64,000 bases of DNA from Ascidiella aspersa (taxonomy: Eukaryota). This document shows positions 1-64,000 of this stretch, one piece after another. Where the stretch lies: assembly GCA_963924565.1 (NCBI GenBank), contig OZ004612.1, positions 13,516,001 to 13,580,000 of the forward strand. Direction: 5' to 3'. The translations under genes were made by a program, and so were the position numbers. How positions within the stretch are numbered: position 1 is the stretch's first letter; each line of letters opens with the position of its first letter. The notes beneath the pieces were generated by a model. It saw nothing but the letters and a program-made list of their open reading frames with translations, was not told where the DNA came from and searched no databases.

Positions 1-1224
1 AAAATTTAAATGCATATTTGGAGTTGAGCAGGTAAACAGGATGTTTTCCACTAGTCGGGTCTTCTCAGTAACTAGTCGGTTCTTCTCAGTAGGCCGAATT
101 ATTTTTTTATGAGCCTAAATCTACTGTGTTAAAATATTTCCAAAATACAGGTTATAGCAACTGAAATACCTATCCGGTCAATGCTGCTACGTATAACAGA
201 TATCGTTTACAGGCCTACTGTAGACATTAAGATGCAGCAGAAAATCATTTTATCGGCAGTTTTCAAGTGGTTTGGTAACGATCGGGGTCTAATACCTAAT
301 TTGATATACGCCCTATTGCATATAGATTTAAGAAGAATTGGCACTTGGTCAAACCCATAATTGTTTCCTTTTTTGCACGAATCCTGCAGGATGCCGTGAC
401 ATCAATGGTGGCATTGTGTTTTACTTTAAACAAGTGGCCGGCAACCATCGGCCCGTAGTTCGGCAAACTTTAGCAAATGTCGACCTGTCGTTTGTACTTT
501 GGCATTTTCCATTATTTTAGGGCTTTTTGCGGTGTTGGCCTATTTGTGTTGTGTCATTTGGTTATTTAAAAACTCGTTGCGGCAAAACAAATTCAAGGTT
601 CTCATTTAACGAAAGTCGTAAAAAATCTTCATAACTGAACCGGTCATCTAAACTTTTAAGTTTTAAATCGGTACGCAATGCAAAAAAACTACCGACCACC
701 GCTTTAAACAATCGTAAGTATATAAGTCGATTACGTTGGCCACATTTCGGCCAATCCTAGGCCTGAGCAAAATAAAATGACTCGAATCTATGAAAATGCC
801 CCGGTCCAACGCTTTGCCATAAAAACGTCGGAGTTTTCTTTCATCTGTGACGTAACGCTGCTTCCACGACTCCCCGGGGAGCGATTCATGAGATAAACGC
901 GAAAGTACCAGACCGCGACAATGGCCGAGTCCCTCGGTTTGAATCCCTTTTCGGAAGATACGAAACTGAATAATGTAATTTAAAAGCGACCATCCATTGG
1001 CACCTCTTGGGAATTCCGGGCAGTTATTAGCTCGGTTCTTTTTCGTGTGCGACGCAACGACCACAAAATAAAAGTCCTGAAACTTGTACTTTAACCGCAT
1101 TTATAAAAAAAAAAACTGTCTCTGCTCTAGTAGGGCTTGATCTACTGCCGCCATTTTTATCGAATCGATTTATTGTATTTGGACAAATTCAAGGTCATAT
1201 ATCAGGTATACCGTAAAACAGTGA

Positions 1225-1589
1225 TCGGCAATTGCCGGTCCGCGGGGGAGCGAGGAGTTCATTACCGGTCCGTAGCAGGATTTCCGAAAGACATTTTGAA
1301 AAAAATCTAACTCCTCGTAACTACAATATATCGAAAACGGGCCATATATAATGTTTATTTGATGTTCAAGCGTGCTCACCCCAAAGTGCAATATAATCAA
1401 ATCATGCAAACAATGTTTATAAAAATGTTGATGTTCAGACAGGAAATTTTAGAAAAAAACGCATGCATTTTAATTATTTTAATTTAAGACAAAAAGTTGT
1501 TCCTTTACTGAGCATTTGTTGTTTTTAAGGCCGGTCCGCAACAAAATTTCAGTTTCAAACCGGTCCGCAGCGTAAAAAAGGTTGCCCTG
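1225..1589. mobile_element. hAT/Charlie-like MITE remnant
   Basis: Four CCGGTCCG motifs (~1234, 1265, 1531, 1560) ending in CCGGTCCGCAGCGTAAAAAAGGTTGCCCTG, typical of Charlie-type 3' ends. The left boundary is unclear. Confidence 0.5.
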
Positions 1590-3871
1590 TCGTAAAAGAC
1601 CATATGGCTTTGATAACTTAATTTTGTTAATAACCCAGTTGCCGCGTGCTGTGGGTATCGTAAGCTCCTGCTCTTAAATAAATAACTGTGAATAAGAATA
1701 AAACTTTACAAGGTAGAAAAATTGTTCACTCGACATCGCTTACGTTTTAGGAATTTTCGAATTCACGGGGAGTTTTGTGAAAACCATGTGCCGTGCCTCT
1801 TGAACACCAAATGCGGTTCCAAGCAAGCCGTTTCACCAATTTGCGTTCTTTTGGTTAATCGCGACTGCACCCTTGAACAAAGGATGACCAAAATTGTCAC
1901 TACGACAGCTCGCGACAATATGTTGCGCAAGTTCACCACCTGTTTTGCAATTTACATCCCATCTTATATACAAACTGTTTAAGTAATCGGACCAAATTCG
2001 AGAAAGTGTAAAACCATAAGCACTGTTAAATTGACCTCTTACGACATAATTTGACCAATTTGTCGTACATATGCACGAACAGGTTACATACAACCCCATT
2101 TTTCCAACTTTATTGACGTAAATGCTTTAGTGCAAAAATTTAGCGAATCTTGTTCTACTTTCTAGGAGTTTAAACCTTTTTATAAGAAAAAGTTTTACCA
2201 AAATGAGATGTGTATCGTAACACATTTCAAAATAAAGAAGATATGCCAAATTATTTTTCAAAAAAGCAGTTCTTCGAGCCAATACTTAATGTCTTTACTA
2301 TATGAAAAGCACATTCCGGGTCGATTGGCCCCATTAAATATTTGTCAACATTTTATGTCAAGTTATACCTCAATTTTTCGTGACGTCATCTTACTTCAAT
2401 GACCTTATTCAAAAATCCGTTAAAGGCCGTTGCTACCAAATCTACAAAAAAAATATAATAAACATTGATAATGGTTTGGTGGTATTTGGTGACTTAGTTA
2501 TGTACCTATAGGCTGAACATCAGAAATGCGTTTCAGTTTCTATGGTAATTACTTGATGACGTGAATACGCCTTTCAAGCTCTAAAATTCTGTTGAGCCTA
2601 CAAAAGGTAAATGCGTAAGTTTAGCGCGGCAGATCGACAGGGAGAAAAAAGAGGGTTCCTCAACACGGGGCCGGGCGACGCGGAAACATGTACACAGTGA
2701 AAGCACAGTATTGAGAAATGAACCCTGACCAAGATCGGTGTTGAGAAACGACGCAAACCTGACAAAAGCCCCATTCGGTATCTTCCAAAGATAGACGAAT
2801 GCGAGCTAACGTTATGTTTGCCGAATGGATGCTTAAGCACTTAAGTAAACTGAATCACCGACACATCTGGGTAAGGGTAAATCCCCTAAGGGCAAATGCC
2901 ATATAAGGCAAAAAAAACTTTTTGCGTGGATAGCGTAATCTTGATTTACGAATCACGTAATTGAGATAAAACTATAACCTTAAGAAATCTGGATGTCCAA
3001 ACCATTACGTTCGCGCGGAGATAAACGCTCGAGTGAAACATAACGTTACAAAATGATAGAAGCGGTTGACACTCTTTGAACACCTAATCAAATTTGCAGG
3101 GACGTAACGTTCTTTTCGAATTCAAATAATATCGTGTTGCGACATTAGCGCATATCGTCCACCTGCCAAATGTCTGACCTGACACGGACAAAATTCAGTC
3201 GCGAGAACGCGATGCGCTTAAACGCGCGTTCGGTTTTGACTGATTTAATTTTATGAGTTTAGAAATGTGACACTGGGGCGCTACGACCTGTTAATTCGGC
3301 AAGTGGATGGGAATTTCCCAGTTCGGGTCATTTCGCAGTCACTTGTGTGACTTTAAAAACGCGCAGTATGAACGGGCGGGCACACATACGCGTGAAATTC
3401 ATATTTTGCCAAAAACAGTGCACCCTTCCTTTGCCAGTTATTCTGTTACGCGTACATAGTGACAAGGTCGCCTAATCGCCATTTTGCCACAAGTCAGGCG
3501 GTATTTCGTTCGCTTCTCCCGGAGTCTTGTGTTACACTTTAACGCGCACTTTGGGACGCTTTTAAAGCATAGTGCGTAAAGTTTACGCCGTAAACGCTTT
3601 GGACGCCCTCGAATTCTCGTCGTGTTTATTCCGTATAAAAACCCGAAAGCGTTATATCAGGCGCTTCAAAAAGGAAACGATACGGGCATACTTTCCCGGT
3701 CAACTGTTGAAAATTAGTTTATCGTATTCCATGTCTTCCATTTTTCCGTTCCACTGGTTTTCGTACCGACAATTTTATTTGTAGAATGCAAAATTCTATT
3801 TACGTATATCTAACAAACAGGGAACGGTAATTAACCTTTCGTAAATGGCGTTTCTGGAAAGTTCTATGCGT

Positions 3872-4720
3872 CAGTGTTTCTTAAACTTACAAGTGATGCA
3901 ACATCAAAATTTGAAATAAAAAGGTAAATTAATTATATTTACATGTTTCTGTTGTCGTGTTTGTAAAGCCGTTAAAAAACCTAACAACATCACTGTTCGT
4001 GAGTACTAGGCCGACTGCAATAAGCTTAAAAAAACTATCACAAGCAAGGTAAATTAAAAAATAAACCGGTTACTAATAAGTTTGTCTTGGGATTTGGAAT
4101 TTGGAATATTTTCTCAAAACGATATGTTAGTTGAGAGGTCGCCTATTTAAAAAAAAAGTCTATAATATTTTCCCGAGCAATCTACAATTTCTTGCAATTA
4201 AAACCAAGGGTCTGTGGGAAGCTTTACAATACCTTTAAATAATTTAAAGTCTTGTCGACAAAATTATTGCTCTCTGTTGTCAAACTATTACGTAGCATAG
4301 TGTCACCAGAAGGCGTCGGGATATAAATGGCTGTTATGTAAAGACAAACACCATGGCAATCAGGAATACGCGCAAAGACGTCAAACTCTTTTCAAAATAA
4401 ATTTTACGAGTACGCACCGAACCGATTTAGATCTGCGTGGCTCTGGGTCAATCACTATATGCGGGGGTTGGTACACAATGTGGGCGACTCGCAGGCGCTC
4501 CAAGTTTGGAACGCACGTGGGCCAAATATGCGTTAAAAAGGAACTCTATTTGCTACTGAAAAGCCTGCCAGCTCTTTTTTGAAAAAACACGATGGCCTAA
4601 AAGCTTCATTTCAAAATGCACGACCAAGAGGGACAACGAACTTTGGTTATGTCGAAGTGTTTTTGCTCGCTGTAACTTAAAAGAAAAATTTTTCCATGTA
4701 CCCCAGTTTAGGAATCCCTG
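3872..4720. mobile_element. Possible old hAT non-autonomous element
   Basis: CAGTGTTTCTTAAACT at 3872 and AGTTTAGGAATCCCTG ending at 4720 form a 13/16 inverted match. No clear TSD. Confidence 0.35.
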
Positions 4721-7700
4721 ATCTACATTTAATAGTTATTTAAAAAAGGTAGCATTTTATTGGGTACACCGTTCTTATATTGCACGAGAATATTTTGGCA
4801 AACCTACGAGCAAAATACTTATTTATACGTGTACAGGCCAACGTCACCGGAACACGTATCAGTATATAGTATTAACGTTAATATGGTCCAATCGATTCCT
4901 GCAAGCCGTCCTTAAGTACCTATAGTGTGGTCATATAGTTTTAAAGTATTTGCAATATCGGAATTCAATAATCACCGCATGACTACTTAATGTCATATTT
5001 GCCTATATAAATATTAAAGCACTGTTCAAAATGTTTCACAATATTTTATTGAAAAAGTGTATAGGCAGAATTTATATTAAAGACCAAAATAAAAAGTTGA
5101 ATAACTAAGCAACAGCATCCGACGTCTTGTATGATCCCACAAACTCTAAAATTCACGAAGATAAAAGGATTTCACTGCCATACGTAATTTCGCCCACTCG
5201 GTTTACTTTACCTCGATGCCGTAATTTTACGACAGAGCATTATGGGATTCGCTGTTCGAATATTTACACATCGGAACTTGTAACGTCATTACGCGACAAA
5301 AAAGGGTTCACACAAACCCTAGATTTTAAGACAAATATTTGAAAACCGTAACAACTAAAGCAAATATATGAAATTCGGTTTACTGAAACTAAACTTACCA
5401 ACTAATAACCCGAGTTAAAAATGAAAAAATCCATTGTAAGTTATTATTATCATTTTAATAGTACGAAATAAAGCATAAAACTTATAGTTCAACATCATTA
5501 AAATGGTTACTGTACGTTATGTACGTAAGAGTGATTTAATAAGTACTCACACATTCGTCGGATAAGGAATTAAATTCCGAGAAATGGTTTGCGTCAGTTA
5601 TGATGCAATTAAGCCTTGGTATCACTAATAAACAAAATTAGAGGGTTAAGGGGGAATAAATCAATAAGGGGAGATCAGTAGGCTATACAGATTGTATAAC
5701 TATATACTCGACTTGCACACCCTTTAAGTCAGTGTTTGTAACAATTAAGTTTTGGGGTTGTGGTTGTTTTACGTTAACTAAAGGGTTACACAAGCATGGC
5801 CTTCGAACATTCAAGTCACTGGTTCAATTGATTTAAAATCCTTAGGCGGAGGAGGCGTGTGTTGAGTGCCACAAGACAATAATATATAATTTAATTGAAC
5901 TTATACTAAGTTTGTTAAGTTGAAAGTTGGAACTATTTTCTTTGATATGACCTCGGTTAAAATATTACAGTGGATCATACCCTAATGGCACCGTTTGATA
6001 AGAATACTTAGCAATGCTACAATAACAGTTTAATTAAAAACTCGTGAAAATAGGTAGGCTACATGCAATGCGAATAATAAAACAAGAAATAGCTATGCGG
6101 GGCGACCTCTCACTGTTTGCATTGCGACAAAACTTTTGGCCCATTTACGTGGTAGTTACGCAAGTATGTCGGAACAAGTAGATTTGTTTTACAATTCTCC
6201 CAAACCTTCTGCTTGAGGTGCGCTTGCCTACGTTTAAACAATACCTATACAATATGTGATATAAGCCTTGGTTTAAACTTAACCTCAGTACAGTATTTGA
6301 CAGTAATCCAATGATTCGATTGTGTAACAAACGTATCCGGTTTCGTTCCACAATATCAAAAGGTCAAAAAAAAAATTTGTGATCGGTATCAGCTAACTTT
6401 ATGTAAAAGATTCAGTGCTAAAAAAAATACTGAGAAAATACGAACTTAATGTAACCACTATATATACTGTATATACAACACCTTGCTTTCCATTGCAAGT
6501 AAACTAACCAAAAACGTTTAAAATATATATTTTACCGCAAAAGGTTAGCATGGAGTTTGCCATCGTAAAAACTCCATTTATGATGTTTTCAATAGGCCTA
6601 CCTGTCGTTTTAGAAACCCTGTCGTAAGAAAAGAGTAGTTTTGATCATTTGTTGTTCCCTCTTTGTAAATATATTATCCAAGTTACAAGGTTCAACAACA
6701 TGTTAAATAACTTAAACAAATGATTAAGCTTATTTACACGTCTTGAACTTTTTCCACTTATCCAGCAGGCCTATCCATGCAAGCGTGAACAACATCCTTT
6801 TTTAGTATTACTAATGTAAATCTAACTTGAATTACCGAATTACGCGTAAAATTAAACTAAACTCTGAAATAAAACTACCTTTAAATTCACTATTAACTAT
6901 TCGAATAAAATTGTAATTTTTCTAAAAAGAATGTGAATCTCTAAAATACGTATAAATTACACTAAAATTGGCACTTGGCACACGCTGTTTAATTCATTTA
7001 TAAGGCTAAAAGAATTTACTAGTTTTCCAATTATGAAGTCTATGACCACTCTTGTATACGACAACGTTAAGCACTAAGCATAGCTGTAACTCTAGTAACC
7101 TGTGAGTTAATATGCGGCGAAAATCTACAAAGAGTATTATTCTATCACAATGAAAAGAGGCACATTTTAGCAGGGTCGTAATACAAATTATGATTTCTTA
7201 GCTTTTAAGATTGCATTAGTCAAGCAACAACAATCTAAGCATTTATACAATTCAGTAAAAAGGAAACTTTATGAGGTAAAACCTGATGGCTAACTGCTTT
7301 TGCAAATGGTAAGCTTGCATGTTATTTTTACTTTCTTGCTTGTTTGTAATCCTTAAGAAGAAGATTTAAAATATAGTGCTAACCTGATGTAAATAAAGAT
7401 ACTATAGTACCAGTAGCAGTATTGTATCTTTCTAACCACAGGAACTATACTTCAAATGCCCGACGATAACTTACAAATATGCAACACTTGAGTTGTTTTT
7501 CTCGGCTGAAAGTATCTTTGGATCAAATCCTTAACGTTCTTTTTATAAAAAATGATTATATCATAGGCTACACTTGATTAAATAACTCACAGACATAACC
7601 CGCGGACCTCTAATTAAAGAATGCATTTTCGGCAAGTTTAGCCAACCAGCAGGTTTACCGGTGTAATGTGGTGGCATTAGTATCCCATGGCCAGAGCATA

Positions 7701-10000
7701 TTATTCCCAGGGCCAGAGCATTGTCAGTATATTCACCTATTTGTTCAAGGCAAAAGGGTTGGAGAATATACCACGATTTATTGCTGCCATCTAAAAATAT
7801 GTTCAACAAAAACTTCGTCTTGAAAAAGGAACCCTGCATCATTGGCAATTGCTGCAACGATGGCGCTACAGAGCAAGGAATAACGTATACGTCTACCAAA
7901 AGGTCAAGCTTCGATAGAAATTGTATAGACTGCAATTAAATCCCTTTCGCGCACTTGCTAGTAAAGCGATTGGAAGGAACAGATTTACGACAGGTGTATG
8001 AATAATTTTTCCGCGTCCTCATGATTTTTAACAAAAAAAAAATAAATAAAGCAACAAATCAAAATTAAACGGTTCTAAACTACTATTGTAAAAGAAAATA
8101 TTTTGATTTCCTTTATTTGATTTTAGGGGTTTACGGTGGTCCTCGATTGCAAAATTCCTTACCGCTGTTGGCATTCGCAAAGAATAAACTAATCCCAGAC
8201 TGCGCTGCCGAACAGAGCCAAACCCCGTAATCCCGATGTTTATAGGCCGCACGTTATCGCGGTTTGCGGATGCTGTAGGATCGATTGTAATGCGATGCCC
8301 GAACGCATTTTCCGGGGTCGGTTGGCCGCTGCGATTCGCTTTGGGGTAAGGGGATTGCCAGACTTTGTCGGATTTACAGGTCATGTTAACATTCCAATCA
8401 ATACAGACCAAAGCTGCAGCACGAAAACGTACAGATTTGTTCGGGGGACGTTTACTGTATATATACCCGTAAACCAAAGAGCTTAATGGCAGTTGCAGAG
8501 TAAACTAACTGGGAAGCGGTTTGGTGGCCTTGACTGGCAATCAAGGAACCAACTGTCAGTTTTATGTATTTTACGTAAAATTTGTCGCTAGAGCGTTAGA
8601 TCTGTATGCTGAGATTTTTTTGAAACTTGCGAAATAAACTTTTTTTTAAATGTCGGTAATTGAAACAACGCAAGGCGCAGATTTATGGGCCGATCTGAAA
8701 AATTTGCACTACAAAGAAGATGATTTGTTTTTTTTTATATAAATTAACTTTTCGCTTTCTCTCCTGCCATATCTTCACTCAATGGTAAAATTTGTAAGCG
8801 ACATGTTAAAGAAATTGTAAATGACAACTAAAATAAACGGGTTATACCTTGGTTTAGCTAACCCGCTTATCTAATATATCCAAACCATTGTAGCTCTAGA
8901 TTTAGAAAGATATTTTCTATTTGTCAGTTTGAGGTTTAAGCGCGAAAACTGCTCGTCTTGGTTTCACCTGACCTCTGTTAATGCAGGCAGAGTCGCGTTT
9001 CAAAATTGCTACTAGTCACAATAGCGTCAGCAAAGCACCGTGTCCGTTTAACCCCGACACTTGACGGATTGCATGTGTTCGTCACGCTTACTCGCCCAAC
9101 AATCCTGTGGGTGCGAATTAGCCGCAAAGCCTCGATCAGGAGAGCACGTGTGGTTTACAAACCAAATCGCGTTACCTAGATATTGTGGGGGTTACTGTTC
9201 GTTTCAGGTGTAAGAACGATGCAAATATTTTTCTCGAAAGTCGTTTACAAAGTGCAATTGCACCTTGAATTTTTGTCATTGAAAGGAAATGCATGCTAAG
9301 AGTATATAAATGTTTTTTTGTTATAAGTTAGCAGCATGGTTCTGGTTTGCAAATTTAAACAAACTACGCAAAAATAGGACGTTGTTGTTTTTTAAAGCTG
9401 TATGTGACACCGCCCTCGACTAATATGAAAATTTTGTCAGTGTAAAAAACCCAGTATTACAAATATCATACTATTTTTTTGGTAAAAATGTTACTGTTCG
9501 CATTTTCGTCACAAAACCACCGGCGTCATATTTTCCTACGTAGCGACGTAACGTTCGTTACGCAATATTTGATCGGTTTCAGTCGAGCTCGCGCAGATTA
9601 GACGCCACTTCCTCGTATCACCGGCACTGCGAAACCAAAGCCACAAAATTTGCGTTAGTAGCACCCAAAGAAAAGTTCCCGCCTATTCTTAGCGCTTCAC
9701 GGGCTTAAAATGGAACTCCTTTTTCTCCCCGACGCCGATTTTCACGCAGCGCACATTTTTACTGCCGTGCCACACGCGCGACATGCCAGATAGAGAGAAA
9801 AAGAGAGTAGCGCCCCTTTTTTCGTCGCTAACGTCTCGCCTTCGGTGAGTTGCGCTGTCTAGGTAAGGCCGGCAAGGTGAACTGGGAGACCAGAAGCTTT
9901 GCTTGGCCCCATTGTTTTGTTTGCGTTGTAAATTGTACTAATTCTATTTGGAGCGACCGAAGTTTGTAGAAAAGCATTAAGAAAAGAAGGCAACCCGCAC

Positions 10001-10103
10001 TGAGTCACCAAAACATGCAGCTAGTCAAAGTTGACACGTGCCAGTGTCGGGTAGAGTCCCTCATGTATAAGAGGGGTGCGTAGCGGAGGCACAGTCATCA
10101 GTC
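10001..10103 (+). promoter_or_regulatory. Core promoter of the 10185 gene: AP-1 site, E-box, TATA box, Initiator
   Basis: TGAGTCA at 10001-10007, CACGTG at 10035-10040, TATAAGAG at 10066-10073 and an Inr-like TCAGTC at 10098-10103, about 30 nt after the TATA box. A (CAA)n-rich leader at 10121-10143 precedes the ATG. Confidence 0.7.
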
Positions 10104-10184
10104 AGTAGTGTCGCATACGGCAACAACAACAAACAACAACAACGAACTTTTATACGTTTCGTTGCAAACGCAAATACGAGAACC

Positions 10185-11051
10185 ATGTTGCTCGACGTTT
10201 TAGTACTGCTTACTTTATATCGATTCGAAAATGACAACAACAGCAGTTGCAGATTGGGGAGAAGGAAATCGCACAGAATGTCGTTAAGGCTTTGTCAAAT
10301 CGTGCTGTTCTTATTAAGCTGCAGGTTGGTTCAGTCGGCAGCCATACCAGAAGACAGCAAGAGTGGCAGCGGCTCAGGCCTTTCGCTTTCGCCGAACGCC
10401 AAGAAAGCAGGAGCGGAAAGCAGCGGTCTGACCTCGACGCCGCAGGGTGAGGCTGCAAGGTCACGGTCCTTGCTGCGCAGAATCGGCTGCGCGTTCGGCA
10501 ATTGCCGGTCGGCGCGGAAACCGCGTAACGTGCAGTTCACCGCCATGGTGGACCCCAGTAACGATGAGGTCACGGTAATAAATAACACCGAAAAAACAGA
10601 GGCGCTGATCGAGAACCCGCAGACCTTCAAGCAGTGGCGCACCTTGTACCCGAATCGTCACCGCCGCATGGCCAGCGTGCACGCGCTATCCGCCAGTCAC
10701 AACTTCTACTGGACCGTGTGGAAGCGCAACGATACCTTCATGTTCGGCCTGCGCAAGAACGGCAGCGACCGTTATTACTTTCTAATGGCGCTCGCCAACA
10801 GGATTGGTCTGTTCCTGAGCAGGCCCAAGCTCGAGCAGGGCATCGACGAGTCATCCCCAGACAACCGTTACTTTAGACTCGAGTCCCACAAAGCGGCCGG
10901 CAAAGGTCTTTTCCGGCACATAGCAAGCGGCAAGTACCTGGGCATCAGTCATCAAAGCGCTGGCGAGAAACTGGTGCTGACCACCAAAACCAAGGCGTTC
11001 GATTGGGAGGTCAAGTACAGGGTGCACCCTACCGCCAGCCAAAGCCAGTAA
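10185..11051 (+). CDS. Intronless secreted or membrane-anchored precursor with a predicted beta-trefoil (IL-1-like/FGF-fold) cytokine-like C-terminal domain, 288 aa
   Basis: Longest ORF in the window, with GC3-rich codons that contrast with the AT-rich flanks, and ACCATG start context. The second in-frame ATG (10278) begins a typical signal peptide, MSLRLCQIVLFLLSCRLVQSA|AIP. Basic sites RSLLRR, RKPR and RHRR; sequons NNT, NDT and NGS. The C-terminal strands (FMFGLRK..YYFL, NRYFRLE, LFRHIASGKYLGIS, KLVL, FDWEV) resemble IL-1 family strands. The CDS is well supported; the fold is inference. Confidence 0.85.
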   Translation: MLLDVLVLLTLYRFENDNNSSCRLGRRKSHRMSLRLCQIVLFLLSCRLVQSAAIPEDSKSGSGSGLSLSPNAKKAGAESSGLTSTPQGEAARSRSLLRRIGCAFGNCRSARKPRNVQFTAMVDPSNDEVTVINNTEKTEALIENPQTFKQWRTLYPNRHRRMASVHALSASHNFYWTVWKRNDTFMFGLRKNGSDRYYFLMALANRIGLFLSRPKLEQGIDESSPDNRYFRLESHKAAGKGLFRHIASGKYLGISHQSAGEKLVLTTKTKAFDWEVKYRVHPTASQSQ

Positions 11052-12550
11052 ATCAGACAGAAGCGACCTCGTTCGTTTCTTGATATCCCGAACGCGGCAA
11101 AGTCGCGCCAGGATTCAAATGGTGCTAGATCGATTGCGATTACCTCAGACCAAAGGTTGTTTTTTTGCTTGCGGTTTATTTCTGTTCGCGCCTTCTTAAC
11201 TTAAAAAGAGTTTTTATTCGAATATTTATTTTTTCTATGCGCACGTTGTGTACAAGCATTTACCCAGTAACACAGAGTACGATGTACCTATACTTACGCT
11301 ATACATATATATATATTTATTTTTTATATTGCCCCGCTGCATTTGTTGTGTTTTTTTTGCGCCGTTTGGCTCCAGCCACCAAAGTAGTGAAGTCGCATAA
11401 CGTGTAAGGCTCGTCAACGGCCTGGCTACTGTCCCTGGGACTCGAATTGAAATCACATGCGGACGTCATCATTCGCGCCTTGCACGTGATGGCTTTTCGC
11501 GCGCCCGCATCTAAAAGCGTTTAGGAGATTTAATTTGGCCCCCGAAAAAACGCGCAAATTAATTTTGGGCGGCCCGCAATGGCACCGAGCAAAGTGCTTA
11601 ATGTTCTGGCCGACCAACAGCCACAGCATTAGCAGCGCACAGCGGTCAGTCGTGACCATTGTTTCCTCTAATAGCCACAATTGCCTGCCATCTGTGTCAC
11701 ACAGCGGACTTTAATTCCATTTGCCAGTTAGCAGCTGGTCCTGGTACCGAACTGATGTTTTTTACAAGTGTTTTTATATATATTTATTCGATTCCGAAGT
11801 TCGTCACCATTGCCGTATTTCCATTTTCCTGCCTGCCATCACTGTGCCTTCACTGGCTGCTCAAAGCGCCGAAATTGCATCGCAAAACACCTGTAGGTCT
11901 TCCGATTTCACTATCCGTTTTTTTTTTGCGCTTTCAACTTTTACGCTTTCCCGCCCTTGCTGTTCTGTATAGCTGTGCCTTTCAATCCTTATTTGTAAGT
12001 GCCTATTATTATTTATTCATTGAATAATCGTTCTGGGTGTTACGTTGCCCCTTCTATCTGCTGTCTATCGTCTAATGCTGCTGCTTTTACACACCTGTGC
12101 ACTTGAGTGTTGTTGTCGTTTATCTGCCAATGTTGTGATGTTTCCTTATTGCTTTTGAAGAGAAATTCATATTTTACGTATTTACGCAGAAAATTGTTCG
12201 CTATTATTTATTATTAAAAGCTTTATGTCTTCAATCAAGTTTCGAACTTTGCGATGTAAACTTATTGTTGTTGAAAATCGAGCTTAGATATTAGGGAAGA
12301 AGATCTACGCAATTTAGCAAAATGCAAAACAACTTTTATTTATAATTTAGATACAAAAGTAGACACATTTCGTACATAAAGAACCTAATATAAATTAGTG
12401 TTTTGCTGTAAGGTAAATAATACCTATTTAAGTGTCAAACGAAACCAAAGTCAAACGAAATCTAATTCAAGAGTACGAACGTGAAATGTTGAAGTGTATA
12501 AAGCCACTTGCAAATCATGTATTTGGCAATAAAAAGTATCACAAATAAAG
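11052..12550 (+). promoter_or_regulatory. Probable long U-rich 3' UTR with AU-rich elements and poly(A) signals
   Basis: Strong T skew on the + strand. ATTTA pentamers near 11224, 11258, 11315, 11528, 11782, 12011 and 12180. Candidate signals ATTAAA near 12213 and AATAAA near 12528 and 12544. The actual 3' end is not determinable. Confidence 0.5.
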
Positions 12551-15500
12551 CAATTTATAGTTTCTATGATTGTTATCATTGTTCTCTTAGACACCAAATT
12601 CAACGAGCTTCTCGAAATTCAAGTATAGGGTATCGCCAAAACCGGTGGTCTTAATGCTACTTGTTAGTTTGCAAAACATGTCGGTTTTTCAACTTTAAAA
12701 AAAAATTACGTGGCGGCTCATTTGTATTTACTTGTAGGCTGGGGTCGATTCCCTACAAATAAAAAATAACTTGAAAAACGTTTATGGGGTTGACATACTT
12801 AACTTCATTCCATTTACCTATTTGGGTTGTTATTGGAACTACACTACTTTTATTTATAGACCCCTAAACTGTTCCACGGACTCCTGACGCCACTTTCCAA
12901 ACCCAGGGTCATATTACTGTTTTAGTAAAAGTGATTCTTTATTTTTGTTTCTGTTTCCTTACCGTTTTAGGGATTATTCAAGTGCACGTGTTCAGTGCGA
13001 CGGAAATGTATTTTATTTATATCGTGTCAAACTGTTAAAAAAACGTTTTTTTGATTTCGCAAATCTCATATAGTCTATATTGTATGTGAACGCAAACGAT
13101 GCAAAAAATAACAGGGTATACCCCCAGGTGCCGACAATTTTTCACGACAATTCATATCACTTTGACTATTTCGGCGGACGAAAGTCGGCGGGAAGAATAT
13201 ACAGCCGAGATATAATAGGGTTTGTTTCCCGCCATTTGATCAGTATACAACAAATCAAAAATATATAGAACTAACGGATATTTCAATAATATACCCTGCG
13301 GTGAAAACGTGCTGCGTGGTTGGTCTTACCTTTGCAAATACGTCCTGCCGATCGAAACCCTGGCGCGGTTAATTGCAGATTCCAGTTCAGTAGTTCGTTT
13401 TTCAATCATGACTTAACAAAATTTATGTCGTAAAAAAATAATCGTTTTACTGCATCAATGAATTGTGTTGCGCCAGCTGCGTTTTTAAACTCGTGGTCAA
13501 ACATCAAAAAGCGTGTAGTAACAAGTTTTCTATGTTCACGCGGCTTCTTAAAAAATAAATTACATATTTCCAGTATAAGTTTGCTAATATTAGTTTCAGG
13601 GGTGAAGTAGAGTGATAACCTTACCGAAAAAATGAAAATTGCTTGTACCGGAACGCTTTAAATTTTTCTGAGATGACATTACAAAGTTACGTCATTTAGG
13701 GACGCTCAAAGCAAGTAACCTGAAAAAAAAAAAAAAAAAAAAAAACTCTATGTAGTGGCAAAATATGCAACTGGAATCTTAGTTTAAATACAATAAAGTA
13801 GGTTGCGGGATGATTTGGTGAAAAAGGAACATCGCCAAGTACTATACCAGTACCGCATACCTGCAAAAATATTATACCGGAACGCGAACAAAGTTTTTGT
13901 CGAAACTGGACTGGTTTAATTGAAGTAATCAATGGTAGCCGTAAGAGACAAACTAGCAAAAAAGGTTGGGACGTGTAACATGCACGTGGATTGTCCAAAG
14001 AGCTAACAGCATTTACTTTACAACCAATTATAGGTTACGTATTTGATTTTTACAACAATTTTTATGGGATTTGTTGAACGCGCTTTCTAGGAATAACACT
14101 AACAGTCCTTCTGTGATAAAAAACGGTTTCTTCGAATTATTAAAGAAACGTTTAACGTTTTTGAATGAACCCCATGCAACAAAATTAGCAGTAAAATCAC
14201 CGTCTCAACTGCCACAATCTAGCAAACATCGCAACCCAGCCATTTTAACAGTTTGAATGGAATTGCACGAAAAATTAAACAACCCTCAATCGATGCCGCT
14301 CACATGTGCCCTTTAGTCACGATATCGGGCGTTGTGTAACATGTGCGAATCATATAGACAGGGCTCGAAACTTTCGTTCAATGTGCTATGCAACAAGTGT
14401 ACGGGACTACGGGTTACGGTCGCCTTGGTATTTTTTATTAGAGTTTAAGCAGACTGATTTAAATGTCTTCGAAGAGGCTGTCCTGTAAAATGTTCTCACA
14501 TTTGTATGACTGTAAGTTAATTTTTGAGAACAAAAGACTAAGAATGTCAATTCTTAAGCTATGCCGCCCAGGGCATGTAGGCCCTACAATATTCAATAAT
14601 ACAGCGACAAAGTCAACTGAACATTTCTATCCCCGGCCAGAGCACTGGACGTACAGACAACATCGTGATGTATGAGATACTTCCGTCGCTAAATGTTAAT
14701 GCTGCTTTCAAATACTGACCAAATTAGTTCAGTTTTAATGGTGTCGATTCGGAAAAAACCCTTTCCGTTGTCAACGCGTGCAATTTTCTATTGAGTCAAT
14801 ATGCACTCATGGTGAGCCAGCATGAGAACACAATATGATAGGGATTGACATAAGAGTTTAACCGTTTGGCATTTGCAACTCACCGAAATAGCTCTATTCC
14901 AAACGTTTGCGATAAAGCAATTGACGTCAACTGGTTCGCTTCATTTGGACCACTCGCATTTTTAACGATCTTCCGACAAGCGACATCAAATTTTGCGACT
15001 GAAATCTTATTGCTATTTTCCATAATGGGTCGATGGATATTGCGTTATACAGAAATGGCCTGCTCTTATATGCTTGGCACACTTCGTTTGATTTGCTTAC
15101 GACACTGATACGAATTTTTCTGAATGTCACGGGAAGGTGGCAATTTAATTTTTGTTGCATTCGACGTCAGATTGCATTTTTAGGTAACATCGTGTCAGCT
15201 GCAATATCTTAATACCGTCTATCTATGACGTAGACTATACGGGTAGATGTAAAGTTGAAAAGCAAAACCTACCATAGCATTGTATAGCGCCCACATGTTA
15301 TATCGAAACATAGTTTTGCAGTTTAAAAACTCGTTTGCCCATTCGTTCTGTTGTGACCAAGTCAATTTAAAACGACTTTAGTCCTCGTCAAGTCATTTGA
15401 CTTCCAAAAACACTTATAGAGTTATTTAACGTTTTCCATTCTGAATAACATTTTCAGAAAATACTAGAACCGAAAGAAATAGCAAGTAAATAATGGATTT

Positions 15501-18500
15501 AAAAAGCCAAATTTTAGTAAAATATGTTTCTTTAAAGCAGGGATGTTCAACCTGATATGCCTAAGCCACTTAACTCCAAGTAAAACCATTTGTTAAAATA
15601 ACTTTAGTCAAGTGAAGTCATCAAAAAACCTGAACTTAAGTTAAGTGATAAACTCATAGGGTTATTAACTTAAATTACAACAACTATGCCTTTGCGTATG
15701 ACTTTGTGCATTGTCAATGTTGTTTAATCGTTGTTTTAAAATATCCTCATTGCGCTTTAAAGTTATAATTCTGCCACATCAGCCTAAAAACATTAACAAA
15801 GCAACATCTAATTGCTGTAAGAACAGTCTTATGACTCTAAATTTAATCACCTGTGCTTTTCTTTATAAATTACAACCCCTTTAGTTTGGTTAAAAAAAAG
15901 TCTTTATTGGTTTGACAAAATAGTTAACAGTAGCCTATTGTTATTTTTATTTATGATAAAAAGTGAAACGTTTTTTTTTTTATCATTCTCGAATACAAAT
16001 GATTCCACTTTTTTAATAGACGATGTCTCAAAAATATAACCGCTGTATACTTCTTTTGTCGGCATTGTTTTCATGAATTGCCTTTTAGGGTCGGCTTGTA
16101 AGCATTTATCTCAGTGATATACCGACAGGAAAGTGAAATAGAATCTTCCGTTTTTTTTAGTTTAATGGAAAGCATTGTTAAACCTGTTTTTTTCACCTTT
16201 TTTTAATAATCGTCTACATCTAGTTTGCACAACGAAAATCTCCTGATGTCCAAAAGTAATCTATTTAAAGGTATAACTTTTTCTGAGTTATTCTGTTTAA
16301 TACATTACACGTATACGCGTGTGTGTTCTTAGTGTGATGGTTTTTATTATTATTGAGTTAATGGAATTCAAAATAAATGATTAGGCGCATACAATAAACA
16401 CATTTGATCACCCACCATAAGGCCCGACCCACAATTTGAAAATAACCCTACCCTAAAACCATTAACCTTCTATATTGGCAAATTTCAGAATAATAACATA
16501 GAATAAAGAATGGGGAAAAAGAATAAAAAATGCAATAATTATGGAAAAATCCAAGTAATTGGATATAGCACAAAACAAATTGTTGGAGCATTTCATGGTC
16601 GAATTTTTTTCACATAAAACTTCAGTGTGATTGACAAGGCTTGTTGGCCTTCAACCGCATGAAGCATACACAACAGAAACACACTGCCTAGTGCTTTGCA
16701 TGCAAGGGTCCTCGGTGGCTGGCAGTTGTACTTTCAAGCGGCAGGCTAGACAGAATGCGTTTCGTTGCTGTCTGCGCTTTGCAATCTTCAACCGCAGTAA
16801 CTGCAAGAGACGGCATTCCCAAACAAGACAAGGCGACCGGCTTCCGTTTTGTCTTGCCGAGGCGTCACGAACCAACACTTAAAGTCAACAAATTACCAGA
16901 AACAATATCCGGGGAAACGAGCGAGCGCCCGAGTATATGGGACACGTTTTGAAATTTGCAAATTGCAAAAGCGCCTATACTGCGAGCTTATTACTACAGT
17001 ATTCTACCATTGTCAGTCTGGCAGCAAAAAAGCGCCGATAAGGGCGCAGATGATAATGCTGTATCTAATATTTTTACAGGAAATGTATGTAAATTTGATT
17101 TGATTATCGACTTGTCGTGGGAAATCTTCTAACAACGCGCGCACTGTGTATTTTGTTACGTAATGCCGCTACTGTGCAGCCTACGTGGAATACATTTTCC
17201 AGTGAATTCCAGTGATAAGATTTTCATTTGTTTACGGCTTATTTCAGGGAATTGGTAATACGAAGAATTTAGGAACACCAGGGGCAAAGAAAACAACGAT
17301 TTTTCGATGGGTTTTGAGCTTGCCACTTTTTGATTTGAACAGAGAAACAAAAGGGTTTGAAAAAGAGCCAACAACATAGTTGTCCTTGTTAAATACCTAG
17401 ATTTAACTACCGCCATACAAAAAAAATGAATAACCGAAAGCATCACCATTGTTTTAACTTCCGGTTTTAAAAGTTAGAAATATTGGCAATTCAAAAAAAC
17501 GGTCCTTTTTCATCAAAATAATATCGCAATCTTTTCTTAAATGTTTTTTCTTAAAAATGTTGTCACTCACGGTATTGATATATATATATACATATGTATT
17601 GATTTCCCTTGCATCCATAGAAAATTAATTTTGTAAGGCTAAAACTTTATTTCAACTTAGACCTGCAGATACAAAACGCTGCCCGATTTAGTCTATAGGA
17701 ATTAAAGAGCATATAGTGTTCAAATGTAAGGAAACATTTATGTTCATTGTAAAAACATTGATTCACGTTTTCTGTGAGTGATATTAACTTTTCTACTTGA
17801 GAGAAAAAATGTATCAGCCATCGCAAAAACAAACCAATATCAATTTAAAAAATATACGCAAGTCTGTTGCAAACTCGGGTTTAGAACACACATCCAAAAC
17901 TTGGCCGCGATTTGATATTCCCAACCTTATGTTAAGACAGTTTCGGCATCGCTTACATGGTTTAAATTGCCCGTACTTTGAGGTGTATCAATTAACTATC
18001 AGCGAGCAACTTGATTTGGGCGTTTCACAACTGCACAATGTAATACACATCTATGACGTAAGGCTTCGAACATGACGCAACTTTTGACGTCACATGCCAC
18101 AAATGAGCAAAAGAATACCCGGGTAGGAAGTTGCTCGAATTCGAGCGGAAAATAACCGTCGGGAAATATCGCAGCGAACCTTGCCATGCTATGTTAGCCA
18201 TCCGCGTAGATGAGTTAATCGATTTCGCAACAAAGACGTACTCCCACGCAGGAGTTTTGGTACAAACGAATAGCTAATAAAATTTAGGTTTCGGTTTCGT
18301 CCAATTAACGTACACTACGAAGACCGCTCGGAGTGCATGACGCGATCGATCACGTGATGTCACCAGGCCTTCCGCGCAAGTGTTTATTATTAATTTACAC
18401 AGCAATACCGCAATGACGAAGCCTTTATGTTTGCTGGTCACTGCGGCTTCTAACGGGAACAGCTTTAAAAGCACACAATGTAGAGTCATCGCCGAATAGA

Positions 18501-19638
18501 GGCGATCCCAAAAAGACACGAAACTCTGGGAATCCGTCACGGGTCGGGGGAAAGTCAAGGATGTGGCATAGACGCGATTCAATATATTTTTGTGTCAGGA
18601 TATCAATTGACTTAAAATAGCCCATTATTCAATAGAGGGATTTTTTAGATACATCTACAGCGTGTCGGGCGATAAAATTTGGTTTTAAGAGAGTTTGAGT
18701 TAGGCATATATATATACAAATGTTGAATAAGGTCACCGATCTCAGTAATTGGCTTTAAACTTTGCAGTAAATTATTATAAGGCAATATGCTGTGGTTTTG
18801 ATAACGAGGATGCCGCCCCAAAGTCAATATTTGTTTAACATTTGTTGCTAAACAATCACAAGAAAAAAAGTAAACTTTCAACAGACACTAACATTGAAAC
18901 GATCTTTGTTAATAGCCGTGTTCGATAAACACTACTGTGCAAAAGTTTGCTAAGATTTCAACACAAGTTGTCGTTAAACAGTGCCACCTGAATTCTACTT
19001 TGAAACGACGTCTTATTACTGTTTGAGACAGTTCTGAAGCGCGATGTTCAAACCAAAATTGCTTCTGCGTTTATTTATAAACCAGCAGATTGGGTCCGAT
19101 TTCGAGAATAATGTCATTGACGATTCGCGGAAAACGAGGAGGATTCGCAGCTTTGCAATTTAACACACGAATTAGCGCCGGGTGAGTCACGCAGAGCAAC
19201 TCAAGCCGATGTAGCAGCGAAAAGGCGAAAACCTTTTCTCATAATGTCACGGTCATTGTTATTGTAGTACTGTCTATAAATTTAATATATATATACATAT
19301 TTTTTTGTAAGCTTTCGGGAGCCAATACAAGACTGGGGTAAGGCTATGGTGTCTCTTCACGTTCTGAAATGGGAAAACCTAAACGGACCGCATTTTTTGT
19401 AGAAGTTACGTTACATAAATCGAAAAATATTTCGCTTGTTTGAAATCCCTTAACGGTAAAGCAAAGAATTTCGCTGTCAAACTATTTCGAGGAAATTTGT
19501 GCGAACTTCAGCCACACGCGATAACTCCTTTCGCGGTATTTTTCACTCGCATGATTCTCGCGATATACTATTAGGGCAAATTGCAGTGATGTAACCGACG
19601 AACAACTCAGCCCGAATGCGGCGCTCTATACATTACAT

Positions 19639-19953
19639 GAGGGGTGTCAAACATGAGGTACGCGACCTAATATAAAATGGCACGCAAGCCCCCAAAATAA
19701 CAGCCGATTGTCAAAAAAGCTAAATTTGTTCAGGCAATTGTCATTGTTTATTCACAATACAAAACAATCCCAACAATTACTTCTGAAATTATATAACACT
19801 ATATATATAACACTACATAACACTATACTGTTTTATGTTTTGTATAAAAGCGGTTTTAATATTAGAAAAAAAATAGTTGCTAAACTTTGGCACGGAATGA
19901 AGTTATAAGATAAAAAAAATGGCACGTCGGCATGTTTGAGTTGGACACCCCTG
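19639..19953. mobile_element. hAT-type MITE, 315 bp
   Basis: Termini GAGGGGTGTCAAAC ... GTTGGACACCCCTG with a perfect 8-bp TSD CATTACAT (19631-19638 and 19954-19961). Confidence 0.9.
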
Positions 19954-21636
19954 CATTACATGCACAATGAAATCACGCCGCTCTGCATTTTCGCTTTTGT
20001 CGCGAAGATTCGATCTCGCGTAAAGGTTAATCGCGCGGCGTGGCGTTGCCTAAACCACGCGGGCCGATGTGCCCCACCAAGCAAATGGCAAAGGTCATTC
20101 GACTTGTGTCATACCTTAATGAAAAAAAAAATTGTTTCCGGCGACCGGACTATCCTTTGGCGAGCTGCGGTTTTAAGGGCGCCGTGCCTTAAACACTATA
20201 TTCGGGCCCGGTCGCGTTTGAGAGGACGAAATAACGCTAAAAGTCGTGATACTTCAGCGTCTATTTCCTTTAGGGCTATAAAAAAGTATTTTGCAACGCC
20301 GGGTGATGCGAGTTTGTGCTAAGTCAAATCAGGGCAAACTATCGTAATGGGCAATCGCAAAATCCTGCGCTGTGTTTTGGGTTTGGCCAAGAATGACGTT
20401 TCTCGAATGAAAACGTTCAATTACTTGTGTAATATGCATATAGTAACTCTAGAACACAGACAAGTGCGATCGCTTGCTATTTTAAACAGAAAGTTTGAAA
20501 CGATAGTGTCAGACAATATTATAATATACTAAACCTGTATTCATAGCTTTACCCACGTTTAAAGCTGTTATGTTAACACTTGGCGAGAGATCGATAAGAA
20601 ATCGGCTTCTATTTTAAGAAACTATATATTATTGAATGTTGTTGGTTGATACAAGCAGTTCGTACAAACGTCGACGCAAATCAGATGTAAGTTGATATTT
20701 TGGTTTCTGCTGGGCGACAGCTATTTTAGGTTTATATATCCGTCTTTTAAATATTTTTCTGCTAATTTAACACAAGCATCATGCCAAATAATAAAGTACA
20801 CACCAAAAAGTTAGGGAGAAACGAAAAAACTAATGACAGACACTCATGCAGTGAACTTGTCGTACGCATTTTTACGCAATGATCCGAGTAGCGTAAAATC
20901 CACTGGCTTAAGCACAATTACAGTGTATTTCTTTACAGCGTCGCATCGCCTACATATTAAGGGAAGCGAATTGGATCTGAAAATACAAGCATGTGATTCC
21001 TTGCGGTTTTACGTTTTTACGCAAAGTTATTGGAAAGAATTGATGAAAAACAGGCCCAAAAGGGAGGGTAAAGTGCCCGAACCTAAACGTTACTGTCGTC
21101 CGCGTTTCTCATCGATGATGGATCATGATGTAACGTCTACATCATTGGCGATTGACACGACCATTTCGCGTCGCGTTGGCTCGATGGGCGCGGTCAAAGT
21201 GGTCAGCGCTGTTTGTTTTGATTTGTGCTTTCGGACACCTTGTTTGGTGTTGGCTCACCGATTTTTTTCATGTTTCTCGCGGACGCTACGACAAATGTTT
21301 GAAGGCGGCGAGCAAATGCGGTTAAGGCGTTGCGCAATTGCCATTTCGACTTCCGCGATAAAATTTATCTGAAAAAAAGATCAAATCGAAATCGACACTG
21401 GGGCCTTTGTGCGACGATGGGAGAGTCGCGGGTCCTTACAACGACGAGGTTTAAAAATAAAAAAACATTGCTGTGCCCAACATCATAGACTCAAAAGAGG
21501 GTGACACATAGAAGCACTTGAACAAGCTGATTCCATCAAATAGGCCACCAAAGTTTACCGCAAATAAAGGATCAAAAACTAACGCCCATCAGTTAATAAC
21601 TGTCCGATTTGTTAGGTTACGTTTGATCAATGCGAT

Positions 21637-21692
21637 AGATAGTCAGCAATCTTTTTTCGGCCCGTTTTAGATAGTCAGCAATCTTTTTTCGG
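21637..21692. repeat. Short tandem duplication, 32-bp period
   Basis: AGATAGTCAGCAATCTTTTTTCGG occurs twice. Confidence 0.8.
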
Positions 21693-24600
21693 TCATGTTC
21701 AGTTTGGTCACGAAACACTTTTAAGGTGGCACAAGGAAAATTTTCAAAACGGGAAAACAGCACACCCATGACATTCTTAGTACTGAGTGTGCGAAACGCA
21801 ATGACATCAACGATATAGGCCCACACTTTTATAGGTGTTTTTCTTTATTGATTTAACGACAATCAGGTGGCAGTCTTATGACTGAAAAAAAACTTTTGTC
21901 GTGACAACAATTACAACGAGTAACAAACGGTTTTAAGGAACAACACGTAATAACTCAATATTGGCCATTGGAAAGGGTTTACATCAAAATCTACAAGAAG
22001 CTAACAAAAAGTCATGTACAACGTTAAATAAAATGAGGGATTCAGAGAAAATTAAATCAGGATGTCCGAACAGAATGTAATTCAACAAAGTAGCATGAGA
22101 CAAAGAACACAACGTAATAGATGACATTACACGATTATCGATAATATGGTGTTAGGGGAAAAAGCAATTGCACAGACTCCAATATCCTGTAAAAAATAAC
22201 TGCATTGCACCAAGCGTTTACTATCGCCCAACCCAGCTTAATTTGTCCTAAAAAGTTTTGTTAAACGAGTTGATTAGTGTTTCTGTCGCACAACGGAGCA
22301 AGAGAAAAAATCAGCAATCAACCTTCCGGCGACATTTCACGGTGTTTGGTTTGAATATAGCGTTACGCAGACTACGTTTTCTTTTTGCGCATTGATGATC
22401 TTTGGAATCTTGGAATTTGTCCATCCGGTTAAGGGCGACGTTAACGCACGTCCACCGGAAAACGCGTGCGTAAAGGTCCGTTGGCCAGTCCGTGAAATTT
22501 CATAGCGAACATCGCAGGTCACATGCGTTATGTGCTGGTACACAGCATCTTCACAGTTGTATTGCGTATTGAAATAGGCAGACACACAAAGAGCCGCAAA
22601 ATTCAATGTTGCCAAACGTATATTGCAGTCAAACACTTCCTTCTTCAAAAATAACATTAAATGGAGAAGCAATTAATGTCGTTTTGCCTTCACGTCGAAT
22701 ATTAAATGGATAAAACCTGGAATTATAAAATATTTTTTTTTACAGTTTTGCTTTCCGCATGGATTCAAACCACAAAATGTCTCGTGATAAATTAAATGTG
22801 ATATCTTGGGCAAATTTTATAAAAAAACAAACACATTAAATATGTGTCTGTGAAATTTGGACGTTCCACAAGCAACAATCGATTGTTAACGTTTCCAAGA
22901 CCGTGTATATTGTTTGGTCCGAAAAAAGTAGCAACGGTGCCAAAAAGGTTGAAAAGTCGGAGGGTTTCGAAACAGAATAAAAAAGTGAGGTGGGATAACT
23001 GGTCTTCGTCTTTTAATTTCCGTAGTTTGCCAAGCTACCATACTATGTTCGCAGTTTGCAATGCTTGGACGCCGAACCATTCAAACATTGCGGACGGGTC
23101 ATGGTACAGAAAGTCCGTCAACCAGAAAAGCGAGTGACAGGATGCTTAGCTAATTTGCGCCCAACGTCAATTATGTCGTTCGCGTTGAGCATCAACGCAG
23201 GTTTTTCAGGATATGCATCAGTCCAGTGCTTTCGCTCTCAGTTGCGCAATAAGCAGCGGAAGTATAGTGTGGAAGCCAGCGCTTTGGGGAATTTTTTTGC
23301 AATGGTTGGCAGTTGCTGCATGCCTTGGCTTATGTCAGTCGGGAACAAATTGGAATTGCGTGCTGCCGCTAATGGCCGTTGAGCGTGACTTGGTTTGTTT
23401 TTTGTGATTGCCCAACTGGTAGATGCGCTATAAATAAACCCGGACATGGGTAAATAATGAAAACGCGAGTTAGTTATTTTAGAAACTATTAACACTGCGC
23501 TGTAAACGTTTCACCGCCTACTACCACAAATGTATGAAATAGTACCGTTGTTTAACAAAGTGTCTAATTGTTTTTTGTGGCTAAATAAACGTTGTTGGTC
23601 ATATATGACACTTCGCTGATTTTCCTGCCATCATGAAGTTGACTAGGGGCTCTAAGAAAATTTATAAAATAAGACGAATTAAAACTATACACATAAGATT
23701 TAAGAATATGATTTTTTCGCGAAGCAGATTTAATTTTATGAAGGACCTTTTTTATAGTTTCGTTTGATATTGTTCGAATTTTTATCCAAATTTTCCACAA
23801 TAGGTATTCGGTGGAACAACACAGGTGTTGAAAAACACTGCGCACTGAAAGTTAATTTGTTTTGACGGTTTTACCGTGGGATGCACTCGATGAACGATTG
23901 GAGAACAAGCACCCTAGCAAACGAGAAAGAGCAAGTTCGCGTTTCGCACTGATTGCGGCAATTAGGACTGCAATTTGCCCTAATTATGTGCAAAAGTTAT
24001 TAGGATAAACCAATCAAGAATCCCAATAAAAGCGGGAGCTAAACTCCCAAAATACACCCGCGCGTAGCGCCGTCACGATTCGGCGAATTTAGCTTTCAGG
24101 CATCGATTGCGACACGCTCCAAAATATATGCACTGGCTCAATAACGGCCTTTCTCTTACAAGCGCTGATGCTTGCATGCTATAGCAAGAGAAATGTATCT
24201 CATTCGCCAATCGCATACATTTTCATTCACGTACAAAACACAAACCAGCGCTGCACGTGCACAAAAGTGGGCGTTTCTCTCGTGCAAGGCCACGCCCAGA
24301 TGGTCGCAGAAGCAGCAACGGCAGAGAGACACTATGCAAGCTTGCGTGTGGAGCGCGCGAGTTTTATTACTGGCTTAACTGCGGTTTTTGCGTTGGCGAG
24401 GGCTAATCGCGAATTCGCGAGACCGCGATGATCGGATTTCGCGGAATATTGCCTCGGGGTCAACTGGACAAATGGCAACGGGACAGAACTTACAACGCAT
24501 TCAGTTTGGGGTTAGCCGGGGGTTAAAAGTTTAATGGTCAGTGTTCGGCCAGTCAACGCGCCTTCTTTTTTTCCTCTGCCCAAAGCACAAGTAAATTGTG

Positions 24601-27600
24601 TAGCACGCAGTGAAATTCACGTCACTATAGAATTGAACTGGGTCTGTAACAATTTTGCATTGTTAAACCAAACATTGGTTCAATAATAAATAATATTGTA
24701 AAGCTATATACAGCAACAAAATTACTTAAAATCTCCCACCCGTCTACAATTTTATAAATGTGTTGTTGACATGGCTGTAGCATTGTAGCAGTTTGTTTGG
24801 GAATCGGCCCAAAAACAACAGCAGATTAAACACATTCAGGTGGTATGTAGGTTAAGGTACGTGCATTTAAAATAACAAGCAAATTGCACAAACAAAAACG
24901 TACCGAAAAAATACCTTCACGGTCATTGGGTTCACATTTGGTTTTTCACACCTACCGGTTATAGACGCCGAAAAATCAGCACACTTTGCAAAAAAACGCG
25001 CCTGCATGATTAAGGTAGTTTTCGCGTTAGTGTTGGACCGTTACTTGTGCTTGCAAAATCAATTTTTCCTGACCACTAACCACGTTTGACGACGTTCTTT
25101 CCTAAACATGACGATTTTCACAAATCTTGCCACTGCAAAAATTGAGCCTTTGGAAATATGACGCCGAATAAGTTTCTAAATAAAACATTCGCATTTAAAG
25201 GTCTTATCACTTCGTTTAAAGTTCAGGCATATGTCATAACTGGCCATTTCTGGAAATGAGATGCGCAATCTGTTAGCATAACCTTATATCAGTGTGTAAA
25301 ATGTTGTGCAAGTAAAAACTGCCTTTCGTTAGATTACGGTTGAATTTACCAGTGGAACTCACACAGGGTTTGAAATAATTTAAGCGTGTGGCTTGGTTCT
25401 TCCACACATCGACTGGGATAGATAATTGCGAAATTTTGCTAGGAAAGTATGACATTTCGAAATCCAATCAATCCAATTGCAACGCAGGGCGATTTGACGT
25501 CAGCCTGATGAAATCGCGATCCAACGATTGCCGGGGGAAGAATTTAATCACACATGGTGACGTCATCTCTGCGGATGGCTGCTTCCGGCGGGCTGGGCAC
25601 GCGAGGCCTGGCGGAGAACAGCGCCCAACTGCCTCAAAGTGCCTCGTCATTTTTAACCTTATACTAATGAACGGGAGATTGCTGCGCTGGGCGATGTGTG
25701 ACAGTACACGAAAATGTGGACTAAAAATACGGACAGTGCCATTCAGGACTGTTCTGCAATAAAGTAAACTGACCCACGTTCATTTGCATACAGTGACGCC
25801 CTGATTAGATAACAGAGCATCTAATATGGTATATTCTCGTTGAGGCTTACAACGGGAAACCTTTCGTTTTTTGACTCATATTTTACGCTCTGCTACGAGA
25901 GGTTCGCGTTTAGGACGTTATTTATAAGGGATTACATCAGTTTGAGTGTTTGTTAGCCACGGTGAGCAATGTATGAGTGTTTGCCGCGACTTTTACATCC
26001 GTCGCGTGGCTTTCGGTTTAGTGCTGGTTTCCAGGATATGTATCATCAAAGTAGTCGAATATATGCTAATCGTATAAAAAGTGAAATTCCCATTTTTTCA
26101 CATTATGCTGTGACACGGTATTTGTCATGGGCCTAAAAACAGAATCTCTATTTATATACGTGTCTTTTTCGACAGAAAAGCGTAGGGCGAGGAGCTTACA
26201 AGCAATTACCGGAAATCGTGGATAAAACGAACAACATGAAGATGTCGTTCCGATGTGACCTACAAACAAACGGGTTAAACCTATGAAAAAACGGGCTATT
26301 TTTAGTTTCGTTTCGCCTTTTATACCCGAAAGGCAGCCTAATGCCGTTCATCTTTCGCGGCTATTTGTCGCCTTTGTAAAATAAAAGCAAGCTACCGAGT
26401 TGCGTACACACAGAGAAATCGGTTGCCGCAACGGTGCACGGACATCTGTCCTGCTCGAAATGGATGACGAATAACTCTATTACACTTCCCGTCGAGTGAA
26501 ACGTGCCCGAATGACGTTCGCGCTATAATGTCGCTTCGATAAGTGGCTGATAGACTTCGCGGAGTCCCAGCAATCGTCGCTAGCCGGAATTGGGGAGCTC
26601 GCGTTGCCATATAACTGACCCCATTGCATCGCAGCGAAGCCCCTGCGCTGCTGTGTGTATTCCTCGCGTGCTAACGGCCCCCGCGGCCGCTGCCCATGCA
26701 GCGTAATATCGACTGCGGCCAAAACGATTACGATTTAATTAAGGTCGAAAATAGTCGGCTTACGTGCGATTCGGGTGGGAATCCAGCCAAATGGCATCGG
26801 CAGTTATTCGATTTTGAAATGGCGTGAAGCGGCCTGGATGCACGACCGTCTTTCTTTGAGATAGAGCATGCCTCTTTTGAAGACATTTGTACACGGTCGA
26901 TTTTAACTTTACTCTGGTTGAGTTTTCTTCATGCAATAAATATAAGATTGCCACTAGCGGTGGTTTGCAAGTGCCGCCATAAATCGGAATAAAGATGTGA
27001 ACATGAAGAAAATGAAACTTCAAACAATAAAATAAGTATAGAAACCTTCATTCGGACGCAATTGCGTGTGGAATATTAGATATTTTATATTATTCGCGTT
27101 GCTAAATTACAATAGCATAAATTAGGCCGAGGCAGCACACTGCCAGCGTGAGAAGATTTGTGAGCGGTTCGTCTAAATATAAAATTCTTCAACATGAATG
27201 ACCTATGTGACACAAGCTGTTTTATGACATTGGATTGGTTTATAGTCAAACGTCAAAACGATATTTGCAAAGCAATTAAAAGAAAATCTTCACAACCAAT
27301 ATCCCTCAAGCTATATGAAGGTTCTGATTCGACTTATTTATAACTTTTGGCGAGTGTGATTTCGTTGCAGCGCCACATAAGGGGAAATTGCAAAGATCAA
27401 TCGACAAATCGCATGTTTATGCAGAAAAGCCGTTAACTGCGACCTTTAAATATAATTGTGTTCCGCATTTCGAACCTTCTTACTGACGTACTATAAGGCC
27501 ACTGGGGGTACGGTATTTGTACTTTGGCCACCCATAATTCACCGTTTTTCGGTGAAAAAAAAGACTTGACGAAGAAGGATTCAATCATTCTTATGGGGTT

Positions 27601-30600
27601 TGAATGAAACGAGATCGTGTCTCATAAATGGCCGATATTTTGAAAAGGTGTCGTTGCCAGTAATGGCATGAGGTTAACAGGCAACGATGAATAAGGCATT
27701 AGGGCTTTTGTTGTGCGTGACGAGATCTGACTTATTCTTTTACCGCAAACACAACAGCTTTCTATAAAATCAATCACATCGTGGGTCAAGCTAACACGTT
27801 CGTGCATCAACCATTAAACGTAAGACGTACGCGTCGCCGCATATAACCATCTTCGATAAAAATAACGCGCTCAAAAATAAATGAACCTCTGAAAAAAGGG
27901 ACAAACATCGAATAAACATGCGTTAAAAGTAACAAAACGCGTCCAAATTTACCGTCACGGGATTGCGTCTATTTGCGGTGTACGCTCGCTTGGCGCAAAA
28001 ACATGATATTGCAGCATGGTTATGACTGGCCCGGATAAGTTTAGCGTTCTATCCGGGGCCAGGAAACACGTTGCGAAGTTTCCACGGAAGCCGAGCAAAA
28101 ACTGTCGTCACTTTTCGCCGCAATTCGCTTTAGAACCGTGCGTTTTCGCATCTAAACATTTGTATAGGACGCGACTTCCAAATATTTCGTTGAAAGTTGA
28201 AAGGAAGTGTGCGCTTTTCTTCTTCGTGTCGTGCAGTTAGCCGCGTCCGCTTCCGTTTTCGCGTTTTTACAATTAAAAATTTATATTCCTAAATACCCGT
28301 TATTCTAAAATTGCATCGCGCTGCTATTTAAAGCACAAGACGCTACATTTACGTCGCCTGCGTATTGCGTTCCGTGAAGCTACGCATTTACGAATCGTTA
28401 CACACAACAATGAACGGTGGAAAACAATTCGGGGCATCTTAGTTTCATAGGCTTAATTATAGAATATTTGTGTCGGTAATAGTGTTATAATAGTAGTAAA
28501 AACTTTGATGAACTGACGGAAAACCCAATCATTTTACCAAGTCATGCTTCCGCGAAGCAAGTTATGTGGAATAACATGTTTCCATATTGACTTTATATAT
28601 TTATTTTTTTCTATCGATATATTTTCGTGGTATATATGACATTTACTATATTGTCCCTATACTCGATGCTAAATAACCTTAAAGCACACGCGACCCAAGC
28701 GTGCCTCAATGATTTACTCATTTGACCCTTAAAGAACTTAAGACTGCTATAATGGCCTTATAAACTGCAAGTCATAGGCAGAAACAAATTCATGCATTCA
28801 TGACATCCATTTAAGGAAACCGTAGCATAAAGTCGTCAATTATAAAATTAAAGTCGTCGATTATATAACTATTGCAAATACGAATATAACTAAACGGTCA
28901 ATATTTATAGTTTTATTTTCCTAAGTTTGTCGTTAATTTGTTGGTGTTTGTCAAGCGACGAAATTTCATAGTTTTATAAGGTTTTCAAAAGGTTTTAACT
29001 TAGCAACAAGCTTTAATAGCAGCGAAACCCCACTTTCGAAACTTAGTATTTGAAAGTTTCCATTCAAACCAAGTACGCTGCTATACGGTCGGTCGACACC
29101 GATTTACTAGGACAAGCCAATGCCCGACGCGTGCTCGCGCGTGTTTTCATTGCCGCGGAGCTTTAGAGACGTGTTGGCCGATGTATTTCAAGAAAGCCGC
29201 TCACTTGGCGTCCATCTCAACCGTAAGTGAATAACTCTACTCGGGGGAAACCACCAAGGGAAACACCCGCGAGTGCAAGTCCAAACAGGTTTGTTTAGAT
29301 TTAGAGCGGGCTCGCCAAGGTTTTCCCGTAGTCGCCGGTTACTACGAAATCATAACAAAGTTCTACTGATAATTTGAAACAAGACAAAAACAAATTTATA
29401 CAAAATCATTTATACACAGAAAAAAAAACAATTGATAATGTTGACGTATTTGATGTTGTTTTGGGCCTAAAAGTTGGTTTAGGTTGGGTGGTAAATTAGT
29501 CAAAGAACAGCATTTCTCTTAATGATTTAGAGCTATACAATTTTTACATGATTGAAGTGTGATCACGGAATGTATTGAAAGTAATGGGCTACATTATTAC
29601 CACTGTAAGATATCGCTGATTGGATAATATTTTTTAGCCAGCCAGAGCCATAGCACGCCAGTCGAAAATTACAGACTCTTGATTTTGACAAAATTTCACA
29701 AATCGGGGAACATATTGGCAAATAATAAATATTTCTGCTGCTAAAATTTTACACGTCTATCGCATACAAGCATTTGCGAAGTTTCCTTAAATAGATGTTG
29801 TGTCGTTCGATACGTTTTGGCGTAGAATAAAATTTCAATAATATGGAGATCTTGTTTGTGTGTGTGTGAGCGTACAATATAAGTAAGTGATTTCTTTTAT
29901 AATTGGTCAAAAACTACCCAAAGACTCTTGAAAGAATTTGGTAGTGATTCGAATTTAACTACATCGATCGCGCGTCGGTTATATTTTTACTTGTTTAAGA
30001 AGTGTAAAGTAATTTCATTTAGAAAGTGTAAAGTTATCTTGGTGCGTATGCCACCTATGAAGGCAAATACCCGCCCCCACAATTTGCCCTGTCGGTCTTA
30101 CGGAGCAATGCGTTTGCGTGAGTTAAATAACTCCTTTAGTTGCCGATCACGTTTCAACAACCAGTTTTAGACAGATCCAAAATAACAACATCAGCTTTCG
30201 AATTCGAGGAACTCTTTCGCAACCGAGCTGCCTATAGTCGGGTCGACCAATGCGAAAGAGAAATGTGCGAGAATGGCTCGAAAGTTCGCAAACCGTCTAT
30301 CGCCAGACAGCCGCAGGGAATCGCAGATTTTCACGCGACGCTCGAATGCGCTTCAATGTTGCTAATGGTAGCCCTAGTGCAGGAAGGCGATTTTGGCAAC
30401 AAACGATTTGCAGCAGCCTTTCGTCGCGAGTGCCAACACAACCTAATCGATTTTGTTTCTTTTGTGCAAGAAATATCGTTTTGGGTGATAAGTTGTAGGC
30501 CACGGTCACGTCTCTTTAAAAAATGTCGTGGTGCAGTATACATTAAAAGCGCGTAGACCTTTTGCACACTTGAAACAACTTAAATTTATGTTGATTAATC

Positions 30601-33313
30601 TGAACATACAAGAAAGCTGCTTCAAGTTATTAGGTTGGAACTTGCAATGGCAAAATTGCAACCAAAAACAGACTCCAGGTCATACATTTTTCTGAGCGTC
30701 ACTATATAATCTACGTGTGTGAAACACGTACACATTGGAAGATTCGGTATATTCAGACATGCTTGACTAATTGAGCATTAGGTTGTAGCAACGTTTCGTG
30801 CTACAAACAGATTAACTTCCTTTGTCCTTTTTTACTTCAGAATGTTGCACCTTGAAACGTTATGTCCCCTACGTTGATTTAGATTTTTAAGTATTGCATA
30901 AAGGTGTGCATACCACTTTTCTTTAAACGATCTTGTAAAATTATTTCTAATCTACGTCTTAAAACCAATAAATTTTTTTTACCTTTGGTTAAAAACTGTA
31001 TATGCGAAATAACTTATTAGCTGAAATAAAGTGACTTATATACAAGCCAACGTGTACGACAACTCGCAAATGCATTTTCAAGAATTTTTAAGCGGACGTT
31101 TTACAAATCCTGCTTGTGGTGACAACCGGTTTAGTAGATGTTCGTAAAGAGCCAAGACCGTTGTTGGTTAAATGAGTAATAGTGAATGGTTCAACCGCCA
31201 GGGCGTTTGTCTTTTGGCTGCAGCGTACTTTGACGCATTGGGAATTTTTTTTCTCGACAAATCGATACAAGTCACCGAATGACGGAGTAAACATCACTTA
31301 AATCACGGCGTTTGTACGGCTGCCAAACCGAGCGAGACACATTATGCAGGGGGTCCTTGCCGTTTGTCCCCCGCGAAAGCAGACGTAAAGGCACTAATCA
31401 AATAAGCGACTATGCGTCGAGATCCCAAATTTGCGAATCTTTACACCCGAAATTGCCAAATTAATGAAAAACGCGCTTGCCAAACTTTCCATTATTTTTC
31501 CAAGTCAGGCGCGCTAACTAATCTGTGCCTCGCATTTCCACAGCCGATTTTCTAGCGGATGTCTGGACGTTTTTCGTCCGCTGCCAGCAGACAACCGGGC
31601 CATTAAACATTGTTTTGCTTGGTCACCGGCTCGCAATCATGCCGATGATGATAAAATGCTCGCAGTTTATGTTGGCAGCTTCGCTTGTAGACTACTTTTG
31701 CGCAGTTGCGGCCTGCAGTGATGTCACGTGGCCCCACACAATCTGACCTGATTTAAAAATACCGAAACAAACGCAAAACTAGCCAACGTCAAGCGTGGGC
31801 AGCTGATCTGTAATTAGGCTGTCTGATGCCGCAGACAAAGGCTTATCGACCAATCAAAAGATTTGTGGCAAAGTTCAAGGTGATAGGCGAGAAGATGTGT
31901 CTTTGACCTTTGTGCGTGGGCAACCGATTCTTTTTGATATTGTCATTTGGGATCACTCATTTTTTAATAAACCTCTAAGAAAAATCAGTTTTTCGGAGAA
32001 TAGGTCCTCGCACGTGTTTACAACAGACGGACCAACGGATTCATTCACAAATCCGACCGGCAGTCTGTCCCTTGTGCGTTTCGGCACGTTTCTGTCACTA
32101 TCTGATTCATCTTTGCAGAAAGGAGAATGTAAAGAAACGAAATTCGAACGCTCTCGATTTGGATGTTTTCAAGCTCGCCAACAGACCTACATAAATTAAT
32201 CCATATTGGCAAACCAGGGCATTTAGAAAATTGATTAGGTGGCTTGTTGTGGACTATACCTGTTGATATACAACGGCTTGCACATTGCACCTGGTACGTT
32301 ATTGTATAATATCGCGTGAATGAAAACGAAACTGTCCTGTTTTGGATTCGCTAGAAAAGATACCAAACCAAGAGTTTATCAATTGGTTGTTTGGCTTAGT
32401 GGTTCTTATTCTTCCGTAAAAGACACCATATTTTTGTTTTTAAACAATATCAGGCCGAGTGACTCTGTTGACTTATACAATTTGTCAACCGTGCCACTTG
32501 TTTTTAGTACATTGAAGAATACATTATTGCTCTGTCATTACAAAAAGTTCCATGCCCACCAAAATGATGACAGGTACCACCTGTGGGGCGCACTGGTTTA
32601 AATTGTGGGCTGTTTTTTTGCAAAATCTTTTGTACATTTTGTAGTTTTACGTCAAATGGCCGCCATACTACTGTGTTAGAATATGAGCATAACCCCGTCG
32701 ATTGCTGTAAGCTTTAAAAATAGTCAACATCGGCAACGCAATGTCGAACTAACTCACCAGCGCTTGAACCAGAGTTGCCTTGCAATCATTCAGAGGTCAA
32801 ACACCAAATCCTATTTAACTTTAAATGAGCGGGTCATTGTAACTGTTTGAGAACGCCGTCATTTGCTAAACGATTCTTTAACGATCAGCGTGCCGCAAAT
32901 GGCAAAAATGAGGATTATTTGAAAATATTCCAATTTCCAACAGGCGATTTTAAATTTCCCGTGTAATTTCCGTTGCTAACTTTCATTTCAAAAATGCTGA
33001 TCGACGAGTCACGTGTGTGTTGCCGCTTTTGCGCTGATGTTGCAATTCGACGAGCGGTTTGTCACGATTCAACGCAGCTTAAACGACAATTGCAAATTAA
33101 AAACATAATTAAAATAAAAATTTCAAGTATTTTTTTCGCATAAAGTGCGTGAAATTTCGATTAGCGATAAGCCAAGGACTTAGTCATATTGTATGACAGT
33201 ATATGGCTATAAAAATAATCTCCGGACAACGATTAAACAAGGCAATCAATGGATCTCAAAATCAAAACGACGTGCGAGGTTCAACATATATAACTGAACT
33301 AATTGAAACAATG

Positions 33314-33483
33314 TAGCTCGATAATGAATTTCAAAGCCAAAAAGGTAGATCGACATCTTGATTAAGCCGTTTCGATACGACTTAAACTTATATAACATTA
33401 ACTGAAGTTCGTATCGAAACTTCTTAATCGAGATGATGTCAATCTACTCGACCTTATTGACTTTGGAATTCTTCATCAAGCTA
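33314..33483. mobile_element. Foldback/hairpin MITE of about 170 bp (possibly Mutator-like)
   Basis: Imperfect inverted arms of ~70-78 bp (TAGCTCGATAATGAATTTCAAAG...TTTCGATACGA versus its reverse complement) around a short AT loop, flanked by the direct repeat ATTGAAACAA. Confidence 0.7.
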
Positions 33484-36400
33484 ATTGAAACAAATAAATG
33501 AAAAGATATGCCATTTGAACAGGGTTATTCAGCCAGTTGTACTGTATTTAATGGTCGGGCAATAAAGTCATATTCTAATTAGAATAAATTGGGATATTGT
33601 TTGAAAATAGTTCTGTAAGATGGGTCTTTTGAGAAGTATCATTATACTGGAAATGGCTTCGTTTATCTCGTAAAGTTAGTGGGGATTTCGAGGAATATAT
33701 TGCCATATGGAAAATAACAATAAGCAGAAATCTCTCCCGCTTAAACAACGAAAAGGTTAAGTAGGAATATTCCCCGATTATCTTAATCCGGAACAGAGAA
33801 ATCGTTTATTGAAAGAAAACCCCGTGTTTGTTATTCCCGGGTTAAAAGGTCTGATTTGTTATAGGCTCCGCGCTACCGCCTTATAAGCATAGATGTGTAC
33901 AAACAAATGCAAAATAAAACACATTCGATTTAGACATTTCACATAATGTTGCTATTCGCGGTTGCGACAATGCAACCAATAATGTGAAACTGTGCTGATC
34001 CAACTTGTTATCACTGTAGTAGAAGGTTAGGCGTAAATCTACTTAATACTGGTGGATCATTGCAATATCGATATTTTCACGAGGGCGCAACCCCGATTAG
34101 ATGTTAAAAACTAGGGGTGGCTAAGTGCATTTAAGCTCGGTTAACTGAAAACACCGGTAAATCCCGTCCGTTGACTTTTTTTCTCTGGGGCTCAAATATC
34201 GAATTAAAATTTTCCTCCAACTTACAGGACTTGTGCGACAATCACTGATTGTTAGCTAAAATACTCTCCGTGAGGGTTTATGTTGGTAAAAAATTAGCGG
34301 GTTGATAGCATTCTAACATATAAGATTTCAAGCTTTTTAGCTGAAGTTACTCACAAAACCTTGCACAATAAGTAAAGGTTTACTTATACAAAAAGGTTCG
34401 ACTGCAGACGTTGGATTGCTAGTCGGGCATATTGGGTGATAACAACAAATACATTTGCCAAATATGGTGCACAGACATTTCCTCGAATATTGGTTATTTT
34501 TGGACAGTTTCCGACAAGAGTCGTCCTTAATTACTCCCCAACGCCCAATCGCTGTCACGACAAATTACCAGCCGCGTCGACGTTCTCTGCAAGCGCCATT
34601 GAAAAAAAGAGCAGTGATATAGAGCTGCACGTGATCTAAGTTGGAATGACAATCCATAATATTGGCTGAGATTTGAAGATTGGACAATGGCGTATTTGCC
34701 TGGTCGTGAAAAAGGCAACGGGTTGTGCAGAAATACACGTAGTATGCTAAACGTTGTTGGAACATCGCTGTGACACTATAGCCATTTCCCCCACCGATTA
34801 AGCTCCCTAACAGGCACACGCATTAAGAGATTGTTACTAATTCAGATGGAGAAGTTATATAAGCGTGTGACTGTTTGTTTTTCAGTGACAAAAAAGAAAC
34901 AAAAGACAGCATTTACTCGCGCCTGCAATATGCTTTGCTTCATATTTTCCTAGAAACTGAAGTCTTAATTTCTCGACTGACACTATTTCAACTAAAAGCC
35001 AAAACTATAAAAGGGTATTTACTAAACCATATTCGCGTCTGAATTGTTAGTGGAACTCACCCTACAAAATCAAGTAAACTTTTTTGCTGGAGTTTATACA
35101 CTTTAATAAAAACAAAAAACTAAATATAGACGAATCTATCACTATATATAGAAATATAGTATTAAAATACCGGATGCACCCCCAAGGATTTGTTTGTACA
35201 CGGCGTACTTGTGCAAGCGATGGATGGTTGTTGAAGTTATTTTTAAACCCTGCAGTGAACACAGCCATTTATATATGGTTTTACTAAAGTGGAATCGGTG
35301 CAGTAAAACTCTGACATCTTGTGTTTTACAGCCACACCCCCGTTTCGGTTGCATAACTGTACTACAGTTTCAATCCAAACCTTTGAGCTTGGATCGTAAT
35401 ATAAACTATATTGCTGGTAACCAGAAATAAAAGGTTACTGTGCATTCTGGGGTGATTCGAAATTTTACAGTAGCTATAGTTTGCACGGATTTTATTGATG
35501 TACTCTCAACCCCGTCATCAAAATATTTGAATGTTAGGTGTCTAGTCTAGACAATTGTGCGAATATTTCAGCCAATCTGATCTACAGCAGTGAAACAACA
35601 CAAGCGGTAAAACAAGTCGTAGGACATATTGTGCGCAGAAGTAAATTAGCTTCAACCATATACAATGCGGGCTATGTTTCGAGCATTGTTTGGACTTTCA
35701 ACTTAGCAAATCGATTAATACAACTCTAAAAATTGCAATGCGTTAAAATCGGTACAACAGGAAAGCTTTCCCGCAAAACAATCAATAGACTTTTCTTTCT
35801 TGATTCGAAAGGACATTCCACGGAAATCGCACTGACCAATCCATCCTAAACCATATCCAGATAGGTTTAATTAAAAAAGGAGTACAAAACGAATAATTAC
35901 GTTATTAAAATATGAACAAATGACAAAACAAATTTGGCAGTCAATCTGTTATTGACCTAAACAAAATGATGCATTACAGCGCTGTTTCGTAATCCAAATC
36001 AAATCACTCGATTGCGTGAGCTTTGCTTTTCCAATCGACTGCGATCGGCGACATCCGGCCTTAAAACAACTTCTCGGGATTTTCCGCGCTGTGACGAAAC
36101 GACACGATGACATCATCAACTCGAGTATTCGCGTCAATGTTTGGACACAAACATTGTTTCGGTTTTGAAATTGCTCGCAGAAAAAGATTCCCGATGCGGG
36201 ACAACGGCGGGTGCATTCATTGTTCGACATGAAACCACTCGGAAGTGATGGGTCGTTGAGCAAACGTATTTGACCGCTCGGTGATTTCATTCGTCCTTAA
36301 AAGCGTCGATAAACAGCGAGGGCAGCTAGGCCACGTGATTCGCTGCACGGCCCGCCAGCGATCCCGTCGTCCCTACACGTGACTTGCTTTTCTCCTCTGA

Positions 36401-37180
36401 ACTAAATGGCGGAATGGCGCTTGGATACACCGCGTGTTGATAACGTAGCCGTGGCTACTGCGGCATGTTAAGTGAGTCGATGCGTCGACATTGTTAAGAG
36501 CCTGGTATGTGATTCATCATTCGTAGCGTAGCAGGTTAATGCCAGATCTTTGCCAAGAGCCCCTGGTTCTCTTCCGCAACGGCCGCTGTCAGTTTGCGAA
36601 AAAGCCTGTTTAGATGGCTGTGTTTGTTTTGCGGGCCCGTACGTAGTGCAACGGGAAAAATGCATAAACACATGTAGCGTGACCAATGACACCCCAACAT
36701 ACCTTTGACGTCAGAACGCGGATGCACCTGAAAGCACAAAAACAACAAGCAAACAGGTGCTAACAAGAAACGGCAACGGCAAATGTTGCGTCACCTTGCA
36801 TTAAACCCTTTAATTAGCACTTAAAACCGTTATAGCAATTAGCACTTAGCAGTTCCTAAGCATTTTTAAAGAACTCGATCGAAGACCCCCTGTAGCCATT
36901 CCTTTTTTTGTGATTTAACGGACCCATTATGACGTTCAATAAGATGGATTCACTTTGCTCTCGCTTTAGCTTATTTTTTACTTTTGGGTTTAGTTTGTAG
37001 AACAAAAATACATATATTTTGGCAGACTTGGGGAAAATTCTTTGCTGACAGCACTTCCACTGATCCAGAGAATAATAAACCGTCATTCTGGACTCGTAAG
37101 CTCCGTTAACTTGCCAATCCGTTACTGGGTACTATATTTACGACACTAACACAACTTGTGTCACATGTTGGTGACACACT

Positions 37181-37224
37181 TACATATCGGATATCGGTAT
37201 TATACATATCGGATATCGGTGTTA
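37181..37224. repeat. Short tandem duplication, 22-bp period
   Basis: TACATATCGGATATCGGT(A/G)TTA occurs twice. Confidence 0.8.
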
Positions 37225-40200
37225 CTTTCCCATGAAAATGGACCGAAATTCCGATAATATCCAGGATTTCGCACGGCCGTGTGATTCCGGGAGGCCACGT
37301 GTTTTCTTGTTTCGTAAACAGGGACCTGATATTTTTATTTTGCGTTTTCGCGCCTCTTTGACACTGCGCATAAAGCGCGAACTCGTACAGGAGGGCTATT
37401 AGTCATAATATCGGGTTGCCGAATATCACCTGAAATAGGACAAGAAACGACAAAACGTTCGTGAACTATCACGACTTGACCTGCAAAGTTTTTTAGCTCG
37501 AAAGCGCGGTATTATTTTTTTTTTAAGTCTTGTTCGTAGAATTATTTATTGCGCAATCGCGTACATTTATCTCATAAGAACAGTTACTGTTGATTAAAGG
37601 CTTTGTAGCCAAGCATGGTGGTGCGTCCCTGACAATCGACGTGGTTAGGTTTTTACCCAGATTTTAAGAATTTGTGCGATCGAAAACTGGCATTTGATGT
37701 AAGGTTTATTATAGCAGAATATATTTTCTTATGTTCATAAACTTTATGATTTACAGAAAAACATCGTTAGATTTTAGCAGTAAAACAACTGAATATACAT
37801 TTTTGCCAAACATACCCCTAAAACCGAGTATTGCTCATCCAACAGTTGTATTATAAACAATCGACGTTTCGACGTTCATTATTATGTTTTAGGGCGTATT
37901 TACCTAAAACATAATCATTAAAAAATATCACTCTTATACATTTTTTACATCCCAAAACCAGACATTTTAGGCAAACCGTGGTTGTTACCATTAACGTGAT
38001 TAGCCTATTGGTTTGACTATAAAGCTCAGTGATATTTTCCATTTTTATGCAAAAAATCAGAAGAATTGAAGAATTAGTTATCATGGATTAATTATTGTTA
38101 TTGGTTCAACATTGATTTTACAATATCTTTGGTTTTCAAATATGTACTTTTTTCTAGTAAAAACTCCGTTTCGATGTCTCATCGATAAATCATCCTGAAC
38201 ACTTAAGTATTTAAAAAATCGTAGAAATACATTCAAAAGTTTTAGGTGAAAATCAATTAGTTTTTTTTCTTTTCTATAATTTTTTCTGCATTTCTAAAAG
38301 AATTGTGTTGATTCCTCAGCTATCCGAGTAACACAGGTGACGTAAGTTTTAAATATATATAAAAATTTAGGTCAAAATATAGCGTGGGAATTTTAGCCTC
38401 AGGCAATCTTCACGTCCATTATCATGTTTTGGCTGGACTTTTTGTGTGCACGAACAAATCGAAACTTTTTATTTTTTATACGAGATATAAATACCTAAGA
38501 GCAGTCACGTTAGAAAAGCGTTAAGAAGTGTTACATTTTTCAAAAGTCTTTGAGGTTAAAAATAGTACGCTTTTACCTATAGTGTGCCTAAAGAGTAATT
38601 TTTTATGCTTCTTCAAAAAGGTCTCGACCAGGTCTTAATCTAATGTTAACATTCCTCTGTAAACATAACTGTAACGTAGATAGAACTTCCTTTAAACACA
38701 ACAAGTAGCCCAAAGTCAGGGATAATTTTTTTACTAGAAATATATTTATGTACTGGAAAATCGCTCAACTAGTCCAATTTGATTACGGTCTTTTGGTAAA
38801 AAAAAATTTAGTATCAGATTTTTCAAAAATATCCCCTTCAAATATTGTAAAAAATGAAAGTGTCCAATGCCTTAATGTATTTAAACTTAATTTGTCTTAA
38901 AAACTAGTCAAGAGGTGACCCATTCGTTTGGTTAAATCGTATTTAGTAAAACATTTTTTCACTTTTCTATTTGTAAAGTGCCTTACTAGAACTAATTTAA
39001 AACTTTGTTCAAACATATAATTACATTAAAGTCAAAATAAAGAGTTGACCTGGTTTATATGGGTCGTTTAAAAAAAACTTATTTATCCAAGGCGTTTTGC
39101 TATAATTGGTTACCTAAACTTCGGTCTATCAACAAAAGGGCACGTTTCATAAATAATATAAGAAAAATGATTTGATAAACCACAGGCTAAAAATTTTACC
39201 AGCTTTGACTGCACGCAAAAATTCATAAAACTATTTATCGGTATTTTGCCGGAGGGTTTAAATCTTAGCAGGCACCAAAATTCTCATTGGCTCTTGGCAA
39301 CAATGTTGGTCAGTAAACAATCCGGCAACAATAGCATGTTGTGCGCAAAACATCTTTAGCTATTTTCATGACGACTATAAGCATTGTAACTTTCCCACAA
39401 CGGCAGTTTTCTTACATGATTTAAAATCTAAATCAATCGTCCGAAAATCAAAAATCCCAATCGACCGTATCTAGCAGCGATGTCAACAAAAAAAAATGAT
39501 GCATTTTGAGAAAAAGATTTTAGATTCGCTGAACCAATAAATTTTGTTAATCGTTAAAACAAGTTTGAACATTGCCAACATTGAGTTTTATAGTTTGTGA
39601 TTAAAACATCTTCGCTAATTGTCCAATTTTAAAAGCGACAAGTCGATGACCTTTGAGAAAGAAATTCACTTTCCCTCTTAGACTTAAAAAATATTTTTAC
39701 TCAATTTGGGATTTGTTTTGCTGTGATGGCAATAAATGAAAAAAATATACTTTTAAGTGCTAAATAAATCAATACCATTGCTTGGTTGCTTTATCACTTG
39801 TTAGTCAGCACGGCGTTTATTTTGTGTTAACAACGATGGAAATACACCGTCTCCACCACTGTTGTCTTAGGAAATATGTGCCCTATGCTAACAACTGGTT
39901 CACTCACTTATCCATTGTTGGCGGTTAACTTATTGTTAATACGGGTATAATTAGATCTACACTAGGCAAGTTAGCCAGGAACCTGTTCTGCATTTTTTAG
40001 GAAGAGGTTCGCGCTAATCGGTTCGAACCAGTTTAAACCGATTGAATCCCATCATTTGTGGTGACCCCTTATTAACGGTTAGATTTTAACTTTTCTTCGC
40101 TGCCAAACAGTTAGGAGTCTAAAGTACAGTGCCCAATTTAATTTGCACTTTTTCAATTCTTATATTTAAATGCAAATCAAGATGTGTCAAAATTAAATTT

Positions 40201-42122
40201 ACGCCCGACCGATAGACTTGCATGATGTTTTCAAACGATTCTAATGTAGGCTACATAAACCGGTTTACCGTTAAGGCTGTTTACTGGAAACACCTTTCGA
40301 ACAGAATTTTACCGCGTTTACTTATGCGCTAAACCGACCGGAAAGTAAACACGAGATGATTCAAACCGTCCAAAGTCACTGTTTATTTAAATTAAAATAC
40401 TGTGTGTTGCTGTTGCGGCAATTTCCCTGGATACTGGGAATTGGTCAAAGAGGCCACAGAAAATTTCCACCAATGGCACTTGGATTTGTATTTCGAGGAA
40501 ATACCTTGCTAAAGGAAAAACAACTCCTAAATTACATTTGTGAAAGGAAAACAACAGCAAACGAAAGGTATTGGTCAGCAGATGATGGGAATATGTGTTT
40601 TGCGATCTTGAGCAGACTCCCGCCCCTAAAACGTGGTCTAGTTTTAACGTTGCGTTTCGGTCTGCTGTGAATAAATTTGCATTTAAATTGTCCTCGTTTG
40701 TAGTTTTTGTCGGTTTTAGGCATTTCTCGACCAAATTTGGAATGTTTTAGCGGAAACGGAACGTAATACAAACAACATAACGTTTTACTTAAATTGACAA
40801 TAAGGGACCGAAAAAAGGAGATATTAAACGTCATTTGTTAACAAGTAACGCTTTAAGGGAAAAAGTCTTTGAAAGGACCGCAGTTCCTGTCAAACTCACA
40901 TGCGTTATTAAAAAAATTCTTGAACATTCGAAAAAAACGTTTTCTAAGACGTTTCCGAAACGCGATTGACGTTAACCGCCAGCCAGTGTTTACTCCGACT
41001 ATATACGCCCTGTCCAAGAAACAGAAAGCACATTTCGGGTTACCTGTGCGTCAATGTATTAGAAATATTGATCTTGGTATGTTTGCTGAATACACAGCGT
41101 TAGTGACAAGACGAGAGAGTTTATCACAACCTTGATAGCCGAACACCGGTGGAAACCGAATACTGATTACGTGCGCCAACGCCTGACGTGTGTTACGACA
41201 AAGCGCGTGAAACAACGCGACGTGATAAAAAGCGGCGCATCGATTAAATTGATAGCTTTGTTTCGTTTACCTTATGCCAAACGGAATGCAATATACAACA
41301 CTGTCCACTTCGTAAGCATTTCACTTACTTCCTAATTTCGTCAAATGTCATTTCGCATTGTTTTTTTTTTTAATTTATCTTGATTTTACAGAAATTTAGT
41401 GTGAGACACACGTTTAAAATGGATGAAAAATTAACATTTGGAATTAGTCAATTCGGAACGTTTTTCAAACCAAACTTTAACACTCTAATTCTGTTCATAG
41501 ATGTTTTGTAAAGTTTGTTTCCCGCTTTGTTCTTTATCAGGTTGTTTAGGGTAACCGTTAAAGTATATCGTAGCAAAGTTGAAACACGACATGTACAAAA
41601 TAAAAATCCCAGTCGTGATTTGATGGGTACAGTCAGGGTTACCATCTGTTTAGAACAAAAAACAAGCTCGCTGATCGGTGATTACGTAGCATAGTTTGCC
41701 TCCAGTAATTATTATTAAATGCAAGCTTTTACGTAATTTTTGTGAGCGAGATTCTTCGGTAAAAACTTTTAAACTGTCCAAGTTGTGCTCAGTAATTATA
41801 TTATCAAGATAAATAGTTAAAAACACTCTGATAGAAATAAAATTAAGATATATTAAGCTCAAAACCCCAAAATAAACTTGATTGTCAGAAGCACCGTAGC
41901 CGTAGTATTATCTAAGATGTTGCACTAAAACACAATTCTGGAAAATACCGTTAGTACAGAATTGGTATTCGTGGGTATAATAATGTTTATCAATATATAC
42001 GAAATATATGCAAAGCTACAGAGCCTTACATTTTGCATTGTATTTTTATCTTAACGGCAATGTTACGTGGCTAATAAGTTGTATATACTGCGTTTTACTT
42101 TTGGACCTACAATTGCATAACG

Positions 42123-42483
42123 CAGTGCTTTTCAAACTTTAAAATTTCCATCCGCACTTTTTTATTTCGGAAATTTGCATTCGCACGAAACAAGCATAAG
42201 AAGTTTGCAACCTTTAGTTTTAATTGTGAAATACCAATGAAAGGGTTTGTGTATCAAAACCGTGTGTCTAATAAGCCTTGACCGATATAAAATAGATAGC
42301 TTAAGCTGCAATGAACCACAACGAGACCATATTACTGTACCTGTAACGCATAAATGGCCGCACCAGCTTATTTGATTACTGTATAACACATAATACACAT
42401 TTATCCGCACGACGTTAGTCGTCCGCATTACAATTTTTTTATCCGCACAAGTGCGTATTCATCCAACGGGTTGAAAAGCACTG
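42123..42483. mobile_element. hAT-type MITE, 361 bp
   Basis: Perfect 13-bp TIR CAGTGCTTTTCAA / TTGAAAAGCACTG, 8-bp TSD GCATAACG / ACATAACG, and repeated subterminal TCCGCA motifs. Confidence 0.88.
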
Positions 42484-43959
42484 ACATAACGTATTAATAA
42501 TATTAGTATATGTCAAGTTTAGGGTTGTATTTGGATTCAAACAGTTGTAACATGGGTTTATTTCGCAAGGCGGGTTTATTCGTTAAGTAAACGCGTATAT
42601 ATTACTAAAAGTATCGTGGATTTACTGCGGGCACATAATTAACCGGAGCTATTTTTATTTTAATGTGAAACGTGGACTTAACATGCTACTAACAATAGCC
42701 GTTCGGTTTTAATTCAGGATTTCGAAATATTTGTTTCGGCAGTGTACTGAGAACAAACGTATTAAAATAGGTGGATAATATAGGACGCAGCTCTGGGTAT
42801 TTCTCATGGTATGAATAATATGTCATGCAAAAGCCGTTTGCTATATACGTGAGTGTCAGCGTACTTTCCAAGTGTCGATAATAATTGACCGAAACATATC
42901 GATCCGTTCGACATATCTCTTTATAATCACACCAGAAAAGAACTCATAAGAACAATACGTGTTAATCACGACGCAATTCCTCCAACAAAACAACGTTATT
43001 CATTAACGAGGCAAAGATCTGCGGCCAAGGCGACGAAAACAAAATGGCAGAGTGGTCTAACAGCGCCAGGTGATATAAGCTGGTAAATTTATCTCCCGAA
43101 GCATTGAAATAGTGGCGCTGCGTTATAGCGTGCTTATTTAAAAAATTTACCGCCGCGGGAAACAGAATGAATCAATCGGTGAAGTTCAAAAACTTATTTC
43201 CAGCGTAAAAAGGCAACCACGAAAAACGATTTAATCACCGGTACGCGCAAGAGTTTGCGGTTTCTGTTTGGCACGAACGAAACCTTTAACTGCACTTCAT
43301 AATCTGCAGGCAGCCAGGAAACACAACGTTGCACACAATTCTTCCCCGATGAAATCTCTTTGTAGTTATTAGGCATGTGTCGCTGCAAAATATAGGCGTG
43401 GAGTGTTCCCAGATAATATAAACTAAACTAACCGGGTTAAGACAAGAACTATAGGCGAAGAAATGCGAATCACACATTTAACTTAATTATGTGTTTTGGT
43501 ATACTTACTTACAGGTCCCTCGGTCGTCCATGTTGGTTATATTTTTTTGTTGGCAATTTATGTCGGAAAATTATTTCAACAGAATTGAATAATTTTTTAT
43601 GGTTGAAATATGCTGCGAAGAATCATGAATTTAATTGTCGCAACTTTACTGGTCTGAACTTTATGATATACAGCTGACCATCACCACCACGCGACCAAAA
43701 AAAAGTATCGACTCTCTTACAAAAAGGGGAACGTTACTAGAAAAAACGTTTAGGATATTTGAAGCATGTTATATTTAATGTTTCCTTGTTTCTTGGTCAC
43801 ATACTTAAATCTAGAAAATCTTTTTCAAGCAGTTTGAGAAAGATGCCTTGTTCACAAATGGCGAACCACGCTAAAAAAAAATAACACAGCTAAAATTTAT
43901 TTCAAAATTCTAGTTTCGGAAAAATAAAAACTTTTTATTTTCAAATGCTTTATGTACAG

Positions 43960-44293
43960 CCAAGATGTGGAGTCGGTTTAAAACAAACCGTGTCGGACAC
44001 CGGTCATTAGAAGATGAATCCCACTCCCAGCGATTCGTGGCCCACCACTTTATCTAAATTTGGACACAAACATTTTCTATGAAAATTGAACCTAAAAACA
44101 GCATCTCCAACACAGCAGCTAAAACCCATTGTTAGGAGACAATGACCTTTCTTGTTAAATAATTATTGTTTTTCAAAACAAAGCGCATAATATTTACACT
44201 ATTACATGGATGGCCCACAGTTTGGGAACCACTGACCTAAACTAAGGCACATTAGCTGAATCCGTCATGTCCAGACTCGACTCCTCATCCCTG
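43960..44293. mobile_element. Degraded MITE with GGAGTCG-type termini
   Basis: Left end CCAAGATGTGGAGTCGG, right end CTCGACTCCTCATCCCTG. Contains a second hAT-like end, GTTTGGGAACCACTG, at ~44220-44234. Confidence 0.55.
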
Positions 44294-44513
44294 CTCTACA
44301 AATATTGTGCACTCCGATAATAAAATACGGCGGCGAAAAATATATAAAACATTTTTCGTAAAACGTGTTGTTATAGCTTTTTTAACTAGGTTTTCGCTGT
44401 CCTTTGTTTGTCTTTAAAATAATACTGTAAATTATTTTTTTTAATTGGAATTTAAACTTTTAAACGTTGAAGGTTTGCTTAATAAGTGTCTGCATTGATT
44501 GGATATATATGTA

Positions 44514-44529
44514 TTTATTTTATTTTATT
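44514..44529 (-). terminator. Polyadenylation signal cluster of the GT31 gene
   Basis: Three overlapping AATAAA on the - strand, about 100 nt after the stop codon. Confidence 0.6.
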
Positions 44530-44627
44530 AAAGGTGTTTACTCAATTAAATTATAGTAATCACTTATTGTAGTCATTTTGTACTTTTAGCAAACCAGCGG
44601 TACAAATTTTGCTAGATACACGTAGGT

Positions 44628-45207
44628 TTATTCCGGACGCTTTTGTGACCAGAAACACGTCGTTTTGTTCGTCAGTTCTTTCAGCATCGTTGTAACTTCG
44701 TCGGACATGAAGTCTCGAATGTTCTTCGACTTCTTGCCAGAGTAACCGCTCGTGTGCGTCGCCACATGGCCTTCGGGCTTGATAACCATTTGGGCTGGCA
44801 TTCCCATGTGCTCGCGCAGCACTCCGGTAACCCAGACGTCGTCCATCGGCAACGGTTTGTACCCTTTGGAAATGACCCACAACTGGTTGATGACGCTAAC
44901 CGACGTGGTGTACATGGCCCCTAGGCACGAGCGCGGCCACACTTGCCACCGGTAGTCTTTTTCCGACACGAAGTACTTGCTGTTTACGTTTCTTTCCGGC
45001 GTGAATGGTTGCACGATTCTGTACATGCACAGAAGCGGGAACTCGGGCCACTTCTTCTCGGCGGCGGCCTTTAGAAAGTACGTCAAAATCTTGTGCATTT
45101 CAGCCAGGTTGATGAGCACATCGTCGTCGGCCGTCGTGTAGAAGTCGTCGGGTAACAGGTTTTCAGCCGCCCACTGCATTCCCGCCAATGTCTTGGAGAC
45201 AATGTTC
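44628..45207 (-). CDS. GT31 beta-1,3-galactosyltransferase-like gene, last exon (catalytic core)
   Basis: Acceptor GTGTGCAG|G. The splice rebuilds DTYRNIVSKT (the DTYxNLxxKT motif). Also DxD motif ADDDV, SKYFVS..Y, WPRSCLGAMY and MDDVWVTG. Joined exons 86+185+226+580 = 1077 nt = 358 aa plus stop. Confidence 0.93.
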
Positions 45208-45674
45208 CTGCACACGGCGAATCAATGTTCACACAGTATTCTCAAAACAATGGAAAAGAGATTTACCTAACTAAAATCGAGCAAAGCCCCCCTCACTTAC
45301 TTGCATTGGTTATATTTTCCCCAAGCCAAATCAGAAAACATTGTAGAAAAGTCTAAAAATATTAGATCCGGATGTATCGGCGGTGATCCGATATTAAATT
45401 TGTGCCATCTCAGTCATAGTATAGGAATAAAAAAGAACGATGTTTCGTTGGAAGTAAATTTATCAACCAAACACTCAGTTAACGATTGAGACCAAAATTT
45501 TTTTTAGCTTAATCTGTAAAAAAGCCATTTTACCAATTATTCAAAATATCGGACGTTTCTACCCACGTGTTCGCAAGAAATGGTTGCAAAAATAGTTCAA
45601 GAAGCTGCAACAAAGGTATTGAGAAGGAGACAAATACATTTTCTTTCAATTTTAAATAGATAGCAGTTGCATTA

Positions 45675-46095
45675 GGACTCCAGCCATAAGACCGAAAAAA
45701 GAACAACATCGACGTCGGAAATAAAACACAATTCGGAATTATACCAAAATAGAACTAATACCTATAATAGTCTTAAACCGTCTAAATCGGTTCTAAACCC
45801 GTTGGAATAAGACATAAATGGCCACTTAGGTTTTTTTACCTAACCCCAAACCCCAACATCACCAAGTCCCCTAATAGTTTCAACCCATTTTCTAATCCCT
45901 CCCATTACCCACCAACAGCCCAAACAGGGCCAAAAATCCGGTGACAAAACAATCTAGGGAGTCCAATTGCGTCGACACCAAAACGGCCGATGCCAATGGC
46001 CCCGATCGTCCCATACCCCCTCCGGTCCTCCCTACACTTTTAGGCGCCATTTAGGATTTATTCCGATTGAGACGGTTAAGTTCTTATTCTGTCGT
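45675..46095. mobile_element. Related element of the CGGAATAA-arm family in the last GT31 intron
   Basis: Starts CCAGCCATAAGACCGAAAAAAGAACAACATCGACGTCGGAAATAAAACACA, similar to 55140-55190. Internal inverted segments ~45778-45825 and ~46045-46074 surround a C-rich TAACCCC/TAATCCC core. Confidence 0.5.
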
Positions 46096-46491
46096 GGATA
46101 TAATTGGACATTTGACTTCATTGTTTCGTTGTTCTTAATACTATGGTTTTATAATTTTTTTGCTTCAGGAATATAGTGATGCTTTTTAGGTCTTATTGTG
46201 TGTTCACATATAAAAGTTTTGCATCACTTTTAATAAGCACATGAAAGACAAAACATTTATTAGAAAAAAAGATATAATTATCCTGTAACAATTAAAGCGT
46301 GAAACTTTAGTTTCCTCTTTTATACAGTTTTAGTATCGTGTGCCTTATTTACATTGATGATGGAGGTGTGGGTAACTGCCACAACTTTCAAAAGGGAAAA
46401 TAAATTAATGACATAACTTAGATGTAAAACGTTTGTGTGACTTATCATAACTTTGTTTTCTATAGAAGAAATGTGGAATCAACATTACCAC

Positions 46492-46717
46492 CTGTAAGTA
46501 TCCGGTCCATCGTATTGTAAAATATCTTCATATCTTCGTGTTTCCTCGGCCAGAAGCATTCCGTTTTTTGCACTATTCGGCTTTCCAACGACGAACAACG
46601 TCTTAAGGAGGCCGTCTTCTAAGTAGCTCAGAGACCCCCACGCCCGGCGAATAAACTCTCGCCTGTGAAAGTTGCCGACGCTGGATTTCACGAAAATCAC
46701 CATTCGCCATTTGATGT
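46492..46717 (-). CDS. GT31 beta-1,3-galactosyltransferase-like gene, exon 3
   Basis: Acceptor CCTGCAG|. Encodes IKWRMVIFVKSSVGNFHRREFIRRAWG...TLFVVG...EETRRYEDILQYDGPDTY, carrying the GT31 RxxIRxTWG and ExxxYxDIL motifs. Donor AG|GTGGTA in phase 2. Confidence 0.9.
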
Positions 46718-46788
46718 CTGCAGGCGGAAGTATTTATTTAAAAATTGATATATGAATGAAAGGGCCTGTGTTGTCAAAGATTCTAGGT

Positions 46789-47292
46789 CAGGGGCCGGCA
46801 ACCTACGGCCCGCGTGTGAAAATCATCCGGCCGAGAGCTCATTTTCAAAGGATACACGGTCATGCGTCATATTTTTTTAAATATTTTAACCTTACGAATA
46901 ATTTGGTGTCAATTTTTCTTTTGAAGGAATCTTCTCATACCAAAGGGCATTGCGCATAAAAAAACTGGTGGAAGCTATTCCTAGAATGGAACTCTCTAAA
47001 ATGAAAGTTTTTTTTACAACCTAATCTGTATACTCTTTTCTCGGATGAATAACTAATATGTACATATTTAGTTTTGTGAGTGCGCAATGCGTTTCACAAT
47101 TTAAACCAAACAAACGCATTTTTTTTCGCGCTTCGAGAGTTGCTACCTTTTTGTTTTAAATTAGACTTATTTTAATTGCATAAACATTTAGGTCCGAACC
47201 TTATTACGAGCGCTTAATAGCCACATGTTTCTATAACAAAATTGTTAGTGGAAATTTAATACGGCCCGCCAAAAACTTGCTATGTTTGGTTT
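46789..47292. mobile_element. hAT/Charlie-type MITE in the GT31 intron, right end degraded
   Basis: Left end CAGGGGCCGGCAACCTACGGCCCGCG and subterminal CGGCCCGC near 47261. Flanks TTCTAGGT / GGCTAGGT resemble a decayed TSD. Confidence 0.6.
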
Positions 47293-47632
47293 GGCTAGGT
47301 TAAACTAACCCTAATGACAGTATTCTATTTGAATAAGGAACTGACGATATAGGCGAAATATATAATCCTTTAAAAAATGTCTGTTCCTATTTTTACTCAC
47401 CTTTTTAATTTTTTGCTAAAAATGCATTCACACAACTATACAGTTGGTAAATAACATAGTCTCCAACTTTAGAAATTAAAACCAAACTTTATAGCTGATC
47501 GTTAACAATGTATTGAGAACCAGCGAATAATAACCACTGTTTTAAGTCAAATATTATAAATTTTCGAGAGTAAAACAAGTTATGTTTTAGCTTTATAAAG
47601 GTGTACGTCTACTGAGAAAGATATATCTGTAC

Positions 47633-47817
47633 CTTTGTTAGTTAAACAAGATGCGTTCCCAATTTTATCAAACCCTAGCGACGGCTCAATAAGATATACC
47701 GCAATGTTTGACGTCGGGCTGGTGGCTTTCACATTTATGTTTGACAAACCCGTCGTTGTGAACATTGCTGCCTGACACAGCGGGGACTTCCAAACCTGTC
47801 TCACCCTTGATGAATTT
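47633..47817 (-). CDS. GT31 beta-1,3-galactosyltransferase-like gene, exon 2 (stem region)
   Basis: Acceptor TTTGTTTACAG|, open frame NSSRVRQVWK...YLIEPSLGFDKIGNASCLTNK, and donor AAAG|GTACAG in phase 1, matching the next exon. Confidence 0.75.
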
Positions 47818-48439
47818 CTGTAAACAAAGGGATAATATATGCGTTGCGTTAGCCACGATGCTTAGGTAACTCGAAAAGTGTGCTTTATGGCCTGGTAAGG
47901 TGACCAATATACGCCTAAAAACAGTATTGTAAAGAAGTCCTCAAAAATAAAAAGCTTTAGCCCCAGACAAGTCTTTTGTGAAATAACTGACGTCTAAGTA
48001 CAGTTTTTCAAACAAATAACCAGTCATGTCCCAGTTTAAGTCATCAGTTGCCCAAGCCAAGTTTTAGTCAGTCATCACTGGTCAACACAAAATTGCCGGC
48101 TATGACTTAAAAAACTGATTGAGAGTAACTTTGGGGCGCTGATGTCAAATATGTAATTATTTTTTGTCTATCACGTCAGGATTTTAAAATAAGTCACATC
48201 CTCTAAAAAGAAAAATTAAACTTTTTGGTCTAAAAATGTAAACACATTTTCCATCCTACTAGACAACTATACCTATAGTTGATGACATATCTGTAAGTTG
48301 ATGAGCGAATAGGTCTATTCACAAATACAATGTATGTATTTAAGTTAAAATAACACTCAAATGAAAGACGGAAACACTAAATCAGTCACAAAAATTCACA
48401 GACGAACAAAATTTATTTTCAATGATTTTTTGTTGTTTA

Positions 48440-49800
48440 TGATGCTTTTTAAATATATCTTTTCAAACTCCAGCAATAGTCTGCCATCATGTGACAAGCC
48501 TGCTACCCTTGGTAGCGCTCTTCCATTGTTTTTAAATGTCCCGGTGACAACTTTTTTCCTGCTCCTCGACAACGCTGCCAAAGTTTTCGGGAAGTAATGC
48601 TCACATTGCAGCCAATAGCTTAAAAGCTGGAGAGAAACTCTTGTAACAGATCTTTGTAATGGTCAGTTTTCTTGTATCCAATAAGTTTGTAATAACTTTA
48701 ACAAAAGCTTTCGAAACTCTAGCTTCCTTTGAAGACATAGATGACACTAAATTTAAGTCTTTTAGTAAATGTCGAATTTGAGGCCAATTGAATATTCCAG
48801 CTTTTAGTTTTTCTTAAGTTGACCCATGAACCTTTAAGCAGACACATTTAAAGCATTCGCGATGAAAATTGAGCTTTAACATATTTCTTCATGATCCCAA
48901 GTTTGTTATGCCAAGGCGGAAAAATAATCTTTTCTGCTGTCACCAGTAGTTCATGGATGATATGCGGTAAAACTATTTGTGTCAAGTGCAATGTTGCTGC
49001 TTGAATCCCAGTAGCAAAAGAAAATCCAAGTAGCAAAAAAAGCAGGAATACTTCGTGTATCCAGATTGTTGCCGAAGTAAAAATGTCACCATTTTCAAGT
49101 CGACACAGATTTGCCAACCATATTGCTCATATTTTATTTTGTTCAAAGTATGCTTAATGTTTTCAATTTTTATTTTTTATTTTAGACTTAGAGTAACTGA
49201 GTGCCCAATAGGAAGGGAGCCAAATCGGTTGCCATTTTGAAGTAACGCATACTGCGTTTTTGAGCTGTCTATGAAACTGTGCTTTTAGCTGTCGATAAAA
49301 GCCTCAATTCCTCAGAATGGTATCATTGCAATAAACCAATACATCGTATGAAATAAAGTATCATAAAAGCGTTTATTCTTTCTTTCTGTAAAATGTTACG
49401 CTGGCCTCAAGACGTTTTTCTGGTAAGCAACAATTCTGCAGACAGTTGAGAGAAATCCCGATCTCATGATACGAGCTGAATAAACAACCAAGTTGCCTGA
49501 AGCTTGAAAGTCTACATTTTCGTGTTCGTCTTGTGATAAATCTGACTAGGAGGTTGTGAATCAATTTGTGGCAGATGGATAAAAATAGGAAATGAAACTT
49601 GGTCACTATGAGCAATAGGTAAGGTAGCCTACCATAGGTATTTTGAATAGTAGCTGCGTCCTTTCCCTTCGATCCAACATCTTCAATTCGAATGCAAGAA
49701 ACCGTGTGACCTTATGCCAGTAAAATGCTAACTTAGTTGGAATGAATGGTAGGCTACGCACGTGCGAAAATCTGTCAAGATTGCATTACAATTTGAAGTT
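48440..49800 (-). pseudogene. Decayed DNA-transposon transposase (probably CMC/Chapaev-3 type) in intron 1 of the GT31 gene
   Basis: Frameshifted, stop-containing pieces in the expected order: PIAHSDQVSFP, FIDSS, LLQNGNRFGSLPIGHSV, KIKYEQYGWQICVDLKMVTFLLRQQSGYTKYSCFF, IIFPPWHNKLGIMKKYVKA, EKLKAGIFNWPQIRHLLKD, IGCNVSI, PENFGSVVEEQEKSCHRDI, MEERYQG*...MMADYCWSLK. These match the recalled PPLHIKLGLMKQFVKA / EHGERFHQDI / ADYCW family. The superfamily name is from memory and the boundaries are approximate. Confidence 0.8.
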
Positions 49801-50660
49801 GAACAGTTCCAAAGTGTGTCCTGTTTTCCAAATTGTTTAGGGAGTCTCTTTTTCGGCTTTGGTATGAAAACTGAAAACCATTGGTTTGAAAACTCTAAAC
49901 CCTAATAGTTGACTTTGTTAAAACTTCATTCTTGAAAATGACTTTTGGTATTTGGACGTAACATTCTTTTAAAACAGTTCAAAATAGCAAGCAAATATCT
50001 TAAATTTTCACCTGGATAATTGCCTTTGGCCAAAATACCTGCCTTGGTGTACAATCTTTTGTGTTAATTCTACTTATTAAACATTTCTTAAATATACTAA
50101 AAAAAATCTGGTAACACCGCGTCAAACCTGACATTGCATTCTGGTTGCGGAGCATAGCGCTGATGCGCTTTTCTTTCTTGTTGTTAAATGTGAAAGTGTA
50201 ATTGGTCAAGGGGTACTTCATTAAGAACGCAATTAAAAACTAGCCTGGATCAATTGAATAAAAGACGCATCCGTACACCAGAATTATTTTGAACCGTTGT
50301 CTTTTGTACATTTGCAAACCATAAAAACAGCGAATTTTGTTTTTCGATTTCTTGTATATATTATTGTTATTCGGTCCACGTATAAAAAACGTTAGGATTC
50401 GCTATATAGCGTCCCCAACTAAAATACGTTTGATATGCATATGTCAAGGTCACGGTCAAACTGTGTTGAACACACAACATTTAAACTGTTTTATCATTTT
50501 TACACAGAATTGTTAAACTTACCGAGAGCGTTAGCTCTGTAAAGCAAAATTTTTTAACAAGTGTAGGCTGAAAAAAGTCGGTTATTCACTTTACTGCACC
50601 GGTATAATACATGATTGAACATTTTCTTGTTTAATGTAAACAAACGAAACGTTTGCTTAC

Positions 50661-50746
50661 TTGTTAGCATGGAGTATCCATCCGATGGTAAAAAGCATTG
50701 ACATAACCGCCGTGAAAGCGATAAGCATTTTTTTGGGCCTATACAT
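50661..50746 (-). CDS. GT31 beta-1,3-galactosyltransferase-like gene, first coding exon (type II signal anchor)
   Basis: ACCATG then MYRPKKMLIAFTAVMSMLFTIGWILHAN: a short basic tail plus a transmembrane helix. Ends in phase 2 at AA|GTAAGC, which is phase-compatible with the exon at 47817. Confidence 0.7.
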
Positions 50747-50841
50747 GGTTATTCAGATCCAAATTTAACTTGGCGTTATAAACAACATTCCTATAATTTC
50801 CATGTTCTGCAAAAAAATACCAACATGCAGAAGGTTTAACT

Positions 50842-51789
50842 CAGGGTTTCTCAACCGTGGCCCACGGCCCCCCTGGGGGGCCACGGAGCGGTCATTGGGG
50901 GGCCACAGGCATAACTCTCTAGCTAAACATTACGAAAACCAAAGTGTCACTATTTTTAAAATCTACCAGAACTTGATTTTGTGTTTTTTATTATGACTGT
51001 AAACCTTTCTTGTAACGTTTTGTAACACGTGCTTTGACCTGTCAGTTTCGGGATGTTTAAAAGTGGAATATTAGATCATTTTTAATCGTTTTATCGCGGA
51101 AAGTTACGCCTAATTGGTCGTTCGCGTGTGGCAAGTTTGGTTAAAGGCCTGTCGCAGTGGCGAAACAATTACTGTGCTGCTTTATACATAGCCATGCAGT
51201 GCGGCGTCAGCGTTTTTTCAGGCCGGCAATTATTACTTACCGTCTGCCGATACCCTTTTGCCTAATCATCAAGTGTCCGATAAATGCTGTTAGGCGTGCA
51301 AGTAGTGTGCAATGCCAGGTGCAACGGTTTCGCAATTTCTTTTAAGAGCGTTCAGTTGCAAAAGAAACATTCCATCGTAAAACGCCTAAAGTACGCTACA
51401 GGGTTATTCAAATATTCAAGGTCATTTTTAGGCCAACATTAAAATAGGCTAATAGTAACGCGTTAATCAAAGGAAAATCGAGAAATCTTCTCGACGAATG
51501 AAGTGACATCGCTTGGCTCACTACAAAACAGAGCCGAATATAAAAAATAACCAGGTAGCGTCGAAGAACAAGATTTGTAATGACTAACTAATTTAATTTA
51601 AATTAAAATTGTACAATTTTTAAAAGTAATTGCATTTACTCGTTGATTAATGGCTGTATTTGTTATTAACGTGTAGAAGTAAAACAATAAATACGTTCAA
51701 TACAATGCTTGGTATTTTTAAGCAGGGGGGCACGAGGGTCGAGATCCTTTCAAATGGGGCCACGAAGCTTAAAAGGTTGAGAACCACTG
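50842..51789. mobile_element. hAT-type non-autonomous element just upstream of the GT31 first coding exon
   Basis: Left end CAGGGTTTCTCAACC, right end GGTTGAGAACCACTG, GGGGCCAC subterminal repeats at both ends, and flanks GTTTAACT / GTTTAGGT. The right part recurs in each tandem copy. Confidence 0.75.
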
Positions 51790-54700
51790 GTTTAGGTGAT
51801 AAACGTATGAAGCGCATCTTCGTGATCAGGTATATTATTGCTAACCAACTGGATAACGATTGTCTGCTAACTTCAACTGCTAAATTCAAGATTCTGAGTT
51901 TAGAAGGGTGACATATTGAAACTTTTTAGCTGCTTGCCTCCTTTGACATGTAAAATAATCCTTCTACGAGAGAATCTAACGAAGCTGATTTACAAACTGA
52001 CTTTGGTTGTTTATTTTAGGTCGCATAATAAAAAAATACGTTTAAATGTACATTTCATCCGCACATATAGAAAGTCTGTTCGCTGCTTATAGATATTTGT
52101 CTAATATAAATCTGCTCGTAAATGACGAAGAATGCATTGCACAAAGCGGTCACGCAATTTCCTGGACTCAAGGAAATGCACCACAGATGGCAACATTTCA
52201 AACCGCTAGTTAATGCAAGTTGTGAGCACAGTTCTACTAAGGCTAGTTAAATAAAATACACTTTGCATAATTCTATAACGGAAGCCGTGCTTCGATTGGC
52301 TCATCAGCCTTTCAACCGCGTCACAGTGCGACGATGGTGCAGTAAGAGAAATTGCACTTTTGCTGAATAAATTTCTTTACAATGTTCTTCCATAATCACA
52401 CCAAAGAAAGTGCTTTATGTTGCCACTGTTCTTGAAATGCATAAAAGCTGATAAAATCAGCAGGGTATAGTCGTTTACACTTTTCTTTTACAAATTTAAC
52501 TCCAATGGTGAAGGCCGCTAAATCTATACCTGTCTTTTTTACTTCTTTAACTCTCGACTGAGTCACCTCGCTCAATTGATGTTTTTTGCTGAGTATACGG
52601 AATATTGACAGTTTAATCTCAATTCAGTCGATAACGTAATGCGTTGATTCGAACTGCTACATTAATGCCAAGCACAGTAAAATAGCATAAAGTACAATAA
52701 TTTGCAAATCACGGAGACCGTTAGCTTTTGGTATTTGTCACACATCAGTGGACACCGGTCATGATGTGCATCAGGACGTCATATAATCAACGCTGTGTAG
52801 TGTAGTGCTACCTTTTGTGGTGCTACCTCAGTCCTTCACTTGTTTGCATTAAACGCATTTGTTTGCTTCTGAATTAAAATACTGTAATTAACAGAAGCAA
52901 ATGATTAAATGGTACAAATATATCCTATGAAAATGCATCGTCGTTTATATACAAAAAACTCGTTTAAACTGATATTGATGGCGATAATCAACCGTTGTTA
53001 TTTTTGTGAAAATAGTATGGAAATTAAAGTTCACTAACCAGCCAGCCTTGTTTTTTAATTATGTAATAAGGACACTTCAGTTAATATACAAGAGCTTATA
53101 GCAGGAACCTGTTTGGATATAAAGAAATTTCCTCAAGGGAGCTTACAGTCCCGAAAATATAAAAACGATTCGCGCGAAGCGCCAACAAATTTGCTATTAC
53201 GTGTTTTATAAACGGAAAAAAATAGAGTTAGGAAAGCAGCCGCGGCTGCGTGCAGAATTTCCATTCAAATCATGCTAAGACATGATAGTTTGGATATATT
53301 TGCAAGAAAGATTCTTTGATAAAAAGAGCCACATGGTGTTACTAAAAGTACTATTGGTTCCTGACCAAACAACAACAGCAACAAAACACGCTAATACCGA
53401 CAAATCGAAAATGACGTAACAGTACCAAATCGATGCGTCCAGCGACATTCGCTGAACAAATTAAGTGATTTATATAATTAATCAATTATTGATTTATAAT
53501 AATTACCCTGAATAATGTGTTTATTTTATATGATAGCCTGATTGATTGACCACATCATACTTGGTGGTATTGCTACTATCTGGCGACGTTTGCTGTGCAA
53601 TTTTTAAATCTCTACTTCAAATTCTTCCTCCTAATCCCAACCCTTTCACTAACCATTCCTCCGACTTTTTCAGCAAGACTGACTCCCGATCTTTCTCCAA
53701 AATAGAGCTCTAATCCCTAATAAGCATGTCAATACGGAGGTAGGTATCATTTTAAAAGTTTCGAATAACTCTTTACTAATTTTCCAACATGATGAGTATC
53801 GGTAAATATATAATCTCGAAACATTTCTTATTAATCTCCATCATGTGGAAAGCTTACTACAACGTCTACAATAAGACATTTTAAACTGTGCGCACATTTT
53901 TGCGCACAGTGTGCAAAACAACTCCACGTCCCCTAGCTGTTAAAATAGCGGTACAGCAACGGAGCCGTTCAAACTAGGGCGTTCAAACGCTTTTTTTTTC
54001 TAGACACTTTTTCTATACACTAAAACTTTATGACGTCATAGTTGTTCTTAGTAAATCGGTTGAAACGAATGTAGGTCCAAAACGTTATATTTAAAATAAA
54101 TAAGCAACTTTTTTCCAGACTATTAAAGTTCAACACCTGTTTCGTCAAATCTGTACTTTTTAGTGTTGTTAATTACATTTGGTTTGTATGTTGTATTTAA
54201 CAACGTTTTAACAAATTATTTAACCACGCTATTGATATTGGTGCAACGCAGGGGGCATACAAGGGGCAGTGGCCATGTTTAATATATAGCTCGTTCACGA
54301 AAAATAAAAACAGCTTTTCTTGCTTTCAGTCATTATGGTTGGTTTATGAAATTCATTAAAAAAAAACAGTATTGTTTTATTCATAACAACCAAACCTATC
54401 AATGTTTGACATTTTAGTGACCATGGTTTTAAAAACTTGCTGTGTTGTGGCCTGCGACCGAATAATTCGCGTACCTGGCCGTATGCAAGCAAGTAAGCAC
54501 AAAATAAAACTAACAAACCGAAAAATTAAAAACTTTGCAGGCCGTATGTTGTGCAGGCCCACTGCAGACATCAGAAATTCCAAATGTTTTGCAATACACT
54601 GCTTTTCTGTTCTAGGAACCTTTTTATTTTCTGATGTCATGTCGCCGTGTCTAACCACTTCATAATGTAACGGAGACACTTTTGCAAATGAACGTCCGAT

Positions 54701-57700
54701 CTAAATATTAAGTTATGACTTCTAGCCCGTGGCATATTTTTTTAATGAAGCAAAAATACGGTAGTTAATGAACAAAGTGTTTGTCAAATGCAAAAATATA
54801 AAACTTGATTTTTCCAAATTTATTATACATTCATAAGTTTACCCTTAAAAACAGCTAAACAAAAGAATAATATCCGTCCCGTGATCGTAAATCCTTATAG
54901 AAAACCCTTTTCTAGGCTAAGATTCTGCTCAGTAATGTGCAAGTCAATTTAAAAAAAAAATCTTCTGATTAAAAGCGCCAAACCAGAAAGACCCTGCTTG
55001 AACACAATAGGCCCTATTAGGTTTTAGAAGCGTTTTTACGATAACTGTAATCATGGATCCTTTATTATGCCAACTTACATTAAGGTTAAAGTTTAACCTT
55101 AAACCAACATCACAATATGTATGTTTAACAGTGAAACTCTAGCTATAAGGCAGAAATAAGAACAACATGAACGTCGGAATAAAACACAGTGCGGAATAAG
55201 ACAAAAATAGTACTAACTAGACGGGGTTGCGGTTGTTGTATATTTTGATAGGGTATTTTTCAGGGTCTTATTTTCATGGGTGGAATAATTTTGTCATTAT
55301 AAATAGGTTCTTTTACCAGGTTAAGTAATATTATATATTACACTTTGGTTTATTCGTTTAGCGGTTTATATTTTCAAGAATGTAAATGAACACCAAAAAT
55401 CAAACTTAAATAAAGGAAGTTTACTTTTCATGTTTACAGTGTAGCTTGAAAACAATGTGAACAATATTTTTGTTAAATTATAATTTCCGTTAAAAAATCC
55501 TCTTGATGCAGTAAAGATATCTTGCAAATCTTAAGAGCAGGGTAATTTTATCTGTGGATGAGTGTTTTCAATTTGATTCTGCATTGACAATTTTAAACTA
55601 TTCAAATGTTGGAATATGTCATTTAAATTTTTACCTTTGAATTCCAGAATTGACCAACGCCATAATAAAACCCAATACATTTTCGGTATAAGATCCAAGT
55701 GGCCTAAATAACATCCTCATCCGCAAGAAATGGATATAAAACGCCGCCTTATAAGGGCCATGTTTTTTTATACCGCTGTGTTTGTAGACGCTGTTTTGAA
55801 ACCGGACTGTTGGTCCGATAGGGGCTTGGGTATGTTATCTATAGGTCCTTTATCGATCTTATTGCGAACTGTGCTTTATTCCGATGTTGATGTTATTCTA
55901 ATTTTGGTCTTATTGCTGGAATCCACTTTTAGTCGCAAATTCTAAAATAATACAGAATTTTTGTAACATTTTTTCCCATTGTCTCGCGGCGCACCTGGCA
56001 ACCTTCCGCGGCGCATCGGTTGAGAAACGCTGCGTTAATGAAAGGAAAATCGAGAAATCACCTCGACGAATGAAGTGACATCGCTTGGCTCACTACAACA
56101 CAGAGCCGAATATAAAACATAACCAGGTATAGCGTCGAAGAACAAGATTTGTAATGACTAACTAATTTAATTTAAATTAAAATGCCTTATTTGTACAATT
56201 TTTAAAACTAAGTCCATTTACTCGTTGATTAATGGCTGTATTTGTTATTAACGTGTAGAAGTAAAACAATAAATACGTTAAACACAATGCTTGATATTTT
56301 TTAAGCAGGGGGCCGCGAGGGTCAAGATCCTTTCAAATAGGGCCACGAAGCTTAAAAGGTTGATAACCACTGGTTTAGGTGATAAACGTATGGAACGCAT
56401 CTTCGTGATCAGGTATATTATTGCTAACCAACTGGATAACGATTGTTTGCTAACTCCAGCTGCCAAATTCAAGATTCTGAGTTTTGAAGGGTGACATATT
56501 GAAACTTTTTAGCTGCTTGCGTCCTTTGACATGTGAAATAATCCTTCAACGAGAGAATCTAACGAAGCTGATTTACCAACTGACTTTGGTTGTTTATTTT
56601 ACGTCGCATAATAAAAAAATACGTTTAAATGTACATTTCATCCGCACATATAGAACGTCTGTTCGCTGCTTATAAATATTTGTCTAATATAAATCTGCTC
56701 GGAAATGACGAAGAATGCATTGCACAAAGCGGTCATCTAATTTCCTAGACTCAAGAAAAATGCACCACAGATAACAACATTTCAAACCGCTAGTTAATGC
56801 AAGTTGTGAGCACAATTCTAATTAAGGCTAGCTAAATAAAATACACTTTGCATAATTCTATAACGTAAGCCGTGCTTCGATTGGCTCATCAGCCTTTCAA
56901 CCGCGTCACAGGGCGACGATGGTGCAGTAAGAGTAGTTGCACTTTTGCTGAATAAATTTCTTTACAATGTCCTTCCATAATAACACCAAAGAAAGGGCTT
57001 TATGTTGCCACTGTTCTTAAAATGCATAAAAGCTGATAAAATAAGCAGGGTATAGAAATTTAACTCCAATGGTGAAGGCCGCTAAACCTATACCTGTCCT
57101 TATTACTTCTTTAACTCTCGACTGAGTCACCTCGCTCAATTGATGTTTTTTGCTGAGTATACGGAATATTGACAGTTTAATCTCAATACAGCCGATAACT
57201 TAATGCGTTGATTCGAACCGCTATGATAATGCCAAGCACAGTAAAATAGCATAAAGTACAATAATTTGCAAATCACGGAGACCGTTAGCTTTTGGTATTT
57301 GTCACACATCAGTGGACACCGGTCATGATGTGCATCAGGACGTCATACTATAATCAACGCTGTGTAGTGTAGTGCTACCTTTTGTGGTGCTACCTCAGTC
57401 CTTCACTTGTTTGCATTAAACGCATTTGTTTGCTTCTGAATTAAAATACTGTAATTAACAGAAGCAAATGATTAAATGGTACAAATATATCCTATGAAAA
57501 TGCATCGTCGTTTATATACCAAAAACTCGTTTAAACTGATATTGATGGCGATAATCAACCGTTGTTATTTTTGTGAAAATAGTATGGAAATTAAAGTTCA
57601 CTAACCAGCCAGCCTTGTTTTTTAATTATGTAATAAGGACACTTCAGTTAATATACAAGAGCTTATAGCAGGAACCTGTTTGGATATAAAGAAATTTCCT

Positions 57701-60700
57701 CAAGGGAGCTTACAGTCCCGAAAATATAAAAACGATTCGCGCGAAGCGCCAACAAATTTGCTATTACGTGTTTTATAAACGGAAAAAAATAGAGTTAGGA
57801 AAGCAGCCGCGGCCGCGTGCAGAATTTCCATTCAAATCATGCTAAGACATGATAGTTTGGATATATTTGCAAGAAAGATTCTTTGATAAAAAGAGCCACA
57901 TGGTGTTACTAAAAGTACTATTGGTTCCTGACCAAACAACAACAGCAACAAAACACGCTAATACTGACAAATCGAAAATGACGTAACAGTACCAAATCGA
58001 TGCGTCCAGCGACATTCGCTGAACAAATTAAGTGATTTATATAATTAATCAAATAGCGACTTATTATTATTGATTTATAATAATTACCCTGAATAATGTG
58101 TTTATTTTATATGATAGCCTGATTGATTGACCACATCATACTTGGTATTGCTACTATCTGGCGACGTTTGCTGTGCAATTTTTAAATCTCTACTTCAAAT
58201 TCTTCCTCCTAATCCCAACCCTTTCACCAACCATTCCTCCGACTTTTTCAGCAAGACTGACTCCCGATCTTTCTCCAAAATAGAGCTCTAATCCCTAATA
58301 AGCATGTCAATACGGAGGTAGGTATCATTTTAAAAGTTTCGAATAACTCTTTACTAATTTTCCAACATGATGAGTATCGGTAAATATATAATCTCGAAAC
58401 ATTTCTTATTAATCTCCATCATGTGGAAAGCTTACTACAACGTCTACAATAAGACATTTTATACTGTGCGCACATTTTTGCGCACAGTGTGCAAAACAAC
58501 TCCACGTCCCCTAGCTGTTAAAATAGCGGTACAGCAACGGAGCCGTTCAAACTAGGGCGTTCAAACGCTTTTTTTTTCTAGACACTTTTTCTATACACTA
58601 AAACTTTATGACGTCATAGTTGTTCTTAGTAAATCGGTTGCAACGAATGTAGGTCCAAAACGTTATATTTAAAATAAATAAGCAACTATTTTCCAGACTA
58701 TTAAAGTTCAACACCTGTTTCGTCAAATCTGTACTTTTTAGTGTTGTTAATTACATTAGGTTTGTATGTTGTATTTAACAACGTTTTAAGAAATTATTTA
58801 ACCACGCTATTGATATTGGTGCAACGCAGGGGGCATACAAGGGGCCGTGGCCATGTTTAATATATAGCTCGTTCACGAAAAATAAAAACAGCTTTTCTTG
58901 CTTTCAGTCATTATGGTTGGTTTATGAAATTCATTAAAAAAAACAGTATTGTTTTATTCATAACAACCAAACCTATCAATGTTTGACATTTTAGTGACCA
59001 TGGTTTTAAAAACTTGCTGTGTTGTGGCCTGCGACCGAATAATTCGCGTACCTGGCCGTATGCAAGCAAGTAAGCACAAAATAAAACTAACAAACCGAAA
59101 AATTAAAAACTTTGCAGGCCGTATGTTGTGCAGGCCCACTGCAGACATCAGAAATTCCAAATGTTTTGCAATACACTGCTTTTCTGTTCTAGGAACCTTT
59201 TTATTTTCTGATGTCATGTCGCCGTGTCTAACCACTTCATAATGTAACGGAGACACTTTTGCAAATGAACGTCCGATCTAAATATTAAGTTATGACTTCT
59301 AGCCCGTGGCATATTTTCTTAATGAAGCAAAAATACGGCAGTTAATGAACAAAGTGTTTGTCAAATGCAAAAATATAAAACTTGATTTTTCCAAATTTAT
59401 TATACATTCATAAGTTTACCCTTAAAAACAGCTAAACAAAAGAATAATATCCGTCCCGTGATCGTAAATCCTTATAGAAAACCCTTTTCTAGGCTAAGAT
59501 TCTGCTCAGTAATGTGCAAGTCAATTTAAAAAAAAATCTTCTGATTAAAAGCGCCAAACCAGAAAGACCCTGCTTGAACACAATAGGCCCTATTAGGTTT
59601 TTAGAAGCGTTTTTACGATAACTGTAATCATGGATCCTTTATTATGCCAACTTACATTAAGGTTAAACTTTAACCTTAAACCAACATCACAATATGTATG
59701 TTTAACAGTGAAACTCTAGCTATAAGGCAGAAATAAGAACAACATGAACGTCGGAATAAAACACAGTGCGGAATAAGACAAAAATAGTACTAACTAGACG
59801 GGGTTGCGGTTGTTGTATATTTTGATAGGGTATTTTTCAGGGTCTTATTTTCATGGGTGGAATAATTTTGTCATTATAAATAGGTTCTTTTACCAGGTTA
59901 AGTAATATTATATATTACACTTTGGTTTATTCGTTTAGCGGTTTATATTTTCAAGAATGTAAATGAACACAAAAAATCAAACTTAAATAAAGGAAGTTTA
60001 CTTTTCATGTTTACAGTGTAGCTTGAAAACAATGTGAACAATATTTTTGTTAAATTATAATTTCCGTTAAAAAATCCTCTTGATGCAGTAAAGATATCTT
60101 GCAAATCTTAAGAGCAGGGTAATTTTATCTGTGGATGAGTGTTTTCAATTTGATTCTGCATTGACAATTTTAAACTATTCAAATGTTGGAATATGTCATT
60201 TAAATTTTTACCTTTGAATTCCAGAATTGACCAACGCCATAATAAAACCCAATACATTTTCGGTATAAGATCCAAGTGGCCTAAATAACATCCTCATCCG
60301 CAAGAAATGGATATAAAACGCCGCCTTATAAGGGCCATGTTTTTTTATACCGCTGTGTTTGTAGACGCTGTTTTGAAACTGGACTGTTGGTCCGATAGGG
60401 ACTTGGGTATGTTATCTATAGGTCCTTTATCGATCTTATTGCGAACTGTGCTTTATTCCGATGTTGATGTTATTCTAATTTTGGTCTTATTGCTGGAATC
60501 CACTTTTAGTCGCAAATTCTAAAATAATACAGAATTTTTGTAACATTTTTTCCCATTGTCTCGCGGCGCACCTGGCAACCTTCCGCGGCGCATCGGTTGA
60601 GAAACGCTGCGTTAATGAAAGGAAAATCGAGAAATCACCTCGACGAATGAAGTGACATCGCTTGGCTCACTACAACACAGAGCCGAATATAAAACATAAC

Positions 60701-62667
60701 CAGGTATAGCGTAGAAGAACAAGATTTGTAATGACTAACTAATTTAATTTAAATTAAAATGCCTTATTTGTACAATTTTTAAAACTAAGTCCATTTACTC
60801 GTTGATTAATGGCTGTATTTGTTATTAACGTGTAGAAGTAAAACAATAAATACGTTAAACACAATGCTTGATATTTTTAAGCAGGGGGCCGCGAAGGTCA
60901 AGATCCTTTCAAATAGGGCCACGAAGCTTAAAAGGTTGATAACCACTGGTTTAGGTGATAAACGTATGGAACGCATCTTCGTGATCAGGTATATTATTGC
61001 TAACCAACTGGATAACGATTGTTTGCTAACTCCAGCTGCCAAATTCAAGATTCTGAGTTTTGAAGGGTGACATATTGAAACTTTTTAGCTGCTTGCGTCC
61101 TTTGACATGTGAAATAATCCTTCAACGAGAGAATCTAACGAAGCTGATTTACCAACTGACTTTGGTTGTTTATTTTACGTCGCATAATAAAAAAATACGT
61201 TTAAATGTACATTTCATCCGCACATATAGAACGTCTGTTCGCTGCTTATAAATATTTGTCTAACATAAATCTGCTCGGAAATGACGAAGAATGCATTGCA
61301 CAAAGCGGTCATCTAATTTCCTAGACTCAAGAAAAATGCACCACAGATAACAACATTTCAAACCGCTAGTTAATGCAAGTTGTGAGCACAATTCTAATTA
61401 AGGCTAGCTAAATAAAATACACTTTGCATAATTCTATAACGTAAGCCGTGCTTCGATTGGCTCATCAGCCTTTCAACCGCGTCACAGTGCGACGATGGTG
61501 CAGTAAGAGTAGTTGCACTTTTGCTGAATAAATTTCTTTACAATGTCCTTCCATAATAACACCAAAGAACGGGCTTTGTGTTGCCACTGTTCTTAAAATG
61601 CATAAAAGCTGATAAAATAAGCAGGGTATAGAAATTTAACTCCAATGGTGAAGGCCGCTAAACCTATACCTGTCCTTATTACTTCTTTAACTCTCGACTG
61701 AGTCACCTCGCTCAATTGATGTTTTTTGCTGAGTATACGGAATATTGACAGTTTAATCTCAATACAGCCGATAACTTAATGCGTTGATTCGAACCGCTAC
61801 ATTAATGCCAAGCACAGTAAAATAGCATAAAGTACAATAATTTGCAAATCACGGAGACCGTTAGCTTTTGGTATTTGTCACACATCAGTGGACACCGGTC
61901 ATGATGTGCATCAGGACGTCATACTATAATCAACGCTGTGTAGTGTAGTGCTACCTTTTGTGGTGCTACCTCAGTCCTTCACTTGTTTGCATTAAACGCA
62001 TTTGTTTGCTTCTGAATTAAAATACTGTAATTAACAGAAGCAAATGATTAAATGGTACAAATATATCCTATGAAAATGCATCGTCGTTTATATACCAAAA
62101 ACTCGTTTAAACTGATCTTGATGGCGACAATCAACCGTTGTTATTTTTGTGAAAATAGTACGGAAATTAAAGTTCACTAACCAGCCAGCCTTGTTTTTTA
62201 ATTATGTAATAAGGACACTTCAGTTAATATACAAGAGCTTATAGCAGGACTCGGAACCTGTTTAGCTAAGGGAGCCATAAAAGCCAAATATGCTTGGACC
62301 TTGTATTTCCATGAAAGCCATATAATATTTTTTAACATCTAGTTACAGGTTGGCAAAAATTGTAATTTGAAAAGGGTCGTTTAGTTTGTTCTGATTTAAA
62401 GACAGTACATACTAAGCGCGACCAAAATCAATTACCTAAGTCTACTAAGCTTTGATTACGGAGATCCATTGGACGAACAGGGCCTTTTGGATATAAAGAG
62501 ATTCCCTCAAGCGAGCTAACAGTCCCGAAAATATAAAAACGATTCGCGCGAAGCGCCAACAAATTTGCTATTACGTGTTTTATAAACGGAAAAAATAGAG
62601 TTAGGAAAGCAGCCGTGGCCGCGTGCAGTATTTCTATTCAAATCATGCTAAGACCTGATAGTTTAGA
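51461..62667. repeat. Tandem segmental array with a ~4.58-kb unit: copy 1 51461-56032, copy 2 56033-60609, copy 3 from 60610 (interrupted at 62668)
   Basis: CGTTAAT(C/G)AAAGGAAAATCGAGAAATC recurs at 51461, 56033 and 60610. Near-identical spurious ORFs recur at +4577 (54377/58954, 55730/60307). Confidence 0.97.
55130..55927. mobile_element. MITE-like element with ~70-bp imperfect TIRs (second copy at 59707-60504)
   Basis: The left arm ATAAGGCAGAAATAAGAACAACATGAACGTCGGAATAAAACACAG matches the reverse complement of 55855-55925. A related arm occurs independently at ~45680-45750. Confidence 0.6.
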
Positions 62668-64000
62668 CAGGGGTTCTTAACCTTTTTTGTTTGTTTTACC
62701 CTTTTAACAAAGATGAATATCAGATTTGCCCCCCAATATATAACGTAGTGCTCATCTAAAAAACGAAATTAACACATTTTATTAGGTATAATCATTGCGA
62801 CGGCCACCCTTTCTTTTTAGAACGAGTTTCGTTTTAGAACGAGAACATTCCAGTTTGGTCTAGGTTTTTTCATTTCAGACTGGACAGTTTTGACTCAAAA
62901 AACGCCAGTTTTTGTTCATAATAATTGGATGAGGATTTGTTAGGTGTTGTTTTAAAGGAGCAGGTTTCATTGGTACTGTTTAAAAATGTTTCCATGCTCA
63001 AAACACACTGAGGGACTTAAAAAACATTATACGATATGTAAATCCAAAATTCAAATATTTCTTCTGGTACTTTCCTTTCTTTTGGAACATGCCATTTTTA
63101 AGTTTAAATTATTTGTTACTTTTACACAATAATCAAAGTATTCTTTCGAATAGCAAAATCTGCCTGAATCCGAATAGTGAAAACAAACGATTCTGGTTGC
63201 ACATCAATTGTAAAAATTAAACTAAGTACAAAACTTAGTAAATCGAAAATCGGTTTGTTTGTATGTTATAAAAAGATAAATATATTTCGCTATAAAGCAT
63301 CATCAGTATCTTAATTCGAATGAATTCACAAAAAAACAAAAAACTTTTTTCGGTTTACTAAGTTTTGTACTTAGTTTAATCTTTTACACAATATATATTA
63401 ATCAGTCAATGAGTTATTTTACCACTGAAACGCCTTAATCATTTGGCTAAAAAGATCAACAATAAACTAACTTGGCCAGTTAAGTCGTACCCAGTGAGAA
63501 AAAATAGGCAATCACATCCATAACCAGAACTGAAATTTCAAAAGCTGTACTAAACCTTACAGTTATCGCTACTAAATTAATAAAGCACTTGAAACCCTTA
63601 ATAAAACACTGCACAAAAATTAAACTTAGTTCACACGTCTGCTCGCAGACACGTTACCACAATCCATGCCGTGACTGCCGAATAAGCTGATGAATTCAAA
63701 CAGCAAATGACGTAACCATAAAGTAACTAAGAGATAAGGATATTGCCAATTAAAAAATCATTAATAATAATTAGCGAAGTACAACGTTACCGGCTCTAGA
63801 CGACAAAAAATGAATAGGCAATACTAGGCTAGTTTTGAATTAGCAGTTAATCTGAACTAGGAAAAAAGTTACCAATACTTACAGCTGGCAAAATTTTTCT
63901 GTCCCGTCAGATGTTGTGGATATTATGAATGATAGTTAATTTACTCCCTAAAATGAAGAAATTTACCCCCAGGGGTAGAGTTACCACAGGTTAAGAAAGG
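62668..64000. mobile_element. ~1.33-kb non-autonomous hAT element inserted in tandem copy 3 (right end at the window edge)
   Basis: Left end CAGGGGTTCTTAACCT; the window ends with AGGTTAAGAAAGG. TTTACCCC-type subterminal motifs at both ends. The site is empty in copies 1 and 2 (GATAGTTTGGA|TATATT). Confidence 0.85.
63209..63388. mobile_element. Nested 180-bp MITE with TGT..ACA termini and a 4-bp TSD (Ginger-like)
   Basis: ~41-bp TIR: TGTAAAAATTAAACTAAGTACAAAACTTAGTAAATCGAAAA versus the reverse complement of ~63347-63388. TSD CAAT at 63205-63208 and 63389-63392. Confidence 0.8.

Follow-up and report, generated by a model that had tools for sequence, protein, structure and literature searches.

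A predicted beta-trefoil family in the ascidian Ascidiella aspersa with a likely secreted and convertase-processed branch, a possible offshoot of invertebrate IL-1

Tunicates are the sister group of the vertebrates. IL-1-like activity has been reported from tunicates since 1989 without a gene (accessible text of PMC9020223). A structure-based survey, which started from PDZ-domain proteins, described the family IL-1anc across Eumetazoa (Fontenla-Iglesias et al., 2026, PMC13736523, cited throughout from the accessible parts of the article and its Table S2). By this account, IL-1anc is marked by a PDZ domain in most but not all members, by [FL]ES in strand 9, by conserved introns and by synteny; the linkage varies between clades. 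The trefoil is split into 3-5 exons, and two central introns in it are conserved; no IL-1anc is reported in Ciona, Botryllus or Styela. A variable N-terminus is followed by the C-terminal trefoil and lineage-specific expansion is found, especially for the crustacean SparIL-1.2 and PclaIL-1.2 and the lamprey PmarIL-1.1. Leaders are reported for IL-1.1 of lamprey and hagfish (57 residues in PmarIL-1.1, a rare leader-bearing and PDZ-less member) and for crab SparIL-1.2, the sole case outside jawless fish; the accessible main text does not contain furin, convertase, palmitoyl or myristoyl. Invertebrate IL-1s with a leader thus have precedents, which a preliminary description of the locus presented here had not taken into account.

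Among the IL-1 family proteins, IL-18 and IL-33 are leaderless and are cut by caspases or other proteases. IL-1Ra is not known to have a pro-region or a convertase site, and the intracellular exon of IL1RN splices into the signal-peptide region. By means of alternative first exons this one gene produces a secreted and a leaderless form (accessible text of PMC4090809). Mytilectin-type trefoils (Mitsuba-1, SeviL, SaroL-1) consist of symmetric repeats with a sugar-site motif and have no pro-region. Ricin-B-type trefoils carry a Q-x-W motif, and some endocrine FGFs are secreted with a convertase site.

The locus was found in a window of 64,000 nucleotides of Ascidiella aspersa (contig OZ004612.1, positions 13,516,001 to 13,580,000 of the forward strand). 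The ORF listing showed a frame of 288 residues at 10185-11051 (+); of all 2-kb bins of the window, the one that holds it has the highest GC content. The preliminary description had proposed a real gene, and the frame is indeed transcribed and conserved, with RNA depth on the + strand, seven relatives outside the genome and orthologous loci. Its reading of the translation was also correct: RKPR at residues 111-114 is followed by 174 residues, the domain is free of cysteine (the only five of the protein, residues 22, 37, 46, 102 and 107, all precede it) and the three N-glycosylation sequons N133, N182 and N192 are all in the mature part, with two further ones, N18 and N19, in the leader. No notable repeats were found at 5,000-14,500. 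NF-kappaB-like sites occur 4 times in the window against 1.8 expected, with 0 within 6 kb of the first ATG (ATG1). The surroundings are gene-poor, as the top-ranked ORFs scanned gave no Pfam match at 11052-44600 and 46800-64000. A galactosyltransferase gene is represented by two or more exons at 44628-46733 (-) (PF01762, E 2.6e-11 and 1.5e-9), and a multi-exon Cys-rich gene with ephrin-receptor-like/ELAPOR-type repeats is located just upstream of the window (L013/L014, C6:13,496,001-13,516,000, -).

The precursor begins with a two-part leader of residues 1-51 (10185-10337, +), in which hydropathy shows two hydrophobic stretches around a basic linker; the cleavage after residue 51 was placed by eye, and a second ATG is found at 10278. 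The pro-region of residues 52-114 (10338-10526, +) is Ser/Gly-rich and contains the Cys pair 102/107, which is conserved together with the preceding basic stretch in the relatives P0001 and P0002. It ends with RKPR (10515-10526, +), a predicted proprotein-convertase site from the conservation of R-x-x-R in the clade. The predicted mature chain, residues 115-288 (10527-11051, +), has its trefoil core at about residues 130-279, as seen with AlphaFold2 and the fold searches.

P0001 had been called too short: in its loci L116 and L118 the frame continues for 56 codons further upstream to a Met, and shows the hydrophobic-basic-hydrophobic layout and no second Met. Since L116 and L118 start at the equivalent Met with the same layout, ATG1 and the long leader are conserved. 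The leader that the preliminary description had pointed out is thus kept from ATG1 in the orthologous locus, while in P0002 the conservation begins at the second hydrophobic stretch. The metagenome records L116-L119 represent two orthologue versions, 73-74% identical, one of which has R-Q-E-R for R-Q-K-R at the basic site. Hydrophobic leaders were observed in P0002, P0003, P0005 and P0007, and a weaker one in P0006. An R-x-x-R no more than 60 residues before the domain is present in five of the seven proteins of the secreted clade and in none of the 11 others, 2 of which are nearly without an N-terminal region. The sequon N182 is retained in P0001, P0002 and P0007; the overall sequon counts do not cleanly split the groups. 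The conservation of leader and basic site makes secretion and cleavage at RKPR likely, and the secretion and convertase reading put forward earlier is well supported by it.

A phmmer search of 1.84 billion representatives gave 7 relatives at E <= 0.001 with 27-35% identity, one of them from Clavelina lepadiformis. The expectation that the protein would be invisible to BLAST is therefore borne out with respect to IL-1, but not for its own family. The search for orthologues and paralogues suggested in the preliminary description was productive, since 10 paralogues in the genome joined the 7 outside proteins. Genome searches and profile scans of stretches placed four paralogues on contig C6 (14.055, 14.061, 14.075 and 14.085 Mb), five on C4 (3.806-3.817 and 7.305 Mb) and one, with a frame ending after strand 8, on C9. 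With this gene the genome has at least 11 family members. A variable N-terminus precedes the C-terminal trefoil, the genes form tandem clusters, and 10 of the 11 are leaderless as judged by eye. Clustered cysteines are present before the domain in five of the 10 paralogues. Eight genes have no intron in the trefoil, and in two paralogues it is interrupted once, by a phase-0 intron before strand 7. When the 18 domains were placed in a tree, the eight short-loop members grouped together with a support of 100/100, and P0004 grouped with two of the C6 genes, all sharing a conserved Cys cluster, with 84/74; the 7 rows around this gene, at 83/89, are not well supported as a group. Pfam had no family for the ORF, the first 8 relatives or the six paralogues scanned. 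Word-index protein searches found nothing beyond P0006 and nothing among proteins of 523-2000 residues, which is weak evidence against PDZ fusions. Leaderless paralogues (L011, L052, L057, L059, L060) show acidic, Asp-rich N-terminal stretches and Cys clusters, which may contain caspase and acylation sites. Directly downstream of a C6 paralogue (C6 ~14.051 Mb), a 624-codon open frame without a Pfam match is located at L010:5687-7558 (-), with an iodothyronine deiodinase exon beyond it.

A full-text literature search, with few subscription papers in reach, gave no paper on the family or on a tunicate IL-1 gene, and the accessible parts of PMC9020223, PMC11087794, PMC7347617, PMC12816324 and bioRxiv 2024.08.30.610304 mention no such gene and no tunicate Ig-TIR receptor. 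An origin by horizontal transfer was considered and dropped as unsupported; trefoil, ricin, lectin, fascin and interleukin are not mentioned in the accessible text of PMC13390645. The genes thus form an expanded family without a name or prior annotation, with predicted trefoil products and a conserved secreted branch.

The C-terminal 174 residues were modelled by AlphaFold2 with an 11-sequence alignment as a beta-trefoil (pLDDT 83.4, pTM 0.79). As a prediction, the beta-trefoil fold of the preliminary description is upheld by this model and by the fold searches. Foldseek placed IL-1beta at the head of the list (E 1e-4), with MIR, designed and lectin trefoils scoring nearly as well. After re-alignment, IL-18 was on top (Z 15.0, rmsd 2.7, 135 residues aligned), followed by an Entamoeba lectin (14.9), Mitsuba-1 (14.7) and IL-38 and IL-33 (13.6). 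A wide search listed lectins first (14.7), with IL-33 at 13.6, IL-1alpha at 13.5 and IL-1Ra at 13.1. Altogether, Z values of 13-15 were obtained to IL-18, IL-33, IL-38, IL-1alpha, IL-1beta and IL-1Ra. IL-18 and IL-33 are the best structural match, yet at 10-11% identity, and IL-1beta aligns across the whole domain at 11-13%. As the Z differences are under 1, the model ranks IL-1-family chains and lectins as ties, and the predicted fold alone names no family. The rows with at least 130 aligned residues at an rmsd of at most 2.8, cut-offs picked after viewing the tables, were all IL-1-family chains in both tables; this larger coverage at low rmsd fits the long loop between strands 7 and 8. A second AlphaFold model, of a minimal, distant paralogue, had IL-33 first and IL-1Ra third (Z 8.6 and 8.4, tied), a ranking of little weight because its pLDDT is only 54. 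For P0007 the quality of the Atlas model was too low to build on (pLDDT 0.39). The Atlas neighbours are bacterial and fungal trefoils, including ricin-B-like clusters, and a viral structure library returned generic trefoils only.

The comparison with IL-1anc was read by eye from the rows of Table S2 of PMC13736523, where cells over 400 characters are incomplete. The gene carries a strand 8-10 signature at 10860-10931 (+), D-x-R-[FY]-F, 14 residues and then H-x-x-S-G, which was defined with the family alignment and motif count and by eye against these rows. In the family, D-x-R-[FYL]-F after the long strand 7-8 loop is present in 10 of 18 rows; these are all the long-loop rows, and none of the 8 short-loop rows has it. 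The strict D-x-R-[FY]-F before strand 9 is found in 10 of the 23 readable IL-1anc rows (Table S2 part 2, 24 rows). Among crustacean IL-1anc, seven of nine readable rows have I-x-H instead of [FL]ES, always 14 residues past the strand-8 Phe, and His is at this distance in six of the ten long-loop family rows (in P0005 by alignment). SparIL-1.2 and PclaIL-1.2 combine D-x-R-F-F at strand 8 with I-x-H at the same spacing, as part of the family here does. SparIL-1.2 also shares with this gene a leader, the absence of a PDZ domain and a basic site, R-x-K-R, before the trefoil. The strand loop of amphioxus IL-1anc resembles that of P0004, and the accessible amphioxus and sea-star rows begin with Cys-rich ends. 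The variable N-terminus, the C-terminal trefoil and the expansion within one lineage are likewise common to both groups.

Other marks of IL-1anc were not observed. [FL]ES at strand 9 is absent in 17 of the 17 family rows that reach it. No N-terminal PDZ domain was matched by Pfam in the protein encoded here, nor in any scanned paralogue or relative, the upstream exons of the paralogues being unmapped. Unlike the IL-1anc trefoil with its introns, that of this gene is on a single exon, and the two paralogues with an intron have only the phase-0 one before strand 7. Of the 18 rows, 17 have Trp at strand 4 and 15 have it at strand 12, positions at which the IL-1anc rows read show Phe. Around three loci, the top-ranked ORFs that were scanned included no member of the GCC2, ESD, TRAF3, EIF2A or IL-1R families, so no IL-1anc neighbour genes were seen there; an ESD-like match was located on C3, a contig apart from all family loci. 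The Pfam IL1 model (PF00340) had 0 candidates genome-wide, and its positive control was also silent. PDB sequence searches with the single protein gave chance matches only and no IL-1, and the family profile gave no IL-1 in the PDB at E <= 10; HMMER likewise missed the invertebrate IL-1anc in PMC13736523. A circular permutation relative to IL-1 was raised by L-E-S...P-G-like letters at strands 5-6 in three relatives and was rejected, since a cyclic shift would not give the order of the repeats. Of the preliminary description, the predicted trefoil of a non-vertebrate is therefore upheld, whereas the IL-1 identity is tentative: IL-18 or IL-1beta tops some fold searches, but lectins tie and [FL]ES, PDZ and conserved introns are absent. 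Among the readings considered, we favour descent from IL-1anc, at somewhat short of an even chance, with several of the defining features missing.

Alternatively, the family might descend from mytilectins or ricin-B proteins and comprise tunicate lectins or defence proteins, both secreted and cytosolic; the secreted one would be kept inactive by its pro-region until convertase cleavage. We consider this unlikely. Lectin Z scores tie in the re-alignment (14.9, 14.7) or lead in the wide search, the Trp pattern at strands 4 and 12 is ricin-B-like or lectin-like in sequence, ricin-B-like clusters are among the Atlas neighbours and the trefoils are mostly intronless. With the family profile, only mytilectin-type chains were found in the PDB at E < 0.05 (Mitsuba-1 at E 1.7e-4 from three weak repeats, SaroL-1 at 0.012), ahead of RyR and FGF9. 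The mytilectin-type trefoils are thus the best sequence-profile match; they align in structure at a Z of 14.7 and share the hairpin I-x-H-x-x-S-G-K-Y. The profile match, however, covers only the generic third repeat, which is counted three times on the symmetric lectins, whereas the three repeats of the family are very unequal. The link between strands 8 and 9 is shorter in the mytilectins and their spacing there requires a two-residue gap. Their sugar-site motif His-Pro-x-Gly-Gly is absent in 18 of 18 family rows, the Gln of Q-x-W is mostly absent, and no Pfam lectin family was found in any member scanned.

It is distinctly unlikely that the genes are an independent tunicate family of signalling or matrix trefoils, with a convergent IL-1-like loop and motif and a receptor unrelated to IL-1R. 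Only seven outside relatives among 1.84 billion representatives would suit such an origin, as would the missing IL-1anc intron pattern, synteny, PDZ and [FL]ES, and the I-x-H-x-x-[ST]-G hairpin is a generic trefoil repeat. Against it, traits like those of IL-1anc occur together: the loop, the motif, the spacing, the pro-region architecture, a mostly leaderless family and Cys-rich N-termini. An Ig-TIR receptor was also not found among the ORFs scanned. The TIR model PF13676 had 29 matches in the genome; 10-20 kb upstream of 22 loci were examined and the best-scoring ORFs scanned (113 + 28). In this partial search the upstream ORFs gave LRR-TIR, Death-TIR and SEFIR architectures and no Ig domain, and PF18452 gave nothing over the cut-off.

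The receptor search also revealed other gene clusters. Five tandem TIR genes, an apparent expansion, lie at C4:7,860,304-7,918,727 (L065-L069, L093, L095), ~0.55 Mb from one trefoil paralogue, and two of them with an upstream Death-domain exon look MyD88-like. At C5:6.56-7.56 Mb (L037-L040, L044, L046) four near-identical TIR exons were found; the two checked have LRR ectodomains, which suggests a TLR-like multi-exon cluster. Three single-exon SEFIR genes in tandem, of which two match the IL-17R fibronectin domain, and a fourth apart from them are located at C4:2,371,301-2,381,300 (L110) and C4:13,860,801-13,870,800 (L106). With AGA and AGG read as Gly (table 13), the mitochondrial COX1, CYTB and ATP6 give sound translations, which marks the genome as that of an ascidian tunicate.

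It is very doubtful that the protein is a strongly diverged growth factor of the FGF type with a receptor tyrosine kinase as its target, in spite of the secreted basic trefoil with its convertase site and the weak FGF9 profile match (E 0.74). Ascidian FGFs, too, are secreted trefoil ligands in the same genome, but they are PF00167-positive: this model gave 19 exon matches in about 8 genes, and the gene described here is not among them. In the accessible literature, ascidians are reported with a set FGF catalogue. The profile matched the genome's own FGFs over 32 columns, the third repeat against the second and out of register, with a probability of 42. The core Cys is absent, and there was no FGF among the top 50 of either the re-alignment or the wide search, a ranking that leaves room for FGFs. 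The separation from FGFs, drawn in the preliminary description from the Cys-free domain, is thus supported, for the FGFs of this genome, by the PF00167 search and the out-of-register match.

The expression of the gene was analysed with one stranded RNA run (X5), of which about 6% was aligned to 7500-14500. All listed depth was on the + strand; it climbs over the ORF and the 3' UTR (11052-12180, +, end approximate), where it was 10-19, and falls to about 1 beyond 12,180. Five reads with loose ends at 10318 and four at 7749 shared one consensus, which matched 7278-7307 exactly and once, at a chance expectation of 0. The RNA junctions accordingly connect 7308 to 10319 (5 reads) and 7308 to 7750 (4 reads). 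The gene is therefore not intronless as first described, and a leaderless isoform had been overlooked. The coding end of the upstream first exon is 7286-7308 (+), with the ATG at 7286, an in-frame stop ahead of it at 7277 and a GT donor at 7309; it comprises 7 codons, two of them for Cys, and 2 bases, its 5' boundary being unmapped. No counterpart of this exon was found in the 5.9 kb before the orthologue. The acceptor (10294-10318, +) is within the leader codons and consists of a pyrimidine-rich tract and AG at 10317-10318; an acceptor-like tract with AG is present at the same Ser codon in L116 and L118. Spliced at 10319, the transcript is in frame and encodes 251 residues without a leader and with 4 Cys among the first 9. 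The segment 7750-7902 (+) is likely an optional in-frame exon of 153 nt with both boundaries in phase 2; four junction reads show use of its acceptor, the donor at 7903 is suggested by the open frame and a donor-like site, and among the listed junction reads none joined 7902 to 10319.

For the leader form, a TATA-like element at 10066-10071 (+), recognised in the sequence 119 nt before ATG1, is the candidate proximal promoter, and a TATA box lies 82 nt upstream of the equivalent ATG in L116 and L118. In a further run (X3, kind not on record) contigs were found only within 10023-12129, apart from repeats. One unbroken contig, 10023-11051, spans the acceptor and begins 43 nt upstream of the TATA-like element, as would be expected of a second, proximal start, although starts cannot be read from contigs. 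A high-copy repeat with an A-rich tail was observed at ~13,660-13,800 (contig depth about 2,000 against 118). Because the junction reads skip the leader while the X3 contig keeps it, the gene likely yields both a leader-bearing and a leaderless form. It is scarcely credible that the spliced form alone counts and that the leader is no more than intron sequence in translation: the X5 depth just ahead of the acceptor was 0.44 against five spliced reads and the pyrimidine-rich tract encodes the second hydrophobic stretch, but the open frame, start Met and two-part layout are kept in L116/L118 despite a domain identity of about one-third, P0002, P0003, P0005 and P0007 bear leaders of their own, the basic site is confined to the secreted clade and the unspliced X3 contig crosses the acceptor.

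Taken together, the gene is best explained, with a probability of about 0.45, as a transcribed member of an expanded ascidian trefoil family, likely a divergent PDZ-less offshoot of IL-1anc, with a secreted precursor and a leaderless form. The proximal promoter would drive the leader-bearing form, which would enter the ER by its leader and be glycosylated as a precursor. A furin-type cut at RKPR would then free the 174-residue trefoil, and this may act as an extracellular signal, an agonist or an IL-1Ra-like antagonist, at a putative cell-surface receptor. The spliced form, with its 4 Cys in the first nine residues, would stay cytosolic, possibly held at the membrane by S-acylation, and like the ten leaderless paralogues would exit only by an unconventional route. 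The proposed pair of forms resembles that of IL1RN. The trefoil of IL1RN is multi-exon, and here it is the leaderless form that gains a Cys-rich N-terminus; the likeness is probably convergent.

In conclusion, the gene family and the dual isoforms are new here. The trefoil family is likely secreted and convertase-processed, and the product of this gene likely works as a processed extracellular ligand. We tentatively propose, as an idea somewhat more likely to fail than to hold, that the family is the missing tunicate branch of IL-1: PDZ-less, largely intron-free and of at least 11 genes, one of which would have evolved independently an IL-1Ra-like switch between a convertase-matured secreted form and a lipid-anchored leaderless one. 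The Cys-rich N-termini would then be an unnoticed membrane tether common to other invertebrate IL-1anc. The family supplies named candidates for tunicate IL-1. Should it not be derived from IL-1, what is left is a set of predicted trefoil genes, several in number and so far unannotated, with a conserved secreted branch. If it is derived from IL-1, the gap next to the vertebrates would be filled, and convertase maturation and the switch between secreted and leaderless forms would have arisen outside the vertebrates.
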